A stretch of DNA of 64,000 bases. It comes from a virus. Position 1 is the first letter of the stretch. Every line of letters begins with the position of its first letter. The position numbers and the translations under genes are program-made. This document shows, one piece after another, positions 1-64,000 of this stretch. Below the pieces are notes generated by a model. The model saw only the letters and a program-made list of their open reading frames with translations. It had not been told where the DNA came from and searched no databases. The DNA lies in the IMG/VR virus record IMGVR_UViG_3300020583_000139, positions 7,868 through 71,867 of that record. The stretch is one strand, 5' to 3'.

Positions 1-7
1 ATTCAGC

Positions 8-307
8 GTGCCTCAATCGATGGTAGATGAGATGAACGCTGGCATCGAGCCGACTTTCAAATTCGTTCCGAATGACAAACCATCCGGTGAGGGACACTGC
101 GTACTCATCGTTGGCTATGGTCGCTCAGGCATCGCACTCATCTCTTGGGGCAAGGTATACCGTCCATCATGGGACTTCTTCTTGCAGAACACTGACGAGG
201 CGTACTGCGTGAGTTCGAAAGACTGGCTCAAGGCCAGCGGGATCTCGCCGACCGGCGTGGATATTGACGGACTCGTGCAAGACCAAGCTGTGATTTTAGC
301 TGCCTAA
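8..307 (+). CDS. C-terminal part of a papain-like (C1-type) cysteine peptidase, 5' end outside window
   Basis: GHCVLIVGY..ISWG motif resembles the catalytic His region of C1 peptidases. Confidence 0.55.
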   Translation: MPQSMVDEMNAGIEPTFKFVPNDKPSGEGHCVLIVGYGRSGIALISWGKVYRPSWDFFLQNTDEAYCVSSKDWLKASGISPTGVDIDGLVQDQAVILAA

Positions 308-430
308 GTTTGCCGTGCCGTGAAGACGGCGGAAAGGCGGAAGTGGTCCCACGTTAGGAGGCTGCGAGCGTCCCCTCGACAACCGACTGCTCGCAGTCTC
401 CACCCCACTCAACGCGAAAGGAAAAGTTAG

Positions 431-760
431 ATGAGACCTTTTATTGCAGCCTTATTCTTGGTGTTCTTTGGAGCCGAGCAGCAAATGGTTGCTCCGAAAG
501 TGGAGCACAAGAAACACGAAACGACGCAGACCTACGACGAAGTGATTCGCTCTTGCCCGGCAGGGTATGAGGGACATTTCGTGGACATCAACGCGGGATT
601 CGACTATTCATCCTTTTGGAGTTCCTCTGGATATTTCACCTACCCCGAAAGCGGTGGACAACTAGCTTACGCGGTGTGCTTCGACAAGAAGTTCATGGAC
701 GAGATACGCAAGAATCCCGAGTTACTGGCACAGCGACCTGCTCCACCGAAACCTGTTTGA
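431..760 (+). CDS. small secreted hypothetical protein
   Basis: AAGGAA RBS, hydrophobic N-terminus, two Cys. Confidence 0.6.
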   Translation: MRPFIAALFLVFFGAEQQMVAPKVEHKKHETTQTYDEVIRSCPAGYEGHFVDINAGFDYSSFWSSSGYFTYPESGGQLAYAVCFDKKFMDEIRKNPELLAQRPAPPKPV

Positions 761-774
761 AAGGAAAGGAATTC

Positions 775-1305
775 ATGGACAGCATAAGTGAAGCCCGGTT
801 AGCTCTTGTTCATCCAGAAACATCGCGCCGCATCCATCAGTTGGAGGACATGCTCTCTTTTAAGATCGGTGTGAGTCAAGGATTGCGAACATGGTCCCAG
901 CAAGATTCTTTATGGCAAGAAGGACGCAACCCGGACGGTAGTTACATTGACCCCATTCATCACACTGGCGTAGTCACAAATGCCAAGGGCGGGGAATCCA
1001 TGCATAATTTTGGGATTCCGGTTGACGTGTTCCCTGTAGGAGATGACGGAAAACCGGACTGGAATGGTAAAGATGAGAAGTGGGCCGAGATATTAGCCAA
1101 AGCACCGTCCTGTGGACTGGCCGAGGGCGCGAAATGGCGCACATTCCCTGACGAGCCACACCTGTACCCACAGGAATGCCCTGCAGACCCTACGGATGAG
1201 ATACGGGCACTCATGGCTTCCGGTGGCTTACAAGCCGTTTGGAGCGCGATATTGCCACTGGGCAACAATGTAGAGAACGTAGCCGATGCCGTAAACCCAG
1301 ACTGA
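775..1305 (+). CDS. endolysin, M15 family L-Ala-D-Glu peptidase-like
   Basis: GLRT..Q..L..GR, VTNAKGGESMHNFG..VD and DEPH motifs; AAGGAA RBS before ATG at 775. Confidence 0.85.
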   Translation: MDSISEARLALVHPETSRRIHQLEDMLSFKIGVSQGLRTWSQQDSLWQEGRNPDGSYIDPIHHTGVVTNAKGGESMHNFGIPVDVFPVGDDGKPDWNGKDEKWAEILAKAPSCGLAEGAKWRTFPDEPHLYPQECPADPTDEIRALMASGGLQAVWSAILPLGNNVENVADAVNPD

Positions 1306-1307
1306 CC

Positions 1308-2387
1308 ATGAAGCAAACTCTCGCCAGCCTCACGAATCTTTCCCGCCTCGCCCCGCAGTCGCACTTCATGTCTCTGGCAAAAGCAGCCGAGTACGAGAAC
1401 CTGTCAGCCTACAGCCCGACCAACATCCTCGCGTGGCTCAAGAACGTGGGGCTGTACTGGCTCGGCGCAAAGCATCCATTTCTGACTTATGCAGCACCGT
1501 CCACCGGCATCTTCCCCATGGACAACCAGGTAAAAATCAGCGTGGCAGGTGATTGGGGAAGCGGAACAAATGAAGCCGAGAAAGTAGCCGCACAAATCCG
1601 CGCAGGTATGCCCGACTTCACGATTCACCTTGGCGACGTCTACTACACAGGGAACAAAGCGGAGATCGACGAAAACTTTCTAGGCATCAAGAGTAGCGCC
1701 TTCGACCCGACAGCATGGCCGCTCGGAAGCAAAGGAACCTTCTCCTTGCTTGGCAATCACGAAATGTTCTCGCACGGGACGTTCTACTTCGACGTGCTCC
1801 TGCCAGCACTGAAACAGCAAGCGAGCTACTTCTGTCTCGAAAACGACTTCTGGCGAATCGTGGCGATCGACACGGGATACAACTCAACGGGACTCGACTT
1901 CGGACCATTCAAGCCGAGCTGCAAGATACCGGACGAGGTGTTGACCTGGCTGGCGAGCCTCAACTTGGCAGGCGACGACCGCGGACTCATTGTGATGAGC
2001 CACCATCAACCATGGTCCTCGTTCGAGACTTGGTACAAGACTCCGGCAAAACAACTGGCGAAGTTTATTAACCGGCCTGTGCTGTGGTTCTGGGGACATG
2101 AGCACCGGATGGCGATTTACGGCGAGTACACGATGAACGGAATAACTGCTCGCGGAAGATTAATCGGCCACGGAGGAATGCCGATCACGCTCAAGAAACC
2201 CAACAACTCAAAATGCTTTTGCGCGTTCACGGACATGGACCTGTACCCAAACAGCGAAGGATTGTCTGTCGGATTCAATGGTTACGCTACGTTGGAATTC
2301 AGCCGCGCCAACCTGCATGTAGACTATCTAGACCTGAATGGGCATCTGGTGTATTCGGAAGCATGGACACCGGCTGCCCTTCAGTGA
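1308..2387 (+). CDS. calcineurin-like metallophosphoesterase
   Basis: DWG, HLGDVYY, GNHE, SHH and GHEH motifs in canonical order. Confidence 0.85.
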   Translation: MKQTLASLTNLSRLAPQSHFMSLAKAAEYENLSAYSPTNILAWLKNVGLYWLGAKHPFLTYAAPSTGIFPMDNQVKISVAGDWGSGTNEAEKVAAQIRAGMPDFTIHLGDVYYTGNKAEIDENFLGIKSSAFDPTAWPLGSKGTFSLLGNHEMFSHGTFYFDVLLPALKQQASYFCLENDFWRIVAIDTGYNSTGLDFGPFKPSCKIPDEVLTWLASLNLAGDDRGLIVMSHHQPWSSFETWYKTPAKQLAKFINRPVLWFWGHEHRMAIYGEYTMNGITARGRLIGHGGMPITLKKPNNSKCFCAFTDMDLYPNSEGLSVGFNGYATLEFSRANLHVDYLDLNGHLVYSEAWTPAALQ

Positions 2388-2762
2388 ATGATCGAGAGCG
2401 CGTGACCGCCAGCAACTTCCAGTAAAAATGCAAGCAGGCCAGCGAAGTACGATACGCGACCAATTTCCTGCAATTTGGGATTCGTGCAGAGCGCGTACAT
2501 CAAAATTCCTACCAAGGCAACGAGGAGCGATAAATAGATCGTCATTGGAATCCTCCGCACTAAAGGATGGCAATCAAAGCGGTCTGTTGGCTGTACAGAA
2601 ATGAACGCATGCCTCTAGGTATTTTTCTTGCGCCTATCCTTTGGTGTCGCGGCTTTGTAGGCTTGCAGCGCTTCGTCTTCACATTTCTTGCAAGCTCTTT
2701 CAATCTCATGCCCGTTGACTCTTTTGTATCGCTGGACTTCGGGCTTTTCCTTGCCGCAGACC

Positions 2763-3338
2763 TTACACTTCACGGGGCACCGCCCACAAGTACAAGGCCA
2801 GCCAACCAAAGCAGACCTCACATATCGTAGCAGGCCAGTATTCGTTCAGCTTTTCCCACGCTATCAACTTCCAGCCCATTGCGTAGCCGTAGTCAAATAA
2901 CGCAAGGGAGCACCACAGGGCGGCGATAGGGCCATAGACCAAGGGATTAGGCTCGAACGGCACACAGAGCGCAAGGGACAGCCCCGCAAGTAGGAATACC
3001 GCCCCTTCTGAGAAGACGATAACGGAATTGGTGCTAGGCGTGACGAATTGCCAAGCCAGCCAGGACCACGACACGACCACGAGGGCAGCCGAAATCTTGA
3101 ACCTGCTCAAATTGAGTGCCGCCGCGAGATCGACGGGCCGGGCGATAGCGTAGGCGATGACATACGCGCGTGATGTGCGCCAGTCCACGCGCAAACAGAA
3201 TCCCTCTAGGACCGCAGTGGTGACGAACTCAACCGCTAAGTAGAGCGTCAGGCGAAATGCGGCTTTAGCTCTGACTGCCGCTACCAGTGCTGCCAGAATC
3301 GCCGCCAGCAAGAGGTGCGGGCGTAGCGTCGATAACAT
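2763..3338 (-). CDS. multi-pass membrane protein
   Basis: several hydrophobic segments; overlaps neighbours in the operon. Confidence 0.5.
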   Translation of the reverse strand: MLSTLRPHLLLAAILAALVAAVRAKAAFRLTLYLAVEFVTTAVLEGFCLRVDWRTSRAYVIAYAIARPVDLAAALNLSRFKISAALVVVSWSWLAWQFVTPSTNSVIVFSEGAVFLLAGLSLALCVPFEPNPLVYGPIAALWCSLALFDYGYAMGWKLIAWEKLNEYWPATICEVCFGWLALYLWAVPREV

Positions 3339-3576
3339 ATTTTTCGCCTACCGTGAACTGCAAGAGTTTTTCCGGTTTAGCCGTGAAGAATAATTGCTGG
3401 TCGCTGGCCTTGACGCATGTTGCTGAGAATTTCGTGCCCTTCTTTGGCTCAAGTTCGTACTTGTTCCCTGGGGCAAAGTAATTTACATCGTCACGATGGA
3501 CTTTGAATCCAACGCGATTGCCATTGACCTCAATGCAGGTTCCTGGAAATTTTACTCCTGGTCTTGGGCTACCCAT
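3265..3576 (-). CDS. hypothetical protein with an internal duplication (F.PG.KY.. / F.VG.KY..)
   Basis: GGAGG RBS before MGSPRP; overlaps the upstream stop. Confidence 0.55.
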   Translation of the reverse strand: MGSPRPGVKFPGTCIEVNGNRVGFKVHRDDVNYFAPGNKYELEPKKGTKFSATCVKASDQQLFFTAKPEKLLQFTVGEKYVIDATPAPLAGGDSGSTGSGSQS

Positions 3577-3889
3577 GTTTTGAACCTCCATTCACTCGTC
3601 TTAGTTCCCCTTGGACCGAACCAACTACCCCTTGCAGCTTCCCTAACTCCAGCCAGTACGTGTCGAATCGTTCGTGCAAGGAACTGTTTGACCTCATCAC
3701 TGCGTCTAGTTGCACATTCACGGGAGCGATGGCCTTCTCGATGTCTTTGGGCATGGCGTCAATGGCTCTTTTGTACTCGCCTAATTTCATGGATACCCCG
3801 AGCATTGTTCCAAGAAAGGTGAGAATCCCGATGCAAAAACTTATCAGTACGACCGTGGACGGAGTAATTGTTCCTGAGTCTGGGGTCAC
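3569..3889 (-). CDS. single-TM coiled-coil protein (lysis cassette, holin/antiholin-like)
   Basis: N-terminal TM helix followed by coiled coil; position at end of late operon. Confidence 0.5.
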   Translation of the reverse strand: MTPDSGTITPSTVVLISFCIGILTFLGTMLGVSMKLGEYKRAIDAMPKDIEKAIAPVNVQLDAVMRSNSSLHERFDTYWLELGKLQGVVGSVQGELRRVNGGSKHG

Positions 3890-3902
3890 TGGGGCCTTTC
3901 TT

Positions 3903-4331
3903 TCAACGTGTCGTCCTCAAAATCAACCCTATCAACGCAATCGCCAAGAGCGCAACGCTTATCGCAATTCCCCATGATGCCGTAAAACCAGATGACCGGC
4001 CCTGAGATAGAGCGATAGTTTTCTTCAGTTCCTCCATGTCTTTGTCGATGGAATTAAATTTTGCATCGGCTTCCGCTCTAGGAAGAAGAGTCGCCGCTTG
4101 GTCTTTTAGTTGACCGCGGAACTCATTCACGGCGTCGAATCTTTTTTCTGTAGCGGTCTCGGCCTTTGCGACAGCCTTCTCGCTGGAAGTGAGCGCTAGG
4201 CCGGTTTTTTCATCCATCGCGGTGAAGCGGTCTTCATATCGGCGGTCGCGCTCCTTAGCCAGTTCCCGTTCGGAATCCAAACGGGCGCGTAACTCAGCTA
4301 TGGCAACGTCATTGCGTTCGCTATCGGTCAT
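3903..4331 (-). CDS. coiled-coil protein with C-terminal TM helix (lysis cassette)
   Basis: charged coiled coil followed by WGIAISVALLAIALIGLIL. Confidence 0.55.
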   Translation of the reverse strand: MTDSERNDVAIAELRARLDSERELAKERDRRYEDRFTAMDEKTGLALTSSEKAVAKAETATEKRFDAVNEFRGQLKDQAATLLPRAEADAKFNSIDKDMEELKKTIALSQGRSSGFTASWGIAISVALLAIALIGLILRTTR

Positions 4332-4612
4332 GGCTTTGTAGGTGGTGGCGGAGCTATTAACCCGCCATCAGGCGTGCGCTCTACGGCGGGGTTGGACGAT
4401 GTCGAGGACCACTTGAGCAGGATTGGTAGCCATACCGCTATCTCGCGCGCACCCACGACGCTCAAACAGAGTTTTCCAAGGTTCCACCAGCCTGACTTCG
4501 ACGTGAAATTGAATGCTCCCCAATTAAACGCCATCATCGCGCTACTTGTAAGCAGGGCATTTATGGCGTTCTTAATCGTGATCGTGAAGAAGTTTTTTAG
4601 CTGAGCATTCAC
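4328..4612 (-). CDS. putative holin
   Basis: AGGAGG RBS and GTG start; about 94 aa with two hydrophobic segments. Confidence 0.45.
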   Translation of the reverse strand: MNAQLKNFFTITIKNAINALLTSSAMMAFNWGAFNFTSKSGWWNLGKLCLSVVGAREIAVWLPILLKWSSTSSNPAVERTPDGGLIAPPPPTKP

Positions 4613-4622
4613 TGGGTTCCTC

Positions 4623-7031
4623 CTACTGAATCGTCGGGATAGCAATAACCGGATTCGACAAGCTAAAAACATGACTCGCTTTCACGGTCGGCACCGGCAA
4701 CATCGTGATTGGTATTTTCACATCCATCTCCCCGGTTACGAATGTCGAAGGAATCACCGTCCCATCAAACGTTACCGATGTTGTGACTGTGCATCCCGTG
4801 CAAAGCAATCGTACAGGACAAGAGATGTTCCAAACAACGCCATCTTGCGAGCATCCCTTTGCTGTGACGTAACTGCCAGTGGGGACAACACTAGAAATGA
4901 CGGGGATTACCACGGGAGCCGTTGGCAGAGGATAGGCCGCGAAAATAGCAGCGCCGGGCGCTGGAGGAGCACCGCTACCCCACACGATGCCCGTAGCCGA
5001 TTCCGTCATTGGCTCTACAGTCGTACGGAGATTGGTGGTTGTCCCGCTGATCGTGACAGAGCCGCCGCTGGATGTCAGACCTTTGATGATCGTAGCGCTA
5101 TGCGAGCCATCAAGCGTGACGGTCCAACTCGTCCCGTTATCCACGATAGAGGGAGTGAGATTCGATCCCGCTGAATCGCGGAACTGCACGACCACGATAA
5201 AATAATTTGTAGTCGCTCCCGGATTTGTATTGTTGGCCTCAAGTCGAAACTGGCAATTAGCGCATCCCGAGGAGTTTGCTGATTCGGTTACGGACACCGG
5301 CGCGGCCGTCGAGGGATTGAGCACTGTGTAGTAGGCGACTTGTGTCCCATCAGCACAGGTGTAGTGGTTCGAATCATTGAATGTCCACGCGACCTCGCAA
5401 TGCGATAGAAACGTCGTTGTGCGCGTCGAAACATCCGTGCCGAGCCGGTCCACGAGCAGCATGGCGGGAATGTCTCGGTAGAAGATGACTTCTCGTTCGA
5501 CATGCGTAGCATAGGGATTCTCACGCTCTGGATGTCCACTGTCGCAAATATTGTTCGTATACGTCCCGCTGATGTCGGCATCGAGGTAGAAATATGTCGC
5601 CTGTTCTTCGAGGCGCCGCATCGTCCCAGGGTTATCCACGCAATCCATCGCGCCAGCAATTCCTCCGATGACTGGAACGTTGTGTGCTAGGCCCGATTGA
5701 GTCGTTATGGTCCCGACGCTGTTGTAGCCCGCCACGAGCGACGAGTAATCCATCGTCTCGCGGATGATCGGTACACCTTTGCGGAAGGCTTGGAATGTTC
5801 CCGTGTCCCAATGCGCATGACCTGAACCCCATGTATAGCCCATTTGCAGCAAGAGCGTCATCCCGTTCGATGTCCAATTGTCCTTTGCATAGGCATAGAG
5901 CGGGCCAGAGGCGAAGTAATCCAAAGGAAGATTACTGAATGCGAGCGAAGTTCCGCCAGGATCGATGGACGCGAATATCGGCCCGATGGCTGGCTTGACC
6001 GTCGAGAGCCATGTGCGCGCTACCTTGCCAGCAAACTGTGAACCAAACTCAGTAGCGGCTCCCTGCATGAAGTCACCATACAGTTGAGATTCGGCGCCAC
6101 ATCCTCCGGTAGTGTTCGTGTTCCCGGTCGAGTTGTGGCTGATAAACCCGCAAGAGTTACCGCTTACCCAATTCTCGTCATCGCTCCAGGTGAACATATC
6201 CCATAGGCCACGGGATGTTGTCACGGACGGCATGGTGTTGTAGATGATTTCGTAGATGTCTCCCGTAAAGGCTGTCGTGGAACTGTCAATCCACAGGTCG
6301 CGTCCCATTTGTGATGTGGCGGAATTGATGAGCGCGAAATAATTTTGGCAGTAGCGACCGTATTCTCCACCACCTTCTTGCGAGTGGAGAGCGTAGCCGT
6401 GCGTTCCAAATGTCCCCGTCCCTGATGGCGATGCAAAGTTTAAGAGCGCGGGCCAGTCCGTGTTCATCGCGTAGTCGATATAGCTGCTGGCAGAAGCGTT
6501 GTCCGTGTACGTGGCGATTCCGAAAGTCAGATCGCGCCGAATGGCTCCGCAAAAATAGTTGGAACTCGGTCCCGGGGTGGTCGTGTTGCCCCAACCGACG
6601 CCGTGCATGTTCGTATTCCAGGTGTTCCAGTTCCCCCAAAAAGTGGATTTCTGTCCCGAGGTCCACGAGCTGTACGCCCAATCGTAGATGAGCATGTAGA
6701 CTTCGCCCTGCGTCCGCATGTCGTCGCAGCCGGTAGTCGTCGAGCACGCGAGATCATTGGCTCCTGTAGCGTAAGTGATAGCCGTCGAACAAGCCGTGGC
6801 GTTGGACATCACGAGACAAGCAAACGCGTTATCGTAGGCGTCTAGAGGACGCGTGTTGGTAGTAAGAGCGGTGTAACTGGTCGACGTCACCCAAGACTGG
6901 GCTGCGGTCAATCTGGAAGATGTCCAATAAATTCGGGGATGTGCAGAAGGAAAAGTGATCCCATCAACGGTAGTCTGTGCGAGCACTGGAACTGCCCAGA
7001 GAAAAGCAAGCGCAAATAGTATCCGTTTCAT
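4623..7031 (-). CDS. secreted heparinase II/III-like (polysaccharide lyase-like) protein
   Basis: Sec signal MKRILFALAFLWAVPVLA; HPRI N-terminus, EGGGEYG, GHAHWDTGTF and AHNV motifs. Confidence 0.65.
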   Translation of the reverse strand: MKRILFALAFLWAVPVLAQTTVDGITFPSAHPRIYWTSSRLTAAQSWVTSTSYTALTTNTRPLDAYDNAFACLVMSNATACSTAITYATGANDLACSTTTGCDDMRTQGEVYMLIYDWAYSSWTSGQKSTFWGNWNTWNTNMHGVGWGNTTTPGPSSNYFCGAIRRDLTFGIATYTDNASASSYIDYAMNTDWPALLNFASPSGTGTFGTHGYALHSQEGGGEYGRYCQNYFALINSATSQMGRDLWIDSSTTAFTGDIYEIIYNTMPSVTTSRGLWDMFTWSDDENWVSGNSCGFISHNSTGNTNTTGGCGAESQLYGDFMQGAATEFGSQFAGKVARTWLSTVKPAIGPIFASIDPGGTSLAFSNLPLDYFASGPLYAYAKDNWTSNGMTLLLQMGYTWGSGHAHWDTGTFQAFRKGVPIIRETMDYSSLVAGYNSVGTITTQSGLAHNVPVIGGIAGAMDCVDNPGTMRRLEEQATYFYLDADISGTYTNNICDSGHPERENPYATHVEREVIFYRDIPAMLLVDRLGTDVSTRTTTFLSHCEVAWTFNDSNHYTCADGTQVAYYTVLNPSTAAPVSVTESANSSGCANCQFRLEANNTNPGATTNYFIVVVQFRDSAGSNLTPSIVDNGTSWTVTLDGSHSATIIKGLTSSGGSVTISGTTTNLRTTVEPMTESATGIVWGSGAPPAPGAAIFAAYPLPTAPVVIPVISSVVPTGSYVTAKGCSQDGVVWNISCPVRLLCTGCTVTTSVTFDGTVIPSTFVTGEMDVKIPITMLPVPTVKASHVFSLSNPVIAIPTIQ

Positions 7032-7405
7032 TGTAGCGTTACAGTCGAGGCCGCAACGATGCCGCTTTTAGGGATATTTAAGGTCACTACTCCGCTTGAT
7101 ACCGTGGCCGCTGCACAGCCTGAACCTGTGGCATTGCAGACTGTGATCCCCGTTACACCAGCGGTGACCGATCCTCCGACTTGTGTGAATGTCGCTGTCC
7201 CGTTCACCGAGAGCCACAATCCGGAGTCCGCAGCGAAACAAAAAACGGTCGTCGATGTCACTGCGGCGCACGATGCATGTACGGAGACATAGGAAAATTC
7301 CACGGCGGTCGTCGTCTGCGCGTGAACCGGACGCAACCAGGAATCAAGCAGTGCTCCTGTGAGTATCAGCGTGAGTGCTACGAATACCGCAAGCAATCTC
7401 TTCAT
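7028..7405 (-). CDS. small secreted Cys-containing protein
   Basis: signal peptide ending PVHA/Q; GGAG RBS. Confidence 0.7.
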   Translation of the reverse strand: MKRLLAVFVALTLILTGALLDSWLRPVHAQTTTAVEFSYVSVHASCAAVTSTTVFCFAADSGLWLSVNGTATFTQVGGSVTAGVTGITVCNATGSGCAAATVSSGVVTLNIPKSGIVAASTVTLQ

Positions 7406-7416
7406 TTTATTTCTCC

Positions 7417-9528
7417 TTATGGGTTAATTTTGACGTTTCCTTGAAGTAACACCTTAGAGCCTGCTGCAAAGATCGCTGTCGCTGGAGCTGGCGGGCTGGT
7501 GGATGATGCATAGCAGGTAGCCGCATTGAAACTTACAAGCGTTGCCGCGCCGTTGGTCGGTCCACCCATTACGTTAAGGTAACAGTTTGCCGCTGGATTC
7601 AGATAAGCATGGCCACCGAGAGTTGAACTCGCGCCGGTGCCCGCTGTGATGTTGCCGCCAGTGATGTCTGGACCGATACCCGGCCACGGAGTACTGGCGT
7701 TGCCGGATGGAAATTGCCACCAAGAAGGTTTTGAATTGAGATAGAAAGAGGCTGGTAGTGTCTGGCTCGCGGGTACAGTATTTGCAAATCCATCACTAAG
7801 TCCTGTGGGCACTTCGGCGTTAACAAATTGATTGGCATTATGTACCGTGTCGTAGTTTCCCCATCGCATCAATCCGGTTCCGACATAGGTATCGGGCTGA
7901 CACGTCCCTGTACACGAGCTGCCGTCTACATAGCCCAAGGAATAAATCTCTGCGGAGTTATCTCCGCAATGTCCCGCTGAACTCGGCGTCAAACAAGAAT
8001 AGGTGTCATGGTAGGCTCCCGTGCCGAGCACATTCCCAATGACATTCCAAATTCTGTTAAATGGATAGAGCAAGACGGCGTTCGTTTGCTCTGACTTACC
8101 GCCAGAACTGCCGCCGTTGGGATCGCGCCCGTTATATTGATTGCGGAATTCTGTTACAAGATCTGATGCACCGAATACTTGGTCTCCGATCACTCCTATG
8201 CCAACGTCTCCTTCGTGGAGTCCTAGAGCGTCTGTGCCGCCATGACGGTAAGAGCTTGCCTGCTGCCATTGGGCATCAAGAGAACAGCCGTGGCAATGCG
8301 TGTAGTAGTCATCGATGTCGAAGTTATAGGCGTGCACCCAATTCACGCAGCCCTCAGCCATGAAACCAAACGCCATGTGCTGCCGGATGTTGTTCTCATA
8401 AAGCTCGTCGCCACTCGTCCAACAAGACATCACGTAGTAGTTTGAGACCGGAGGAGAACCGTAGGAGTAACTGTCGCGCAACGTCACGCGCATAGACTGT
8501 ATTGGATAGAACTGATAAAACCCATTCTGCCCGGTTTCCGTGTCGCCGTGAGTATCGGAAAAGCGGACGCCCTTGATCCACACGTTGTAGCAGTCGATGC
8601 ACTGGATGGTCGAAAATACGTTCAGGGCGTTGGAATTGTCGATCGACATATTCTCGATGCCAACCCGCTGAATGGCGAGACCGGAGTTGCCCCACACTTG
8701 AGGAGTGCTCCCAGAGGTAAACCATGACGGCATTCGGATGCCGGGCGTGATGCCTACGGTCCAAGGACCGGTGCCAGAAATCGAAGTAATAACTTGTGGC
8801 TCTGTGAGAGAACGGTTGGGACGCCCACTGACATTTCCCCCGCCGCACGCCCCATTACGACATATAGCCAATCCGCTCGTTGGTGGCGATGTATTTGATT
8901 GGTCGACTTGGTCGAGGAAGATAATACTTCCGACTTGCCAGTTGCTCATCGCGCCATGAAGAAAGGTGCCGACCGTTATGCTAGTTGTACCTTGCGAATA
9001 GCCAGCGGTCCAGCCAGCGCAGTTGTCTGCTCCATTCAGGGCAGGGGTCCAATTGGTGCAATCGGTGTCAGCGTTACCGTCATAGCCAAAACCAGGAGAA
9101 CTAGTCGAAATACAAATATCCGCTCCGCCTGAAAATGGACAACTAGAAGTAGTGTTGTAAAGGAAAACGAACGTCTGATTTGCGCCCATGCCCCGCACAG
9201 TCACATTGCTTGAGAGATTCCATTGCGTATTCAGGAAAAAATTTCCTGCCCCAAGTTGGACGTATCCGCCAACGCCACTCAACGGATGGGCCGTAGCGCA
9301 ATTCGAGATGGCGGTGTTGATCGTGGCGGCCGAAGCGGGAGTTCCCGAACTTCCGTAAGCCGCGATAGTCGTACCGCACTGCGTTCGAACTTCATTTACG
9401 TAAGTTGGATCAGCCCCGGCTTGCTGCCAGTTCTGCCCTGCGCGAGCAGGCGCAAGAACCCCAGACCAAAGTTGGGCGCGCGCGGATGAGGCAAAAATTA
9501 AGGCAAAGAAGATAGCTAGATTTTTCAA
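7417..9528 (-). CDS. secreted parallel beta-helix (pectate lyase/depolymerase-like) protein
   Basis: signal peptide ending ARA/Q; AINTAI..C...V.L.AG.F.L..VTVRG.G cap typical of beta-helix enzymes. Confidence 0.7.
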   Translation of the reverse strand: MKNLAIFFALIFASSARAQLWSGVLAPARAGQNWQQAGADPTYVNEVRTQCGTTIAAYGSSGTPASAATINTAISNCATAHPLSGVGGYVQLGAGNFFLNTQWNLSSNVTVRGMGANQTFVFLYNTTSSCPFSGGADICISTSSPGFGYDGNADTDCTNWTPALNGADNCAGWTAGYSQGTTSITVGTFLHGAMSNWQVGSIIFLDQVDQSNTSPPTSGLAICRNGACGGGNVSGRPNRSLTEPQVITSISGTGPWTVGITPGIRMPSWFTSGSTPQVWGNSGLAIQRVGIENMSIDNSNALNVFSTIQCIDCYNVWIKGVRFSDTHGDTETGQNGFYQFYPIQSMRVTLRDSYSYGSPPVSNYYVMSCWTSGDELYENNIRQHMAFGFMAEGCVNWVHAYNFDIDDYYTHCHGCSLDAQWQQASSYRHGGTDALGLHEGDVGIGVIGDQVFGASDLVTEFRNQYNGRDPNGGSSGGKSEQTNAVLLYPFNRIWNVIGNVLGTGAYHDTYSCLTPSSAGHCGDNSAEIYSLGYVDGSSCTGTCQPDTYVGTGLMRWGNYDTVHNANQFVNAEVPTGLSDGFANTVPASQTLPASFYLNSKPSWWQFPSGNASTPWPGIGPDITGGNITAGTGASSTLGGHAYLNPAANCYLNVMGGPTNGAATLVSFNAATCYASSTSPPAPATAIFAAGSKVLLQGNVKINP

Positions 9529-11276
9529 TTTACGATCTTTCCACCTTGGATGAGTTTTCCACCGATACTAAGATTGGGTTGTGGTCCTATGGGTGCAGCT
9601 TTGTAAGCCACACCTACATAGTTAATGCTTGTCAAATTTCCGCTGTTGTGCAGCACTATCGTATTGTTCACCGTCGCCGTGCTCGGGTTGTAGTAATGGC
9701 TGTAGTAGTCGGCTGCGTCGTTGCCGCCTGTGTCCGTCTCGCCCAGATAAAACATCGTGTCGAGCGGACCGGGGCTGCCATTATCTGGAGGCCCAGTACC
9801 GAACGCTGCGCTAAAGATGATGAGTCCATTCTTGGTCGACGGAGTAATGCTGGGAAGATTTGTCTGGTTCGTCTCCACTAGGTTAGTGGTCGTCGCATGA
9901 GATGCCGCCGTGGTTCCTCGCAAGCCACGAGAAATTGTGAGTGTCCCAGTTCCACCTCCAGAAGTTACCTGAATGATCTCACTTTCCCACATAAGAAAAT
10001 CGTTGTTGGCGATGGTGTTGGTGTTTACCGTGACGGTAGTATCCGTCGCGATCCTGGATTGTGTTGTCGTGGTGGCCGCAGTCACAGTAGTGCCATTTCC
10101 CGCAACGGTGTCGAATGGGGATGTAGCCGCACCGGATACACAATAGAGCATGTGCGCCCCACCGCTTGGTGTTCCAGTCTCGCTGATGGTGGTCGTCATC
10201 GTACTAGTAAGTGAGAGAGTACCATCGTCGCTGGAATAAACCTGCGATGTGTCGTTCGCATCGATCGAATGCTTTGTCAGAGTCTTTGTCGGATTCGCGA
10301 TGACCACGCCGGTCAAAGCGTCTTGGTTGACTCCAGCGGAATGAACAAAGATAAAGTGATTTGGATTGCCGAACCCGCACGGCACATTGACTGTCTGTGG
10401 GTAGGTAGCGCCAGGGAAAACATGGAAGATGCTACGGACGATGATACCAGCCGCGAAGTCCGACCCTTGCGAGGCGGGATTGAATGCCGCAGAGACCCCC
10501 ATGTTGTCGGTGTCGGTGTCGCCAGAGACTGTGATACCAGGGTTAATCGCCGCCGCTGTGCTCTGTACAAAGAACTGCGCCCACGAAATGAGCGCCGAGC
10601 CCATACGGTTACCTTCAAGCAGAGTGAAGCTCGACCCAGCGGTGAACCCGGTGGCGTTCGGCGCGTTGCCGGGGAAACCGCCGTTCGCGTCCATTCCAAA
10701 GTTTAGTATCAGGGTTCCGTTGACGGACGGCGTGAAGCTACCGGACGACATCGTTGGGCCGGTGAGCCCCTGAGCGCTGCCAGTCCCTTTCAAAGTACAG
10801 TCCGTGTTGTAGGACACGACTGCCATGCGCTTGAAGTTCAGAAGCGTCGAAGCGAAGTGAACCTTAATGAATTGAGTTCCGGCTACCGTCCCGCCCAAGG
10901 TGTACCAAATGGCGCTGTCGTTCGTAGTGCCGTTACCCGTGTTGCTTTGCTTTTTGGCGAGCGTCCAAGTGTTCTGGGTGCCGAGGTTGGACGCGCCGGG
11001 ACCACCCGGAGACTGAAGGTCAGTTATCGTAGGGTCCGTCGCAAGGTGATTGTAGGTGAGGAACAGCACCACGCAATCGTTCGTCGGAATGGCGTCGAGG
11101 TTGATGTTGAAATCATTACCGACTTCATTTCCTGCGTTCGAGGCACTATCGACAAATTGGATGATCGTCGGTGTCTGCGCCGAGCAGATAATCGGGAATA
11201 AGAAAAGCAGTAGTAGAAACCATACTCTCTTTATAGTCTGAATTGACTCCCTCGTCTTTATGGTTGCAACGTACAT
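9525..11276 (-). CDS. secreted Thr/Gly-rich beta-rich protein (fibre/adhesin-like)
   Basis: signal-like [19 protein letters not shown]; E.I.VT...LTISRG..GT.A..H module; exact start uncertain. Confidence 0.65.
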
Positions 11277-14200
11277 GAAGTTCCTCGGTAAATTGTAATC
11301 GAGTCGCTTGCGCTGCCCGTCAGCACCATAATATTCAATGTCGTTGCGCCTGCTCCTTGCTCAATCGTACCCCAAATATCAAATACAAAAATGTCGGCCA
11401 CGGTGCCAATCGCTCCTGCTGCGCTAGGAGTGAACCCAGTACCGCCAATGTTCGTAGCGGTTGTGGTGGTTAACGTTGGCAGCGTGCCATCAACGCCTGT
11501 AACTGCAAGTCCAGTGCTTATTCTGTCCGCGGCATAAATATTCGTGGGTGCTGTAGTTGTTGCTTGAATTCCAAAAAAGTTAGCCGCGGCAGCCGTCGCT
11601 TGGGAATAGGAGCCGTGGCAAACGAATGAATAATTGTGATTCGTAGCCGGTAGAGTCCACGTTAATCCAGTGATCGTTACCAGCGATGTGCTGGCTGTCG
11701 TGAAGTTGGAAGCTACTTGAACCGTGTTCCCTGTGCGAATGAAAGCTGAACTGTTTCCGGCTGTCCCGTTGCCGACGTCCACGATGCCTGCGGCATCGCG
11801 CGAGAGTCCGGTATCCGCATTCCAGTTGTAAACGGTCCCACTGGGCAATTGCAGAGAATTGGAAATCGTGATCGGATTTGTGGATGTACCGGCAACCGCT
11901 GGAGCCGTGAAGGTAGCAGAGCCGCTCGTCGAGCCGGCGAGCGCCAAAATTCCACTGCTCGTGCCCGCTAAACCAACAGTGAGTGTGGGTGCTGAAAACT
12001 GTAATTGTGTCGTAATGCTTTCCGTCACGACGCCAGAAGAATTTGACCAAATAGGAAAACCCGTAGCCGCCGCACCCGGCAAAGTCAACGAATAAGCAGT
12101 AACCGAAGTCGGAGCTTGCTCGATGATCGTATTGGCTGGAATGTTCGTATTCGCAGTAGTGTTCGTCGAACCTTGCGTGAATCCGACGAAACCGGCCGTC
12201 GTCCCCGCAACGGAAACGACTCCCGCAAGGCCCGCGGTTCCGCTACCACCGGTTCCCGCCGCGCCTGGCGTGAGCACTATGTTCCCGCCGTTAGCATTCG
12301 CGCCCGTGCCTGACCCAGCCCCGCCGTTCCCTGCCGTGAGGTTGACCGCACCACCTGCCCCACCGGTCCCCGCCGTTGCTCCGGATGCCGCGCCGCCCGC
12401 TCCAGCGTTAAGTGTCACAATCGAGCCCGCGCCCGCCGTGCCTGTCGCGGTCGTGTTTGCACCGCCAGTTAAGCCGCTCACAAGGAAAAGAGTCCCCGCT
12501 GATGGGCTAGGCGTAGTCGAGGATGAGGCGATAGCCGTGCCTTGGATGACAAATTCCCCAGTAGCACCAGCCGTGCCAGATCCCCCGATACCGGCTTTGC
12601 CAAGAGTTACCGTGAAATTTCCGCCACTCGCGTTCGTTCCGGTACCCGCCGAGGCTCCCCCGTTGCCAGTAATAAAGGCGAGTGCGCCGCCAGCACCACC
12701 CACGGCATTGGTACCCGTGCCCGCTCCGCCGATGCCCCCATTTAGGGATACGCCGGAACCCACACCGGCTGTACCAGCCGCATTCGACGATGGACCCCCT
12801 GCTACCCCAGAAACGTTGAAAATCGTTCCTGCAGCCACGCCAGTCGCATTGGCCGTAGATGCTGGCGCGTTGCCAGTAATCTGGAACTGACCAACCGTTC
12901 CAGCGGTTCCGGTCGCGCTATTCGTCCCAGGTGCGCCCAGCGTTACTATGAAACTGCCGCCACTACCTGCGGTCGCCGCGCCCGTGCCGCCGTTGCCGCC
13001 CGCTCCAGTCGTCCAGGAGACCCCGCCGCCGTTGCCGCCATTGTTTGTAGCGGTTCCTCCCGCGGCGCCGCCCGCTCCAGTCGTCAAGGTGAAAGCGCCA
13101 CCCGCTCCTCCAATACCTGTAGTCGCGCCGCCCGCCGAGCCCGCGCCGGTCAAGAGCGTAATGGGAGCGCCGACGCTGCCCGCATTGCTTGCACCAGACG
13201 CGCCTCCCGCTGCTGCCGCCGAGATACTTAGCACAGCCGGTGCGTTTGCGTTTGCTGGTCCTGCCGCGCCCTGCGTGATTTGCAGAGCAATGGCTGTCGT
13301 CGTTGTGAGAGTGGTGATCTGTGTTTCCGCTGCTCCTGCGGTCGTCGCCGCTGTCGTCTCGCCCATCGTCACGCAAGTTGTGCCGCTCGTGAGCGCGCAG
13401 TTGATGGTCAAAGGATTGTTGCCGTCCGCTATCGCCGCAATCGCTCCGGTCGCACTGACCACCTGATTGATCGGGATATTCGGCAAATCTCCAGCGACAA
13501 GCGCGCATGGCGTAAATGTCGTTGCGGCTCCGCATGTCCCAATAACTTGATGTGAAGTTTGACTAGTAGCAGGTGTGATCGCCACGACGCCCGCGCTAGA
13601 AGTTACCGCCGCCGAAAGCCACGATGGAACTGTTATCGATGTTGCTACCGTCGCAGAACCGGTTGGCAAGGAAAGCGTAGTGGAACCCAAGGCACCAGTT
13701 ACGGGTGACAGAGTGATGCTGCCGCTCGTTGCATTCGCAAAGGCTAACGTTCCGACTGTTGACCCTGCTACACCAAGAGTCGGTGTTGCGGTGAACGCGG
13801 GACCCGAGCCAGCAAGAACTTGACCAGCCGCGCCAGTAATCGACACGGCACCTGCAGCGCTTACGGCTATCGGTGCAGTCCCCGTGATTGCGCCGCCCCC
13901 ACTCGACGTCACGCAAGTCGTGCAGGTGATGTTGCCAGTCGCTGTCGTAATAGCGAGAGGCGAGGACGCGGTGACTGCGGGTGTTCCCGAAGAGGTTCCA
14001 GCCGTCCATGTTGGCGTGCCTGCCGCCGCCTGAGTTGTGATGGTCAGAGTTCCGCTAGTTGTCCCAAGGATTAAGAGGTTGCCCTGCGTACCCACCGCGC
14101 CAAGAGAAATCTGTCCAGCCGCTTCGACGACGTTTGCCAAGCAGGATACCGCTGTGCCTGTGGCTGCATAGTAAGCGACACCACCGTTGGTCGCGCAATT

Positions 14201-17200
14201 GTTTACGGTGCCACTTCCTCCGCCGCCTGTCGCCAGCACGACCGCAGTATTCATTTGGATCAATGGAAGCGTCGTACTAGCCGTGAAGGTTGTCCCATCA
14301 GGTAAAGTCCAAGCCCCAGATGTAGCCATCACGATTCCAACTGTCGCACCCTGCGCGTTGGTGCAGCTCGAGGTACCAGCCGAATCCGTGACTTTGCCGG
14401 CAGTCGAGCCGGCGCAAACCGTATGTCCAAGCGTTACGGCCGCACTCGCGTTGACGGGGATCTGCGCATCGGTAGCGACTTGGACGGTATTTGTGTTCAC
14501 GAGTTCGGCGATGCCAATCCATGACTGTGGTGTAGCTCCGCAATCAGCTACCGTCATCGCCGCGGATTCGCATTGGAGGTTCCACTGGGTAACGGTCGTA
14601 CCTTTGACATAGATAGCGAGTTGAACAAAAAGACCTTGCAAGCCTTGAGTTGCACCAGTACTTGCGCCAGGCAAAAGTTCGATATTCCCACCTGCGCTCG
14701 TCGCATTTGTTGCTGCGTTTGTACCACCTTCAAGGAGCACGCCGCCACCAGCCGCGGTTGCGCCGCCTGCGCCGGTTTCATTTGCGCCACGCAGCGTCAA
14801 ACTCCCAAGAACGGAATTCGCGCTGGCATCTTGTCCACCGGAGATCGACCAACTTTGTGTCGTAGTCGTATTATTCAGGAGATTTGAACTGTACTGAATC
14901 GTAGTGGTCTGGCTGGCTTGCGAACCCGCGCCAGTCATCAAGGCATTGGAAGTTAAGGAAGCCGCCGAGGTTACACAGGTCGCGCAAGCAATCGTGCCCG
15001 TGGTCGTAATTGTTCCGCCTGTGATCGGACTCGTTGTGGCGATACTCGTGACGGTTCCAGAGGCATTTCCTGCTTGGCCTTGCATCTGCCAGTTTGTTCC
15101 ATCGAATTCAAGCAGGCTGTCTGTTCCCACCAAGAGGTCATTGGCGATCAAGTTGGTCCCACCGGCTTGTTTTTTGATCGTTGCAGCGGATGTGCTATTC
15201 ACATTCAGCGTTGCCGAACCTGTGTTTGCGACATCCGCTTGGAAGAGAATTATGTCTCCATCGACAGGAGTGAAGGATGGAGAAGTAGAGCATGTATAAG
15301 CCGTCCCCGAGGCTGAGGCCGCAGCACAAGTCAAAACAGAAGAAACGCCGTGCGCTGTAGCTGCAATGAGTTGTTTGCTTGCGTTCGTGCCGATGACTCC
15401 CGCCGACGTTGGAATTGCCGCACCCTCGATCTGGACAACGGTAGTCGCAAGCGCTCCTGCGGTATTCGTGACATCACCCGTGAGAGCCGGGAATCCGCTC
15501 GCCTGCAAACGCCCATTCGCATCGGTGGGGAGAATTTCCGCGCTCCACCAGTTTGTGTTATCGCTCCACCAGAAGGCACATTCTGGATTGCTGCCCGAGA
15601 CAGCACCCAAGAGTTTCAGTGCGGCGTTGCCGTTCACTGTCGATGTCGTTGGTGTGTCCGTGGCCACAACGGTTCCGGTATTGCAATGCACGAATGCATA
15701 GTTACTGGCAAAACCGCTTGAACCGGCCTGTGCAACCGTGACAGCCGTGGAGGTAGTATTATTTGTCGTCAACAAAAGCGTGACGCGATCCGTTGCGGGT
15801 GTCGTCGAGCCGGTCGATTGCCCAACGATAGAATAGGTAGCGCCAGCCTGTGAATCGGTTGGGACTCCGGGGAGGTTACAGGTCGGCGCCACCGCAGCGC
15901 TGGCAGTCACGACAAATCCGCAGTTGTACGAACTGTTTGTCGTCGGCGAGTTCAGTCCGGTCAGCAAACCACCGCTGCCAGCATAGACCAACGCATCTTG
16001 CGTGAGCGCCGAATCGGTCACATTTGTTCCGGTGATTCCGCCTGCCGAAGTTACCGTTGCGCTCGTCGAGCCGAGATTGAGCGTACCCAGCGTTGCGGTC
16101 ACCGAAAGTACAGCACTACCGCTAGTGGCGCCGTTGAGCGTCAAACTTCCAGGCAGGACCATGGCGCCGCCCGCGCTCAAGGTTGCTGTTGCTGAAGGCG
16201 TCTGCGATCCTTGGCTTCCTGCGCCGGTCATAATTGCCGTGCTGGTCAAGGATGCAGCACTAGTCACGCACGTCGCGCAAGCAATGGTTCCCGTTCCCGT
16301 GATCGTGCCGCCCGTGATCGGTCCGGTCGTCGCAATGCTTGTGACCGTGCCAACAGTAGCTTCATCGATCGTTGCGAAATAATTGGTTCCATCCGAAACA
16401 ACGTAAGCGCTTGTCGGAGCCGTGGAAGACCCAGCATTTAGCGTAACGTTAGCGGCCACTCCATTGATGTTTTGCCCGTTGCGTCCGATTGTAACCACGC
16501 CGCTGCCATAGTTCACGACATTTATGCATTGCCCCGAGGCGGGCTGAGATGCAGAAGAAACCAAGGTGATCGTGAACGTCCCGGAGGCCGCAGTAATCGT
16601 CTTGCATCCAGAAAAATCTGCCGCCGTTGCCGAATAGGTCGTCGTCTGTGGATTCACTACGAATGGTTGATCGGCGACGAGTTGTTTCGAGCCATTGGTA
16701 CCAATGAAGAAAGTAGACACGGGAATCGCCGCTCCCTCGATCTGCACGACAGTTGTCGCCATGGATCCGGCCGTGGTGACATCTCCGGACAGATTTGAGA
16801 CTTGCGAACCCTGGCCGCCAGCGCCAGCCATGATTTGACCGGAAATCAAAGCCGAGGCTGAAGTCACGCACGTTGCGCACGCTATTGTGCCGCTCGAAGT
16901 GATTGTGCCCCCAGTGATGGGCGAAGTAGTGGCAATACTCGTAACCGTGCCGGACCCGATAGGCGCATTGCCAATCGTATAGAACTCCCAATAAGTGCCA
17001 TCATAGGTCGCGAGCAAATACACGCCAGCTTGCAAATCTCCCGATGCGAGCGTCGAAGTCCCTTGCCATTTACGGGCATGGACCGCTGAAGAACTGTTTA
17101 CGTTGATCGTTACGTCGCCAGTATTCGTCGTGGTTGTTTTGTAGATGATCGTATCGCCAGCCGCGGGCGTGAAACCCGGTGAAGATGTACAACTTTGCGC

Positions 17201-18946
17201 AGTTCCCGATCCGGAAGAATCCAAGCAAAGATTGGGAGCCGCGAGGTTGTGAGCCGTATCGGTAATCAGTTGAGCGCTGCCATTCGAACCCAGAACGCTC
17301 GCGCTAGTGGGGATGACCCCATTATTTACTTTTCCTACGGTCGTCGCGAGTGAGCCGGCACTGTTGGTCACGTCCCCCGTAAGTGCGGGGAAAGCTGCTG
17401 TGGGAAGTGTCGTCGTGGGGACGCAGATTTTGTTGATGCCCGTATAAGCGCAGATTTGATTTGCTACAGCATTCGAGGTCTGCGTGACGAGATTTGTATA
17501 GAGAACTCCGGAATCTAGCAAAATTGTTCCTGTGGTATTCGAGAACGCAGCAACATCGTTCGTCGTCGAGCTTCCAGGCCCGCTTACATTGCCACCGCCT
17601 GTGGGTGTCGCCCATGTCGCATCGCCACGCCAGAAAGTCGTGTTACTTGCTCCGGAACCGCCATTCAGATTGCTGACTGGTAGATTTCCGGTGACACCTC
17701 CGTTCCCCGAAGTAGCCAAGTTGATTGCGGGGACCTGCGCAGCCACTAATGCACAAAACGTTGGGGCAGCCGTTAAACTCGTGCAATTTCCGAAAACCGT
17801 ATTTGCGCCTTGCGTGTTCAGCGCGAAAGACAAGGCTGGCGTCGTCGTTGCCGTGGCCACTGAGGTCGTAAAAAGTGGGGAGAGAGTTCCGGCCGTAAAA
17901 GTCGTCACAGTGCCGTTCGTGCCGTTCGCGGCTGCGGTGATTAAGCCCTTGGCGTTTACTGTAATATTCGCGTTCGTGAACGAACCCACATTAGAGTTGA
18001 CCGTTGCGAGAGTCGTCACGCATGATCCCGCAGTGGTTGTGATGTCCCCGGTGAGTGCGGGAAAGAATCCGCAGCCAAGCGTTGCAGAAAGCGAACCCGC
18101 TGAACCCGTAGTGTTCTGGTTGAACGTCGGGAAATTCGTCATGTTAGCCGCGCTGATCGTCGGCGCGGTTTGGTAGCTCGGGACACCGGCACCGCCCGTG
18201 GGTGGACCTGCCAAGACAGAATTCTGGGCTGCGTTAGTCAAAGTAAAACTAAGCGCTGGTGTCGTGGTCGCCGTGGAAACAAACGTGGTAAAAATTGGGG
18301 ACAGATTACCCGCGCTAAAAGAAGATACCGTTCCACCGGTTATCAAACAGTTGCCACCAGAACTTGTAAGGCAGGTCAGTTGACTTGTTCCCGCATTTAT
18401 ATACAGCCGGAAGTTTCCCGCTGCGGGGTTACTTGGTGTCGAGATCCCCGTGATGTCCTGAAAGCTGCTGCCAATGCCTCCGGTGAATGCGCTGCCGCCT
18501 GTTCCTCCACCGCTGCGCGCGAACTCCGTCCAGACCGTACCGTTTAGTACCAAACTTAGGGAATTCGAAGTAGCGCATGACCAAGAAGAGTTGACGAGAA
18601 TTGTTGCGGAGTTTGCGACAGTCGTAAAAGTATCACTGGGTCCGCAGAGCAAACGAAGAGTCTGATGCGGGAAACCACCTAGAAAATTGGTAATCGTAGT
18701 TGCGCCGGTATTTTGCGTAATCCAGTTTGCTTGCTGCGAGATCGTAGGTGTTGTGCCAGTCGGAAGATTTGCCGCACCCCCGAGAATAGAATCGATCAGG
18801 CTCAGATCATTGTCGATGGGGACTTGCCAGTTTGTGGACTGGTAGGCAGGAATCACCAATTGAATATTGGGCGTGATGGTTTGGCCTTGCCCATAAAGAG
18901 TATTCACCACAAGCAAGGTTAAACAGATTAGAGTTGTTTTTTTCAT
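11258..18946 (-). CDS. giant (2562 aa) secreted fibre/adhesin-like protein with internal repeats and a Gly-rich region
   Basis: signal peptide; repeated GTVTSIATT...CATCVTS and FPALTGDV modules; GxGG-rich segment. Confidence 0.8.
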
Positions 18947-18961
18947 CTCAGTTCACTACCT

Positions 18962-20737
18962 CTAAAAACACTTCCACGAAACGCCGTTAGAAAATGCAAG
19001 CGCTTTGTTGGAAGAACTTCCGACGCAAGTCTGACCTTCTGCCGAAATGGTCGTGGAATCCGTGACATACATCATCAAACCGGGATTGGAAGCCGCCGAG
19101 GGTAGCGCCGAAACGATCACGCCTCCTGCTCTAACGCCATCATTGAAAGAAGCTACTCCGCTTCCTGTGTCAGCCTCAATAGAGAACTTTGTGCCACTGC
19201 CCGGCGTGGTCTGAGGACGAATTTTTATAGGAGCGTAGTCGGTGGTGGAGAGTCCCAATTGGTCCGCGATGTCTATGCCGTATTCATTAGTTACAGTTTC
19301 CGATGGATTGCCTCCGCTACTGTTTGTGGGAGAGTAAATCCAAATCGGAGAAATTGTTACCGTATGTCCAGACGCACGATTGAGAACAGTCCGCGCCTTG
19401 AGACCCGTCAGACGATTTGCAGTCGCCGTGATTGCTTCTTCGTCAGTTCCGAAGACTGACATCCCATAGGCGACACCAGTAGTTCCCGCTGTCGGGTCAA
19501 CCGCACCAACAAATTGAGCGGCATTAGAATCACTGCCGGATATGGACGATTGCGACTCCACAAATAAAATCGTTCCACCATTCACAGGAGGACCGTAGAC
19601 AAATTCAAACAGGTTATCCCCTGTCCCCGTAGAAAACATTAAAAAGTCTAATTCGTTGGTGTCAGTGATTTGGTCGCAAGGAACCGGAGAATTGCAAAGA
19701 GCCGTCAGGGGAGCATATTTTAGATTCGTCCCGCCGAACGCTCCAGCATTGTTGTACTGAAGCGAACTGAGAGGAGTTCCGGCAGTTCCCGACAGACAAT
19801 TGGTTCCAGAACTCGTGAGACAGGTTAGAAGTCCTGAAGTGGAATCCATGTACAAGCGGTTGTAGCCTGAAGCCGGATTTCCAGGATTCGATTGAAGCAC
19901 ATTGTCTTCAAAGCCGATTTTGCTCCAGCGGAATTTCCCATTATTCCAATTCAGGTTGTTTGCGGTATCTACTCCAAGAATGTCGTATCCGGATGAACTG
20001 TCTACCCAGTTCAATTGTCCATTGAGAATGCCCTCTTGCAACACAATCCCCAGCGGAGCGCCAGCTATGGCAGGACAAGATGTGGTCGTGTAGCACACTT
20101 CGACAACTCCGCCACCTCCTCCTACTCCCGTGCCGACTTGAAGTTGCGCTCCTCCAGTCGCACTGTTGTTTATTATCAATTTATCAAGAGACCCATCCGG
20201 ACCAATCGCGGAACCCGCGACACAGCCTAATGTTCCAGAATTGTTGTACTGGAGTGACAAGGGAATAAAAATACAGGGAGTGCTTCCTCCACCACCCGCA
20301 CCACCGCTGCGAGCTACTTCGATCCACTTGCTGTTCAGCAAAACCAAGGTGATCGAGAGAGAAGAAGAACAGGACCATGGCGAAGAACCCACGGAGATAT
20401 TCGCTGAACCAGTGATGAGCGTAAGGCCATCTCCGCAGAAAATTCTCACAGTTTGACCTGGAAGGCCACCGACTAGATTGGTGATCGTCGTAGAAACCGT
20501 GTTCTGTGTAATCCAGTTTGCTTGTTGTGAGATCAGCGGCGTCGCGCCAACGGGAAGAGTTTGCGTACCTGCGATAATCCCATCGAGCGCATTCATGTCG
20601 TAGTTGATAGGGACCTGCCAGTTCGTTTGGTTGAACGCAGGAATCTGGAGTTGCAAGTTTGGAGTGTTCGTAGCTTGGGAAGACGCGCGAACCGCAAAAA
20701 GACAAAACAATGGAAGTGCGGCCAAGACTCGTAACAT
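18962..20737 (-). CDS. secreted fibre-like protein whose N-terminal domain is paralogous to that of the giant protein
   Basis: MLRVLAALPLFCLFAVRASS/Q then TPNLQLQIPAFNQTNWQVPI...; the frame is also open upstream to 21379. Confidence 0.7.
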   Translation of the reverse strand: MLRVLAALPLFCLFAVRASSQATNTPNLQLQIPAFNQTNWQVPINYDMNALDGIIAGTQTLPVGATPLISQQANWITQNTVSTTITNLVGGLPGQTVRIFCGDGLTLITGSANISVGSSPWSCSSSLSITLVLLNSKWIEVARSGGAGGGGSTPCIFIPLSLQYNNSGTLGCVAGSAIGPDGSLDKLIINNSATGGAQLQVGTGVGGGGGVVEVCYTTTSCPAIAGAPLGIVLQEGILNGQLNWVDSSSGYDILGVDTANNLNWNNGKFRWSKIGFEDNVLQSNPGNPASGYNRLYMDSTSGLLTCLTSSGTNCLSGTAGTPLSSLQYNNAGAFGGTNLKYAPLTALCNSPVPCDQITDTNELDFLMFSTGTGDNLFEFVYGPPVNGGTILFVESQSSISGSDSNAAQFVGAVDPTAGTTGVAYGMSVFGTDEEAITATANRLTGLKARTVLNRASGHTVTISPIWIYSPTNSSGGNPSETVTNEYGIDIADQLGLSTTDYAPIKIRPQTTPGSGTKFSIEADTGSGVASFNDGVRAGGVIVSALPSAASNPGLMMYVTDSTTISAEGQTCVGSSSNKALAFSNGVSWKCF

Positions 20738-20779
20738 GCTAAAATGGCTGGGTCGCACAAATCCTTTCGTGGAGGATTC

Positions 20780-21295
20780 ATGCCGAAAAGCCGAGTTAAG
20801 CGGCATTCCGTTACCCAGCCATCTGACCAATCTTATCGTCTGATTCCACTTACACAAGGGCAAAATACTCTTGTCGATGCTTCCGATTATGACTGGTTGA
20901 TGCAATGGAACTGGTGCATCTACAAAACAAGAAGAGGAAAATTGTATGCCAATCGGTGGAAGGGTACAACACGCATTTGGATGCACAGAGAAATTCTTGG
21001 TTGCTCTATAGACAAAGAGACCGACCATCAAAACGGAAATAGTTTGGACAACCGCAGATTCAATTTGAGAGAAGCATCGCGACCACAGAATGCAAAGAAT
21101 CGAAAACCAAATAAAGGCCATAAACTCAAGGGGGTTCGTTGGCATGAAGAGGGTAATGGATGGCAGGCGAGAATTCATTGTAACGGAAAATCTAAACATC
21201 TTGGACTTTTCAAAACAGAAAAAGAAGCAGCCGAGGCTTATGATGAAGCCGCAAAAAGATTGCATGGAGAATTCGCTCGTCTCAATTTTCAATAG
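20780..21295 (+). CDS. HNH-AP2 homing endonuclease, antisense to the late operon
   Basis: MHREIL..DHQNGNSLDNRRFNLR plus AP2 domain (W.ARI...HLGLF.T..EAA.AYD.AA..LHGEFA.LNF); GGAGG RBS. Confidence 0.92.
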   Translation: MPKSRVKRHSVTQPSDQSYRLIPLTQGQNTLVDASDYDWLMQWNWCIYKTRRGKLYANRWKGTTRIWMHREILGCSIDKETDHQNGNSLDNRRFNLREASRPQNAKNRKPNKGHKLKGVRWHEEGNGWQARIHCNGKSKHLGLFKTEKEAAEAYDEAAKRLHGEFARLNFQ

Positions 21296-21375
21296 ATTCG
21301 GCGTGACCGTAGACTGCGCAAAAACCATAACTGCACTCATGGCCGCGAGGATCAACAACAAGAGATGGCGTTTAT

Positions 21376-21882
21376 TCATGGATGAATCCCAATGCAATCC
21401 ACTTCCGCATAAGTTGAGGCCATAGAACCATTAGAGGTTCCGTTATAGATGGTAACCGTTACGTTACTCGAACTTTTGCTCACCGCTCCAATATAAGGAA
21501 AGTTTGTAGCCGTGATCCCTGAACATGAGACGCCATATCCGGAATCCACGAATCCAGTCCCAGGCCAATTCAAAGTAGTTGTGCAACTCGCATAGGATGC
21601 TCCTGATGTCGTACATACTGAGGTTGTAATCGCTGTTAGGACTTGAGAATATCCGCATCCGCTCGTCGTTGTATTCTTGTTCGCGTCCGTACAAAAGGGG
21701 ATGCCAGGCGAACTTGAAGTCGTTCCAGCCTGCTGCACAATGCCACTGTTACCCTGCGTGCCCGTGAGTACAGTTCCACCTCCGATCTGAAGCGAAGGAA
21801 CGCGGGTCTTGGAAGCAGCCCAAGCACTCGCACAAATCAGAAGCAGTCCAATGAATGCGCTAACAATTCCTTTTCTCATCAC
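21376..21882 (-). CDS. secreted small fibre-associated protein
   Basis: signal peptide ending AWA/A; gp53-like C-terminal beta domain; AGGAG RBS. Confidence 0.65.
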   Translation of the reverse strand: MMRKGIVSAFIGLLLICASAWAASKTRVPSLQIGGGTVLTGTQGNSGIVQQAGTTSSSPGIPFCTDANKNTTTSGCGYSQVLTAITTSVCTTSGASYASCTTTLNWPGTGFVDSGYGVSCSGITATNFPYIGAVSKSSSNVTVTIYNGTSNGSMASTYAEVDCIGIHP

Positions 21883-21888
21883 GTTCTC

Positions 21889-22446
21889 CTAACTCACAAC
21901 CATTGCAGAACAAGGTCTGATAATTCCAGCCTCGTCTCTGATGAACGACTGAATGCTTGTCGCGTTCGGCGCCGGATCAATAGGATCGCCAATCCACGCC
22001 ATTGTCCGTCCACCGGTCGCGTCCTGGTGGATGATGAAATTCACGATCTGTCCGTTGGACATATTCACCAAACTAGAACTCGTCACGTTCCCTGTAAGAG
22101 TAATCGCAAAAGTGTTTCCCTGACTGGCGTCAAAGACCGGCGTTGCGCTGAAAGGCACGGCAATAAGGGAAAAAACCGCTTTGCGGGCTATGGCGATAAG
22201 CGCATTCGTGAGATTTGCTAACAAGGTCGCAAGGACTGCATCATTCGCGTTGAAACCTTGAGCAACGATAAATTCAGCCAGCGCCACAACCATTGTAGTC
22301 GCCTGATAAAAGAGTTTGTTCGCCGTCGCGCTCGGGAAGATTCCATCAAGGGGTGCTCCGCCTACTCGCAGCGCATCGCCTGCGTAGGCGGCATCAGTTT
22401 CCTGGTTTGCGAGTGTCGAGTTCCACTGGAGAAAATTTGTGCTCAA
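21889..22446 (-). CDS. short baseplate-proximal tail fibre/adaptor protein
   Basis: follows DUF2612; S...NK.FYQ.T.M..AL..F N-terminus typical of fibres in this phage group; no signal peptide. Confidence 0.6.
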   Translation of the reverse strand: MSTNFLQWNSTLANQETDAAYAGDALRVGGAPLDGIFPSATANKLFYQATTMVVALAEFIVAQGFNANDAVLATLLANLTNALIAIARKAVFSLIAVPFSATPVFDASQGNTFAITLTGNVTSSSLVNMSNGQIVNFIIHQDATGGRTMAWIGDPIDPAPNATSIQSFIRDEAGIIRPCSAMVVS

Positions 22447-22455
22447 TGTGCTCTC

Positions 22456-23082
22456 CTACGTAAACTTCCCAATATCGAATCCCGCGATAAAGCTGTTGTT
22501 CAGATCGAAGCCAAAGGCCGGCAAGTTGAAAACGTAGTTGTACAGAACGGCTTGCGGCCGCGGCACAATGAGTCCATTTATAATCATCTGCTCAAGAATC
22601 GATGTAAAAGAACCCGTTAGAAAGATAGTCGCACTCATGTTTTGGTGATCCGCGATGATGATTTGCCCGCCAGGAAAAAGCGTTTCCCATATCGTTTGCA
22701 AACCATCGATCGTTCCGTCCCACTGATTCTGTGCTGCTTTTGCCTTGAGGTAAATACGATATGTGAGGTCATCCAAAATTGGATTGAGTCCACCAGTCGG
22801 CTGAAATGGAAGAACGCGAGAGGCTCCTACAATGGTCCCGATGGCATCTAGCTGAGGTCCGAGTGCGGAATCTACATCAAATGCGACTTCCATGGAAACG
22901 AGACACTGAGACGCATCATCAAATTTCCTTAGTAACAAGGAAAGGAACGCATTTAATTTTGGAGAATTTCGGTATTGTGAAGTAAGGAGGCCCAAATAAT
23001 ATCCCAAGGGAAGATTTTCAATGGGACTTGCCCCATACTTACCTGATCCATACTGACTGAGAGGATTGCCAAAGGAACTCAC
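22456..23082 (-). CDS. baseplate wedge protein, DUF2612-like
   Basis: SQYRNSPKL, G.QLD.IG.IVG.SR, L.D..YR..LKAK, PRP..V and FGFD motifs. Confidence 0.85.
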   Translation of the reverse strand: MSSFGNPLSQYGSGKYGASPIENLPLGYYLGLLTSQYRNSPKLNAFLSLLLRKFDDASQCLVSMEVAFDVDSALGPQLDAIGTIVGASRVLPFQPTGGLNPILDDLTYRIYLKAKAAQNQWDGTIDGLQTIWETLFPGGQIIIADHQNMSATIFLTGSFTSILEQMIINGLIVPRPQAVLYNYVFNLPAFGFDLNNSFIAGFDIGKFT

Positions 23083-23828
23083 TTTGTCCCTCCTGCAATC
23101 TCCGCACGCTTCAGACTATTTCTCAGTCGGAGAGATTGAGACATTTTGGCAATGGTTTCTGGGGGTCTCTTTTTACCCTTCCAGTAACTAGGCTTACCCA
23201 TGTGCGCTAACGAAAGTTTGCGTTTGGTTTCCTCAGAAGCTTTTATTCCACGCCTTGATGGTCTTTCTCCACGATGCGAAAGAGACAAATTCTTTCGATG
23301 CTCAGCAGAGAATGGCTTGCCCCGTTTAGAAGCCGACATTTTTTGAATTGATTCTTTGGTGTGCCTTCTTCCTAGCCAAATCTGAGCATGTTTACGTGCT
23401 GTCTCTTCTGATTGCTTTCTACCTGTCAGTGATTGGGAAATTTTACGACGTGTTTCCAATGAAGGCGACTTTCCTTTGGTGGGGCTTGGTCTACCTTTCC
23501 TGGTCAAAGACATCCGTGCCCTTGCTTCCTCGGAATGCTTCATCCCGAGAACCCCTTCCCCTCCATCCGTAAGATTGTAGCCATTGGGAACTTTACAATT
23601 GAGATAGGCGATCCAGTACTTTTCTTTCTGATTTAGAACTGACTCATCCTCAGCCGTATCTATGACCGAAAAATCGAATGATGTAATACCGTATTTTTTG
23701 ATAGCCTTGTGAAAATAGGATAGACGTGAGGCTCTTAAATGGCCTGCAATTCTTTCCTGTAGGGTGTGCGCGGTCTTCCCCACGTAAATCTTGCCATTTA
23801 TCCTGTTCGTCGCTTTGTAGACGATCAT
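23079..23828 (-). CDS. GIY-YIG homing endonuclease with NUMOD3 repeats
   Basis: IVYKATNRINGKIYVGKT, GYN.T.GGEG and repeated HS.E.R.K.S...G motifs. Confidence 0.92.
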   Translation of the reverse strand: MIVYKATNRINGKIYVGKTAHTLQERIAGHLRASRLSYFHKAIKKYGITSFDFSVIDTAEDESVLNQKEKYWIAYLNCKVPNGYNLTDGGEGVLGMKHSEEARARMSLTRKGRPSPTKGKSPSLETRRKISQSLTGRKQSEETARKHAQIWLGRRHTKESIQKMSASKRGKPFSAEHRKNLSLSHRGERPSRRGIKASEETKRKLSLAHMGKPSYWKGKKRPPETIAKMSQSLRLRNSLKRAEIAGGTK

Positions 23829-25034
23829 TTAGACGCTCGTGACAACTACATTAGCACTGACTCCGCTTGCAACTTGGTAAAAGTTCAAGGGTATATCTAC
23901 GGTTCCCGCAGGACTCGGGACAATATCCGAAAAAACGGAACGAATCGAAAATGCTGGCATGTCGGGGTTCGAACGCGCATTAAGAGCCGCACCATAAAGC
24001 TCAGAGTAAACAACCGACTGCCCAATTTCCAAAGAATTCAAATATTGAGTTATGTCCGCTTGGATCTGTGCCAGCGTTGCGCTCGTGAATCCAAAGAGAC
24101 CGTGTACAGTCATCGTGACGTAGATGGGTACATAACTTGGCGTCAAGAAACCGATTGCCGTGGGATAGCCCGTGATGGGGTCGAGGACCACGACTGTAAC
24201 GCTTTGGGCTGTCGTGACTCCGTTGACTTGGCTGTTCGTGAGGCAGCCGATGCCACGGTTGTTGTAGATAGCCTGAGCAATCGCAGCCTGCGTTCCACCC
24301 TCGACTACGCAAGTGATCGAATGACCTGGATTCCCAAAGGCATCCACGGCACCAGTAAAATTCTCCAAGACATTCAGGCGCGTGACTCCCGCGAGAGCTG
24401 CGATGTCGGCGCGCGTACCTGCGAGCATCGTTTTCGATGGCACGGCTACCGAAATGGATTGACGAGCGCGGAACTGCGAATCGGTTTCGATGGGATTTCC
24501 CGGAGTCGCAGCCGCAGCGTTGTTCACACTCGTCCAGCCGGCCGTAGGCGTCGCAATGATCGAAATGGTCCCTATCCCTGCACTCACATTCCCCGGCGTC
24601 GTGCAAGTCCCCGTTACGTTGATTGTTCCGCCACCTGGGATTACTACAGACGGGGGAAGGAGCCAGGTAAAGCCATTCGCATCCTGTGCGGCGCCATTGA
24701 TTATCGTGGCTCCAGGAGTTCCGACTATCGTAAGATTTGCAGTCGAAAAGGTATAAGGAAGACGCGCGATGCCGTTGAGTTTGTACAGCCTGTCTTGTCC
24801 AGCGCCAACGGCCGTCAGAGCCCCGAATTGGTTGTAGACATATTGAAGCGCTTGCATCACATCCGAGGTCTTGAGCGAAACAATCGAGATCAACTGATAG
24901 ATGGCGCTGTCGGTTCCGACGTAATTATTTGCTCCAAAAATTGCCAAGTATCCGGCGAGATTATCCGCGAGGATATCCGTATAGACGGGTATTGATAATC
25001 CCGCTGGGCCAACCGTTGGTCGATTGTAAGCCAT
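23829..25034 (-). CDS. baseplate J-like protein
   Basis: A.G..QD.L..LNGI.R, G...ETD..FR.R, EN.TG..D..G.P.HSI..VVEGG. Confidence 0.9.
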   Translation of the reverse strand: MAYNRPTVGPAGLSIPVYTDILADNLAGYLAIFGANNYVGTDSAIYQLISIVSLKTSDVMQALQYVYNQFGALTAVGAGQDRLYKLNGIARLPYTFSTANLTIVGTPGATIINGAAQDANGFTWLLPPSVVIPGGGTINVTGTCTTPGNVSAGIGTISIIATPTAGWTSVNNAAAATPGNPIETDSQFRARQSISVAVPSKTMLAGTRADIAALAGVTRLNVLENFTGAVDAFGNPGHSITCVVEGGTQAAIAQAIYNNRGIGCLTNSQVNGVTTAQSVTVVVLDPITGYPTAIGFLTPSYVPIYVTMTVHGLFGFTSATLAQIQADITQYLNSLEIGQSVVYSELYGAALNARSNPDMPAFSIRSVFSDIVPSPAGTVDIPLNFYQVASGVSANVVVTSV

Positions 25035-25424
25035 CTATCCTTGGCTCCCTGCAAAGGCCGCTGGCGCAAACTGAACCGACACAGCGCCGAAAGAAGTATC
25101 GGCTGTGGCGCTAAAACTGAATTTCCGCGAAGCCGAAGCGAAAGTTGCGTTTATGTTTTGCACGGTCGAGACAAACGGAGTTCCACTAATACGCGCGGCG
25201 AGCGCTGCGGACATGACTTGCTGCCCATTGGGAGTAGCGCGCGCTCCGATGATTTCCTGAAACATTGGTGTCCCGAGATTCAAGTCTTCCCACCACTCTC
25301 CTTCGAAAAGTAGAACGCGGGTCTTGATAGCCTGCTCGACTGCCTGCAAATCTTGAAGTGCGGCCCGAGGATCAAAGATCGGGTCGTAAGACGCGTCGAG
25401 TTGAAGATACGTGATGCTGCTCAT
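25035..25424 (-). CDS. baseplate wedge protein (gp25/W-like)
   Basis: AV.QAI.TR..LF.GEWW.D...G.P motif; position between spike and J. Confidence 0.8.
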   Translation of the reverse strand: MSSITYLQLDASYDPIFDPRAALQDLQAVEQAIKTRVLLFEGEWWEDLNLGTPMFQEIIGARATPNGQQVMSAALAARISGTPFVSTVQNINATFASASRKFSFSATADTSFGAVSVQFAPAAFAGSQG

Positions 25425-26128
25425 GCGACTGGTCCCGAAGTGCCGCCGCCTGTTTGCACTCCCGTGTGTTCGTGCGTCAAGAAAACCTTTCCGTCAAGTT
25501 TGGTGTTGGCTCCAGAAGACGCCGCGACGATTTGCGCCCCTGAGATGTTCACGTTCCCCGAGGCGGAAATGTCTACGTCCCCCGACGATTGAATTAAAAC
25601 TTTGGGCGCAGTCAGGGTGATACCGGCGAGTGCCACATCTATGACTACGGTGTCGTCATCGCTGCGGAGTTGCGCGGAATTCGCTGAATAATGCGCTAGG
25701 ACTCGTGGCTGGCTCCACATTCCAGGATAAAACCCGCAATCTGTAATGTCGTGACGGCGCCGCTCAAGTTGATTCTGCGTTCCACCACGAACCCACCAAA
25801 GATCAATACACATGTCGCAGAATACGAGCATGCCTTCATCGCCGGCCGTCAGGGGCATCGTGAGGCAAAATCCTCCCGCGCGCGGCAGCACTACGGGAAC
25901 TTTATAGATTGGCTGGATAGCAACATTCTGAGGTCCGGAATCGGTTCTCACTACCTCGCGTAATGCGATTTGTACGGTCACCGTTTGTTCGACCGGATCA
26001 AACGATTGCACGATAGCAGGAATCGCTACCCGCAAATCAGCAAGTGCCTGCTTGAGAATCTCCTGCCACTGGGAACTCTCAGCATAGTTGAGTTGCGATG
26101 GCGTAAGTTGCGGGACACTCGTGCTCAT
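25421..26128 (-). CDS. baseplate central spike (gp138/gpV-like)
   Basis: P..V.SFD, P...GDEG..VF.D..ID.W, R.HD, C-terminal HEHTGV metal-binding tip. Confidence 0.88.
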   Translation of the reverse strand: MSTSVPQLTPSQLNYAESSQWQEILKQALADLRVAIPAIVQSFDPVEQTVTVQIALREVVRTDSGPQNVAIQPIYKVPVVLPRAGGFCLTMPLTAGDEGMLVFCDMCIDLWWVRGGTQNQLERRRHDITDCGFYPGMWSQPRVLAHYSANSAQLRSDDDTVVIDVALAGITLTAPKVLIQSSGDVDISASGNVNISGAQIVAASSGANTKLDGKVFLTHEHTGVQTGGGTSGPVA

Positions 26129-27165
26129 GGAGCCGCTCCTGCTGCCGCTGCAACAAAGGTTCCGCTCAAAAGCCCTTGCGCGTACCCGCGCGTGTAACCG
26201 GTAACTTCCGTGTAAAAATCATTCTCTCGCGTATCCCCGTAATGATGGACCTGGGCTGCAACGAATAGGCCGCTCTGGTCGAGAGGCGTCAAAATCTGCC
26301 CGTACTGCAATTTGAGTTGGGAAATAACGGTCTGGTCGAGTTTCACAAGCAAAGGTGGCAATTGGACTTTCAACCGCGGATCGAGCAGGACCGTGAAGAT
26401 AGCGCCGAATGGGCTTTGTCGGGGCACGCCGATGATGCTTCGCGTGATCTCCGGGTCGGGGTTCGCTTCGCTCTGATTCGGTGGAAAGGGAGGAGCGAAT
26501 ACAAGGTCCGGGTCTACTTTGACGGCCGGATTAAATAGTTCAGTTAGATAATGCTGATTTCCTCCTATCCAATGATTCAGGAAATTGTCATCGGACATCT
26601 GCGCGATGTACTTGCTCACTTTTCCAAAAATCGTTTTACCTCGCGGATATTGTTTGGCAGCCAGGAGTTGATTGGCCTTGTCGCTGACTTGCTCTCCTGC
26701 GTTCCCATTCATCTGTTCGATCATCTTCGAAACTACATTCAACTGCGAGGACATCGGCCCCATCGCGAGATTCACAAATTGCTGCTCGAGCAGCCAAGGT
26801 CCGGCCATGCAATTGAAACTCATCGTCAAGTCAACTACTGCTTTCCGGTCAAAGATGACTTGGAGTATTGGCCCATCCCAGATAATCGAGGATTTGCTCG
26901 GGCCGTCCTGATAACCGGCTTCCAGTGTGAGCCATACGGCATTGAACAAGAGATTTTGCATCGCCGGGTCATTCAGGTTGTAGACCGTCACAAAGGCATA
27001 CCAAAAAGGCGATGGCAGCGTACTTTCGAGAACATCGAAGGTGACGCGGAGCGCTTCGGGGTCCCAAGAACTCTGAGACAACACCTGTACGGCACCGGAC
27101 GCGAGTTTTACGGAAAGTTTCCATGCGCGTCCCCATAGAGGAATCGAAGAAGGGGCTAGAGTCAT
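26125..27165 (-). CDS. baseplate hub protein
   Basis: YNL..LEAGY, .IG.P, L.P.L and H.GDTR..FY motifs; gene order. Confidence 0.8.
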   Translation of the reverse strand: MTLAPSSIPLWGRAWKLSVKLASGAVQVLSQSSWDPEALRVTFDVLESTLPSPFWYAFVTVYNLNDPAMQNLLFNAVWLTLEAGYQDGPSKSSIIWDGPILQVIFDRKAVVDLTMSFNCMAGPWLLEQQFVNLAMGPMSSQLNVVSKMIEQMNGNAGEQVSDKANQLLAAKQYPRGKTIFGKVSKYIAQMSDDNFLNHWIGGNQHYLTELFNPAVKVDPDLVFAPPFPPNQSEANPDPEITRSIIGVPRQSPFGAIFTVLLDPRLKVQLPPLLVKLDQTVISQLKLQYGQILTPLDQSGLFVAAQVHHYGDTRENDFYTEVTGYTRGYAQGLLSGTFVAAAAGAAP

Positions 27166-27527
27166 AACGCCGCCTCATCGACAAGTTCATCAGCCGTGTC
27201 GTCCCAGAGGAGTGCAAAAGCTGTGCCGAGGTCTGTCTTACCTGGGTAGTCGGATGAAGAATTTCCCAAGTTCAGGATGAATGCCGAGCCTATGTGCAAA
27301 TAATTGTATTGCGATAGAAGGTTCGCCGCAGGATACCATCCTGTGATGAGTGGCAATGAATCGAGAATCAGGACGCCGGCCGAATTCGAAATACTCATCA
27401 CCCAATAGCCAGCCATCTCTGACCATCGAATGTTCAAATTTAAGGTAAGTGGAGCACCATCAACCTGTAAGGTCACGGCGAAATTCTGATTGGGACTGGC
27501 TGTTAGTGGCACGATCTGCGCTGACAT
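27162..27527 (-). CDS. baseplate/tail tip small protein
   Basis: IPL...NQ.F..L, W.M.I and PL.TG..LL.QY motifs; gene order. Confidence 0.7.
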   Translation of the reverse strand: MSAQIVPLTASPNQNFAVTLQVDGAPLTLNLNIRWSEMAGYWVMSISNSAGVLILDSLPLITGWYPAANLLSQYNYLHIGSAFILNLGNSSSDYPGKTDLGTAFALLWDDTADELVDEAAL

Positions 27528-28261
27528 TATTTTCCTGCCGGCAAACTATTAAGATTGTTGATGTTCACGCTCGACCAGTCACCTGGGCCTACGGTAGTAG
27601 ATGGCACTGCCGGTGCGGTCGAGCCTGTCACATTGTTCTGTGAATTCTCCGTTGGTGTAGGAGGTTGAGGATTCACCGTCCCTAGATTCGTGCTGTTGGT
27701 GTCCTGTGGTCGCGCGCTATCTGGCGTCGTGACGATATTTGCGATGAAAATTTGCCCGAACTCGACACGCATGCGTAAACCTTGGATGGTCTTTACGCTT
27801 TCACGAGGAGACAGCGAAAGAACGACCATATTCGAATACGTTCTCAGTCGCGTCGTAATCGAGAAAGGAATCCGCGAGAACTGCAAGGCGAGCATCGTTT
27901 GATAGGCCGAAACGCTTTTCGATGGCGAACCTTGCCAGGTGCTCGGCTTGTAGTAGGAATCCATGACATCGGACATCCCCACATCCAGGATGAGGTGAGC
28001 GGGCACGATAAAAGCATGGTCCGAAATACTGGCACCGGTTTGGACTGGATGCTCCGTACGGCGCAATTGCTGTTCGTGCTCGATTTGTATATCAGCATCA
28101 AAAGCGTAAAGCGTCTGTGAGGTTGGCAGCGTGACCGTAGAACCGGATGCGTTGCTATATTGGCCAGCTTTCGGCTGTCCAGGAAACGTGATGATGACTT
28201 TGGCTGGCGATGCGGCAGCCCATTGCAAAGGACGATAGGGTGCGGTGCTCAATAGGACCAT
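27527..28261 (-). CDS. distal tail (Dit-like)/tube initiator protein
   Basis: E.H....T.HPVQTGA.ISDHA...P, T.LR.Y.NM motifs. Confidence 0.8.
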   Translation of the reverse strand: MVLLSTAPYRPLQWAAASPAKVIITFPGQPKAGQYSNASGSTVTLPTSQTLYAFDADIQIEHEQQLRRTEHPVQTGASISDHAFIVPAHLILDVGMSDVMDSYYKPSTWQGSPSKSVSAYQTMLALQFSRIPFSITTRLRTYSNMVVLSLSPRESVKTIQGLRMRVEFGQIFIANIVTTPDSARPQDTNSTNLGTVNPQPPTPTENSQNNVTGSTAPAVPSTTVGPGDWSSVNINNLNSLPAGK

Positions 28262-29787
28262 CCTGGGTTAGAAAATTCAGCCAAATTTCTTTGTACTCTC
28301 TGCTTATCGGCTTCGCGGATTGCGTCAATCACAGCCCACTTGATTCCTTCTTTTGAAGCCCCTTCGGGGACGTGTAGATTGAGTGTGCCGATCTGGATTC
28401 CTGCTTGAACGTGTGTAACCTTGCTGGCATAGGCCGCGTTCGCGCCAGCATCTTTGCTTCCGTAGTAATGCTCGAGTGCCGTTCGAGAATTCCCGTACTG
28501 CGCTAGGAGTTGCTTGAGATAGAGGACTCCGCCAAAGATATTTTGGGATTCGCTTCGAGGATCGACACCAAGGGATTTTGCCGTGCCGGGTTGAAGTTGA
28601 AATATCCCCGTGGCGTGAGAGCCAGGGGTAGAGGACATCAGCACTTTCCCGGATTTGTCGTATTGCTGGTAGTTGCTCTCGACTTGCGCAACCGCGAGCG
28701 CCAGATCCACGGGGACACCCAACTGTTTGGCCACTTTTGAAATGTAAGAAATAACATCCGTGTTCTCTATAGATTTAGCTAAATCCGAACCGCCCAATCC
28801 CATCGCTGCGGGGAGACCGAGTTCTCCTGAGATTTTCTTCCTCGCTTGATTTCCCAAGATAGTCCCGGCCGCACTCAATTCTGTTTTCGCGCCCTTGAAG
28901 TCTCCACTCGCCACATCGGAAGCGGCTATCAGTAAATGGCTGAGAACTATTTCAGCCTGAGTCAAGGCGAGCACGAGATTCTTTACGGCCGTGATTGTGT
29001 ACTGAATGGCCTTGGCGATCTTATCGAAACTCAATGCCGTTCCTGAGAGCGACTTATCCCCAGACAAGAGGCCAATCAAATTGGTAAAGACGACCGCGAA
29101 TTGCTTCGTGAGTTCCCATGTTGCCGCCATCACGTCCTTGACATCGATGAGAATGGGCTTGAGATTCGTCGCAATCCATTCCGCAATGGCTGGCATGTTG
29201 GCGATAAACCATTCGTTGAACTTGCGCATTCGCGCGAGCACGTCGTCGATGTTCGTCCCGAAGGCGCGCGCGAGGTCTTGCACGACATTCATCGTGAGGT
29301 ATTCGAGTTCGACGCCAAAGCGCGTCCATTCGAACCGTACATCCCGAATCTTGAGCATCTGATTCTCGAAGTCAGGTCCGAGTTCTTCGGTAAGGGCACG
29401 CTGATCTTTGACGAGTTGATTGAAGCGTCGAGCGAGTTCTGGGTCCCACATGATGTTCTCAAGGGGCTGACCGAGGGCATCAATCGCAATCTTCAATTCG
29501 CGGGCCACTGGCAAAGACGTGTACATATGCAGCGCGAGCAGGCGGTATTCCTGATCGGCCATCGCCGTCTTATCCGCGATCCCAATGGCAGCCGCACCAA
29601 TGGCGGCGAAGGCTCCTACGGCGCCAGCTTGGAATTCCAGAACCTTCTTTCCCATCCGGAAAAATTCGTTGTCAACCAGCGAGGAGGTATTGCGTAGCGC
29701 AGCGGCGAAGCGAGCGTAGGAGACCGTATCGTCGAGAAAAGACAACTTCACGAGATATTCAGAAAGTACGTTGGTCCCCGAGCCCAT
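28249..29787 (-). CDS. tape measure protein with C-terminal lytic transglycosylase (SLT) domain
   Basis: E.LV.L.F N-terminus, helical body, A.A.VES...G.FQL.P.TA...N..GG..YL motif. Confidence 0.85.
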   Translation of the reverse strand: MGSGTNVLSEYLVKLSFLDDTVSYARFAAALRNTSSLVDNEFFRMGKKVLEFQAGAVGAFAAIGAAAIGIADKTAMADQEYRLLALHMYTSLPVARELKIAIDALGQPLENIMWDPELARRFNQLVKDQRALTEELGPDFENQMLKIRDVRFEWTRFGVELEYLTMNVVQDLARAFGTNIDDVLARMRKFNEWFIANMPAIAEWIATNLKPILIDVKDVMAATWELTKQFAVVFTNLIGLLSGDKSLSGTALSFDKIAKAIQYTITAVKNLVLALTQAEIVLSHLLIAASDVASGDFKGAKTELSAAGTILGNQARKKISGELGLPAAMGLGGSDLAKSIENTDVISYISKVAKQLGVPVDLALAVAQVESNYQQYDKSGKVLMSSTPGSHATGIFQLQPGTAKSLGVDPRSESQNIFGGVLYLKQLLAQYGNSRTALEHYYGSKDAGANAAYASKVTHVQAGIQIGTLNLHVPEGASKEGIKWAVIDAIREADKQRVQRNLAEFSNPGWSY

Positions 29788-30027
29788 CTACACTTTCTCC
29801 TGACTCTCGCGATACAAACGCGCGTTCTCTTCTTTCCAGTCCAGCAAGAAATTTACTTCGCAGAGGTCATTAAAATCGTAGGTGCCGTCCTCCATCTCGC
29901 ACTGTCTCCACATTCCTGCAAGCACCGGACGCCATAGAAACGAATCAAGCCAAGCGGGGAATGCTATTCCTTCAAAAGTAGAGGCCGTTTCCCCGCCAGC
30001 GCGTTCAAGCCTCCCTCGGCGAAAAAA
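29788..30027 (-). CDS. frameshift extension (gpGT-like) of the tail assembly chaperone
   Basis: -1 frame after T TTT TTC at 30021-30027; LWRPV.AG....E..DGTY...DL...N..LD motif. Confidence 0.65.
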   Translation of the reverse strand, partial: FFRRGRLERAGGETASTFEGIAFPAWLDSFLWRPVLAGMWRQCEMEDGTYDFNDLCEVNFLLDWKEENARLYRESQEKV

Positions 30028-30449
30028 TCCGAGAAGTTGAACACCATTGCTTCCACTTCGAGTTTCATCACGAGTTGCATGTCGTCTCGGATTTCTGGAA
30101 CCCACTCGCTGCCATTTGTCAGAGGCACCGGAAGTTCTGTGCCTTCGTGCTCTTTCATCAGCGCACAGATCGCGAGACATTTGTTCTGCACGAAATTGTG
30201 CATGTCGTATTCGAGCCCGCGGAGGAAAGCGGCGAAGACAATTGCGCGTACTGTGTCTTCGCCGTTAGGTTCAGCCGCAGAAGAAGAGGGGGCTGAGGCA
30301 GAACCGGCAGGAGGCGCTTCGGAGAAGTTTTGCCCCTTGAGTCCTGCACCAATCATCTGCATTAAAATGTATGACCCGACATTGGGGGCGAAGCGGCGGA
30401 TCTGGTAACGCTGACCGCCAATCTCGACGATTTTAGTTTTCTCGTTCAT
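29964..30449 (-). CDS. tail assembly chaperone (gpG-like)
   Basis: lies between tube and tape measure; ends NFSDFF with slippery site. Confidence 0.75.
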   Translation of the reverse strand: MNEKTKIVEIGGQRYQIRRFAPNVGSYILMQMIGAGLKGQNFSEAPPAGSASAPSSSAAEPNGEDTVRAIVFAAFLRGLEYDMHNFVQNKCLAICALMKEHEGTELPVPLTNGSEWVPEIRDDMQLVMKLEVEAMVFNFSDFFAEGGLNALAGKRPLLLKE

Positions 30450-30507
30450 GGATTCCCTGCCTCGATTAGCACCACATACTCTGTTATTATTGACATAGGA
30501 GAACTCC

Positions 30508-31170
30508 GTGACGAAACTTGTCGATTTGACTAAAAAAACGTTCGGCTATCTTCGCGTACTTCGCAGAGCACGCAATCGCCATGGTCGAGTACGTTGGCAC
30601 TGTCGCTGTAAATGCGGGAAACATACAGCGGTCGCCAGCAGTAATCTTATATCGCGGGGAGTTGTTAGTTGTGGTTGCAAGCAACATGAATACACGAGGA
30701 AGGATTATTTCTTTGATTCCCTGAAAAGACCTCTTCCCGGTGGAGATAAATGCCTTGAGTGGCCATATGCCAAGATGAGTGGCTATGGATACTTTACGAC
30801 AAATAAAAGGAATTTTTCCTGTCATCGCGAGGCATGGAAATATTTTAATGGTCGTATCCCAAAAGGAAAATGCGTTCTTCACCACTGCGACAATCCGCCA
30901 TGTTATCGTAGGAATCATTTGTTCCTTGGAAATAACAAAATCAATGCCTTGGATCGCCATCGCAAAGGAAGGGGAAAGATGATGTTTAGCAAAACATACC
31001 ATCCGCTTCGCAGACTGAGCGATAACGACGTAGCTAAAATCCGTAAATCCTACGAAAGAGGAGAACTTCAACGAGAGATTGCCGACCGTTTTGCGGTCTG
31101 TCGTTCTTACGTCAGTATGATAGTTAATGGTCATAAAAGATCAAATGTTAACTATTTGGGCCGCCATTAA
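30508..31170 (+). CDS. HNH homing endonuclease with N-terminal Zn module and C-terminal HTH, antisense to the late operon
   Basis: DLT..FG.L.V..W.C.C.CG..SCGC; CLEW..GYG..HR.AW..VLH.CDNP.C...HL.LG...N..D; HTH end. Confidence 0.9.
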   Translation: MTKLVDLTKKTFGYLRVLRRARNRHGRVRWHCRCKCGKHTAVASSNLISRGVVSCGCKQHEYTRKDYFFDSLKRPLPGGDKCLEWPYAKMSGYGYFTTNKRNFSCHREAWKYFNGRIPKGKCVLHHCDNPPCYRRNHLFLGNNKINALDRHRKGRGKMMFSKTYHPLRRLSDNDVAKIRKSYERGELQREIADRFAVCRSYVSMIVNGHKRSNVNYLGRH

Positions 31171-31602
31171 AGTCCAGGTAATATTCTGGCCCTTGGCTGC
31201 GTAGGGCTTGTCGGGAGTTTTCTGGAAAGAAACGCCAGACAAAGTGTGATAGGAGCCATCGAGGACCGTGCGGAATGTAAGGCTGGTCGACGACCAATTG
31301 CTGACATCACCAGAATCCGCAGCCGTGATGAGCTGATTGTAGAGATCGAGAAGCGCATGGTGGAGTTCCGATGTTTGTTGAACTTCAATCGTGGCTTCGC
31401 CGCTGGCTCCAGCTACGTAGGACGGCATGACGACGCCATCGGCGGCCGTTTCGAATTCCGTGCGTTGCGTGAGCATACGAATGCTGATTTGACCAGTGCC
31501 AATGTTTCCGCCGACAATCTGGAAAGGTTGACCTAGCAGGGGATTGTTGAGGACTCCACTGAGGTCTTTGAAGCTATAAGTCGTTTGAACGGGGCCAGCC
31601 AT
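31141..31602 (-). CDS. tail tube protein (DUF3277-like)
   Basis: TYSF.D, AADG, G..TI..QQTS, P...Y..G...TW motifs. Confidence 0.82.
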   Translation of the reverse strand: MAGPVQTTYSFKDLSGVLNNPLLGQPFQIVGGNIGTGQISIRMLTQRTEFETAADGVVMPSYVAGASGEATIEVQQTSELHHALLDLYNQLITAADSGDVSNWSSTSLTFRTVLDGSYHTLSGVSFQKTPDKPYAAKGQNITWTLMAAQIVNI

Positions 31603-31603
31603 T

Positions 31604-31819
31604 TTAAGTTCCTCCTACGTTGCCACTTCGAATTTCTTCCAGAGTTGCGCCGCATTGAATACAGCGTTCCACGAATCCCGCAGGTACTTCCTTTTCGTAT
31701 CCGCCTTCATCTTTGACTGTTGCCGGATATTCTTGAATCGCGATTTGATGGCCACGACCCAAGCAGACGTAGGCGTTGACCATTTTCATTGACGCGATAT
31801 TCGGTAACTTATCTTCCAC
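31604..31819 (-). CDS. small putative Zn-binding protein between sheath and tube
   Basis: GGGAG RBS; C...GH and CIQCG. Confidence 0.55.
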   Translation of the reverse strand: MEDKLPNIASMKMVNAYVCLGRGHQIAIQEYPATVKDEGGYEKEVPAGFVERCIQCGATLEEIRSGNVGGT

Positions 31820-31828
31820 AGTCTCTCC

Positions 31829-33220
31829 CTACAGTTGCACGCTGACCTGGACTACGACGCTATGCACGGCACCAGCTTCCTTGATCGTGCAATAGATCGG
31901 CATGGCTTGCCGCGCTTGGCGAGCAGCGGGACTCTGGCTGGCGTAGGGAGGCGCTTGGTTCAAGTAGCCCAATGGCAACGGCGCCCCTGTTGCGAGACCA
32001 AGGACAGGCGCTCCATTCCAGATGCCAGGCCCGATGTAACCGATGCTTGCCAAGAAAGCGCAGGCCGAATCGACCTGGGCAATGAGTTGGTGCTCGCCGG
32101 CATCCGTTTGCGGAACCTTTGGTACGCTGACCAAAAGATTCATCAAGTTTATTTGGATCTGGGCGACAAGCATCGCGCGATACAAAATCTGGTCAAAGAA
32201 TTCTCCGCTTGGCAAAACTCCGGAAGCGAAGAATCCGATGAATGCACCGAACGTCCCGACCGTGTTGCAGTTCTGGGTTACCAGAGTGTTGTACTGCGTC
32301 TGCGTCAGTGGTTCAGGAGCAATACCCACCAGAGGTTTCAAGTTCAGCGTAAACGCGCTTCCGGCCGTCGCGGTGTTTAATCCCATGGCGAGACCGAGGA
32401 TTGCAGCCGCCGCATAGATATTATTCGGGAATGTCCCGCCCTGCGTGGTGTTGTAACTGAGCAAAGCACGGTCCTTGAGAGCTTGCATTTGCAGAGCGAT
32501 ATTTCCAGCCGTGCCGTTCACAACTGCGGCGTCGGCGGTCGATGCAAAGTAAAAGAGTGATTGCCAGTTTGCGGTGGAATAAGCAGCCAGCGCGAGATGG
32601 TCCGTATCCGTTGCGCCGATGCACATGAATCCGTACCACTGCTGGTTTGCTTGCTGACAGGCTTGAACGGCCTGGAGGAGTGTTTCCCCTACAGCGGTGA
32701 TATCTACCGTGAGGCCGACGCCCGCGCCACTCGTGGTCGTTGGCAGGTTGTTGGCGAGCGCATAGCCTGTGCCCTGATTTCCAATCGTTGTGCCAAGTGT
32801 CAAGACGTTTCCGCTACCGCCTACAGTCAAAACAACCAGTTTCGCATTCGAGGAACCTACCTGGGTGGGCGTGACCGTATCGCCAACGGCGTATCCCGTG
32901 CCGGCCGCACCCGTATGCGGAATGGCTGTCTCGATTGCCGTGAGGTCTTGACGGCCGATCCAAACAAATTGCGCAGGTTCGTTTTGCTCAAAGTAGAGTT
33001 GTGCCGCTAGGTATTCGCCTTCGACGGCGGTAAATCCATCGGCGATCATCGCCGCGAGCGTGGCGTACTGACGCAAACGCGGATTCGCTCCATAGGACGG
33101 AATGACTGGCGAAGAACCAACAATCAATCCTTGATTGAAGGGACGAACAGCCACCTGGCCGACAGCGGCCTGCACGTTGACTTGAATAAAATCACTGATT
33201 GGGAGCGGTCCTGGCGCCAT
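31829..33220 (-). CDS. tail sheath protein (DUF3383-like)
   Basis: EY.AA.LYF.Q..P....IGR, WYGF, KVPQTDAG, R.AR..P....K.AGAVH motifs; AGGAGG RBS. Confidence 0.9.
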   Translation of the reverse strand: MAPGPLPISDFIQVNVQAAVGQVAVRPFNQGLIVGSSPVIPSYGANPRLRQYATLAAMIADGFTAVEGEYLAAQLYFEQNEPAQFVWIGRQDLTAIETAIPHTGAAGTGYAVGDTVTPTQVGSSNAKLVVLTVGGSGNVLTLGTTIGNQGTGYALANNLPTTTSGAGVGLTVDITAVGETLLQAVQACQQANQQWYGFMCIGATDTDHLALAAYSTANWQSLFYFASTADAAVVNGTAGNIALQMQALKDRALLSYNTTQGGTFPNNIYAAAAILGLAMGLNTATAGSAFTLNLKPLVGIAPEPLTQTQYNTLVTQNCNTVGTFGAFIGFFASGVLPSGEFFDQILYRAMLVAQIQINLMNLLVSVPKVPQTDAGEHQLIAQVDSACAFLASIGYIGPGIWNGAPVLGLATGAPLPLGYLNQAPPYASQSPAARQARQAMPIYCTIKEAGAVHSVVVQVSVQL

Positions 33221-33230
33221 GGTATTCCTC

Positions 33231-33953
33231 CTAAGTTCCGAACGGCTGTTGTCCAAAAGATCCAGCGCCGTAACCTGGCGCTGCAACCTTGATATCGGCG
33301 ATTAGCGTTGTTCCCGAAGTATCGGTTTCAAGGATGACTTCCTCGCTGACCACGGTCTGACGCGCAATCGTTTCTGTGACAAATTCATACACTTCGAATT
33401 CCATATCCACGCGCTCGAACCATTGACCATTGCCATTTTCTTCGGGAACGCGAATCGGTTCAGGAAAATCGCTCACGGGAAAAAGGTTGCTCTGCGCTAG
33501 AAGATTCGTGAAGTAGTCCTGATAAAACGCGCTGCGAATAGCTCGCGCGCGGTCGTAAGAATTCGGACCATACAACGTGAAGTGTACGGCCCAGGCGTTC
33601 GTGTAATTCCACTGTTCGGTGAGCGCGGGATTCCCGTTGAGGGCCCCCCCATAGGGTTCGAGTCCGAAAAGGTTGTCGCCCCATCCTTGCGGTCCCCAGT
33701 TGAAACGGTCGCGAATTCGCGTGTAGGGATCTTCTCGGGGCATGCAACGGAAAAAGCAGACGTCATCGCCCGGCCCATCGATAAAAGGTGCGCCTTGCGT
33801 TGGATACATGACTCGGACGAGCGAAGTATCTTGTGGACTCGGCACTCCCAACATCCCGCAGATAAGTGGCTGAAAAACCATGTTTATCTGCTGGAGCGTG
33901 AGAGCGCTCGAAGTCAGAATGCTCGAATCCGGATATGTGACAGACTGGCCCAA
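33231..33953 (-). CDS. tail terminator/neck protein
   Basis: immediately upstream of sheath; YGP.S...A..I, PE....QW..R.D motifs. Confidence 0.65.
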   Translation of the reverse strand: MGQSVTYPDSSILTSSALTLQQINMVFQPLICGMLGVPSPQDTSLVRVMYPTQGAPFIDGPGDDVCFFRCMPREDPYTRIRDRFNWGPQGWGDNLFGLEPYGGALNGNPALTEQWNYTNAWAVHFTLYGPNSYDRARAIRSAFYQDYFTNLLAQSNLFPVSDFPEPIRVPEENGNGQWFERVDMEFEVYEFVTETIARQTVVSEEVILETDTSGTTLIADIKVAAPGYGAGSFGQQPFGT

Positions 33954-33963
33954 AATCGCTCCT

Positions 33964-34215
33964 TTACGAATGCGGCATGATACGAATATTCAGGGAATTG
34001 CAAACACCGCCATCTCCAACCGATTGGCTCCCAAAAGCGTTGACTTCGACATTCGGGAAGTAGCCTTGCGCATCCAGAACGTCCGAAATGAGTTCGGCTG
34101 CTTTTTGCCGAAGAGTTTCTTCCGGTTCTGCGCATTCCGAAGCCTTTTCAAACTGTTCCGCAACTGCGGCCTTGACTTCTTCAATCTTTCCTTTTGCTGC
34201 AACGCTCCAAGACAT
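33964..34215 (-). CDS. hypothetical protein
   Basis: AGGAGG RBS; fits operon spacing. Confidence 0.6.
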   Translation of the reverse strand: MSWSVAAKGKIEEVKAAVAEQFEKASECAEPEETLRQKAAELISDVLDAQGYFPNVEVNAFGSQSVGDGGVCNSLNIRIMPHS

Positions 34216-34226
34216 TTGCTTTCCTC

Positions 34227-34592
34227 CTAATCAGACTTCATGCGTACCGCAAGCGCTTTCCAGAACCCGTAATCTTGCTGCTGGGCCACATGCAGCACGC
34301 GGTAATTGAGACCCTGCCAAACCAAGATATCGCTTGACTGCCCCACGCCAGCAATCGCGTTCGTCCCGTAAATCGGCTGCGAAGACCAAAATGCTTTTAC
34401 TTCTTTCACGCGGTCCCCTTCGGCAAGCATCGAAATATCCCGGTCAGTCGCTGGCTGAACCGGGCCATACGAGGAAAGCGTCGTAGTCGAGGACTGCCAA
34501 ACTCCATACTGAAACCCCGTTCCCGTAGACCGTAAAATCGTAAAAACTTGCGCGAGATCGGCGTCAGAAACTATGTCGCTGACATCGATCAT
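34227..34592 (-). CDS. head closure (stopper) protein
   Basis: IDVS....D.D..Q.F...R, G.VQPA...D...L.EG.R, SD...W.G..YRV. Confidence 0.75.
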   Translation of the reverse strand: MIDVSDIVSDADLAQVFTILRSTGTGFQYGVWQSSTTTLSSYGPVQPATDRDISMLAEGDRVKEVKAFWSSQPIYGTNAIAGVGQSSDILVWQGLNYRVLHVAQQQDYGFWKALAVRMKSD

Positions 34593-35104
34593 TTCTGCTT
34601 TTCCATTTCGAGGTACGCGCTATACCAATCTACAGAAATTTTCTGTTGCGCTTCTTGGAGTTCCATGTTGCCGCTACACACCTGTTTGTGCAGCCAGTTT
34701 TCCAGTTTGTCTTTCTGATAGGCTCCCGGCTGGTCTGGCGTGAGATACGGTTGCGCCCAGAGGTTGGTAGGGTCATCGGCTCCTCCGAGTTCACGCGAGA
34801 TCAGATGGTCAATCTCACAATTCTTGGTGATCTTTTTTCCTTTAGCTCCCTTATGCGAAACCGGTGCACAGGTGCCCGTCTTAGGACCTGTACCGTATGC
34901 TGCGTAGACCTGCGCTTTCATCTTTTCCGTGACGGCGCGTTCGTCTTTTCCCCATTTCGTTGAACAAGAAATTTTCTTGGTGACTGCGGGATTTGTTTTT
35001 CCTGGTGTCACTATCGGGTCTGGTAGCAGCACGGACCCATGATGTCGATAATGTGCTTGCTGTGGGGCGAGAGACAGTAAAAGTATGAGCAAGGTCGGCG
35101 TCAT
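34589..35104 (-). CDS. HNH-fold nuclease-like protein with signal peptide
   Basis: hydrophobic N-terminus; LPDP..TPG, EIDHLIS.ELGGA....NLW.Q, KD.LEN.LH..VC.G. Confidence 0.75.
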   Translation of the reverse strand: MTPTLLILLLSLAPQQAHYRHHGSVLLPDPIVTPGKTNPAVTKKISCSTKWGKDERAVTEKMKAQVYAAYGTGPKTGTCAPVSHKGAKGKKITKNCEIDHLISRELGGADDPTNLWAQPYLTPDQPGAYQKDKLENWLHKQVCSGNMELQEAQQKISVDWYSAYLEMEKQK

Positions 35105-35589
35105 TAAATATCTCTTACCACGAAAGTTATAGAGCGTCTGAGAGCCGAAGTGTCAATCAAGGGCCGACTGGAACCCTTGCGTCGAATCGTCTCCGGACTG
35201 TTAGGAGCCCAATTATTTCTAGCGTCTGTGAACCAAGCCTTTGCCGCGTTACTACCTGCGGTGCCAGCGCGACGCATGAATTGTTTCGCCTGTTGCGGCT
35301 CGCCATCGAATTGCGCTTTGACAGCCTGCTTGAGTTCTGCGGCTATGGCCTGTTTGTTGCCGTCCGCTTCGATGGCTGGCTCGATCACCGGACGCGCGGG
35401 AATATTTCGCATCGGCGAGCCGTGTGTGTGAATGTACAAAAGCGAAGAGTTATTAATTTTATCCTTTGGCCGGATGGTCTTGGCCTGCGGAATCCCCACG
35501 AGGACTTCCATCTTCATGATGGCGTCGAGGGAGTTGCGGACCTGTTGCGCTCCGGGTCCGCGTTGCGTAATTGTAACGTTTGGTCCCAT
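35104..35589 (-). CDS. neck/tail completion protein (HK97 gp10-like)
   Basis: V.VGIP, H..GSP..NIPARP, PNSP.TI.RKGSS.PLIDT..L..SI. Confidence 0.8.
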   Translation of the reverse strand: MGPNVTITQRGPGAQQVRNSLDAIMKMEVLVGIPQAKTIRPKDKINNSSLLYIHTHGSPMRNIPARPVIEPAIEADGNKQAIAAELKQAVKAQFDGEPQQAKQFMRRAGTAGSNAAKAWFTDARNNWAPNSPETIRRKGSSRPLIDTSALRRSITFVVRDI

Positions 35590-35590
35590 C

Positions 35591-36304
35591 TTATTTGGTA
35601 AACCATTTTCCGGCTGTGAAGCAGTAGTAGATTACGATTGTGCCTGCGCCATGTGAAAAACCTACGCCCGCTCCGCCAGCATTGATTGTGTCTGTACCGT
35701 TCGGGTAGACCAGCAACGCATTCGTAGCTTGGTTGTTATTAATTGCGACCTCGGCACCGCTCACGGATGGTGGAAGTAATACGCCTGTTCCGGCAGGCAC
35801 AGTCGAGACGTTGTAGGCCATGCGCGGCGGAAGTACGGTTGCATTTCCCTGGTTCGTGCCAGCCGCTACGACTCCATCTAGCGTAGATACTGTCTGGAGT
35901 CCACCAGCGAATCCATTTGCGAGCCCTTCCGTGTACCACGCACCCGGTGTGGCGCAGGAATAGAGGACAAACGAAGCTGGCATCTGACTGACGCCAACCG
36001 CAGTCGCAGCATCATCAATCGTGTCGGTTCCAGCCCCGAAGACCTGCACTGGATTGGCACCATGATTGATGATGAGAATTTCCAGTCCGGCGACGGATAG
36101 TGGAAGTTTTACGCTGTCCCCCGGATTAGTGACTACAGTGATCCGGTTGGTTTGTGCTACCAACTGAGTGGCCAAAGCCTGGCCACCACCCACATGCGCA
36201 GCAATTAGGTCTTGCGCAGACTCGTAGATAAAACCGTACGCACCGATGTTTTGAAATGTTACCGTTCCCGTTGTTGGGTTATAATCTCCGCCAGCTTCAG
36301 CCAT
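35591..36304 (-). CDS. putative virion decoration protein with two tandem ~100 aa domains
   Basis: repeat: Q..AT.L...V.LP.SV.G.E..I.N......V...GTDTI.....Y.C.T.G.W.T. Confidence 0.6.
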   Translation of the reverse strand: MAEAGGDYNPTTGTVTFQNIGAYGFIYESAQDLIAAHVGGGQALATQLVAQTNRITVVTNPGDSVKLPLSVAGLEILIINHGANPVQVFGAGTDTIDDAATAVGVSQMPASFVLYSCATPGAWYTEGLANGFAGGLQTVSTLDGVVAAGTNQGNATVLPPRMAYNVSTVPAGTGVLLPPSVSGAEVAINNNQATNALLVYPNGTDTINAGGAGVGFSHGAGTIVIYYCFTAGKWFTK

Positions 36305-36316
36305 TGAGTGCTCCTT

Positions 36317-37042
36317 TCACCACAACATCATTGGACCCATGCCGACAATACGCGCCATAGTCGCGAGTTGCTGTCCGTACACAGTCAAATTCCACGCTCC
36401 CCAATCTTCAAGACCGCCTACGAGCTGGTAACTGGCGGAAACATCTCCTACACTCTTCGCGATCAGAATCCCGAAAGCCAAGCCCTGGCCAGCAGCCTGA
36501 GTTGCTGTCGATGCGGGCGCTCCCTCGCTGCGTGCATAAAGGTCCGCGAAGTGTGCCACAAAGAGCGCCATAGCAAAGGTCCACTGTTCGAGCCACTTGC
36601 CCTGTACGAGCGAGGCTGATGCGAGAGCAATGTAGACTTGCAGGACCGCAATCGGAACTAGTGGAGCATTCCAGACCGTGAGAGGAACGTTAGACGCAGA
36701 ATTGATCGGCGCATTCGAAAGCGTAATTGCCCCAGTGCCTATCGCTTGGATAAATGTTCCATCTGGGATATTTGCGCCTGCTACGGGATTACCTACCGCC
36801 ATCCCCGCCGTGGAACTAACATTTGCAACTTGATTCCCCGCCACGAGTGTTGCCGTTGGAACAGGCGCAAGCGGAGGCCCACCCCACTTAGGGTAGAACG
36901 CGAAAAAGTCCTGGATGAAATAGGGAGGATTAGACCCGACGACTATGTTGTTGACGAAGCCGCTGAAATCACCGAAGCCGGTGAGATCAACCGAGGGACC
37001 CCATTGCGAGGCCAGCCACCCATTCCAATCCGGCGTTCCCAT
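36317..37042 (-). CDS. head-tail adaptor (DUF4054-like) with inserted beta module
   Basis: F...YP.W, L.VAH...L, KSVGDVS.SY, WNLT.YGQQ motifs. Confidence 0.82.
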   Translation of the reverse strand: MGTPDWNGWLASQWGPSVDLTGFGDFSGFVNNIVVGSNPPYFIQDFFAFYPKWGGPPLAPVPTATLVAGNQVANVSSTAGMAVGNPVAGANIPDGTFIQAIGTGAITLSNAPINSASNVPLTVWNAPLVPIAVLQVYIALASASLVQGKWLEQWTFAMALFVAHFADLYARSEGAPASTATQAAGQGLAFGILIAKSVGDVSASYQLVGGLEDWGAWNLTVYGQQLATMARIVGMGPMMLW

Positions 37043-37060
37043 CGCGCCTCATCTTCTGCT

Positions 37061-37480
37061 TTAAGCAGTGCCCGCGACCTTTTCCTTGATAGCCGCAACC
37101 ATCTCGTCTTTTTTCAGTTTGTCGTCTAGTTCCAGGCCATGCACTTCCAAGGCGTGGAGCTGAAGTTCGTCCTTGCTCAGTTTGCTGAGATCAACCAGCC
37201 CCAAGTCGCCGGGTTTCGCGTCTTTCGCGTCTCCACCGGTAACAGGCTTGGGAATCGCCGCTGGTTTGGCTTTCGGAATGATGACTTCCATCATGTCCTC
37301 GTGCGTGACGGCCTCTTGGAAAGTGTCCAGTTTGCCTACCCAATCCGGAACTTCCTGGGGATCTTTGCTATCCGGTACGTGGTGGGTGCGAAGTACCTTC
37401 CCTGGAATCCAGTCATCACCTACCTGCTTGCCGGGACTCCATTCTTGAAACAGAATTTTGCGCTTCGCAATAACGTACAT
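37061..37480 (-). CDS. capsid-adjacent protein with C-terminal Rho-N/HeH-like motif
   Basis: Q.VPDWV motif; DLSKLSKDEL..A..G.....KKDEMV..I. Confidence 0.65.
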   Translation of the reverse strand: MYVIAKRKILFQEWSPGKQVGDDWIPGKVLRTHHVPDSKDPQEVPDWVGKLDTFQEAVTHEDMMEVIIPKAKPAAIPKPVTGGDAKDAKPGDLGLVDLSKLSKDELQLHALEVHGLELDDKLKKDEMVAAIKEKVAGTA

Positions 37481-37546
37481 AGACGCACTCCTTCGCGGGG
37501 AAATTCCCCACTGGATTCCAAAGTTAGGCCCAAAACCAGAAAATCG

Positions 37547-38107
37547 TTAAAATCTGTTTCGCTTCCGAATGTTCTCGGCCTCAGTGATGACTCGCAAATT
37601 CCAGGGCACATGCAGCCCACACACGACGGCTTCACCATGTAGGTTCACCCCGCGCAAGGGGATAATATGATCGACAACGTGCGAAATTCCGGTTGTGCGC
37701 GTCATGCGTTTAGCCCGCGTGTAAAGTTTGTTGATGGCCTTCCAATGCTGCAAGGTGAGCCACGGCGGGACCGCCTGCATTTTGTTCGCGTAATCTCGCC
37801 CACTTGATCCAGGATTGGCCTCGCGCCAGTCACGAAGATATTTTCTTCGCGCTTCCCGCTGTTCGGGCGATAAACTTCGCCATCGCCTTCGAGAATAATT
37901 ACGACATCGGAGCAAGAGTTTTTCGTGGTCCCGCTTAAATGTTCTTGCCGAGTAATTTCGCGCAGCGCGACGCCCGCAAAGAAGGCAAGTGAAATTGTTA
38001 ACGTAACGCGGGGCGACATGGCCTTGGCTGCACGGTTTCCCCGTGAAGTACATCGGCGAGTTGAGTGATATTGCTTCACTTCGGCTGATTACCTTCTGGC
38101 CGCTCAT
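37547..38107 (-). CDS. HNH homing endonuclease
   Basis: YFTGKPC..GH...RY....C..C; P.WL; HVVDHIIPL.G..VCGLHVPWNL.VI...EN..K.N. Confidence 0.9.
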   Translation of the reverse strand: MSGQKVISRSEAISLNSPMYFTGKPCSQGHVAPRYVNNFTCLLCGRRAARNYSARTFKRDHEKLLLRCRNYSRRRWRSLSPEQREARRKYLRDWREANPGSSGRDYANKMQAVPPWLTLQHWKAINKLYTRAKRMTRTTGISHVVDHIIPLRGVNLHGEAVVCGLHVPWNLRVITEAENIRKRNRF

Positions 38108-38140
38108 GCGACCATTATACGCCTAAGTCCTTTGTTATGT

Positions 38141-39265
38141 TCAAATTCCGTACATATATAACAGGGTCGTGGGACGGAGGATTTGTGGGACTCCTATGCA
38201 TCCCATGAAAAGCGTTTCGTATCCCGTGCTCTGAACAGAAGGCACGGTGAACACCTTCTGAATAGGTTGCGGAATCTTGAGATAGAGACTCTCTTCGGCC
38301 TTGCGGTAGAAAAGAATTTCGCTGGTTGCGCCTGTGCCTTGCGTGCTGATCCACGGGTCGGGCAGCGGCAAAATCTCGAAGTCGACGCCCTGGCGTCGCG
38401 CGACGTTGTTCATCAAAATGTATTCGAGCACGGAGTTGAAGCCACCCGTGGTCATGGGCTGATTCAGCACGCCCCAATGCTCGTAATCCACGAGTGCGGT
38501 ATCGGGAATACCTTCCACGTCGTAACCGCTGTTTTGCTGGACCTGAATAATGCCCGTATTGAAGTCATTCAGGATTTGTGTTGTGGTCTTCGTCGACCAA
38601 GTTGCGGTATTGCCCGTCCCGGTGAGAGGAGCCTGCACAGACGTAATGGCGGAGTTGTTCATCAACCCGCCGTAGCCGCCCCATCCGAGGTAGGTTACGC
38701 GATCAAGGGCTTTGTTCCAGATCAAGCGCAAGCCGGTGTCGAGGAGTTGTTGCAGCGAATAAGGCGCCGGAATCCCGAATTTCTTCGAATCGATCAGTTT
38801 TTGCAGATCGACATACGAAATGCGCATCGCCTGCGCCCAAATAAACGCCGGCCAGATGCCTTTCAGGACTTCGGCCTGAACGATACCCACATCGACGTTC
38901 TTGTTTTCCATCAAGCCGAACTGATTGTTCGCGGACGATCCGTAGTTCGCGGCCCATGCGGTGAGTTCTTCGACGTAGCCGCCACCGGTTTTGATGGGGA
39001 TATCGCGCGCATGCGTGACCGCTGCCAATGGTTCGACGAGCTTCACATCTGGCAGTTCGAGCATCGAGGCGAGATAGGCCAAGCCCGTGCCAGTCGTCGC
39101 GTCAATAGCTTGGCCGCGTTCGAGCAAGTCTTGGCACACTTGCAGAGCAAGTTGCGCCTGCTTTTTGCTGTCGCCGCTGTAAGACCACCGCGGCATCGTA
39201 TTGAAACGCTGGATTGCCCGTTGCGCGTCCATCGCGGCGTCACGCCGCGCGAGTTTTGCAAACAT
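38141..39265 (-). CDS. major capsid protein (DUF2184-like)
   Basis: MDA leader, RDIP...GGG, D...Y.G....GL.N, W..KT...IL.D, RP....Y.YGI end. Confidence 0.88.
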   Translation of the reverse strand: MFAKLARRDAAMDAQRAIQRFNTMPRWSYSGDSKKQAQLALQVCQDLLERGQAIDATTGTGLAYLASMLELPDVKLVEPLAAVTHARDIPIKTGGGYVEELTAWAANYGSSANNQFGLMENKNVDVGIVQAEVLKGIWPAFIWAQAMRISYVDLQKLIDSKKFGIPAPYSLQQLLDTGLRLIWNKALDRVTYLGWGGYGGLMNNSAITSVQAPLTGTGNTATWSTKTTTQILNDFNTGIIQVQQNSGYDVEGIPDTALVDYEHWGVLNQPMTTGGFNSVLEYILMNNVARRQGVDFEILPLPDPWISTQGTGATSEILFYRKAEESLYLKIPQPIQKVFTVPSVQSTGYETLFMGCIGVPQILRPTTLLYMYGI

Positions 39266-39306
39266 TTCAATCCTCCAGTTCTAACTCTGCTTGAGCGCCG
39301 CTATGC

Positions 39307-40098
39307 TTAGGCAGCAGCTCGAGAAAGCACAACCAACTCGCAAACGTTGTTGGCATCCATCGCGCCGTTTTTGAAAAACGCCTGGCAAACGGTGGGGTCC
39401 AACAAAATGTTGTTATTGCCATCGTTGTTGGATTCGATGTCGCCGAGGAGTCCGGCCGGGATGCCGCCGTTCACGATGGCGCGCAAGTAAGCCGGCCCAC
39501 CAGCGACGGGAGCGCCTACGGGAACCTTGATCGTAATGGCTCCGCGCGTCAGGATGCCGACGTACTGGCCTGGCATGTAGTAACCCAAGGTCGGGCTTGG
39601 CACCGGAGCGCCTGGAGTCAAACCGTAGGTGAACATCGTCTTGACTTCGCGAGTCGCAAAGCCCGCAAGCGTTGCGAATTGCAAAACCGTGTTGGCGTTG
39701 TTGGCGCCGGTCGGAGTCTTCGACAGAGTGACTTGACCGTTGACGGGGTTGATCGAGACAACGTAGGTCCCCGCAGGAATCGCGGCATTGAAAACAAACA
39801 TGCCAACCGCGATACCGGCAAGGTTGCCCGGCGTCACGATGGGGCTGGCATTGTTCAGTCCGGAGCCGCCGACCTGTAAACCTCCGCCAGTCGCCTGCCA
39901 ATCCTGGTACTGCTTGCAGGTTCCGCCCACCGCATCCGGCAAGAGCATGACGGCATCGCCGAAGTTGATGTTGTTGGCGTTGTTGACGTTTGCTTGGCGA
40001 GCGAGAATGAACGGGTCGCCTCCACCGGAGCGCGATACTTCGCCGATAAACCCAAAAGGAGTTCCGACTACCGGAATAACTTGTCCGAATGCGCCCAT
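39307..40098 (-). CDS. capsid cement/decoration protein
   Basis: between protease and capsid; GF.G.VSR, I.FG.AV, G.A.REVK, RG.I.V, G.P..GG..Y.R. Confidence 0.75.
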   Translation of the reverse strand: MGAFGQVIPVVGTPFGFIGEVSRSGGGDPFILARQANVNNANNINFGDAVMLLPDAVGGTCKQYQDWQATGGGLQVGGSGLNNASPIVTPGNLAGIAVGMFVFNAAIPAGTYVVSINPVNGQVTLSKTPTGANNANTVLQFATLAGFATREVKTMFTYGLTPGAPVPSPTLGYYMPGQYVGILTRGAITIKVPVGAPVAGGPAYLRAIVNGGIPAGLLGDIESNNDGNNNILLDPTVCQAFFKNGAMDANNVCELVVLSRAAA

Positions 40099-40158
40099 CG
40101 TTTTTCTCCTTCTCCGTTACAGCACCAGCCCAGTTAGGGCCGAAAAAATCAGAAATGT

Positions 40159-41769
40159 TTAGTTCGTGCCTGCGCCGTTGCGAAGGAACTTGGCAGACGG
40201 CCGGCCAGTTTTCTTCATTGCGTCGGCATAGATTTTGTCTGCGTCTGCGGCTCGCTTTTCCGCTTCTGACAGGCGAGGCTTGAACTCTTTGTCCGCGTCT
40301 GTACCTTCGTGGCGAGTCGTTGCAGATTTCAGAAAGTCGGCATAACTGCCATTGCCGGTATCCGTCTTCTTGACGATCTTTTTCAGCGAACTCGTGAGTG
40401 TGTCGAACGCCGCTTTCAGCTTCTTGTCATTCGAGCGCGCAACGAAAGGCTTGAGGAACTTGAGAAGTTGCAGGTTGGAGTCCGCGACCAATGACTGGAC
40501 ATCAGCCGCTTTGAGCGCACCCTTGGGCCGTTCATTGGCCGCGAGCACGGGTTCGGAGCGGACGATCTCGGCGTCTTCGCCTTCTTTCTCCTCTTTCTCT
40601 TCTTTTTCTTCCTCGTCCGCAGCATCCTCTTCGGCTTGCTCGTGTTCCGTTTCCTTGTCTTTGCCCTTGTCCATGCAATCGTCGCAACGGCAGCCTTCGG
40701 GATGCTTGTCGTCGTGGGCCTCGCCCTCGACAAAGTCATTCACCTTTTTCTTGAACTCCTCCATCTCGGCGTCGAGCGCGGCCTCGGTAGATGCATCGAG
40801 GAGTTTGTCGAGTTTGTCGTGCATGGCCTTGCGCGCATCATTCGCCGCTTGCTTTTCTTTGTCGTCGACCCCGGCGCTGCGCGTTTCAGTCCCGCCGACT
40901 TCCTTGAAAATCTTGACGCCATCTTTGGTCGTGCCGACATATTCCATCTTCGGTGCTTTGTCGGCCTCTTTGCCATCGGTCGCGATGCTGATGACGTTAT
41001 CGCGCTTTTTCTCGCCATCCACCGCTTCGGCAGCCGCGAGCACGTTCGGATCGCGCAAGGCTTCTGCGATATCCTCCGAGGGTGCGTCTTTGGCAAACAC
41101 ACGGAATCCTTCGCCCAAGAGATGCTTGAAAATGTTTTTCACGCGAGTCTCCTTCTTGACCGGAGCAGGAATAGGTTCCGGTGCTGAATCGTTGATGCGG
41201 GCCTCTTCGCCAGCTCGTGCCTTTTGAACGAGCGCGACGTGATTCCCGAGAATGTCGCGCTGATCCCATCGATAACCCTCGCGGGCGAGTCGATAGGTAT
41301 AACCGCAAGAAAGTTCTCGCTGGCCGGTTTCGACGGCGCGAATAGCTTCCTCGTCCTTAACGATAATGTCCGCGAGGAGCGGTAAATTCCCATCACTGAG
41401 GGGCTCGTCTCCTTGACGAACATTCTGGACATGTCCGCGGCTGTGACGGTTATCGTTCTGCGGAGTAAGCAGCTCGTCCGGGTGAGTGAGGGTGAAAGTC
41501 TTGCCCTCAAAACTTGCGATAGTGGCGCGCGAGAAGACTTCCGAAGGGTCGCGCCAAATCTGGATTTCTTCATCGGGGTTGTAACGCTCACTGAGCAAAC
41601 CCTGGGGATCGGCGATTTCAGAGACGCGATAAGTCTGGAAGCCAGTTCGCGCGATGACCGCGTTCCTGCAAATAAGATAACCGTCTTGGGTTCGCGCGAT
41701 GTTGTCGCTGAGGTGTTCCCCATGGTAGGCAACGCGGCGGTCGAGGGCGACGGGCACATCACGCCTCAC
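40159..41769 (-). CDS. prohead protease/scaffold (DUF2213-like)
   Basis: T.DGYL.C...IARTG.Q.Y, R...EVF....ASFEG...T..HP, ELS.GY, NHVALV..RAG; acidic scaffold tail. Confidence 0.9.
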
Positions 41770-42001
41770 CTATGGTGAGTTTCAATGCGTTCCGGGGAGC
41801 CACTTTTGCGCCATGAGGCAGCGGGTCTTTTATCTCGGTCATTTTGTTGACGGCTTGAGGCGCTAGACTTGAACCATCGCCGGTCTTGCGCGCATTACTC
41901 AAGGCTGCGGCAACCGCTTGGTTTTCGGGATGGCCATGGCGACGCATCTCTTCGATATTCTTGCTGACCGTTTCCCGCGAAGATCCAGACTTGAGTGGCA
42001 T
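41759..42001 (-). CDS. small head-associated protein
   Basis: MPLK.G.S..T.S.NI.E....G.P..QAVA.AL..AR motif common upstream of phage head proteases. Confidence 0.7.
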
Positions 42002-42096
42002 GAACGAAAGAACGATACCACTACTTATAGTGCCGTTTGAAAAACGGGCGGATAAAATTTGACAAATGTAATACTCTCGCTATACGCTACACGGCG

Positions 42097-42249
42097 ATGC
42101 TTCCAGAGCGAAAACTTGTAAGTTTCCGCATCAGTATTAGGGTTTTGAGGTTGCTGGATGCGCTATCCATGGAATTAGGAATGAACAAAACAAGTGTCAT
42201 TGCGCAAGCTATTCGAGTTCTTGCCAAACGAGAGAAAGTGAAGGCGTAA
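42097..42249 (+). CDS. ribbon-helix-helix regulator
   Basis: VSFRIS.....LLD.LS.ELG.NKT.VI.QAI; TTGACA at 42059 upstream. Confidence 0.7.
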   Translation: MLPERKLVSFRISIRVLRLLDALSMELGMNKTSVIAQAIRVLAKREKVKA

Positions 42250-42672
42250 ATGAGCCAAGAAACCCAAAAGTTACGTGGGCGACCTGTGACATATAGTGAG
42301 GCGCGAGCTTCAGCACAACGCCTTATTAATTCTCACTTTGGCGGCAGCCCCGATCCTGCACGAACTTCTATCCCTGCACGATTCTCCGATGATGACCTAA
42401 CAATCATTGACTTCATTGAAGAACAGGCGGCGGCGCGTGTCGCGGTTATTCACGTCGAACGAGCGGAGTTAGCTCCTGGTAAGAAAGAACTTCTAACATT
42501 CCTCGCTAGGCCGGAAGACTCCTGGGGGCCAGCGGAATATGGCTTGGTGATTTGCGATGTTGTGCGCCACATCGCCAATGCGTTCAAGGTGCCCGATAAA
42601 AATGTCTGGTACTGGATTGAAAAAGAACGCGCAAAGCATACGACTCCTATCATTCAAATTCACCAAGCATAA
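42250..42672 (+). CDS. hypothetical protein (C-terminus DUF5076-like)
   Basis: W....YGL.I.D..RH.ANA motif. Confidence 0.5.
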   Translation: MSQETQKLRGRPVTYSEARASAQRLINSHFGGSPDPARTSIPARFSDDDLTIIDFIEEQAAARVAVIHVERAELAPGKKELLTFLARPEDSWGPAEYGLVICDVVRHIANAFKVPDKNVWYWIEKERAKHTTPIIQIHQA

Positions 42673-42683
42673 AAAGGAGAATT

Positions 42684-43475
42684 GTGAAAAAAACTTTGTG
42701 GACGGTGAATGTTGACAACTACGCTCCGGAGATGACCGCTCTCACGCATCCCTTGCTCAAGCGCTACGCGGAAAAGTGCGATGCAGAATTCCGCGTCATC
42801 ACCGAGCGCAAGTTTCCCAATTTCCCTCCTGTATATGAGAAGTTGCAAGTTTACGAGTTGGGGAAAGACAGCGACTGGAACATAGTGATCGATTCAGACG
42901 CCATCGTTCACCCGGACATGTTCGACGTGACGAATCATTTGTCCGGAGATACGGTCTGTCACAACGCAAACGACATGGCAGGGAACCGCTGGAAGTACGA
43001 CCGTTTCTTTGCACGGGACGGCCGGCACATCGGCTCCTGCAATTGGTTTACTGTGGGTTCCAATTGGTGCATCGAACTCTGGAAACCTCTCGACGATCTA
43101 ACACTCGAAGAAGCCGTTGCGAATATCAGCCCGACTGTCCACGAGCGCGCGACGCATTTGCGTCAGTGTCAGAATCCTCAATGCCGCTACGAGGTTCCGG
43201 TTAGCGAGACCTCCGATGTAGTCAGCGAATGCACACGCTGCGGCCAGAAGGCCAAGAGAATAAAAAAGGCAGTCATCAAAGCCGAGCATTTAATTGATGA
43301 CTACACACTCAGCCGGAATATCGCCAAGTACGGCTTGAAGTTCACGACCGTTCGCGCCATCCAAGAGAAACTCAACGAGCGCGGATTCTACCTGTGGCAC
43401 ATCTACACGGACACGCTCGAAGAGAAGTTGCGGAAGACAAAAGAGGTTCTCGCTGGATGGGGAATTGAGACATAA
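42684..43475 (+). CDS. glycosyltransferase-like protein (GT-A fold) with inserted Zn ribbon
   Basis: YA.K..A.F, EKL, IDSDA (DxD); CQNPQC...CTRCG insertion; AGGAG RBS. Confidence 0.65.
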   Translation: MKKTLWTVNVDNYAPEMTALTHPLLKRYAEKCDAEFRVITERKFPNFPPVYEKLQVYELGKDSDWNIVIDSDAIVHPDMFDVTNHLSGDTVCHNANDMAGNRWKYDRFFARDGRHIGSCNWFTVGSNWCIELWKPLDDLTLEEAVANISPTVHERATHLRQCQNPQCRYEVPVSETSDVVSECTRCGQKAKRIKKAVIKAEHLIDDYTLSRNIAKYGLKFTTVRAIQEKLNERGFYLWHIYTDTLEEKLRKTKEVLAGWGIET

Positions 43476-43676
43476 ATGGACCCAGAACTCATCGGCCCTG
43501 ATCCCGTGTGGAAGTGCATACGCGAGGGCAAGGGGCACATCTACTACGCCTTGGGCCTGGCATTTCTACTCACCGTCGCCGTGGCTGCCGGCGCACCGCT
43601 GTGGTTTTGCGTCATCACAACGGGATTGATCGGCGGAGTCTTTGCTGATTTGTGGGCTCACGAGGTACTTCATTGA
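43476..43676 (+). CDS. small two-TM membrane protein
   Basis: two hydrophobic segments; coupled to upstream stop. Confidence 0.5.
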   Translation: MDPELIGPDPVWKCIREGKGHIYYALGLAFLLTVAVAAGAPLWFCVITTGLIGGVFADLWAHEVLH

Positions 43677-43880
43677 TAGAACGCTTAACAATGATTTTGG
43701 AAAGGATTCATCCAGGTGACGAACCTCGCTGTTTCAAGTTATGGGCATGCCGCGGTGAAGGACGCGGATGTACTCGCAACACGTTTCGCAGAAGCAAAGT
43801 CCATTGTGAAGATTGCGTTGAAACCAAAAACGAAGAAACGATAGCGGAACTTATAACTAGAATGAATAGAGCCAATTGAC

Positions 43881-44303
43881 ATGGAAACCGAACGCCACCG
43901 CGCAAATTACATCGGTGCCCCTGAGTTTTTCCATTTGAATTCTTTATGCCGAATCCTCAATGACGCTTTCGGCTATCACAATTATCTAGTCGGCTCCTCG
44001 ATCATCAAGCGGGATTTCCGCGACGTGGATATCCGCTGCATCTTGGAAGATGAGGAGTTTGACCGGATGTTTCCGGATTCCAAAGGGACCGCTGGCACAG
44101 GCAAAGGTGAATGCTCCTGGGTGCATGACGCCCGATGGTCTATCCTATGCGCATCTATTTCGGAATGGCTGTCAACACGCTCCAACCTCAAAGTGGACTT
44201 CCAGATTCAGCGCCAGACGAACGCCAATGAGATGTATCCTCATGGACTAGGACACGAACGGCACGCATTGGGCCTATTCATCCATGAGGCTGACCGAACT
44301 TGA
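43881..44303 (+). CDS. minimal nucleotidyltransferase-like protein
   Basis: YLVGS.....RDVDIR.IL.D.EF and VDFQIQ (GS..DxD...D pattern). Confidence 0.7.
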   Translation: METERHRANYIGAPEFFHLNSLCRILNDAFGYHNYLVGSSIIKRDFRDVDIRCILEDEEFDRMFPDSKGTAGTGKGECSWVHDARWSILCASISEWLSTRSNLKVDFQIQRQTNANEMYPHGLGHERHALGLFIHEADRT

Positions 44304-44700
44304 GCCACGTTTCATCCGATACATTGACCGCGTTGAACCGCGTGAGTTTGCTGTCGGAGATCCGCTCACTTGGCGAGCTCGCGGCTGCCCCTCGGAGCGC
44401 CGTGTCGTCACCGTGCATTACACCCATCGCGTCGAAGCGCTCGCGGAAGCACAAGGGATTGAGTTCCTCTGCCCTGTGTGCTTTGCAAAGAATCGCGGCG
44501 CGGTTGGAACGCATTGGTGCGAAGTCTCCTTCGAAGGACGCGGCGTCAAACCCGCTCAGGGTAGTCACACGGACAAAGGTTTGCCGTCCAGATGGACAGT
44601 CTCAGGAACGAGCCTGGCAAACCTTACGTTGATGCCATCGATTAAGTTGGAAGGCGGATGCGCTTGGCATGGCTACATCACGAATGGCGGAATAAGTTAG
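44284..44700 (+). CDS. DUF6527-like metal-binding protein
   Basis: F.CP.C...H; W..SG....LTL.PSI....C.WHG.I..G. Confidence 0.65.
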   Translation: MRLTELEPRFIRYIDRVEPREFAVGDPLTWRARGCPSERRVVTVHYTHRVEALAEAQGIEFLCPVCFAKNRGAVGTHWCEVSFEGRGVKPAQGSHTDKGLPSRWTVSGTSLANLTLMPSIKLEGGCAWHGYITNGGIS

Positions 44701-45206
44701 GTCTGCTCCCACCAAATGCTTGTCTCTGGCACTAGCTTCGCGTGAGGAAAGAACGCTCTCACCGCGCGGTCTACGTCCCATCCTTCGGTGTAATCGTGGC
44801 CGCAGAATAAAGCGCCAGGAGCGCACCAAGCCAGCCAGTATTCGATGTCGTGGTACACGTTGTCATACCTGTGGTCGCCGTCGATGAAGACCATGTTGGG
44901 ACGTTTGTAGAGCCATTGCCCGATATTCATGTGGTCTGCGTGGACTGGCACGACGCGGCCTTTCGAACTGGAAAGATTCTCCTGGAATTTCCTGAATGTC
45001 TTTTCCTTCTCCCAGAGCATCTCCCAATTGTCTACCGCATAGACGGTGCCAGGGCAATGGTCTGCGAGCGCTCGAGTGGATCGGCCATAATAGCAACCTA
45101 ACTCGACGATGACATCGTGTGTGACCGCTTGCTCTGATAGCCACTGAAGTTCGAGACTGGACATCCATCCTTCGATTTCTAGAGCTGTTGAAATATTGAC
45201 CGTCAT
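44697..45206 (-). CDS. class I SAM-dependent methyltransferase (Methyltransf_24-like)
   Basis: GWM...EL..L, VELG.Y.GRST, AVD.W, FIDGDH.Y..V..D, GHDY. Confidence 0.85.
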   Translation of the reverse strand: MTVNISTALEIEGWMSSLELQWLSEQAVTHDVIVELGCYYGRSTRALADHCPGTVYAVDNWEMLWEKEKTFRKFQENLSSSKGRVVPVHADHMNIGQWLYKRPNMVFIDGDHRYDNVYHDIEYWLAWCAPGALFCGHDYTEGWDVDRAVRAFFPHAKLVPETSIWWEQT

Positions 45207-45241
45207 TCCATCTGTCCTCCTTCATTCCTTTGACGTTTTGT

Positions 45242-45616
45242 TCATGTCCCGGCTTTTTGCATCCACACTCTTTCACATTCTACATCCGCAAATATTACGT
45301 TATTCGCCTCCGCCCCCTTCCCTGCGCCTCCGACGAATGCGTGGCACCACTGACTGTTTATGAAATCACACAAGGAGTCTGCTAATTCTTTAGTGGGAAT
45401 GTCCATGATTAACCAAAAATCCACAACATCTATGCGCCCGTCAGATTGTCTTAGTTGCTCTTTGATGCCGAATGTTTTCCCTAAAGCGCATTCGTGATCC
45501 ACTCCAACCGTATATCTCTTTGCAAACGGAGCCTTGGTTAATTTCTTATAGACAGACGCTATGTTATCAGGGAAATAACAACGCTCTCCATTTAGTTTCA
45601 TTTTTCTCCTTCTCAT
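45242..45616 (-). CDS. hypothetical protein
   Basis: open frame with AGGAG before the second Met. Confidence 0.5.
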   Translation of the reverse strand: MRRRKMKLNGERCYFPDNIASVYKKLTKAPFAKRYTVGVDHECALGKTFGIKEQLRQSDGRIDVVDFWLIMDIPTKELADSLCDFINSQWCHAFVGGAGKGAEANNVIFADVECERVWMQKAGT

Positions 45617-45683
45617 TTATAGGGACAAAGCGGCTCGTGCTTCTCGCTTGCCATGACGGGTAGGATAGCACATTTTAGACCTC

Positions 45684-45716
45684 TTGACGTAAACGCTTAT
45701 TTATAGTAAACGTTTA
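45684..45716 (+). promoter_or_regulatory. promoter of the RAMP/repeat operon with two near-palindromic operator boxes
   Basis: TTGACG-17 nt-TAAACG; TAAACGCTTA (45690-45699) and TAAACGTTTA (45707-45716). Confidence 0.55.
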
Positions 45717-45748
45717 GCTCGCGGGGAATCCCGCAAAGGAGAAACTTG

Positions 45749-46432
45749 ATGAGCAGAGCAAACACAGCCGTCGCGATGGTCCCCAAAGGAGAAACTGGCA
45801 AGGTTATTCCAATAGTGCGGCCAACCATCAGTCATCTGGTCGCAATGATCGAAGGCATCACGCCACTTCTACAGAATCCGAAAACTGCGGATTATCTTCA
45901 GGCAATTGAGAATCCCGGAGATGCTGCACCGAGCAACAAAGTGAAAAATCCAGATAAGGAGTATAAGGATCGTTTGCGGGCCAGCAAGGGATTGTACCTG
46001 CACCCGGTCGAAGCATTCACTGGCCGCAAGGGAGTATTCCAATCAGCGGCTAAGGTGGCGCGTCTTCGCAAAATCAATTCGAAGATCGTAATGACTGGCA
46101 TAAAGATTGAACATGATCTCTTGTCCGAATTCGCTGATGGCATTCGGCCCTACATCGTCATCAACAGCAAGAGCGGCCCTGTCAACGACAAACACATTGC
46201 CGAGATCGAGAAAATGGGACGCCACATCCCCATCCCGATTTATCGCCCTCGCTTTGATGACTGGTCTATGGAACTCCGTATTTCCTATTGGCCGAGCCTT
46301 GTCAGTCTTTCAAACTTGATGTCACTTCTCGCTACGGCGGGGGAAATTGGCATTGGGTCCTATCGACCTGAGAATGGTGGAACCTTCGGGACGTTCAAGG
46401 TTTCATCGGCGCGGGAAGTTCCAAAGTTTTAG
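45749..46432 (+). CDS. solo Cas7/RAMP-like protein (Vipr-like effector)
   Basis: I.GITPLL.N first strand, P..AF..., YRP.F..W...., C-terminal glycine loop AG.IGIGSYRP..GG.FG.F.V; pentamer repeat array begins right after the stop codon. Confidence 0.75.
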   Translation: MSRANTAVAMVPKGETGKVIPIVRPTISHLVAMIEGITPLLQNPKTADYLQAIENPGDAAPSNKVKNPDKEYKDRLRASKGLYLHPVEAFTGRKGVFQSAAKVARLRKINSKIVMTGIKIEHDLLSEFADGIRPYIVINSKSGPVNDKHIAEIEKMGRHIPIPIYRPRFDDWSMELRISYWPSLVSLSNLMSLLATAGEIGIGSYRPENGGTFGTFKVSSAREVPKF

Positions 46433-46680
46433 CAGACTCGCAGCTAAGCGGAGCAAAGCCATGCGACGCTTGGCGTAGCCGAGCCTAGCAAAGCAAAGCC
46501 GAGCCTTTCAAACCCAAAGCGCAGCCAAGCTGAGCGCGGCGCGGCAGAGCGAAGCGCGGCGAGGCCAAGCGAGGCCTAGCACTTGCAAAGCACTTCAAAC
46601 TCGAAGCCTAGCGAAGCGAAGCCGAGCTTAGCCGAGCAAGGTTTAGCGAAGCAAAGCCAAGCATGGCCTTTCAAACTCGC
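46433..46680 (+). ncRNA. AGC-NN pentamer array 1: three guide-like segments (13, 15 and 13 units)
   Basis: strict 5-nt periodicity; delimiters TTCAAACCCAA (46507), TTCAAACTCGA (46594), TTCAAACTCGC (46670); leader CAGACTCGC. Confidence 0.8.
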
Positions 46681-46703
46681 ACCAATATTTTTAAGGAGGA
46701 TTC

Positions 46704-47294
46704 ATGGACAAAAGTTCAAAGACTTACATCCCGGCCCCTGGTTTCCACTTGTCGAGAACTGAAGCCAATAAGATCGGCAAGGCAATTGACATCTTTCTGA
46801 AAAAAGCTGGACGCGAACCAACGGTTGAGGAATTCGCAAAAGTGACTCGCGCCAGTTCCAATCCAGCCCATGCGGTCGTGGCTAAGAAATACAGAGAGAT
46901 GACTCGCACTGCATGGGCAAATGCCGCCGATTACTGCATTCGTGGTGTTGATGTAATATGGGTCTCCAGTGGCGGTGAAACATCGGCTCCTTCGAAGGCG
47001 TTCTACATTCTACAAATTCCAACAAGTGCGCCTGCTAGTTCCGAGGCAAGACTCATTTTGTCTCAGGGACAAGTAGCGCAATCTGCCGAAGCGCTGGCCA
47101 GCCAGGAATCGCTCATGCGCCAAACAATCCGCACGGCCTTTTGTGACTTCGCTGTCGTAGCCGGATTTGTGAAAGCGCGACAATCCGTGCTACTCCTTCT
47201 CAGCGAGTTGAAAGTACAATCTAGGGCGGAGGTGCATCATGGTCAGAAGGTGCGCACGTCGCAAGTGCGGCGTAAAATTCACACCGCGCATTAA
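46704..47294 (+). CDS. accessory protein of the RAMP/repeat locus
   Basis: AAGGAGG RBS; T.EE.......SNP.H.........A...A...IR pattern; sits between the two arrays. Confidence 0.7.
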   Translation: MDKSSKTYIPAPGFHLSRTEANKIGKAIDIFLKKAGREPTVEEFAKVTRASSNPAHAVVAKKYREMTRTAWANAADYCIRGVDVIWVSSGGETSAPSKAFYILQIPTSAPASSEARLILSQGQVAQSAEALASQESLMRQTIRTAFCDFAVVAGFVKARQSVLLLLSELKVQSRAEVHHGQKVRTSQVRRKIHTAH

Positions 47295-47379
47295 GTCACA
47301 ACGTTTCCATTCTCCGAAATGCAAGAATGCGGAAGCGCAGGCAAGATTTAGGACACGAAGCGTAGCGAAGCCAAGCTGA
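47239..47379 (+). CDS. 46 aa Zn-finger-like protein (not in ORF track)
   Basis: GGAGGTG RBS; MVRRCARRKCGVKFTPRIKSQRFHSPKCKNAEAQARFR...; C-x4-C...H-x3-C. Confidence 0.65.
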   Translation: MVRRCARRKCGVKFTPRIKSQRFHSPKCKNAEAQARFRTRSVAKPS

Positions 47380-47481
47380 GCGAAGCCGAGCGACGCCTAG
47401 CGGAGCGGAGCGAAGCAATTCAAACCCAAAGCGCAGCGCAGCCTAGCATCGCGCAGCCTAGCACAGCGAAGCGAACTCAAA
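47359..47481 (+). ncRNA. AGC-NN pentamer array 2: two guide-like segments (12 and 9 units)
   Basis: same periodicity; TTCAAACCCAA delimiter at 47419-47429; ends ACTCAAA. Confidence 0.78.
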
Positions 47482-48318
47482 TCATGCGGCCAGTTTTTGG
47501 AATCCAGAAAGTTTTATGAATTGACCGCGAGTTACCCGGAGAATTCGTCCTCCCGTGAAACATTTCGTGGGCCACGCGATAATATCCAGCGAGATGAGCG
47601 GCAAAAAGTTACAGCGGCAATTTGGGAATTCGCCAGCCAATCCACGTCCAAGAGTGGAGGGTTGTCCGATCAATGCCTCGGGCTGAGGGGGATCATCAAA
47701 GCGCATTAGCGCGCCATCTAGATTTTTGTGCGATGGTCTTACGCGCTGGTCCTTTGCCGTAATCCATTGTCCCCATTGAAGCCCTAAATCTTCTGCTCTT
47801 GCTCTTGTTAATGCCGTGCTCGCTTTTGAAGTTTCTGTCCGTGCAATCAATGCGGCCCGCGCCTTGGTAATCTGCGGGACTTTCTTCCGTAGATAATCTG
47901 CAATTGTTTCTGGTCGTAGACCTTCGAGTTGTAGTCTAGAAATTTCATTGTTCACTTCTTGGCGAATCGTAGCGGGAATCGAAGAGATAAGTTTGGCATT
48001 CTCGGCGACGAGTTCGTGGACGCGCTGGCCTACGCCGGTTTCCATTTCCTTTTGTAAGGCTTCGAAGATTTCACGTCCGCGGCTGGCTTCGCGCGCGGCC
48101 TCCCGCCAAGATCGTGCATTTACCACTTTGATTTGCGTGACCATGCGCCGCGCGATCGATGCTGCAAGGGATTCCAGTACCTCGGGAGTGCGTGAAAGAT
48201 TGGCGAAGGCTTGGAGCACGCTGTCAGGCGTGAGGTCATCAGGCAGGAACTTTCCTATTAGCTTTTGTATTAGCCTGCGATATTCCGTCTCGATGCGGTT
48301 TGGAGGATCGAACGGCAT
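47482..48318 (-). CDS. minor head morphogenesis protein (Mu gpF/SPP1 gp7-like)
   Basis: RA.LIARTE.SK, W.T..D.RVR.SH..L.G, G..PNCRC. Confidence 0.9.
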   Translation of the reverse strand: MPFDPPNRIETEYRRLIQKLIGKFLPDDLTPDSVLQAFANLSRTPEVLESLAASIARRMVTQIKVVNARSWREAAREASRGREIFEALQKEMETGVGQRVHELVAENAKLISSIPATIRQEVNNEISRLQLEGLRPETIADYLRKKVPQITKARAALIARTETSKASTALTRARAEDLGLQWGQWITAKDQRVRPSHKNLDGALMRFDDPPQPEALIGQPSTLGRGLAGEFPNCRCNFLPLISLDIIAWPTKCFTGGRILRVTRGQFIKLSGFQKLAA

Positions 48319-48348
48319 AGCGCGAGAATATCACGATAGAAACCGAAA

Positions 48349-48395
48349 CCCCTCATTGGAATCAACACGTCGGTTGAACGACTTCCAATGAGGGG
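48349..48395 (-). terminator. long hairpin downstream of the tRNA cluster, probable intrinsic terminator
   Basis: perfect 13 bp stem CCCCTCATTGGAA/TTCCAATGAGGGG plus inner stem; followed by TTTCGGTTTC on the minus strand. Confidence 0.55.
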
Positions 48396-48462
48396 CCACG
48401 GTCACTGCGTCTTGTTTTTAGGTTGTAACGTGCGAGAGTCCTTCGTTTTCTCTCGTCAAATT

Positions 48463-48539
48463 TGGTCGGGAACCTCGGATTCGAACCGAGAGTCTCGTGC
48501 TCCCAGGGCACGCGGGTTAAGCCGTTTCCCTAGTTCCCG
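48463..48539 (-). tRNA. tRNA-Pro(UGG), atypical C33
   Basis: cloverleaf CGGGAAC/GTTCCCG-A-CCA; anticodon arm CGTGC-CCTGGGA-GCACG; TTCGAAT T-loop. Confidence 0.88.
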
Positions 48540-48540
48540 A

Positions 48541-48612
48541 TTGCGGTGACTGGATTCGAACCAGCGACCTACGGATTATGAGCCCGTCGCGCTACCTCTG
48601 CGCCACACCGCT
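48541..48612 (-). tRNA. tRNA-Met(CAU), initiator-like
   Basis: ACGGG-CTCATAA-TCCGT anticodon arm; unpaired 1:72 (A:A); no encoded CCA. Confidence 0.88.
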
Positions 48613-48618
48613 GTAAGT

Positions 48619-48647
48619 TTTATACGCTCAAGGGATTGCTATGTCAA
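48619..48647 (-). promoter_or_regulatory. sigma70-type promoter directly upstream of tRNA-Met
   Basis: TTGACA-17 nt-TATAAA. Confidence 0.8.
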
Positions 48648-48651
48648 GAAT

Positions 48652-48737
48652 TGGCGGAGGGTGGACGAATCGAACGCCCGTCATCTCTGACGCCCTGGGT
48701 TTCGAGTCCAGTTGCCGGCCATTTAGCAGCACCCTCC
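48652..48737 (-). tRNA. tRNA-Ser(CGA)
   Basis: loop CTCGAAA, long variable arm, G73, encoded CCA. Confidence 0.88.
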
Positions 48738-48789
48738 GATGGAGAGTGCGAAGATGATTCGTTCGTCATAGCGGTAATCCTATCACATT

Positions 48790-48875
48790 TGGCGGAGCAG
48801 GAGAGACTTGAACTCCCACGTCCTTTCGGACGACAGATTAGCAATCTGTTGCGGCTACCATTTCGCCACTGCTCC
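48790..48875 (-). tRNA. tRNA-Ser(GCU)
   Basis: ACAGA-TTGCTAA-TCTGT, long variable arm, G73, CCA. Confidence 0.92.
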
Positions 48876-48880
48876 AAACT

Positions 48881-48972
48881 TGGTGCGCTCTATCGGACTC
48901 GAACCGATACGGGCCTACTTAGGTGCCAAGAGATTTTAAGTCTCTCGCGTCTGCCAATTCCGCCAAGAGCGC
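48881..48972 (-). tRNA. tRNA-Leu(UAA)
   Basis: AGAGA-CTTAAAA-TCTCT, long variable arm, A73, CCA. Confidence 0.92.
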
Positions 48973-48982
48973 AAAATAAAAA

Positions 48983-49078
48983 CGGTCGCTGGCGGTGGGA
49001 TTCGAACCCACATTTCCGGGCCTTATGGTTATTGTGCCCGGCGTACTACCAACTCATTTTGTACTACGCCATGGACCG
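48983..49078 (-). ncRNA. aberrant tRNA-like RNA
   Basis: canonical T arm and D stem, but a 14-nt anticodon loop, an extended interrupted acceptor stem and no CCA. Confidence 0.65.
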
Positions 49079-49134
49079 CTTGGGTGTCATCATCCGGCCC
49101 AGGGGAGCGCGGAGTGGTAACGCGAGGGATTCTA

Positions 49135-49431
49135 TCACGCTTTGCGCCACAGTTCGATGAACCTGCCTTGCGGGGTCTCTGGCTGCCATCCACGGCGCCG
49201 CAACATTCCTTCGAGCCGATCGCTCACGACATTCCAGATGACAACATTTGTTGGCAAGGAATCCAAGAAGCGTCCTACATCTCCGCAGCCTTCACGCACA
49301 GCCTTCAATTGCTCGATGCGAATGAACGTACCGTCATCCGTAGCCCATCCCAACACGCTAGGCGCGAGTAGATCGAACTCTCTGCATTCTTCGTCGAAAG
49401 GATGGACAGGGAAAGTGAGTGTCGTGCTCAT
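49135..49431 (-). CDS. hypothetical protein (possible GNAT-like fragment)
   Basis: A...G.G...RFLD.L...V..V...L..ML.RRGW pattern. Confidence 0.45.
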   Translation of the reverse strand: MSTTLTFPVHPFDEECREFDLLAPSVLGWATDDGTFIRIEQLKAVREGCGDVGRFLDSLPTNVVIWNVVSDRLEGMLRRRGWQPETPQGRFIELWRKA

Positions 49432-50049
49432 AGGATTTTCTTACGATGGTCCATGCGCCAGCATAGCCACCAGCCAAGCATCGCGAGCCCCAAACCGAAA
49501 GTGAAACAGATAATCATTCCTTTGCTCGACGGCCGCATTCGGGGCAATACGTTGGTTTGAGTTGGTCGTCCAGATCGTTCACGTAGTAAAAAATGGCCTT
49601 GCACTCAGAGCATGAGAGTTGGAGCGTTTCGAGTGTGCGTTTCTCCATAAATCCGATGCGCGTTTCTTCGGTGAGTCGTTTCGAGGCCATCACAGATTAC
49701 CCGCCGATGCTGGAAAGAAAATCGTAGAGCACTTTGAATCCCAACGCGATACCGACAAGGACAGCACCCACAAAGAGAATCAATTTCCAATGCCTACGCA
49801 TCGACTGTCCGCGAGAGCACGAAACAATACCATGCGCAAGCTAACCCGCACACAATAGAAGGCAGAACGAATCCGCGATATGCGCAGCGAATCATTCCGC
49901 AGGTAAAGAAGAAGAGGAGAAATTTAAAAGTCGCTCTTGGGCTGGGCATTCCAAACGCTCTTTCTGGCTACTTGGGAGCGACCTGCCACTAGTATGCAGA
50001 CTAATTCCGTCGCTCCCTTTCGCCCGTCGTTGTGGGTTGTAAATGGATA

Positions 50050-50556
50050 TCAAAATGGCATCCGTTCTTCGTCCTCTTGCTCAATCTCCTCTTCGTCTTC
50101 TACGTCGCAATGTGCCCTGTGTCCGTCTTCTGGATTCCCGCCGCAACAGGCGAACGTCCGATCTTGCGCTGGTGCTTGGAGGAGTTTTTCCTTGTCAGGC
50201 ATTTCCAGAAGAATGAGTTCGCGCCGAATCACTCTCTCAAGAGCAGCGCGTGCGGTCGCTTCCGTACATGGAGTGATGGAGTAGATTGCGCCCGGTCCAA
50301 TTAGTCGAGACTTCGCTGGCGAGGCAGGGCGTTTTACTTTCGCGCCCGCTGGAACCCACCTCGTTCCTTTCTCGCTGTCCATGGCATATTCAGGTGCTTC
50401 GAGAACGTACTCGCGTTCAGGAAGTTCAGGGGTGTCGCATCTGAATAAGACCGCAGAGCCATACGCTTCCGTGGTCACATAGCCCACTTCCTTTGCGTGA
50501 CCAAACATCTCCACGAGAGCCCACCCTTCGAAACTTGCTACTTTTGGTTCAGCCAT
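50050..50556 (-). CDS. conserved phage hypothetical protein
   Basis: AGGAGG RBS; WALVE.FGH....G.V, R.D.P, G.GAIY.ITP.TE..A. Confidence 0.7.
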   Translation of the reverse strand: MAEPKVASFEGWALVEMFGHAKEVGYVTTEAYGSAVLFRCDTPELPEREYVLEAPEYAMDSEKGTRWVPAGAKVKRPASPAKSRLIGPGAIYSITPCTEATARAALERVIRRELILLEMPDKEKLLQAPAQDRTFACCGGNPEDGHRAHCDVEDEEEIEQEDEERMPF

Positions 50557-50563
50557 ATTCCTC

Positions 50564-50848
50564 CTAGTTAGCCCACTTTCCCCATGGGGCCACACGCATC
50601 AGTTCGCGAATCTTGCGCCGCGAGTCCAAGATTTCTTTTGGCAGATGCTTTGGTAATTCGTGATGCGGTTGCATGAGACTCCACAAAACACTCTCCGGTA
50701 TAACACCCACTACATTCTTGTCGTAACCGAATCGCTTGTTCCACAGTTGCGCATATTCGTTCCAACTATTCGCAGCGCGCCGCCAAGTCCGCGATGAGTA
50801 AGCGTGCGCCTTGTAGAGTTTCCCATTCCTGAACCAAACGACCAGCAT
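50564..50848 (-). CDS. hypothetical protein
   Basis: coupled TAATG junction with upstream gene. Confidence 0.5.
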   Translation of the reverse strand: MLVVWFRNGKLYKAHAYSSRTWRRAANSWNEYAQLWNKRFGYDKNVVGVIPESVLWSLMQPHHELPKHLPKEILDSRRKIRELMRVAPWGKWAN

Positions 50849-51120
50849 TATGCTGGCTCCAGATATTTTAGCGACACGATCATGATGTTGCCCGCGTCTT
50901 TGTAGCCGACGTCAATTCTAATCATTGCGCGCGGAGGCCAGCCCGGTCCCGTCAAGCGCACGCCAAGCAATTCCGTAATGATTCCAGTTTTTCCGGCATG
51001 AGGATGCGGCGCTGTCGTCTCTACGGTATTACCTTCGCTGGCCCGCTCTGGAAGAGGTTGACCTAGCTCCGCGATAGGGATTGGCTTCGTGGTGACGCGG
51101 ACATGATCGCCTGTCTTCAT
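50848..51120 (-). CDS. small SH3/KOW-like hypothetical protein
   Basis: MK.GD.VRV...G..G.I....LEP pattern. Confidence 0.5.
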   Translation of the reverse strand: MKTGDHVRVTTKPIPIAELGQPLPERASEGNTVETTAPHPHAGKTGIITELLGVRLTGPGWPPRAMIRIDVGYKDAGNIMIVSLKYLEPA

Positions 51121-51125
51121 AAGAA

Positions 51126-51563
51126 TCAGTGATGCAGAATTACGACGTGCGACAAATCAACGTGGCTCGTTTCCGTCCAGTTGTCTTCCGCTGGTTTGTT
51201 CAGGCCGCCGTGCCATTGGTAAGCACCCCAGCCGATGATTCCGAGATTGCTCCCGTAGCTAATGCTGTCCCCCACCTTGCCGCCGAGTTTGTATCCTACA
51301 ATCTGCCCCACGACATCAAGTGCCATGGTTGTTCCGTACTCACCCCACGCGGCACCGTAATGCCCTTGGCAGTTCTCGACGTTTGGGATGCGGCAACGAC
51401 GGAGCCCCTCCTCATAAACCACACCAGCTACGACCGTAGTTACGACTCGCGTGCGGATAGGATGGTCGCGGAACTGACGCTTCGTCCAATCAATAGGGCC
51501 AGCTTGCGCATGCGCAGAACAAAGCAAAAGAACTCCAAGAGCGATTATTTTCTTCATAGTCAT
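51126..51563 (-). CDS. secreted/membrane hypothetical protein
   Basis: MKKIIALGVLLLCSAHAQA signal peptide. Confidence 0.6.
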   Translation of the reverse strand: MTMKKIIALGVLLLCSAHAQAGPIDWTKRQFRDHPIRTRVVTTVVAGVVYEEGLRRCRIPNVENCQGHYGAAWGEYGTTMALDVVGQIVGYKLGGKVGDSISYGSNLGIIGWGAYQWHGGLNKPAEDNWTETSHVDLSHVVILHH

Positions 51564-51976
51564 TTCCCGTGTCCTTTGCAGAACGCCATCCCGCAAGTTT
51601 TGCAGGGTTTCACCGCTGGAGCGCTTCCCAATCCAGCATCTCCACTCGCGACAGTCCCCACATCGGTCGAAGATTCGGGAGCGCTTCCAGATCGCCGGAT
51701 TGCGTCGTGGGCAACGGTTTCAACTGCTCCAAGCGTACCCGAATGTCGATGACCTCGGCGACGGCCAGATCCTCCGGTCGCGCCAGCGCTCCGTCCTTCC
51801 AGATTAGCGTCTGGAGTCCGAGCGGGGTTTTTACTTCCACGATTTTGAACATGACTACTTCCGTTTCCGGGCTGGGAAAGTATTTGCCGTTTTATCCATG
51901 AACTGAGCGGTCGGCCATCCGCTAGAGCCTGTATTTGTGCGTATTCCTCGTCAGTCACGATGACTGTAATCCGCAT
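51560..51976 (-). CDS. RHH-like DNA-binding protein with disordered tail and C-terminal Zn knuckle
   Basis: MRITV.VTDEEY..I..LA....LSSWIK; CKTCG..FC.GH. Confidence 0.6.
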   Translation of the reverse strand: MRITVIVTDEEYAQIQALADGRPLSSWIKRQILSQPGNGSSHVQNRGSKNPARTPDANLEGRSAGATGGSGRRRGHRHSGTLGAVETVAHDAIRRSGSAPESSTDVGTVASGDAGLGSAPAVKPCKTCGMAFCKGHGK

Positions 51977-52015
51977 GTGCGCAACTGTACTACAAGTGCG
52001 CAACTGTGCGCAACT
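51977..52015. repeat. three exact GTGCGCAACT direct repeats over the RHH promoter (operator)
   Basis: copies at 51977, 51996 and 52006. Confidence 0.8.
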
Positions 52016-52222
52016 ATATGTTTTGTGAGCATGGCCTTCTTTGGGACAGACTTACGCCTGCCTTCGGGCCATGATTTACATGGAGGACGTTATGAAAAAG
52101 CCAAAGGTATCCACAAAGAAATCGAAGTCGAAGAAAGTTACGAAAGAGCCAGTCAAGGCAGCCCATGTCGAAGAAGTAGCACCAGCCGCGCCAGTCGCGG
52201 AAATTCCAGCAACGCCGCACAA

Positions 52223-52477
52223 TTAGGGTTTTCGTTTATCCCAGTCTTGGTTTTCGAGAACCTTGAACCCACTGGCCATTTCGTCAACCAAGTTGGTATT
52301 CGTGTCAGCGGCGCCCGAGGTGGCTTTTGCGGGGACGCGGGGCATGTCGCCTCTGGCGAGTTCTGTGCGGTGATTCGCGTCTTCCACTTTTGTGTTGCGC
52401 CACTTGCCGCCTGTATTGATGGGCTCCGGTGGACCTGTTACCGATACGGGTGGTTGTCCTTGTTTTAGTGGTGGCAT
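52223..52477 (-). CDS. small protein downstream of portal
   Basis: AAGGAG RBS; starts MPPLK. Confidence 0.6.
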   Translation of the reverse strand: MPPLKQGQPPVSVTGPPEPINTGGKWRNTKVEDANHRTELARGDMPRVPAKATSGAADTNTNLVDEMASGFKVLENQDWDKRKP

Positions 52478-52488
52478 GATCGCTCCTT

Positions 52489-52767
52489 TTATTTCTTATT
52501 GAAGGCTTTACGCATTGCTTCCTTCTTCTCGGGCGTCAAGTTCTTGCGCTGTTCGGCAGTCAGGGAATTTCTCATCCATCCTTCGAAGCCACTAATACCT
52601 TTCTCGAACGGCCCAGGTTCCTTACCTTTTGCTTTTCTCGCTGCGGCTGCGGCCTCGCGTGCTTCGGGAGACCAAGTATCCACATTTGTCGATTCGGGAA
52701 GCGTTGATGGTAAACCAGAATCGCCGATAGGAGTGTTGCGCCAACTTGCCGGTTTCAGTGGAGGCAT
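52489..52767 (-). CDS. small protein downstream of portal
   Basis: AAGGAG RBS; starts MPPLK; WS.EAR.AA..AR motif. Confidence 0.65.
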   Translation of the reverse strand: MPPLKPASWRNTPIGDSGLPSTLPESTNVDTWSPEAREAAAAARKAKGKEPGPFEKGISGFEGWMRNSLTAEQRKNLTPEKKEAMRKAFNKK

Positions 52768-52770
52768 AGT

Positions 52771-54744
52771 TTAGCTCCTTATCATCTGCGGTCGTTTCTT
52801 TGTCGCGAGAACGCGATCTATAAACTTTCCAACTGGCAGAATTTCCATTGAACCAAAATGCTCAGGCCGGTCATAATTCGAGTAGAACGCAGCGCGTGCT
52901 TCGGCTTGCGAACCAAAATTAACGAAACATTTATCCTCATCGAACTCCATGAAGTCGGGTGCCTTCATTGTGTGGATGACGTAGACTTCCTCTGAGTTTG
53001 GGTCAGGCCCTACAAATACGTCAACGTGGTCCCCATCGGTGCCTCTCGTGTTGCGCAGGTACCCGTAGTCGTGAGTAAGTGTCACTTCCCAATCGTTGCC
53101 GCCTTTGTCTTTGCCCTTGCGCGTCGAGCCAGCTTCATTCTCAATGGAGATATCCAGTCCGTGCCACACGATGCGTTTATGTAATGAGCGCGCATCTGCG
53201 ACGACCGCATCTGCAGCACCCGTTTTGCGCAGTATGGATTGAGGACGTTCAGGATGACCAGGACTTGGTCCTTTACCTTCGATGCCAGCGAGCAACTCCT
53301 CGCCAGGCAGTTCAGGTTCCTCTTCGGCCTCGTTAATCTGTTCGTCGGTAATGTTTGTGAAGACATTCGTGGTTTCGCCCAAGGCTTGCAATTCTTGCAT
53401 GGCTGTTTTGCGGCCTATCACGCCCGAATCGTAAGCAGCAAGAATCGGTGCAGAGGCTTTCGTAACTAGCTCTGCTTTTTCTTCCTCGGTGAGTACGCGG
53501 ATCGACGGGAAAGACATATCCAAGTCGTCCGGAACTTCGCCAAAATCACTCATCAAGATTACGGGGAAAAGTTTGTCCAAGTTAGGGCGCAGATGGTTGC
53601 TTTGTTCTTTTGCAATGCGCTGCTCATAGAGGAGTTCGTCGGAATCGTTTGTTTGTCCCAAGCCAGTGATGGTACGGCCAAAAAGATGCGTGATGGTATC
53701 TTCGGCTGCGCCCGCCACATCCATCTGGAACTGTTGATAGACTTCGCTCATGCCGGCGAACGAATACTGGACCGCTTTCATGTCGCCATCTTTACCAAGG
53801 ATGAGCATGGACTGATTCGAGAGGATTTCATTCTGTGCCTGAAGCACACTGGCGAGTCGTTGTTGTGCCTGAGTGCCAGCGCCTAGTCCAGCGAGAAATT
53901 GGTCAAGAGTGGGATCGACACGCGCAATAATATTTGCGCGGAACATGAGCTGCAAGATCGACCAAGATGCATTGTCCTTTTTCCGTAGTTCTTCATAGAC
54001 CAATTCGAGGATCGAAATACCCCAATAGAGTTGCGCCTGGAGTTCTGGCGTAGGAATCTCTGGACCTGTAAATCTCAAGATGCGGCTGGAATGCACGCGG
54101 AAGTTTTGACCTTTGTCCTGCGCGTAGCAGTTGTAATATTCTGGTAGTCCCCATTCGAGAGGATGCCGCAAGTTTTCCGAAAGTTCGCTATCTTCGGGCC
54201 AGATGCCTACCCAACGATCAAACGGGATGAGTCCTAGATAACTACCTGGGTTCACGTCATCTAGGTCGAGTGGCTCTGCGAGAATCTTTTCGTGGCCTTT
54301 GATGACAATAAGCGCGCCCGCTCCGCCGTAGAGTCGTGCCCACTTCAAGGCTCGGCAAATGTTGTATGGCGAATATGTGCGCTGAATCGTCCGATTGAAA
54401 GTCTTGATATCCTCTGGGTCAATATCGGACACGAGCTTTGGCCATGCTCGTACCATATCCTCGGCTTTGCCATCCACGATTCGGCGCGCGAGCCAGTGAT
54501 TTCTGTAAAGCGTCAAAAGTAACCAGTAATTATTTGAGAGCCGGACCATTTCATAATCCGTGCCCTCAGTCAAAGATGGGCTACCCCATCCCATCCTGGC
54601 TACCATGTTCACGAAATAATCGATGCCGGTTTGACGGAGAGGATCGGTCGCGTCTGTCGCGACTCCATTGCCATTGGCGTGACCGTTTTTCTTGGCTTTG
54701 GCGATGCGGTCGCGGGCGATGCGCTTTTTGGTTTTGGCTCTCAC
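52771..54744 (-). CDS. portal protein (DUF1073-like) fused to a C-terminal inorganic pyrophosphatase-like domain
   Basis: LYR..W.ARRIVD..AEDM.R, WARLYGG, VH.SR...F.G, LFG....G; C-terminal IEN..GS.R, YGY...T.G.DGD.VDVF.G, DE.K. Confidence 0.88.
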   Translation of the reverse strand: MRAKTKKRIARDRIAKAKKNGHANGNGVATDATDPLRQTGIDYFVNMVARMGWGSPSLTEGTDYEMVRLSNNYWLLLTLYRNHWLARRIVDGKAEDMVRAWPKLVSDIDPEDIKTFNRTIQRTYSPYNICRALKWARLYGGAGALIVIKGHEKILAEPLDLDDVNPGSYLGLIPFDRWVGIWPEDSELSENLRHPLEWGLPEYYNCYAQDKGQNFRVHSSRILRFTGPEIPTPELQAQLYWGISILELVYEELRKKDNASWSILQLMFRANIIARVDPTLDQFLAGLGAGTQAQQRLASVLQAQNEILSNQSMLILGKDGDMKAVQYSFAGMSEVYQQFQMDVAGAAEDTITHLFGRTITGLGQTNDSDELLYEQRIAKEQSNHLRPNLDKLFPVILMSDFGEVPDDLDMSFPSIRVLTEEEKAELVTKASAPILAAYDSGVIGRKTAMQELQALGETTNVFTNITDEQINEAEEEPELPGEELLAGIEGKGPSPGHPERPQSILRKTGAADAVVADARSLHKRIVWHGLDISIENEAGSTRKGKDKGGNDWEVTLTHDYGYLRNTRGTDGDHVDVFVGPDPNSEEVYVIHTMKAPDFMEFDEDKCFVNFGSQAEARAAFYSNYDRPEHFGSMEILPVGKFIDRVLATKKRPQMIRS

Positions 54745-54947
54745 TGAATTTTAGACAACTCAAGATCATCAGCGAAAATAATAAACTTTATATTCTGAGG
54801 CTGCAGGAGGTCATTTATTAAGTTGACTTGCTTTGCGAAAACCTCGCCTACCCCACCAGTTGGAATTCGTATTGCATAACTGTGGTTAGGCTCAAGTTCG
54901 AAAACGTCGGTGAGCGGTATGAGACTTTTGAGTTTTTTAATATCCAT
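54741..54947 (-). CDS. hypothetical protein
   Basis: GTGA overlap with portal start. Confidence 0.5.
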   Translation of the reverse strand: MDIKKLKSLIPLTDVFELEPNHSYAIRIPTGGVGEVFAKQVNLINDLLQPQNIKFIIFADDLELSKIQ

Positions 54948-54953
54948 GGAATC

Positions 54954-55277
54954 TCACTTGTTCGTGACTGACCAGCTCGCCGTGCTCGTGCCGTTCGCGG
55001 CCGAGACCACAAAGACTTGCGCGAGGTCGTTCACATCGAACGCATCCGAGGCACCCGCTGAAATAAGTTTTCCGTTGGCTGTCGTAACACCGTTATTGTT
55101 GCCGTAGAACAGCGCTCCACCGACTGCGGCAAGGTTTACATGGACGCCTTCGCCGCGGACTGCTCCGCCACTGAGCACTGCTCCAAGGGGATTCTGCGGG
55201 ACTACGGAGGGCAACGGTTGCGCGGGGCCGGTCGTTACCGCTTGCTGGCCCGTCGCGAGTAACGGGTAATTCGGCAT
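54954..55277 (-). CDS. small beta-rich hypothetical protein
   Basis: GAGGTGG RBS; Y.G...VT..NG..I.AG.S pattern. Confidence 0.6.
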   Translation of the reverse strand: MPNYPLLATGQQAVTTGPAQPLPSVVPQNPLGAVLSGGAVRGEGVHVNLAAVGGALFYGNNNGVTTANGKLISAGASDAFDVNDLAQVFVVSAANGTSTASWSVTNK

Positions 55278-55301
55278 AGGCCACCTCGCGGAAAGTATAG
55301 C

Positions 55302-56540
55302 CTAAGCCGCTGCCAGCATGTAGCGGTACTTTGGAATCTTGGTGTGTAGTCCGTACCGAAGGCAATCAGCTTCATCATCGTTCTGCTTTAGGGGCTCCTC
55401 GACACCTCGCTTGGCTTTGTTGGGGTCCCAGACGTGGGCCATGATCCCCCGGAGCGTGCGCACACATTTCCGATTGATACGCAGTTTCCGCATTGCCATC
55501 ATGCCGGCGACAGTCTGCAATCCTTCGGTGACTTCGTTCTTTGCCTCAGCTACCCATATTCCGCGCCCTGCACATTCGTTTCGGAAACTGAGAGCCTCGG
55601 GCGGAATGATAACTTGGCAGGCTTGGTTCCCCATGAATTTGATGAGATTGTCCGCGTGTTGGCCGTCCGTGAGTTGGCGCATCTCTTGTTCGCTGTCCCA
55701 CACAAATTCGCGGTCAAGCCAAACCGTATCGCCATCGTCCCAGAATTCTTGGTAAACGTGAGGATGGTTTGTTCCGTAGTCGTTGCTGATCCAGTGGTCT
55801 TGGTGCCCGCCAGCATTCTTGAGCGTGATCGGTGCTTCGTCATAAATGAGTTCATCGCTCCACGCATCGCCCCAGATTGAGCCTTGCGCCATGACCCAGA
55901 GTCCGAGGATAAAGCGCATGTAGAACATGCCCTTGTAGAATTTCTTGAGCGTGTCCACGTAATCTCTGCCGAGATTCGGATTGTCTTCCATCGTCATGTG
56001 CAGATGGAACAATTCCTTTTGGAGTTCTCCGAGCGCCTTGTCAATAAAGCGTACCTTGAGCCAGTGCATCGGATTGTCGGGATTCGTCGTAGCGTAGAGC
56101 CGCGCGCCTTCGGGCGACATACGGGTGAGAAGCATGTCCCAAAAGGATTCGGGCATGAGCACAGCTTCGTCGACGATGGCTACGCCCACCGTGCTGCCAC
56201 GAATGAATTTTTCCGAAGCGATATCTCGAGCACCGAGTATTTTCCATTCCGTACCGAAGATGCTCAAGTGTCCTGTGTGCTGGCTGTAGGAATAATCGCG
56301 GTCGTCAATCAGGTCGAAGAGGTCTTTGAGAATGTTGGTGTAAACCGTGCCGGCCGTCTGGCCGATGAGCACGCGCCATCCAGGAACTTCGCTGTAACAC
56401 GCTTGCCAGATTTTCGGATGCAGAGCCCAAGTTTTCCCAGAGCGTACAGATCCATCGAGGATATTGATGCGCTTATCCTCGTGGAGAGGGCGCAGAGCAA
56501 AATCGTGAATGCGTGGGCCGTAATTAAGTCCGGATACCAA
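55302..56540 (-). CDS. terL: terminase large subunit (PBSX-like)
   Basis: Walker A DGSVRSGKT, Walker B AIVDEA, TTNP..P.HW, DNP.L, DYG..H, D...D..RY. Confidence 0.93.
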   Translation of the reverse strand: MVSGLNYGPRIHDFALRPLHEDKRINILDGSVRSGKTWALHPKIWQACYSEVPGWRVLIGQTAGTVYTNILKDLFDLIDDRDYSYSQHTGHLSIFGTEWKILGARDIASEKFIRGSTVGVAIVDEAVLMPESFWDMLLTRMSPEGARLYATTNPDNPMHWLKVRFIDKALGELQKELFHLHMTMEDNPNLGRDYVDTLKKFYKGMFYMRFILGLWVMAQGSIWGDAWSDELIYDEAPITLKNAGGHQDHWISNDYGTNHPHVYQEFWDDGDTVWLDREFVWDSEQEMRQLTDGQHADNLIKFMGNQACQVIIPPEALSFRNECAGRGIWVAEAKNEVTEGLQTVAGMMAMRKLRINRKCVRTLRGIMAHVWDPNKAKRGVEEPLKQNDDEADCLRYGLHTKIPKYRYMLAAA

Positions 56541-56555
56541 GCGTGTGCCTGGGAC

Positions 56556-57128
56556 TCACGATTTCTCTTCCGTAGGAGTCGGGGAATCATCTGGCGGTGA
56601 CGTCGCGGGTGGATTGGTGCGAGCTGCAGCGAGTGCGCCGATGAGTCCTTCAAGCCGATCTCTGCGACCCGTCCACTCGATGCGCATTGTTGACCGGCCT
56701 TCTTGGGCTTCGCGTATTTCCGTCATTGCGTGAACGTCACCACTCACGATGCCTTCGAGGTAGGCGCGGAATCCAAGCGTGCGATTGAAAGTAATTCCCT
56801 CGGGCAAATAGTCGGCATGTTCCATTTTCGCTGGCAAGTCGGGGCGAGGGTTCATCTTCATCGCTTCCGACAAGTACGCGCATGCTTGGCAGCCTAACAG
56901 CGCATTGAGTCTCCATCGCAGCGGGTCCGGGAGCACGCAATCACCAATCAATGTGTATTCGTCAGTGACCGGACGCCGGCCGTTTTTGCCCTCGGGGTTG
57001 AGCACCTGGCCGGGTTTTACTGGGATAAGATTCTTGAGAGTGTTAGGCGAAATGGTGCGCTTCATTCGATCCTTGGCACCTTTGGGCCTGCCCCGTTTTC
57101 TTTTGAACTTAATTTTGGGGATGTTCAT
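56556..57128 (-). CDS. terminase small subunit (putative)
   Basis: directly upstream of terL; NL.P..PGQ..NP.G motif. Confidence 0.7.
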   Translation of the reverse strand: MNIPKIKFKRKRGRPKGAKDRMKRTISPNTLKNLIPVKPGQVLNPEGKNGRRPVTDEYTLIGDCVLPDPLRWRLNALLGCQACAYLSEAMKMNPRPDLPAKMEHADYLPEGITFNRTLGFRAYLEGIVSGDVHAMTEIREAQEGRSTMRIEWTGRRDRLEGLIGALAAARTNPPATSPPDDSPTPTEEKS

Positions 57129-57153
57129 AGCCGCCAGAGAATTATATACCCGA

Positions 57154-57193
57154 ATGCGCAGGGATGCGCAACGGTGAGCAATTGTGCGTACCT
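57154..57193. repeat. four tandem degenerate 10-mers (RTGCGCAAYT) upstream of the terS -10 box
   Basis: ATGCGCAGGG, ATGCGCAACG, GTGAGCAATT, GTGCGTACCT; TATAAT on minus strand at 57141-57146. Confidence 0.6.
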
Positions 57194-57437
57194 ATTGAAC
57201 TGGAGGCCCTCCGATATATTCCGCGCCATCAATGGGGATCATGAGGTTCGTTAGTCCTCTGGCTTGGCAGAAGGGACTGCGGCGCCGGTGGTCATTGGCT
57301 AGAGCTACGATACAGACTTGTTCCATCCAGTGACACACGTCTTCATCTGACGCGCGTATGGGGACCGCGCAGTCTACTTTGACGAGTCCGCAGAGTTCGC
57401 AGGAATACTTGCAGAGGATGGTACGGGATTCGCTCAT
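57192..57437 (-). CDS. small Cys-rich hypothetical protein
   Basis: CxxCG...H....P.C; ATGA overlap with upstream ORF. Confidence 0.5.
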   Translation of the reverse strand: MSESRTILCKYSCELCGLVKVDCAVPIRASDEDVCHWMEQVCIVALANDHRRRSPFCQARGLTNLMIPIDGAEYIGGPPVQ

Positions 57438-57694
57438 GGCACCAATTGGGAGGGACGGAATTCTTTACAGTCGCAGCGATGCTCATGGGGGACAACAGAA
57501 GTGAGGCACGATATCTCTCTTTTCGAGCACTCCATCGCGCCATAGCAGGAATCGCCCGCAGAGGAATGGATAAATCGGTTATGGCCACAGGCGCATTGTT
57601 CAGTAAATGGATCACTGGCGTAGTAGACGGGATTCCCAAGGGGACATTTGTGGAGTCCTGGCCCGACTTCGATTCCGCATTTGTAGCAGCGCAT
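57434..57694 (-). CDS. small Cys/His-rich Zn-binding protein
   Basis: CYKCG..HKC; CACGH...H; C.C.EF. Confidence 0.55.
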   Translation of the reverse strand: MRCYKCGIEVGPGLHKCPLGNPVYYASDPFTEQCACGHNRFIHSSAGDSCYGAMECSKREISCLTSVVPHEHRCDCKEFRPSQLVP

Positions 57695-57955
57695 CTCAGT
57701 CTCCGATCAAGAGCATGTGCTCACATATCCAGCCGCCACTAGGTTCCATTTCCGTTCCAGTTTTCCAGTTCCACGCATGAGCGTAAGACGGGAACGATAC
57801 GATCTGCCATTCGCGACCGCCGCAGTGCTCAGGCTTGCTGCGCATCTTCTCGGTATCGATTTGGACGAACGTACCGCGCATCACAACCTTTGCGCCTTGT
57901 GCTTCCTGCATTTGCGCGCACCAATTCTCCACGGGAGCGATTTCGACTTGCAAGA

Positions 57956-58282
57956 TCACGGTTTGCTTTCCCACTTCGGTCCATCTGGAGTATCTTCCAA
58001 ATGGCACGTTCCATCGGAGCGGGCATAGAACCAAGTTTTACCATCAGTCGAACATTCGACCTTGCCTGCTTCGGTAAGGCTAAGAGTTGAAAGCATAAGT
58101 ATAGGTCGGTCGGTTGGACAAGCTACGGCTTGTTTTTGGCCTACCAAAGAGAAGAGGTACAGGACACCAAAAAAGTACGCAATGGCGCCGAATGCCAACA
58201 CGGCGCCCCAGAACGGATGCCGCAGCGCCCAACCGAGTATTCGATATGCGAGTTCTTTTGTCTGTTCGTCGGTCATGTTCAA
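57956..58282 (-). CDS. membrane-anchored hypothetical protein
   Basis: TM segment followed by a Cys-containing domain. Confidence 0.45.
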   Translation of the reverse strand: MNMTDEQTKELAYRILGWALRHPFWGAVLAFGAIAYFFGVLYLFSLVGQKQAVACPTDRPILMLSTLSLTEAGKVECSTDGKTWFYARSDGTCHLEDTPDGPKWESKP

Positions 58283-59011
58283 CCTTTCTTAAATATCAAT
58301 TCGCGAATCTCTTGGCCGCGTTCCAGATATCCTTGCGTTATTGATCTCCCTACCGTATCGCTGCCAAGGACATCCGGAGCGCGTAAATCCATCATCATAC
58401 TTTCAAGCGCGCATCGAAGCGTCATTGCCTGCGCTTTACTTAGGAGTACGCCATTTATCGTGATCGTTGGTTCCATCACGGCCTCACCGCGCTGTGCAAC
58501 CAACGCCAGCCAAGGGACACGAGACCTAAGCCGATGAAGCCGATGGCCAGGATAATACCGAACGCGATTGCGCCGGTTGCGAGACTCGCATTGTAGGCGT
58601 CGCGCTCCTCGCACGCAGGGACCGAAGCATCAGGCGTGGTTAGCCAGAATAGAAACGCTGCGGCTGTACAGAGCGTAGCGAAGATGAACAATCCGCTTAT
58701 CATGACCGCTCCATTTTAGTGGTGGGCTTGACGTACCCACCGTGAGGATGACGGTCCACGCAAGGCGGAGTGGGAGGAAATCCCGCAGGACGCGAGACAA
58801 CCATGCACCCCGAGCCAAGATCAAAGTCGTATCTAGCGTCCATTGATGAGCACCTTCACACGATGCGCTCGCGCGACATGCGTGTTGAGTCCATGGGCCG
58901 CACGAACTGCATGATTCATTTTCGTCGGATCATCCCAATAAATACGCATCCACTTGCAGTCGGGTACGCGGCATTTCGCAAGAGTCTTTTGAGGTTGGCG
59001 AGTATAAGTGC

Positions 59012-59254
59012 TCATGCAGCCTCCAATTGGTCAAACAAATCTTGGATAGCTTCGTTCTCGGTCTTCCCATGCCCTATCGGTCCTGACTTCCAGTGGTCGC
59101 CGCTTTCGTCGCTTCCTTCGAAACTGGCGTCATAGGTATTTGAATCGATCGCGCTCCAGTCCAAGCAGCGAATCGGAATTGGTGGATAGTCAAATGTGGT
59201 CACGAGGTCAATCTCTTGCCGAATACTTACGATGGACAGTGGTATGCCGCTCAT
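59012..59254 (-). CDS. conserved phage hypothetical protein
   Basis: PPIP.R..DW.A...YD....G.G.TE.EAI.DL motif; GGAG/AGGTG RBS. Confidence 0.65.
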   Translation of the reverse strand: MSGIPLSIVSIRQEIDLVTTFDYPPIPIRCLDWSAIDSNTYDASFEGSDESGDHWKSGPIGHGKTENEAIQDLFDQLEAA

Positions 59255-59336
59255 TCACCTTCTCCTGTCCGCACGAGGACCGCTAGAAGAGTGATGGAAA
59301 AGATTGCAACCATTGTCCCGCAAATAATAGCCAAGA

Positions 59337-59570
59337 TCATGGTTGCACTTCCGGCACGTTGGGCATACCGAGCCAGAGATCGTCCAACACATTCAACGAC
59401 TCTAACGCACTCTCACACGTCCTGTAATCCCACTGCCCGTCCAGATGTGCTTGGTAGATGTGCGCCCCGACGCGCTCAATAAATTCCTGCGCTGTCGAGT
59501 GGTCAAGTACAGGCAATTCACCTTCAAGCCATCCCTGACGGAGCCATTCACTAGCAGTTTGTATGTTCAT
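59337..59570 (-). CDS. hypothetical protein
   Basis: AGGAGG RBS downstream of a strong promoter. Confidence 0.55.
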   Translation of the reverse strand: MNIQTASEWLRQGWLEGELPVLDHSTAQEFIERVGAHIYQAHLDGQWDYRTCESALESLNVLDDLWLGMPNVPEVQP

Positions 59571-59613
59571 TTGATTTCCTCCTGTACTCGGGTGTCAATC
59601 CAAGTACGCGCTA

Positions 59614-59642
59614 AATGTACAGAATTAGGGTTTGGCTGTCAA
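59614..59642 (-). promoter_or_regulatory. sigma70-type promoter
   Basis: TTGACA-17 nt-TACATT. Confidence 0.65.
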
Positions 59643-59718
59643 GGCGAAACGTAAGCGAATGTTTTGTCCTTCAACACTCCTATTAAACCGTATCAATGCT
59701 GGCTATTTATCGCGTTAT

Positions 59719-61038
59719 TTATACGCGAGTAAGAAGTTTCGGTTTTAGCCCCATTTCATGGAGGCGCTCGAGCGTGACGGCCACATAGTTTGGTTCTATC
59801 TCCATTCCGTAACAAATACGATCAGTTTGCTCGGCCGCGCAGATTGTAGTGCCGGAACCAGAGAACGGCTCGTAGCAGATTTCTCCCGTTTTGCTCCATG
59901 CTTCGATAACAAATTTAGATAGTTCTACAGGAAAAACTGCTGGATGCCCCTTAGTATGAACTCCTCTCGCAGCTTCCCGGTTGATGCGAATTACGGAATC
60001 CGGGATTTTGTGGTCCTGACCATAGAGTTCAGGAGAGCAAGCAGTATGAATTCGACCATCAGGATGACGTAGCGCATCTTTCTTCGCTCGGAATTTCTGC
60101 GAGTTTGGTTTCGTTGGAATTATTTTGTTTGGTTTCTGCCGTTCACGATTGAAATGAAATACAAATTCATGGGATGGCGCAAGTCTTCCCATCCAGTCTC
60201 CAGGCAAGCCACTACCTTGATCCCACACATAAAAACCAAATTTCCGCCATCCGAGTGTACGCATGTGGTTGATCCATGAATCCCAATACGAAAGCCATTC
60301 GCAGTCCCGATGAACAAGTCCTAAGTTGATTAAGACCTGCGTATTATCATCTGCCGGCAATGCGTCGGACATTGACTGCATCATCGCATCCCAGTCGAAA
60401 TCCTTTCCTTCATAATTACGCTGCTCGAAATAGGGGGGGGATGTGAAAACCACCTTCGCAAGTTCTTTACTCATTAGAGATGCAACGTGTTGTTTCGATC
60501 CCGCATCTCCGCACATCAGACGATGCCGACCGATTCCCCATATTTGCCCTAGCCGTGTTTTCCACTTTCTTGCGAGTTTCGATGCAATATCATTCTTTGG
60601 ATGTGGAACGCCGCTTTCTTGAGGTGTGGCCCAGAACTGCACTAGTTCGCGATCATCCCAGAAAGATGATAAATCCAAATCGAAATCAAGTTTCAAGTCT
60701 TTCAATAAATCGGTATTCCAGTCTAGATTAATTTCACTTGTGCGATTGTCGGCGATGGCGAGTTCTCTTGCTTTTTTTGAATCAAGGTCAAGGTCTGTGC
60801 GCTGAACCACGACCAATTCTTTGCCATCGGTTTCTACGACACGGATACGACCACCTTTCTTTTTGATTGCTTCTAAAGTTTTATTTCCCGCTATGACGCG
60901 ACCGGAACGATCAATTAAAATGGACCTACCCGCGCCGTATTTCGCGAGTGATTCTGCAATCATTTTTCTGCCGCGGTCTGTGCCGAGATTGGCATTCTTG
61001 TTATCCAGTCTCAAGTCTGTGATCGATTTTATTTTCAT
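59719..61038 (-). CDS. ParB-like domain fused to N4C/N6A DNA methyltransferase
   Basis: N-terminal SL..YG..RSILID...IAGN...LAIADNR; FTSPPY, HPA.FP, EPFSGSGTT, GMEI.P.Y. Confidence 0.9.
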   Translation of the reverse strand: MKIKSITDLRLDNKNANLGTDRGRKMIAESLAKYGAGRSILIDRSGRVIAGNKTLEAIKKKGGRIRVVETDGKELVVVQRTDLDLDSKKARELAIADNRTSEINLDWNTDLLKDLKLDFDLDLSSFWDDRELVQFWATPQESGVPHPKNDIASKLARKWKTRLGQIWGIGRHRLMCGDAGSKQHVASLMSKELAKVVFTSPPYFEQRNYEGKDFDWDAMMQSMSDALPADDNTQVLINLGLVHRDCEWLSYWDSWINHMRTLGWRKFGFYVWDQGSGLPGDWMGRLAPSHEFVFHFNRERQKPNKIIPTKPNSQKFRAKKDALRHPDGRIHTACSPELYGQDHKIPDSVIRINREAARGVHTKGHPAVFPVELSKFVIEAWSKTGEICYEPFSGSGTTICAAEQTDRICYGMEIEPNYVAVTLERLHEMGLKPKLLTRV

Positions 61039-61039
61039 G

Positions 61040-61523
61040 TTATGTCCACACGAGCTCCTTTTCAAAAACATGCTTTCCAGTCTTCGTGAATCCAGTGTGC
61101 CGCCATCCAGCGCGAAGATAACATCGGCCTACTGGAAAAGGGCAGAACTCAGCACCTCGTTTTTTTTTGTGTCCCGAGTTTGCGAGCATCGATAAATGTA
61201 TAGGCTAGTCCTGGTCCCCATTTTGTGACCGCCAGTCTTTCGGCTTCAAGAATGATGGAACTTGCTTCGCGACACGATTCGTTGCGGAAGATGGCGCAGT
61301 TGTATCCAACGCGACCGTCCATCCGTTTATCGTCTTGCGGCCACATCCACACAAAGAGAATCGTGCCTTCCGCGTTCCGTAAAACCAACTTCCGTCCTGA
61401 GTAGCAGAATTGTTTCTTCCCAATGCTTCCCGGTCGTCGTGTGTAGTGACGATCTGCAAGCGCACGGCACTCTTGGTCAAAGTGGTTCGTGCGGATTAGA
61501 CCGTCTGTGAATGCGAGAAGCAA
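61040..61523 (-). pseudogene. Mom-like (GNAT) DNA-modification gene interrupted by a frameshift at an A9 tract
   Basis: LADRHY.RR..G..QF...G..LVL, FRNE....S..I.EA; the G.CY..AGW...G.TK.G end lies in the next frame after A9 (61160-61168). Confidence 0.7.
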
Positions 61524-61538
61524 ATGAGCACGGAGCTT

Positions 61539-61940
61539 TTACTTTTTCGCAGGTACCGATGGCGGTGCCGCAGCTGTAGGTTGGAGAATGGGCGCTGGCG
61601 TGAACTTCTCTTTTTGCCCGTCCCACTGGTGACCAGGATTTGAGTTAAGCGTTTGCGTGATCTGCGCCTGCATTCGCCTGCTCATACCGTCGATCTGGTC
61701 TCCGAGAGCTATCAATTGTTTTACTTTGGGATCTTGCGAAAGCATTTGATACTGCTTCTGAAGCGCCTTTGCGGTGACGATCTCCTGACGGAAATCATCA
61801 TTGGGACAAAGTTCATTTGGGCCGGCCACGCAAGGTGCCAGCGCATCGCTCGCGTGAGTCGCGTGGTACGACCCGAAGAAATAGGCTCCTACCGCGAGCC
61901 CGATCACCAAAACTGCAACTACGATCATTTTTACTTTCAA
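61539..61940 (-). CDS. membrane-anchored/secreted hypothetical protein
   Basis: GGAGAGG RBS; N-terminal TM helix. Confidence 0.6.
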   Translation of the reverse strand: MKVKMIVVAVLVIGLAVGAYFFGSYHATHASDALAPCVAGPNELCPNDDFRQEIVTAKALQKQYQMLSQDPKVKQLIALGDQIDGMSRRMQAQITQTLNSNPGHQWDGQKEKFTPAPILQPTAAAPPSVPAKK

Positions 61941-62545
61941 GTGTTCCTCTCCTTGTCGCCTTTCGGCGTGTCAGATTGTGTCACAAAATCAGGTTACTCG
62001 GTGCCCTCAGCTCTCATGTGCCGGTGGCTCTGGGTCAAACATTCTTCGGTGTTGCAGGCCCAGCTAACGCCCGGATAGCTTTTGCCAATGGTTCGCATGG
62101 ATGTTTCGTGCGCTGCTCAATGATGTATTCGCCTGGCCGCTGCGGGTCCATCACGCAGTAGTGTGTCTCCACGAACTCTGCGATTTCCTCAATCGTCGCT
62201 CGCCGGATGCCTGCTGCAAATTCACTCAACGCCTCGCTGTCCATTACGCTAGTTCTCACTGCTCCCCTCCGACTGTTTGCCTGTGCCTGCTGGCTCACTC
62301 GTTTTACCTGCTAGGCCGCTCGCACCGAAGAACACTATCGGCACACAGTCGCGGCATAGCAACGCATCACTTATTACTAGCTTGATTCCGCCATCGATTT
62401 TCTCCATCGAAACATCGCAAGCCAATTCATCTTTCAGGTGTCGCTTGCAACGGTCACAGAAAGCATCCATTAACGGATTGTCCGGCTTCGGTGGTTCAGG
62501 TTCCTTTTTACTCCACCACATCTTTCGCTCCTCTCTGGCCCGCGC

Positions 62546-63007
62546 TCAGGACTGCTTGGGCGGGCGCTCCACTCGACCAATTCCCTTACAGGTCTCACAG
62601 GTCACCATGTTTTGCTTGGCCTCGTACTCCTCTTCTGCTCGCTTGCGAGAGCCTGCCGTTTTCTCATCGCGCTCAGGCCCAGCGGCATCCAAGAGAGGCC
62701 ACAATTCCTTAGGGTATCCTGAATAGCACGGATTCTGTGGCCGCATCCCGCGCTTCCGGCAAGCGTAAATCGTTCCCGCATAGGCCGAGTATGATGGCTG
62801 GATAGCTTCGCAGTCCTTGATGGCCTGTTCGTAGAGAGGCAGGTCCCGAGGCGTAATGTCTTCGGCGTCGGCGCACGCCCAAAAGAACAAATCGTTGCAG
62901 TTCTCAGCGATAACAATGCCGCCGTCCGTGTCGAAATAGAACTTGTCTATTCCGCAGTCATGCTCAACGAGAAAATGCAGGACCGCCATCGTGTCAGCGT
63001 CGCTCAT
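62546..63007 (-). CDS. conserved phage hypothetical protein
   Basis: CNDLF.W.CADAE.I, R.R.MRPQ...Y...P..LW.L.DA.GP.R motif. Confidence 0.7.
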   Translation of the reverse strand: MSDADTMAVLHFLVEHDCGIDKFYFDTDGGIVIAENCNDLFFWACADAEDITPRDLPLYEQAIKDCEAIQPSYSAYAGTIYACRKRGMRPQNPCYSGYPKELWPLLDAAGPERDEKTAGSRKRAEEEYEAKQNMVTCETCKGIGRVERPPKQS

Positions 63008-63237
63008 TCGGCTTTTGCCTCCTTGTCTGGCTCCTGGCTGGCTTGCTCAACCCATTTACCTTCCAAGAACCGCTTAAGGTCTTTCTCTAGCGCAGCGCAA
63101 ACGCTGTCATCTTGAATTAGGAGTTGCGCATAGCTGTGCGGAATCGTTGTAGTTATCTCAACGGACTCCACCCACGCATCGGGGGCATTATCATTTATGG
63201 TCAACGTTACTTCGCTGCGCTTCGCGTTAGCTCTCAT
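63004..63237 (-). CDS. hypothetical protein
   Basis: AGGAG RBS; ATGA overlap with downstream gene. Confidence 0.5.
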   Translation of the reverse strand: MRANAKRSEVTLTINDNAPDAWVESVEITTTIPHSYAQLLIQDDSVCAALEKDLKRFLEGKWVEQASQEPDKEAKAE

Positions 63238-64000
63238 GTGTCTCTGCTCCTGAATTGCTTGGTGCTGGCTCCTAGCTGGAGAGCCGCACAGTTACATTTG
63301 CCTGAACTTGAGTGCCAGTATTTCCGCTTCCGCAAGTTGAGCCTCAAACATTGCGGTAGCAAGCGGGTCAGGTGCATTCACTTTTGATGTTTCAATAGCT
63401 GACTTTAACTTCGCAACTTCCGCTTCCACAATTTGCGCTGCCTCTTCACTCGTAAATGTTCTCATACCATTCTCCTTAGTTGAGGTAACTTCGCGTACCC
63501 GCTGCTCGCTCGGCTGGCGGGCTGCCAGCAGGTCTTTCACATCTGTTACAAGGAAAAATTCTCCTAGCGCGTGCTCTTCCATCGTCCTCTCCGACCCTGT
63601 ATTCGCCCATCGTCGCAGGTCGGTTAAATACTGTAATGTTATCGGCTGGCGGGCTGCGGCCAGCGCGTGTGACAACCTGACTGCCTTGCACAGATTGGCT
63701 GGCATCCCACAGCAAAAGTGGTCGCAGAATTCTACGCCGCTAAGAATCTGCGCCGCCTGCACGACTTCTGGCGTTGCTTCTGGGTGCGAGCATTGAGGCT
63801 TGCTGTCTACAAACTCTTTGTCACAGAGGTAGCAGCTTTCACGTATACGGAACTCGTTGCGGTGCCCCGTCCCCGCCTCCTGAACGGCTGGCGCGGGCAC
63901 CGGGTCAAGCCCCGCTTCCTTTCGGCATTCGTTGCAAGTCTCTACAAAGTCTCGGTGGGCATGCGGCTCGGCTGGCGCTCGGCTCTCAGCGGGCTGGGCG

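Follow-up and report, generated by a model that had tools for sequence, protein, structure and literature searches.

The locus described here raises the question of whether a small RAMP gene bordered by arrays of AGC-NN pentamers belongs with the VIPR systems and, if so, what has become of the canonical GGY triplet. VIPR systems have been in print since April 2026 (bioRxiv 10.64898/2026.04.26.720920 and 10.64898/2026.04.26.720927). The picture of them that the original prediction drew, with a Vipr RAMP protein, vrRNAs of GGY/NN units and a gapped DNA target, agrees with those papers. Passages in these reports reach beyond GGY: 'a related consensus' is allowed (bioRxiv 10.64898/2026.04.26.720920 /.720927), the first paper describes NNNGG, YNNNG and NNNNG repeats together with 'staggered' arrays (bioRxiv 10.64898/2026.04.26.720920), and the repeats GAC/NN, CAC/NN, WGT/NN and TGH/NN are named in a later report (bioRxiv 10.64898/2026.10.21.760802). 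Because a related consensus and YNNNG repeats are admitted, an AGC triplet does not bar membership.

The cassette is carried by a soil phage represented by an IMG/VR virus record with a head module; the window is the whole 64-kb stretch of that record that was analysed. The cassette had been described as a self-contained plus-strand unit amid the head genes, and this was borne out by the list of open reading frames (ORFs): it is read on the plus strand (Table 1), and the surrounding head module, comprising terminase, portal, a MuF-like gene (47482-48318), protease (40159-41769) and major head protein, is read on the minus strand. The three cassette ORFs match that list in position and length. 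Both cas genes other than the RAMP-like one and classical CRISPR repeats had been reported absent, and the searches for them came back empty: no Cas model matched any of 70 frames of at least 100 aa in the window (PADLOC, E <= 1e-5; frames picked greedily by length, with overlaps under a fifth), and TRF found no CRISPR-like array in it. Rfam returned nothing, hammerhead included, in 45300-47800. With neither a CRISPR array nor any further cas gene, the system differs from class 1 CRISPR effectors and lies outside that class. What the locus does hold is a minimal set of vipr and an accessory vap, borne by a phage, and this two-gene core is shared with the type II VIPR systems of Escherichia phage SUSP1 and a Pseudomonas fulva prophage.

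Table 1. Coordinates of the cassette features within the window.
Feature	Position	Strand	Description
Putative promoter and operator	45684..45716	+	Read by eye; presumed function
TTGACG	45684-45689	+	Putative promoter element, read by eye
TAAACGCTTA	45690-45699	+	Adjoins TTGACG; read by eye
Palindrome TAAACGTTTA	45707-45716	+	Putative operator region, read by eye
Leader hairpin GCGGGGAATCCCGC	45721-45734	+	Read in sequence
Ribosome-binding site AAGGAG	45736-45741	+	Read in sequence
vipr gene	45749..46432	+	227-aa Vipr (Cas7-like RAMP) protein, G-loop GIGSYRPENGGTFG
vrRNA 1	46440..46515	+	13 AGC-type units, tail TTCAAACCC
vrRNA 2	46516..46602	+	15 units including 6-nt ACTTGC, tail TTCAAACTC
vrRNA 3	46603..46678	+	13 units, tail TTCAAACTC
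vap-like accessory gene	46704..47294	+	196 aa; N-terminus weakly like sigma-70 region 3 helix-turn-helix
46-aa zinc-finger ORF	47239..47379	+	56-nt overlap with vap 3' end in another frame; extends into array 2
vrRNA 4	47357..47427	+	12 units, tail TTCAAACCC
vrRNA 5	47428..47483	+	9 units, deviant end ACTCAAATC

The vipr product had been called Cas7/RAMP-like, an assignment that holds both for its sequence, which is homologous to Vipr, and for its fold. A single-sequence search (phmmer) matched PDB chain 36pp_D, the SUSP1 Vipr, at E 3.7e-4. With a profile of 11 homologues the same chain was matched at E 3.3e-15, profile positions 25-221 aligning with positions 1-189 of its 202 residues; this profile also yielded 7391 cluster representatives at E <= 0.001. 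The structure model (pLDDT 93.8) has the RAMP fold; AF2 on the single sequence gave a pLDDT of 31 and no usable model. No model for the protein was found in Pfam, NCBIfam or PADLOC. As in type II systems, a single small RAMP protein is encoded, though its identity to SUSP1 Vipr is low. Identity to the class 1 Cas7-family RAMPs Csm3, Cmr4 and type VII Cas7 is about 10-15%, and those differ further in having a period of 6 nt with five read bases, as against 5 nt with two in the window.

A recount of the 62 pentamers, of their segment sizes and triplet counts, and of the invariant middle G gave values identical to those first reported. The five segments lie at 46440-46678 and 47357-47483, beside vipr and on the same strand, and contain AGC in 49 units, GGC in 7, CGC in 3, TGC in 2 and GGT in 1; G occupies position 2 and a pyrimidine position 3 in 62/62. 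GGC and GGT, the only triplets of the canonical GGY form, account for 8/62. Column entropies were 1.02, 0.21 and 0.32 bits at the three triplet columns and, at the two NN columns, 1.84 and 1.88 bits, in a tally that has two units out of register by one base. GC runs with a period of 5 nt (at least 4) number six in the 64-kb window, with lengths of 13, 13, 7, 5, 12 and 9; all fall inside 46443-46667 and 47360-47472, and none elsewhere. The longest run in 100 first-order Markov simulations was 7. One unit, at 46581-46586, is irregular. Type II loci are alike in having arrays of 9-16 pentamers, each a fixed triplet with a free NN, and in carrying several guides ahead of and behind the accessory gene.

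An 11-nt delimiter, TTCAAACYCRM, had been proposed to divide the segments. The motif does end four of the five; the shared part is about 9 nt (TTCAAACYC), and the fifth end deviates. This shorter form occurs four times in the window, always on the plus strand and at segment ends (46507, 46594, 46670 and 47419), and a related motif is found in relatives. The tail shows no significant folding (fold z +0.31 and +0.94), unlike the type II tail of about 40 nt with its pseudoknot. The guides abut with almost no spacer, as do those of staggered-array VIPRs, and the last lies directly against the stop codon of the MuF-like gene, which is convergent with it.

Pentamer arrays should also accompany homologous genes if the original prediction is right, and they do: period-5 arrays adjoin the gene, on the gene strand, in 14/14 IMG/VR loci encoding relatives, with no CC runs at any of the 14. 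GGC-NN arrays were also read by eye, without a tally, in Pseudomonas phage LESphi2. All close relatives found are metagenomic; an IMG/VR search with the protein alone returned no relatives, a scan of genome contigs returned no close ones, and a metagenome scan for them yielded just the short L016 and, under the handle L015, the L001 contig once more. The Vipr proteins of L001 and L016, the close clade, are 56-57% identical to that of the window. Their repeats have A at position 1 in 46-62%, G at position 2 in 87-91% and C at position 3 in 73-86%, with NN variable, and a tail [AT]TC[AG]AAC.. recurs at 76-101 nt intervals. The NGC/AGC triplet and a related tail are thus kept in the closest relatives and NN differs, the pattern that had been proposed as a check.

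The window system is a VIPR member, and VIPR itself, YNNNG repeats and non-canonical triplets have already been published. Its C-NN-AG phase fits the YNNNG pattern, and a Vipr-like fold adjoins the array as in the non-canonical-repeat VIPRs. With a high degree of confidence, the cassette can be described as a phage-borne VIPR system in which vipr and three vrRNAs are followed by the vap-like and small zinc-finger genes and then by two further vrRNAs.

The vap-like protein is 42% identical over 150 aa (E 2e-41) to the product of the gene at the same position in L001. It resembles nothing named at a detectable level, a difference from type II: the match to Pfam Sigma70_r3 is below cut-off (E 0.027), NCBIfam SigF/SigG gave E 0.055, PHROGs gave nothing, and structure comparison (Atlas) led to viral hypothetical clusters with a weak winged-helix/HTH likeness (TM below 0.4). 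A match in the PDB, to FAP44 (E 3e-4), was dismissed as spurious. The 46-aa ORF, also extra with respect to type II, is present as described, with GGAGGTG 5 nt ahead of its ATG; it matches zf-CGNR (Pfam, E 1.2e-4) with 22.2 bits, the cut-off being 24. Just upstream of vipr, L001 has a 49-aa Zn-ribbon ORF that is unrelated to it, and in L016 the ORF upstream of vipr carries CPVCG and CRQCG (translated by eye). A promoter of the cassette's own had been claimed as well. Elements of the TTGACG type are visible by eye, and a consensus promoter scan reported nothing at their position. The motif TAAACGYTTA has three matches in the window, all in this region, against 0.10 expected. TTGACA-N17-TAAACGTTTA is found in L016, where the equivalent leader holds a vrRNA of about 14 units, and in L001 TAAACGCTTA directly adjoins TTGACA.

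With two predicted DNA-binding proteins encoded between and beside the arrays, the pentamers might be thought to work at the DNA level, where the vap-like or zinc-finger protein would bind them as iterated sites; AGC every 5 bp would place alternate units on one helix face. We consider this highly implausible. The family of the adjacent protein has been solved in complex with such repeat RNA, arrays go with vipr homologues regardless of accessory genes (a vap of the window type occurs only in L001/L015 among 17 loci searched), and the hypervariable NN is guide-like rather than iteron-like.

In SUSP1 Vipr, G1 is contacted by H17 and D177, G2 by R138 and W178, and Y3 by R179 among others, and the D177A substitution abolished silencing (bioRxiv 10.64898/2026.04.26.720920 /.720927). 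Perturbed GGY is stated in the text to abolish silencing, and GGY>AGY is one of the changes to SUSP1 guides given in a legend (bioRxiv 10.64898/2026.04.26.720920 /.720927). By alignment, the equivalents in the window Vipr are N43 (H17), S204 (D177), R166 and Y205 (G2) and R206 (Y3). The G2 and Y3 contacts are thus retained, a feature in common with type II, and both G1 contacts are altered, Asn and Ser standing in place of His and Asp in a system whose triplet is AGC rather than GGY. In a 101-sequence family alignment, R166 is present in 101/101, an aromatic residue at 205 in 97/101 and R206 in 98/101; the D177 equivalent is Asp or Glu in only 66/101.

Where Ser occupies the D177 site, repeat position 1 is not G-rich in 4/4 loci (the window, L001, L016 via P0003, and L003; G 13-20%), a count that stands for few lineages, three close loci forming one clade and L003 a second. 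At eleven viral loci with Asp or Glu, position-1 G amounted to 45-83% in an automatic and noise-diluted tally. Every Asp/Glu locus with a readable array retains GGY; that of L002 (Glu), at a contig end and with a spurious run only, is unreadable. LESphi2 Vipr has Asp at this site. The H17/N43 site does not track the repeat, several GGY loci having Asn there. As judged from these sequences, the covariation between the D177-site residue and repeat position 1 is what is new here, and in the searchable main text of two reports, the motifs and types themselves being listed in figures and supplements, AGC has 0 occurrences as a whole word (bioRxiv 10.64898/2026.04.26.720920 and 10.64898/2026.10.21.760802). 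That AGC is the protein-bound triplet is supported indirectly, because the residues that would contact G1 have changed.

How far this change goes can be read in two ways. A natural switch of repeat specificity is conceivable, although we hold it only tentatively: the Ser/Asn pocket would read A instead of G, making the system orthogonal to GGY systems, and conflict over guide hijacking would be the driving force. Published solo vrRNAs in satellites and phages are described as redirecting a rival's Vipr; were the switch true, the altered triplet and the 9-nt tail would render this Vipr deaf to rival decoys, and rivals could make no use of its own guides. It is also possible, if somewhat doubtful, that in a VIPR system of the YNNNG class Ser204 merely relaxes the G1 pocket and leaves position 1 free, the excess of A arising from mutation bias or array duplication. 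L003 has Ser and yet favours no base there (A 34, T 28, C 21, G 17%), the L001 repeats are less uniform than those of the window (A 46, T 27, G 20%), the window itself tolerates GGC, CGC and TGC (13/62, including GGT), and YNNNG and NNNNG repeats are named in the first VIPR paper (bioRxiv 10.64898/2026.04.26.720920). Against a free position 1 stands its A content of 79% (49/62) in the window and 62% in L016, beside near-random fourth and fifth positions. Moreover, NN differs between neighbouring units, so recent duplication fails to explain the constant A.

Targets for the guides were sought with exact seeds of 18-20 bases, and no natural target emerged. In the 71.9-kb phage record itself, skip rules 0-3 yielded no self-target, all scores lying at the level of shuffled guides; absence of a self-target is likewise published for other VIPRs, type II included. 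For guides 1 to 5 in turn, seeds built from the nine inner NN nearest the 3' end matched 0, 3, 1, 3 and 1 records in IMG/VR, and a reversed guide-4 control matched 0. Extension of these matches stayed at chance level. The best full-length matches (23/28, 22/26, 19/20 and 21/26) are expected by chance many times over, by binomial arithmetic. When the remaining four guides were compared with the same five IMG/VR records, none rose above shuffled controls and no record was shared by a second guide. The match in L018 sits in a portal-like gene without a homologue in the window phage, its skip bases falling on codon position 1. A 10-NN seed run against 596 Gb of genomes gave three matches, about 29 as good as the best (24/28) being expected by chance; that best match lies in a MAG gene that is unannotated and matches nothing in Pfam. 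No cross-targeting was seen among the window, L001 and L016. Comparison of NN composition with codon phases gave no clear answer (sense positions 1-2, +8.5 bits; antisense positions 2-3, +11.2 bits).

These empty searches would suit a decayed or orphaned locus, with arrays disused or guides serving a Vipr from another element, as would the deviant end of the last guide, the 6-nt unit and the solo vrRNAs that published text reports from satellites and phages. Such decay appears very unlikely, given that the vipr frame is intact with the family-invariant R166, W172, G201, G211 and G214, that the arrays are far more regular than those of L001, and that the locus has its own vipr, vap and ribosome-binding sites.

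If the VIPR system works as its homologues do, its arrays would be transcribed and processed into vrRNAs of about 55-87 nt (9-15 units), TTCAAACYC marking the 3' end of one guide and the start of the next. A search for RNA runs that contain the stretch returned none; of the contigs compared with it, one may be its source and two others share small identical pieces. This tail being much shorter than its structured counterpart in the characterised type II systems, the guides may be capped or processed differently. By homology with SUSP1, whose complex has been solved, each pentamer would be occupied by one Vipr protomer, and the resulting filament would bury the fixed triplet and expose the two free bases, the N43/S204 pocket shifting or relaxing the position-1 preference towards A. 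The dinucleotides would jointly be matched to double-stranded DNA in a pattern of two bases read and one passed over, and transcription of the target, probably a rival phage or another mobile element, would be silenced on binding.

First described only months ago, the VIPR class binds DNA under RNA guidance and reads a gapped code. In the system described here the known base contacts are changed only at the pocket for the altered base, which makes the locus well suited, as it stands, to testing how Vipr recognises its repeat. The short unstructured tail and abutting guides raise the question of how cutting and capping proceed without the pseudoknot of the studied systems. Should specificity really have switched, the locus would supply another protein-guide pair, orthogonal to the first, with which repression could be multiplexed.

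A preprint of April 2026 (bioRxiv 10.64898/2026.04.26.720920) described VIPR systems. According to it, Vipr, a RAMP protein carried by phages, binds vrRNAs in which 9-16 YNNGG repeats precede a conserved tail; dsDNA is read through the NN positions, one base being skipped after each pair, and binding represses transcription. The natural targets given are mostly competing phages and satellites, and seven types are distinguished, the alternative repeats NNNGG, YNNNG and NNNNG being named in the methods. In the Vipr of SUSP1, the first base of the repeat triplet (G1) is contacted by H17 and D177, the second (G2) by R138 and W178, and the third (Y3) by R179 among others, and silencing is abolished by D177A as well as by R138A (bioRxiv 10.64898/2026.04.26.720927). 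A legend lists GGY>AGY among the guide changes tested with this protein, and the text states that silencing was abolished when GGY was perturbed (10.64898/2026.04.26.720920). Of two preprints from October 2026, one describes solo vrRNAs as decoys and the other reports 21 clusters of VIPR-like arrays with non-canonical triplets, e.g., GAC, CAC, WGT and TGH (bioRxiv 10.64898/2026.10.21.760802). The word 'AGC' is absent from the searchable main text of 10.64898/2026.04.26.720920 and 10.64898/2026.10.21.760802, the motifs and types themselves being listed in figures and supplements.

The 227-aa protein encoded in the window has no model in Pfam, NCBIfam or PADLOC, and PHROGs assigned it to a family of unknown function (phrog_4652, E 1.2e-15). 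Its sole match among the sequences of solved structures was 36pp_D, 'SUSP1 Vipr protein' (E 3.7e-4), which in a single-sequence search aligned with 67 C-terminal residues, among them the glycine-rich loop; when the protein was combined with ten homologues into a profile, 36pp_D was matched over nearly its whole length (E 3.3e-15). With an AlphaFold2 model derived from an alignment of 101 family members (pLDDT 93.8, pTM 0.85), Foldseek returned 97 matches in the PDB at E ≤ 0.001 and, among the matches listed, all were CRISPR effector complexes (Cmr, Csm, type VII and Cas7-11). Of the kinship predicted for this ORF, membership of the Vipr family was recovered by sequence and the RAMP fold by structure. 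The family comprises 7391 representatives of 50%-identity clusters at E ≤ 0.001 against the profile, just two of which are close to the window's protein; five close homologues were found (47-63% identity), all of them metagenomic.

Direct reading of 45684-47483, together with ORF calling, bore out the claimed frames of 227, 196 and 46 aa and the pentamer arrays (see table). Among the 62 units, the triplets AGC (49), GGC (7), CGC (3), TGC (2) and GGT (1) reproduced exactly the counts of the original prediction; every one of the 62 has G in the middle and a pyrimidine as its third base, and the NN positions were near-random (column entropies of ~1.84 and ~1.88 bits). Period-5 GC runs of at least four units occur six times in the 64-kb window, all within arrays 1 and 2, the longest being of 13, 13, 12 and 9 units; the longest such run in 100 first-order Markov simulations was 7. 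TTCAAACYC, from the proposed segment delimiter, has four copies in the window, every one at a segment end; the last of the five segments closes with ACTCAAATC. In front of each segment lie AC[ACT]C and two further bases.

Features of the VIPR locus and of the surrounding head and packaging module
Feature	Position	Strand	Basis	Setting
Major head protein	38141-39265			past cassette and a few small genes
Head protease	40159-41769			past cassette and a few small genes (one a methyltransferase)
vipr ORF, 227 aa	45749-46432	+	direct reading, ORF call	
Array 1, three abutting pentamer runs	46440-46678	+	direct reading	after vipr stop codon
196-aa ORF (vap-like)	46704-47294	+	ORF call	
46-aa ORF	47239-47379	+	ORF call	
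Array 2, two pentamer runs	47357-47483	+	direct reading	
MuF-like head morphogenesis gene	47482-48318			minus-strand module, convergent with VIPR operon
Five tRNA genes: Pro-TGG, Met-CAT, Ser-CGA, Ser-GCT, Leu-TAA	48463-48972	minus		between MuF-like gene and portal
Portal	52771-54744			minus-strand module
Large terminase	55302-56540			minus-strand module

When IMG/VR was scanned with the family alignment, 14 loci were identified, and in 14 of 14 period-5 arrays adjoin the gene on its own strand; homologues devoid of pentamer arrays, which had been named as evidence against the prediction, were not found among them. The arrays are canonical GG[CT]-NN in 11 of the 12 distant loci (25-32% identity), the twelfth being L003. 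Two close loci, L001 (56% identity, on a 165-kb viral contig) and L016 (57%, on a metagenome contig of 1.5 kb), have arrays of the NGC type: the most frequent base at position 1 is A (46 and 62%, respectively), at position 2 it is G (91 and 87%) and at position 3 it is C (73 and 86%), and NN is variable. These guides terminate in motifs like AAATC[AG]AAC[CT]C, 76-101 nt apart, which are the counterpart of the window's TTCAAACYC. The expectation that homologues would keep AGC and the delimiter while NN varied therefore held at both. In L001, moreover, a homologue of the 196-aa gene (42% identity over 150 aa, E 2e-41) occupies the equivalent position between the arrays, and an unrelated 49-aa zinc-ribbon ORF lies immediately upstream of vipr. 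The guides of L001, about a dozen (4676-5553 and 6091-6350), are far more degenerate than those of the window (A at position 3 in 18%, T at position 1 in 27%), as are the tails, and these arrays may be decaying or under looser constraints.

The sole match among cultured phages was LESphi2, with canonical GG[CT]-NN arrays beside cI and long structured tails. Positions 1640-2680 of this P. aeruginosa phage (Pseudomonas phage vB_Pae_LESphi2, OQ594955.1, locus L041), annotated just as hypothetical, hold a canonical VIPR in which three long-tailed GGC-NN guides precede the gene for a Vipr homologue of 194 aa that has Asp at the G1 site; the locus adjoins cI and a sigma-factor-like gene.

Given the homology to Vipr (E 3.3e-15), the fold resembling CRISPR effectors and the arrays in all 14 relatives, the original VIPR-type reading stands, and the locus is very probably a VIPR system of a soil phage with five predicted guides.

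HMMER alignments, which recovered the published numbering of H17, R138, C173, D177, W178 and R179, gave N43, R166, S204, Y205 and R206 as the window's equivalents of the SUSP1 contact residues. The contacts to G2 and Y3 are kept, and these are the invariant repeat positions; both contacts to G1 have been replaced, and it is position 1 that departs from canon. Ser occupies the D177-equivalent site in four loci, namely the window, L001, L016 (via P0003) and L003 (27% identical), in which G accounts for 13-20% of position 1. For the eleven viral loci in which this site is Asp or Glu and the array can be read, the corresponding value is 45-83%, as tallied automatically with some dilution by chance runs from coding DNA. 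The array of LESphi2 (Asp) was read by eye, outside this tally, and L002, a Glu locus cut by the contig end and left out of the comparison, has GG runs. Across the 101-member alignment, R166 is present in all 101, an aromatic residue at 205 in 97 and R206 in 98; at the D177-equivalent site 66 members have Asp or Glu, 22 have Ser and 9 have Ala, so that non-acidic G-loops are a common variant, and they probably underlie the published YNNNG class. The covariation of residue and repeat, which involves few independent lineages, tilts the balance slightly towards Ser204, with Asn43, as the putative cause of a changed or relaxed reading of position 1. L003 has no preference for A at that position, and the H17-equivalent does not follow repeat type, being Asn in several GGY loci.

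Whereas type II VIPR has a structured tail of ~40 nt, the abutting guides of the window are separated by a 9-nt motif alone; folding of the arrays was not significant against shuffles (z +0.31 and +0.94), and no Rfam family, including hammerhead, matched at the VIPR locus. The abutting guides resemble the 'staggered' arrays in legends of the VIPR paper (10.64898/2026.04.26.720920). TTGACG is found at 45684, followed by TAAACGCTTA and the palindrome TAAACGTTTA. A consensus promoter scan did not report the putative operon promoter at this site. The 10-nt motif TAAACGYTTA, one copy of which is the perfect palindrome, is confined in the window to 45690-45716 (0.10 expected) and, at each of the three close loci, overlaps the putative promoter (L016, 293-322; L001, 3751-3772); it may be an operator, perhaps autoregulatory. 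Likenesses of the 196-aa protein are weak: two matches to sigma-70 region 3 fell short of the cut-offs (E 0.027 and 0.055), and similarity to winged-helix proteins stayed below a TM of 0.4. Such likenesses agree with a putative DNA-binding Vap. The 46-aa ORF matched zf-CGNR just under the Pfam cut-off. It starts in a different frame from vap, 56 nt short of the end of that ORF, and its last codons lie inside the first units of array 2; it could be a separate gene, a frameshift product or a chance frame.

As published for other VIPRs, no self-target was found in the phage record under any skip rule tried. Seeds matching exactly the nine 3'-proximal inner NN of each guide were found in 8 IMG/VR records across five scans (reversed control, 0), the search covering exact-seed matches only. 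Their full-length extension was at chance level, and in the five records examined whole no second guide matched the same record. A 10-NN seed gave three matches in a 596-Gb genome collection, the best of which (24/28) is, by our binomial estimate, not unusual for 596 Gb. No cross-targeting matches were found between the guides of L001 or L016 and the window's phage, or in reverse.

The source record, an IMG/VR virus from a soil metagenome, has 71,867 bases and is estimated to be 77% complete. The VIPR cassette lies on the plus strand, embedded in a minus-strand head and packaging module. Consistent with the predicted absence of other cas genes and classical CRISPR repeats, PADLOC matched no Cas model among 70 window frames of at least 100 aa and TRF found no CRISPR-like array in the window. 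Minus-strand genes of the window include two DNA-methyltransferase-like genes, one matching Type II MTase (59722-61128, E 5.6e-42) and one Methyltransf_24 (44697-45206, E 1.2e-16; directly upstream of the cassette), an ORF among the structural genes matched by homing-endonuclease models (23082-23828, E 1.5e-12), and one open frame of 2564 aa (11261-18952). A small hairpin, UUUUUGG-AAU-CCAGAAA (47484-47512), lies where the VIPR operon meets the MuF-like gene, which runs convergently; without the hairpin, late minus-strand transcription could read antisense through the arrays.

Since VIPR, including non-GGY repeats, is already in print, the locus is not a new kind of system. What it adds beyond a further instance is a minimal unstructured tail, a linked putative zinc-finger gene and a candidate operator, and an AGC triplet matched by an altered G1 pocket, which offers a testable lead towards orthogonal pairs of Vipr and guide.

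Follow-up and report, generated by a model that had tools for sequence, protein, structure and literature searches.

Introduction

VIPR, a CRISPR-related DNA silencer, was published in 2026 (bioRxiv 10.64898/2026.04.26.720920). According to that preprint, its guide RNAs (vrRNAs) consist of 9-16 GGY-NN repeats followed by a tail; they associate with the protein Vipr and recognise double-stranded DNA, leaving out one target base for each repeat. The same preprint reports that the 1-nt skip rule and its alignment with the wobble position were shown experimentally, without a PAM, for GGY systems, that the natural targets lie for the most part in coding sequence of rival phages and satellites, with the skip base at the wobble position, and that reprogrammed guides silence reporters and phage genes, with the NN dinucleotides setting target specificity. 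All seven VIPR types are given the same repeat code or a related consensus there, and alternative repeat classes (NNNGG, YNNNG and NNNNG) and staggered arrays are described as well (bioRxiv 10.64898/2026.04.26.720920).

The described system closest to the locus reported here is the Type II VIPR of Escherichia phage SUSP1, the Vipr protein of which has PDB entry 36pp (bioRxiv 10.64898/2026.04.26.720920, 10.64898/2026.04.26.720927). According to the VIPR structure preprint, one protomer binds each repeat and the skipped target base is held between the thumb and a helical bundle; the first G of the repeat is read by H17 and D177, the second G by R138 and W178, and the pyrimidine by a pocket that includes R179. 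A third VIPR preprint gives resistance to synonymous change as the rationale for skipping the wobble base, and describes solo vrRNAs of satellites that redirect a foreign VIPR.

The window analysed here, by which we mean the whole stretch of 64,000 nucleotides, is a segment of a phage genome from a soil metagenome, and the virus record from which it comes is 71,867 bp long. We suggest, by homology with SUSP1, that five tracts of tandem pentamers in this window are very probably the guide-RNA genes (vrRNAs) of a phage-borne VIPR system. The locus is far from the coliphage and Pseudomonas VIPR systems that have been studied, and a recently described class of RNA-guided DNA binder is thereby confirmed, from raw sequence, in an uncultured soil phage.

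Array architecture

The five tracts lie at 46442-47474 on the + strand and comprise 62 units in total. Together with the genes around them, they are arranged as follows.

45746-46432, + strand: predicted vipr gene, 228 aa, Cas7-like RAMP (TTG start as listed; evidence from PDB, profile and AF2 model)
46442-46506, + strand: putative vrRNA guide tract G1, 13 units
46507-46517, + strand: separator TTCAAACCCAA, 11 nt; register shift +1, no stable fold
46518-46593, + strand: putative vrRNA guide tract G2, 13 units to 46582, one extra base and two doubtful units
46594-46604, + strand: separator TTCAAACTCGA, 11 nt
46605-46669, + strand: putative vrRNA guide tract G3, 13 units, one of them the canonical GGT
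46670-46680, + strand: closing motif TTCAAACTCGC
46704-47294, + strand: 196-aa gene, candidate accessory (vap) gene by position only
47359-47418, + strand: putative vrRNA guide tract G4, 12 units
47419-47429, + strand: separator TTCAAACCCAA, 11 nt
47430-47474, + strand: putative vrRNA guide tract G5, 9 units
47475-47483, + strand: degenerate closing motif ACTCAAATC, which abuts the stop of the gene listed next
47482-48318, - strand: Mu-F-like head gene, convergent to the tracts

The units were read in fixed register from their coordinates, without a pattern filter. Position 2 is G in all 62 and position 3 is C in 61, with a single T; position 1 is A in 49, G in 8, C in 3 and T in 2, and the conserved triplet GGY known from VIPR is accordingly not the consensus of the window. 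The two remaining bases of the pentamer, NN, are hypervariable and take 14 of the 16 possible values (GA 13, CT 8, AA 7, GC 7, CA 5, CG 5, GG 3, TT 3, AC 3, GT 2, TG 2, AT 2, TA 1, AG 1, CC 0 and TC 0). This reading reproduced exactly the NN strings and counts that had been listed in the original prediction. The 13 units counted there for G2 also stood, but the two further ones (AA and AC) placed at its end are doubtful and resemble a degenerate separator; the best reading of G2 is 13 units with a decayed separator copy behind them, which makes the tract lengths 13, 13, 13, 12 and 9. Tandem pentamers of three conserved and two hypervariable bases, 9-13 units per tract, thus lie next to the vipr gene and the gene that follows it, on the vipr strand. 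The four-unit AGCNN pattern AGCNNAGCNNAGCNNAGC matched 17 times in the window, every time within 46442-47472 on the + strand, as against a mean of 0.02 and a maximum of 1 match in 100 dinucleotide-preserving shuffles, and the pentamer periodicity is far beyond chance.

Every tract ends in TTCAAAC, which is degenerate after G5. Between abutting tracts this motif is part of an 11-nt separator, TTCAAACYCRA, that moves the repeat register by one base. The fold energies of the 11-nt motifs in the window range from -0.6 to -2.6 kcal/mol; a structured 3' tail does not follow the window tracts, and the conserved 11-nt motif stands in its place. A coding repeat was considered and rejected, there being no open reading frame that spans the tracts and only a 59-aa frame with a TTG start that overlaps part of G2-G3. 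A search of the tracts against Rfam gave 0 matches at E <= 1, a promoter and terminator consensus scan of the locus stayed at chance level, and comparison of three DNA runs with the locus returned the same sequence only.

The Vipr protein and its first-base pocket

The gene that ends 9 bases before G1, on the same strand, encodes a protein of 228 aa whose single phmmer match in the PDB is the SUSP1 Vipr (36pp_D, E 3.7e-4). A 12-sequence profile, built from this protein, five metagenomic homologues and six open reading frames beside AGCNN arrays in viral contigs, matched 36pp at E 3.5e-28, with residues 1-191 of the 202 in the chain covered; the second-best match in the PDB was at E 0.16. The AlphaFold (AF2) model of the protein (pLDDT 83.8, pTM 0.77) found its top Foldseek matches among the effector complex subunits of CRISPR types VII and III, with a best E of 3.7e-6 and 70 matches at E <= 0.001. 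In the alignment, the G-loop motif GIGSYRP of the window protein, including the arginine of YRP, falls on its SUSP1 counterpart. From the profile matches and the model, the gene product is predicted to be a Vipr protein with a Cas7-like fold, and because the protein beside the tracts is a Vipr, the locus is assigned to VIPR.

The protein also matches phrog_4652. Its identity to relatives outside its own small clade is about 20% at best, and close relatives of either the 228-aa or the 196-aa protein were absent from the viral contigs. A search of genome contigs gave 2 distant matches in archaeal MAGs, without a clue to the host, and tblastn against isolated phages gave one weak match, to Pseudomonas phage LESphi2 (E 1e-4). 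Among 1.84 billion sequences, the profile search found 8,183 cluster representatives at E <= 0.001, which puts the predicted family of Vipr-like proteins among the large ones.

The positions that read the repeat in SUSP1 are partly kept. In the alignment, R138, the aromatic residue at 178 and R179 are conserved as R167, Y206 and R207, while the two readers of the first G, H17 and D177, are replaced by N44 and S205. Both replacements are invariant in the six closest homologues, and an Asp at the D177 position was found in 0 of 12 aligned AGY-associated proteins. As far as an alignment can tell, this residue pattern fits a change of the first repeat base only, and the AGC repeat is accompanied by replacements at precisely those two residues that read the first base, which offers a hint on how repeat specificity is set. 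Such specificity bears on the parallel use of several VIPR systems, and on the ways in which phages and satellites evade one another's guides or take them over. Across the family as a whole, the D177 position was tallied by a rough motif match in 155 Vipr-like proteins (motif found in 129, absent in 26); the residue was E in 70, A in 22, D in 16, S in 13 and some other in 8. The pocket for the first base seems variable across Vipr proteins.

Further comparison places the locus close to SUSP1 in several respects. Both have a small RAMP protein, which the profile matches nearly end to end, in a phage-borne locus, and in both the pentamer tracts, of 9-13 units here, flank a second small gene on the strand of vipr. 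The window locus differs from SUSP1 in its AGC rather than GGY repeat and its altered first-base pocket, in having 11-nt unstructured separators instead of a 40-60-nt pseudoknot tail, in its 196-aa neighbour, which has no detectable relative, and in its source, a soil metagenome phage. When re-registered, the repeat unit reads CNNAG and fits the YNNNG class among the published alternative VIPR consensus sequences. The window guides also abut with a one-base change of register, as in the staggered VIPR arrays; judging from the figure legends of the preprint, those have a bare 1-nt overlap, whereas here the shift comes with a conserved 11-nt motif. The AGC repeat, the pocket change and the 11-nt separators are probably variations within the diversity sketched by the VIPR authors. 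The Cas7 backbones of class 1 CRISPR systems (type III Csm3 and Cmr4, type VII Cas7) provided the best structural matches of the model and share with the VIPR family the use of one protomer per guide segment and periodically flipped bases. Unlike class 1 CRISPR systems, the VIPR locus lacks a 6-nt-periodic contiguous guide, and CRISPR repeats, cas1, cas2 and other cas genes were not found near it.

By analogy with the published systems, one Vipr protomer would bind each repeat, bury its three constant bases and present the two variable ones. The NN would then base-pair with one strand of double-stranded target DNA, every third target base being flipped out, and the bound filament would silence transcription of a competing mobile element. 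For a coding target matched in frame, the base left out would be the wobble base, and the guide would read codon positions 1-2 and tolerate synonymous change. The 11-nt register-shifting separator probably ends one filament and starts the next, and a guide layout so nearly tail-less bears on how filaments start and stop.

It is possible, if rather doubtful, that the locus represents a distinct AGY-reading, tail-less branch of VIPR, in which a pocket changed from His to Asn and from Asp to Ser would re-specify GGY to AGY and filaments would be stopped by the short 11-nt motif that shifts the register, in place of a folded 3' tail. Were this the case, there would be a natural orthogonal repeat code, with two VIPR systems not loading each other's guides, and the sense-strand bias of the NN would mean that guides prefer pairing with the template strand.

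Related loci

A pattern of six AGCNN units was found at no fewer than 119 loci in viral contigs, many of which are plain microsatellites. Among 25 of these loci that were compared, 6 have a homologue of the 228-aa protein beside arrays with varied NN. For 5 of these, longer flanking sequence was compared, and in all 5 the arrays adjoin vipr on its own strand, either just before it or just after it. Two of these relatives (L166 and L167, in records G004 and G005) have, after each AGC-type array, a hairpin tail of 54-60 nt with a fold energy of -18 to -27 kcal/mol, with the conserved AGGCTAC.AAGTAGC and GGTATTCG on its flanks; the hairpin is preserved even though the two loci have different stem sequences. 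As the hairpin tail follows the arrays, in the published order of a variable tract and then a structured 3' tail, the transcribed strand is thereby fixed.

Five related loci together provided 324 units, with A at position 1 in 289 of them; the pattern used in collecting these units forced G and Y at positions 2-3, and only position 1 is informative on the repeat consensus. All 16 NN occur among the 324 units, including CC (23), TC (17) and TA (16). The absence of CC and TC and the single TA, to which the original prediction had drawn attention, are thus true counts for the window, but the absence is a small-sample effect, since the related units have both.

One further AGC-type VIPR relative (L164, record G006, oriented 6527-7095) carries 11 or more guides in close head-to-tail succession; its tracts mostly end in AGCAG and the next tract starts one base out of register, as in the published description of staggered arrays. 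Other loci (L003, L005, L007, L014, L017, L024 and about 20 more) are (AGCAG)n microsatellites of 6-23 copies, in most cases followed by the conserved ACTTG(C/T)(G/A)TTGACGG. Many viral contigs contain them, and a single IMG/VR sample number appears in most of the contig names. These microsatellites are not guides because they lack varied NN, and may be a copy-number-variable element.

Codon reading and target searches

The original prediction had proposed that the variable dinucleotides read like codon positions 1-2 of protein-coding targets, as wobble-blind guides. The mechanism so proposed is the published VIPR mechanism, and the protein places the locus in VIPR; for a codon reading of these particular guides, however, the searches described below returned no target. 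Nor do the plausible peptides that had been offered in its support distinguish it, as almost any NN string yields such peptides. For the window NN, a model of sense codon positions 1-2 of the phage genes scored -238.0 bits and one of antisense positions 2-3 scored -237.6, compared with -244.0 for genome dinucleotides and -248.0 for a uniform model. The composition of the window NN is thus weak evidence, as it fits antisense positions 2-3 as well as it fits sense positions 1-2.

With the 324 related units, sense codon positions 1-2 were the best of six phase models, at +32.9 bits over uniform when each locus was scored with its own open reading frames and at +22.8 bits with the CDS model of the window phage, where the next best phase stood at -6.4. 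A composition-only model fitted to the same units reached +54.6 bits, which is an upper bound and exceeds the codon model; the pooled composition therefore expresses compatibility with codon reading, not proof of it. On homology and pooled composition, and not on targets, codon reading at the window locus may be regarded as partly supported.

Targets were sought under the 1-nt skip with exact core patterns, 9 units long for the viral contigs and 10 for the genome and metagenome contigs, and the rest of each guide was then scored. These scans returned 0-9 loci each, as follows.

G1, viral contigs: 6 loci, 2 independent sites; best 20/26, a five-locus group at 19/26
G2, viral contigs: 3 loci; best 24/26, with the skip bases on codon position 1 of a 463-aa gene of typical GC3
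G3, viral contigs: 0 loci
G4, viral contigs: 2 loci; best 22/24, in frame within the end of a 154-aa ORF; an HTH_3 gene lies next to this ORF, and the phage is complete, with 69% GC
G5, viral contigs: 1 locus; 18/18 by construction, probably out of phase
G1, genome contigs: 3 loci; best 23/26, in frame, in an ORF of a bacterial MAG
G2 and G3, genome contigs: 0 loci each
G4, metagenome contigs: 9 loci, 6 distinct sites of 64-71% GC in unrelated contexts, four of them at 22/24

The MAG open reading frame that holds the best G1 match looks sulfotransferase-like by eye, and a family search with it gave no match. The G4 match in the complete 51-kb phage (L126) was rejected as target evidence because three other unrelated sites of 64-71% GC also reach 22/24, and because that phage shares one weak protein match with the window phage; a score of 22/24 is not rare for the G-rich G4 pattern. 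Also rejected was the G5 match (L128), since its 18/18 arises by construction with a chance expectation of about one, and the longer open frame at the site is out of phase.

As a control, the reversed G1 core was scanned for and matched 9 loci, which fall into some three sequence groups; the real G1 core matched 3. The gapped-pattern search that the original prediction had put forward thus gave no enrichment with exact cores and this one reversed control, and the matches it had expected to fall in frame were, at their best, in unrelated genes, with the best G2 match out of frame. The matches of the reversed control (L150-L157) lie in groups of homologous genes that differ at the wildcard positions. 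The control having matched wobble-varied homologues, multiple wobble-varied matches are by themselves no proof of targeting.

Self-targets were not found in the 71,867-bp genome with skips of 0-2, and a skip of 3 found only the tracts themselves; the preprint reports that self-targets are likewise absent in other VIPRs (bioRxiv 10.64898/2026.04.26.720920). Comparison of the guides with the related vipr proteins and VIPR loci gave nothing above shuffles, and 31 guides, from the relatives and the window, gave nothing in all the retrieved DNA beyond the loci that had been retrieved by pattern. Several guides did not converge on either of the records that hold the best matches (G001 and G002). Overall, exact cores and one control yielded no convincing natural target for the window guides, which is a weak test in both directions.

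Alternative explanations

The results of these searches bear on whether the locus, while VIPR, is of an AGY type that follows some other targeting rule, be it a different skip length, non-coding targets or no alignment with the wobble base. Such a rule would sit well with the differences in repeat and first-base pocket, with the 1-nt skip rule being one tested on GGY systems only, with the failure of the scans to find an in-frame natural target and the out-of-frame position of the best G2 match, and with the equally good fit of the window NN to antisense positions 2-3. However, the thumb arginine (R138, here R167) and the aromatic residue and arginine of the G-loop are kept, the profile match is nearly end to end, and the pooled composition of the related units puts sense positions 1-2 ahead of every other phase by 29 bits or more; in addition, the one repeat code or related consensus that the preprint gives to all seven types argues for a shared rule. 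We consider a different rule unlikely. The solo vrRNAs described in the third preprint as redirecting a foreign VIPR raise the further thought that the window tracts are decoy or competitor vrRNAs that soak up the Vipr of a rival phage, and the exact-core scans, which found no targets of the window guides, would agree with it. Yet the window tracts are not solo arrays, because the cognate vipr lies 9 bases upstream on the same strand, and the related loci share this layout, which makes a decoy role very improbable.

TRAP binds (G/U)AG triplets in the trp leader, an RNA that resembles the window tracts in having triplets read by protein, a two-base spacing and about 11 repeats. A comparable model, in which the RNA wraps an oligomeric protein that reads the AGC triplets only and the NN are neutral spacers, would account for the layout of triplets and 2-nt spacers in tracts of 9-13 repeats, and the diversity of the NN could be drift. 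The adjacent protein is, though, a Vipr or Cas7-like RAMP of unrelated fold and not a TRAP-like ring, and the spacer bases carry information here: the NN composition of the relatives is codon-like rather than neutral, and in VIPR, according to the preprint, the NN are shown to set target specificity. The neutral-spacer model was dropped when the neighbouring protein proved to be Vipr, and is the least probable of the readings considered. Guide-RNA genes of a phage-borne VIPR system thus remain by far the preferred reading of the tracts.

Genomic setting

The window contains the head genes of the phage, namely those for the portal, the large terminase, a Mu-F-like protein and a head protease, and the putative VIPR locus forms a small island, mostly of + strand genes, between the protease and the Mu-F-like gene. 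The 196-aa gene that lies between G3 and G4 has a good ribosome-binding site, the sequence AAGGAGG 7 nt before its ATG. It has no Pfam or PHROG family, no homologue in a word-indexed search, and no likeness to the accessory open reading frames of the related loci (phrog_15946 and phrog_5926); a structure look-up in the Atlas gave clusters of viral hypothetical proteins at TM 0.56-0.60 and only weak winged-helix matches.

An open reading frame of 46 aa at 47239-47379 on the + strand has a GGAGG site of its own, lies in another frame than the end of the 196-aa gene, and overlaps the opening units of G4. It shows similarity to a CGNR zinc finger (Pfam E 1.2e-4 and 22.2 bits, below the 24-bit cut-off) and to phrog_10853 (E 0.0018), and may be either a small partner of the locus that binds nucleic acid or a frame open by chance.

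Elsewhere in the window, the portal gene (52771-54744, - strand) combines a Phage_portal_3 match at E 7e-86 with a C-terminal InPase domain (PF18823, E 2.6e-36), and this stretch gives matches to large virion proteins in PHROGs as well, including one that bears the label DarB-like antirestriction. The gene at 59719-61071 on the - strand has a ParB-like N-terminal domain fused to an N6/N4 DNA methylase (PF01555, phrog_498), and the structural region includes, at 11258-18946 on the - strand, an open frame of 2,562 aa.
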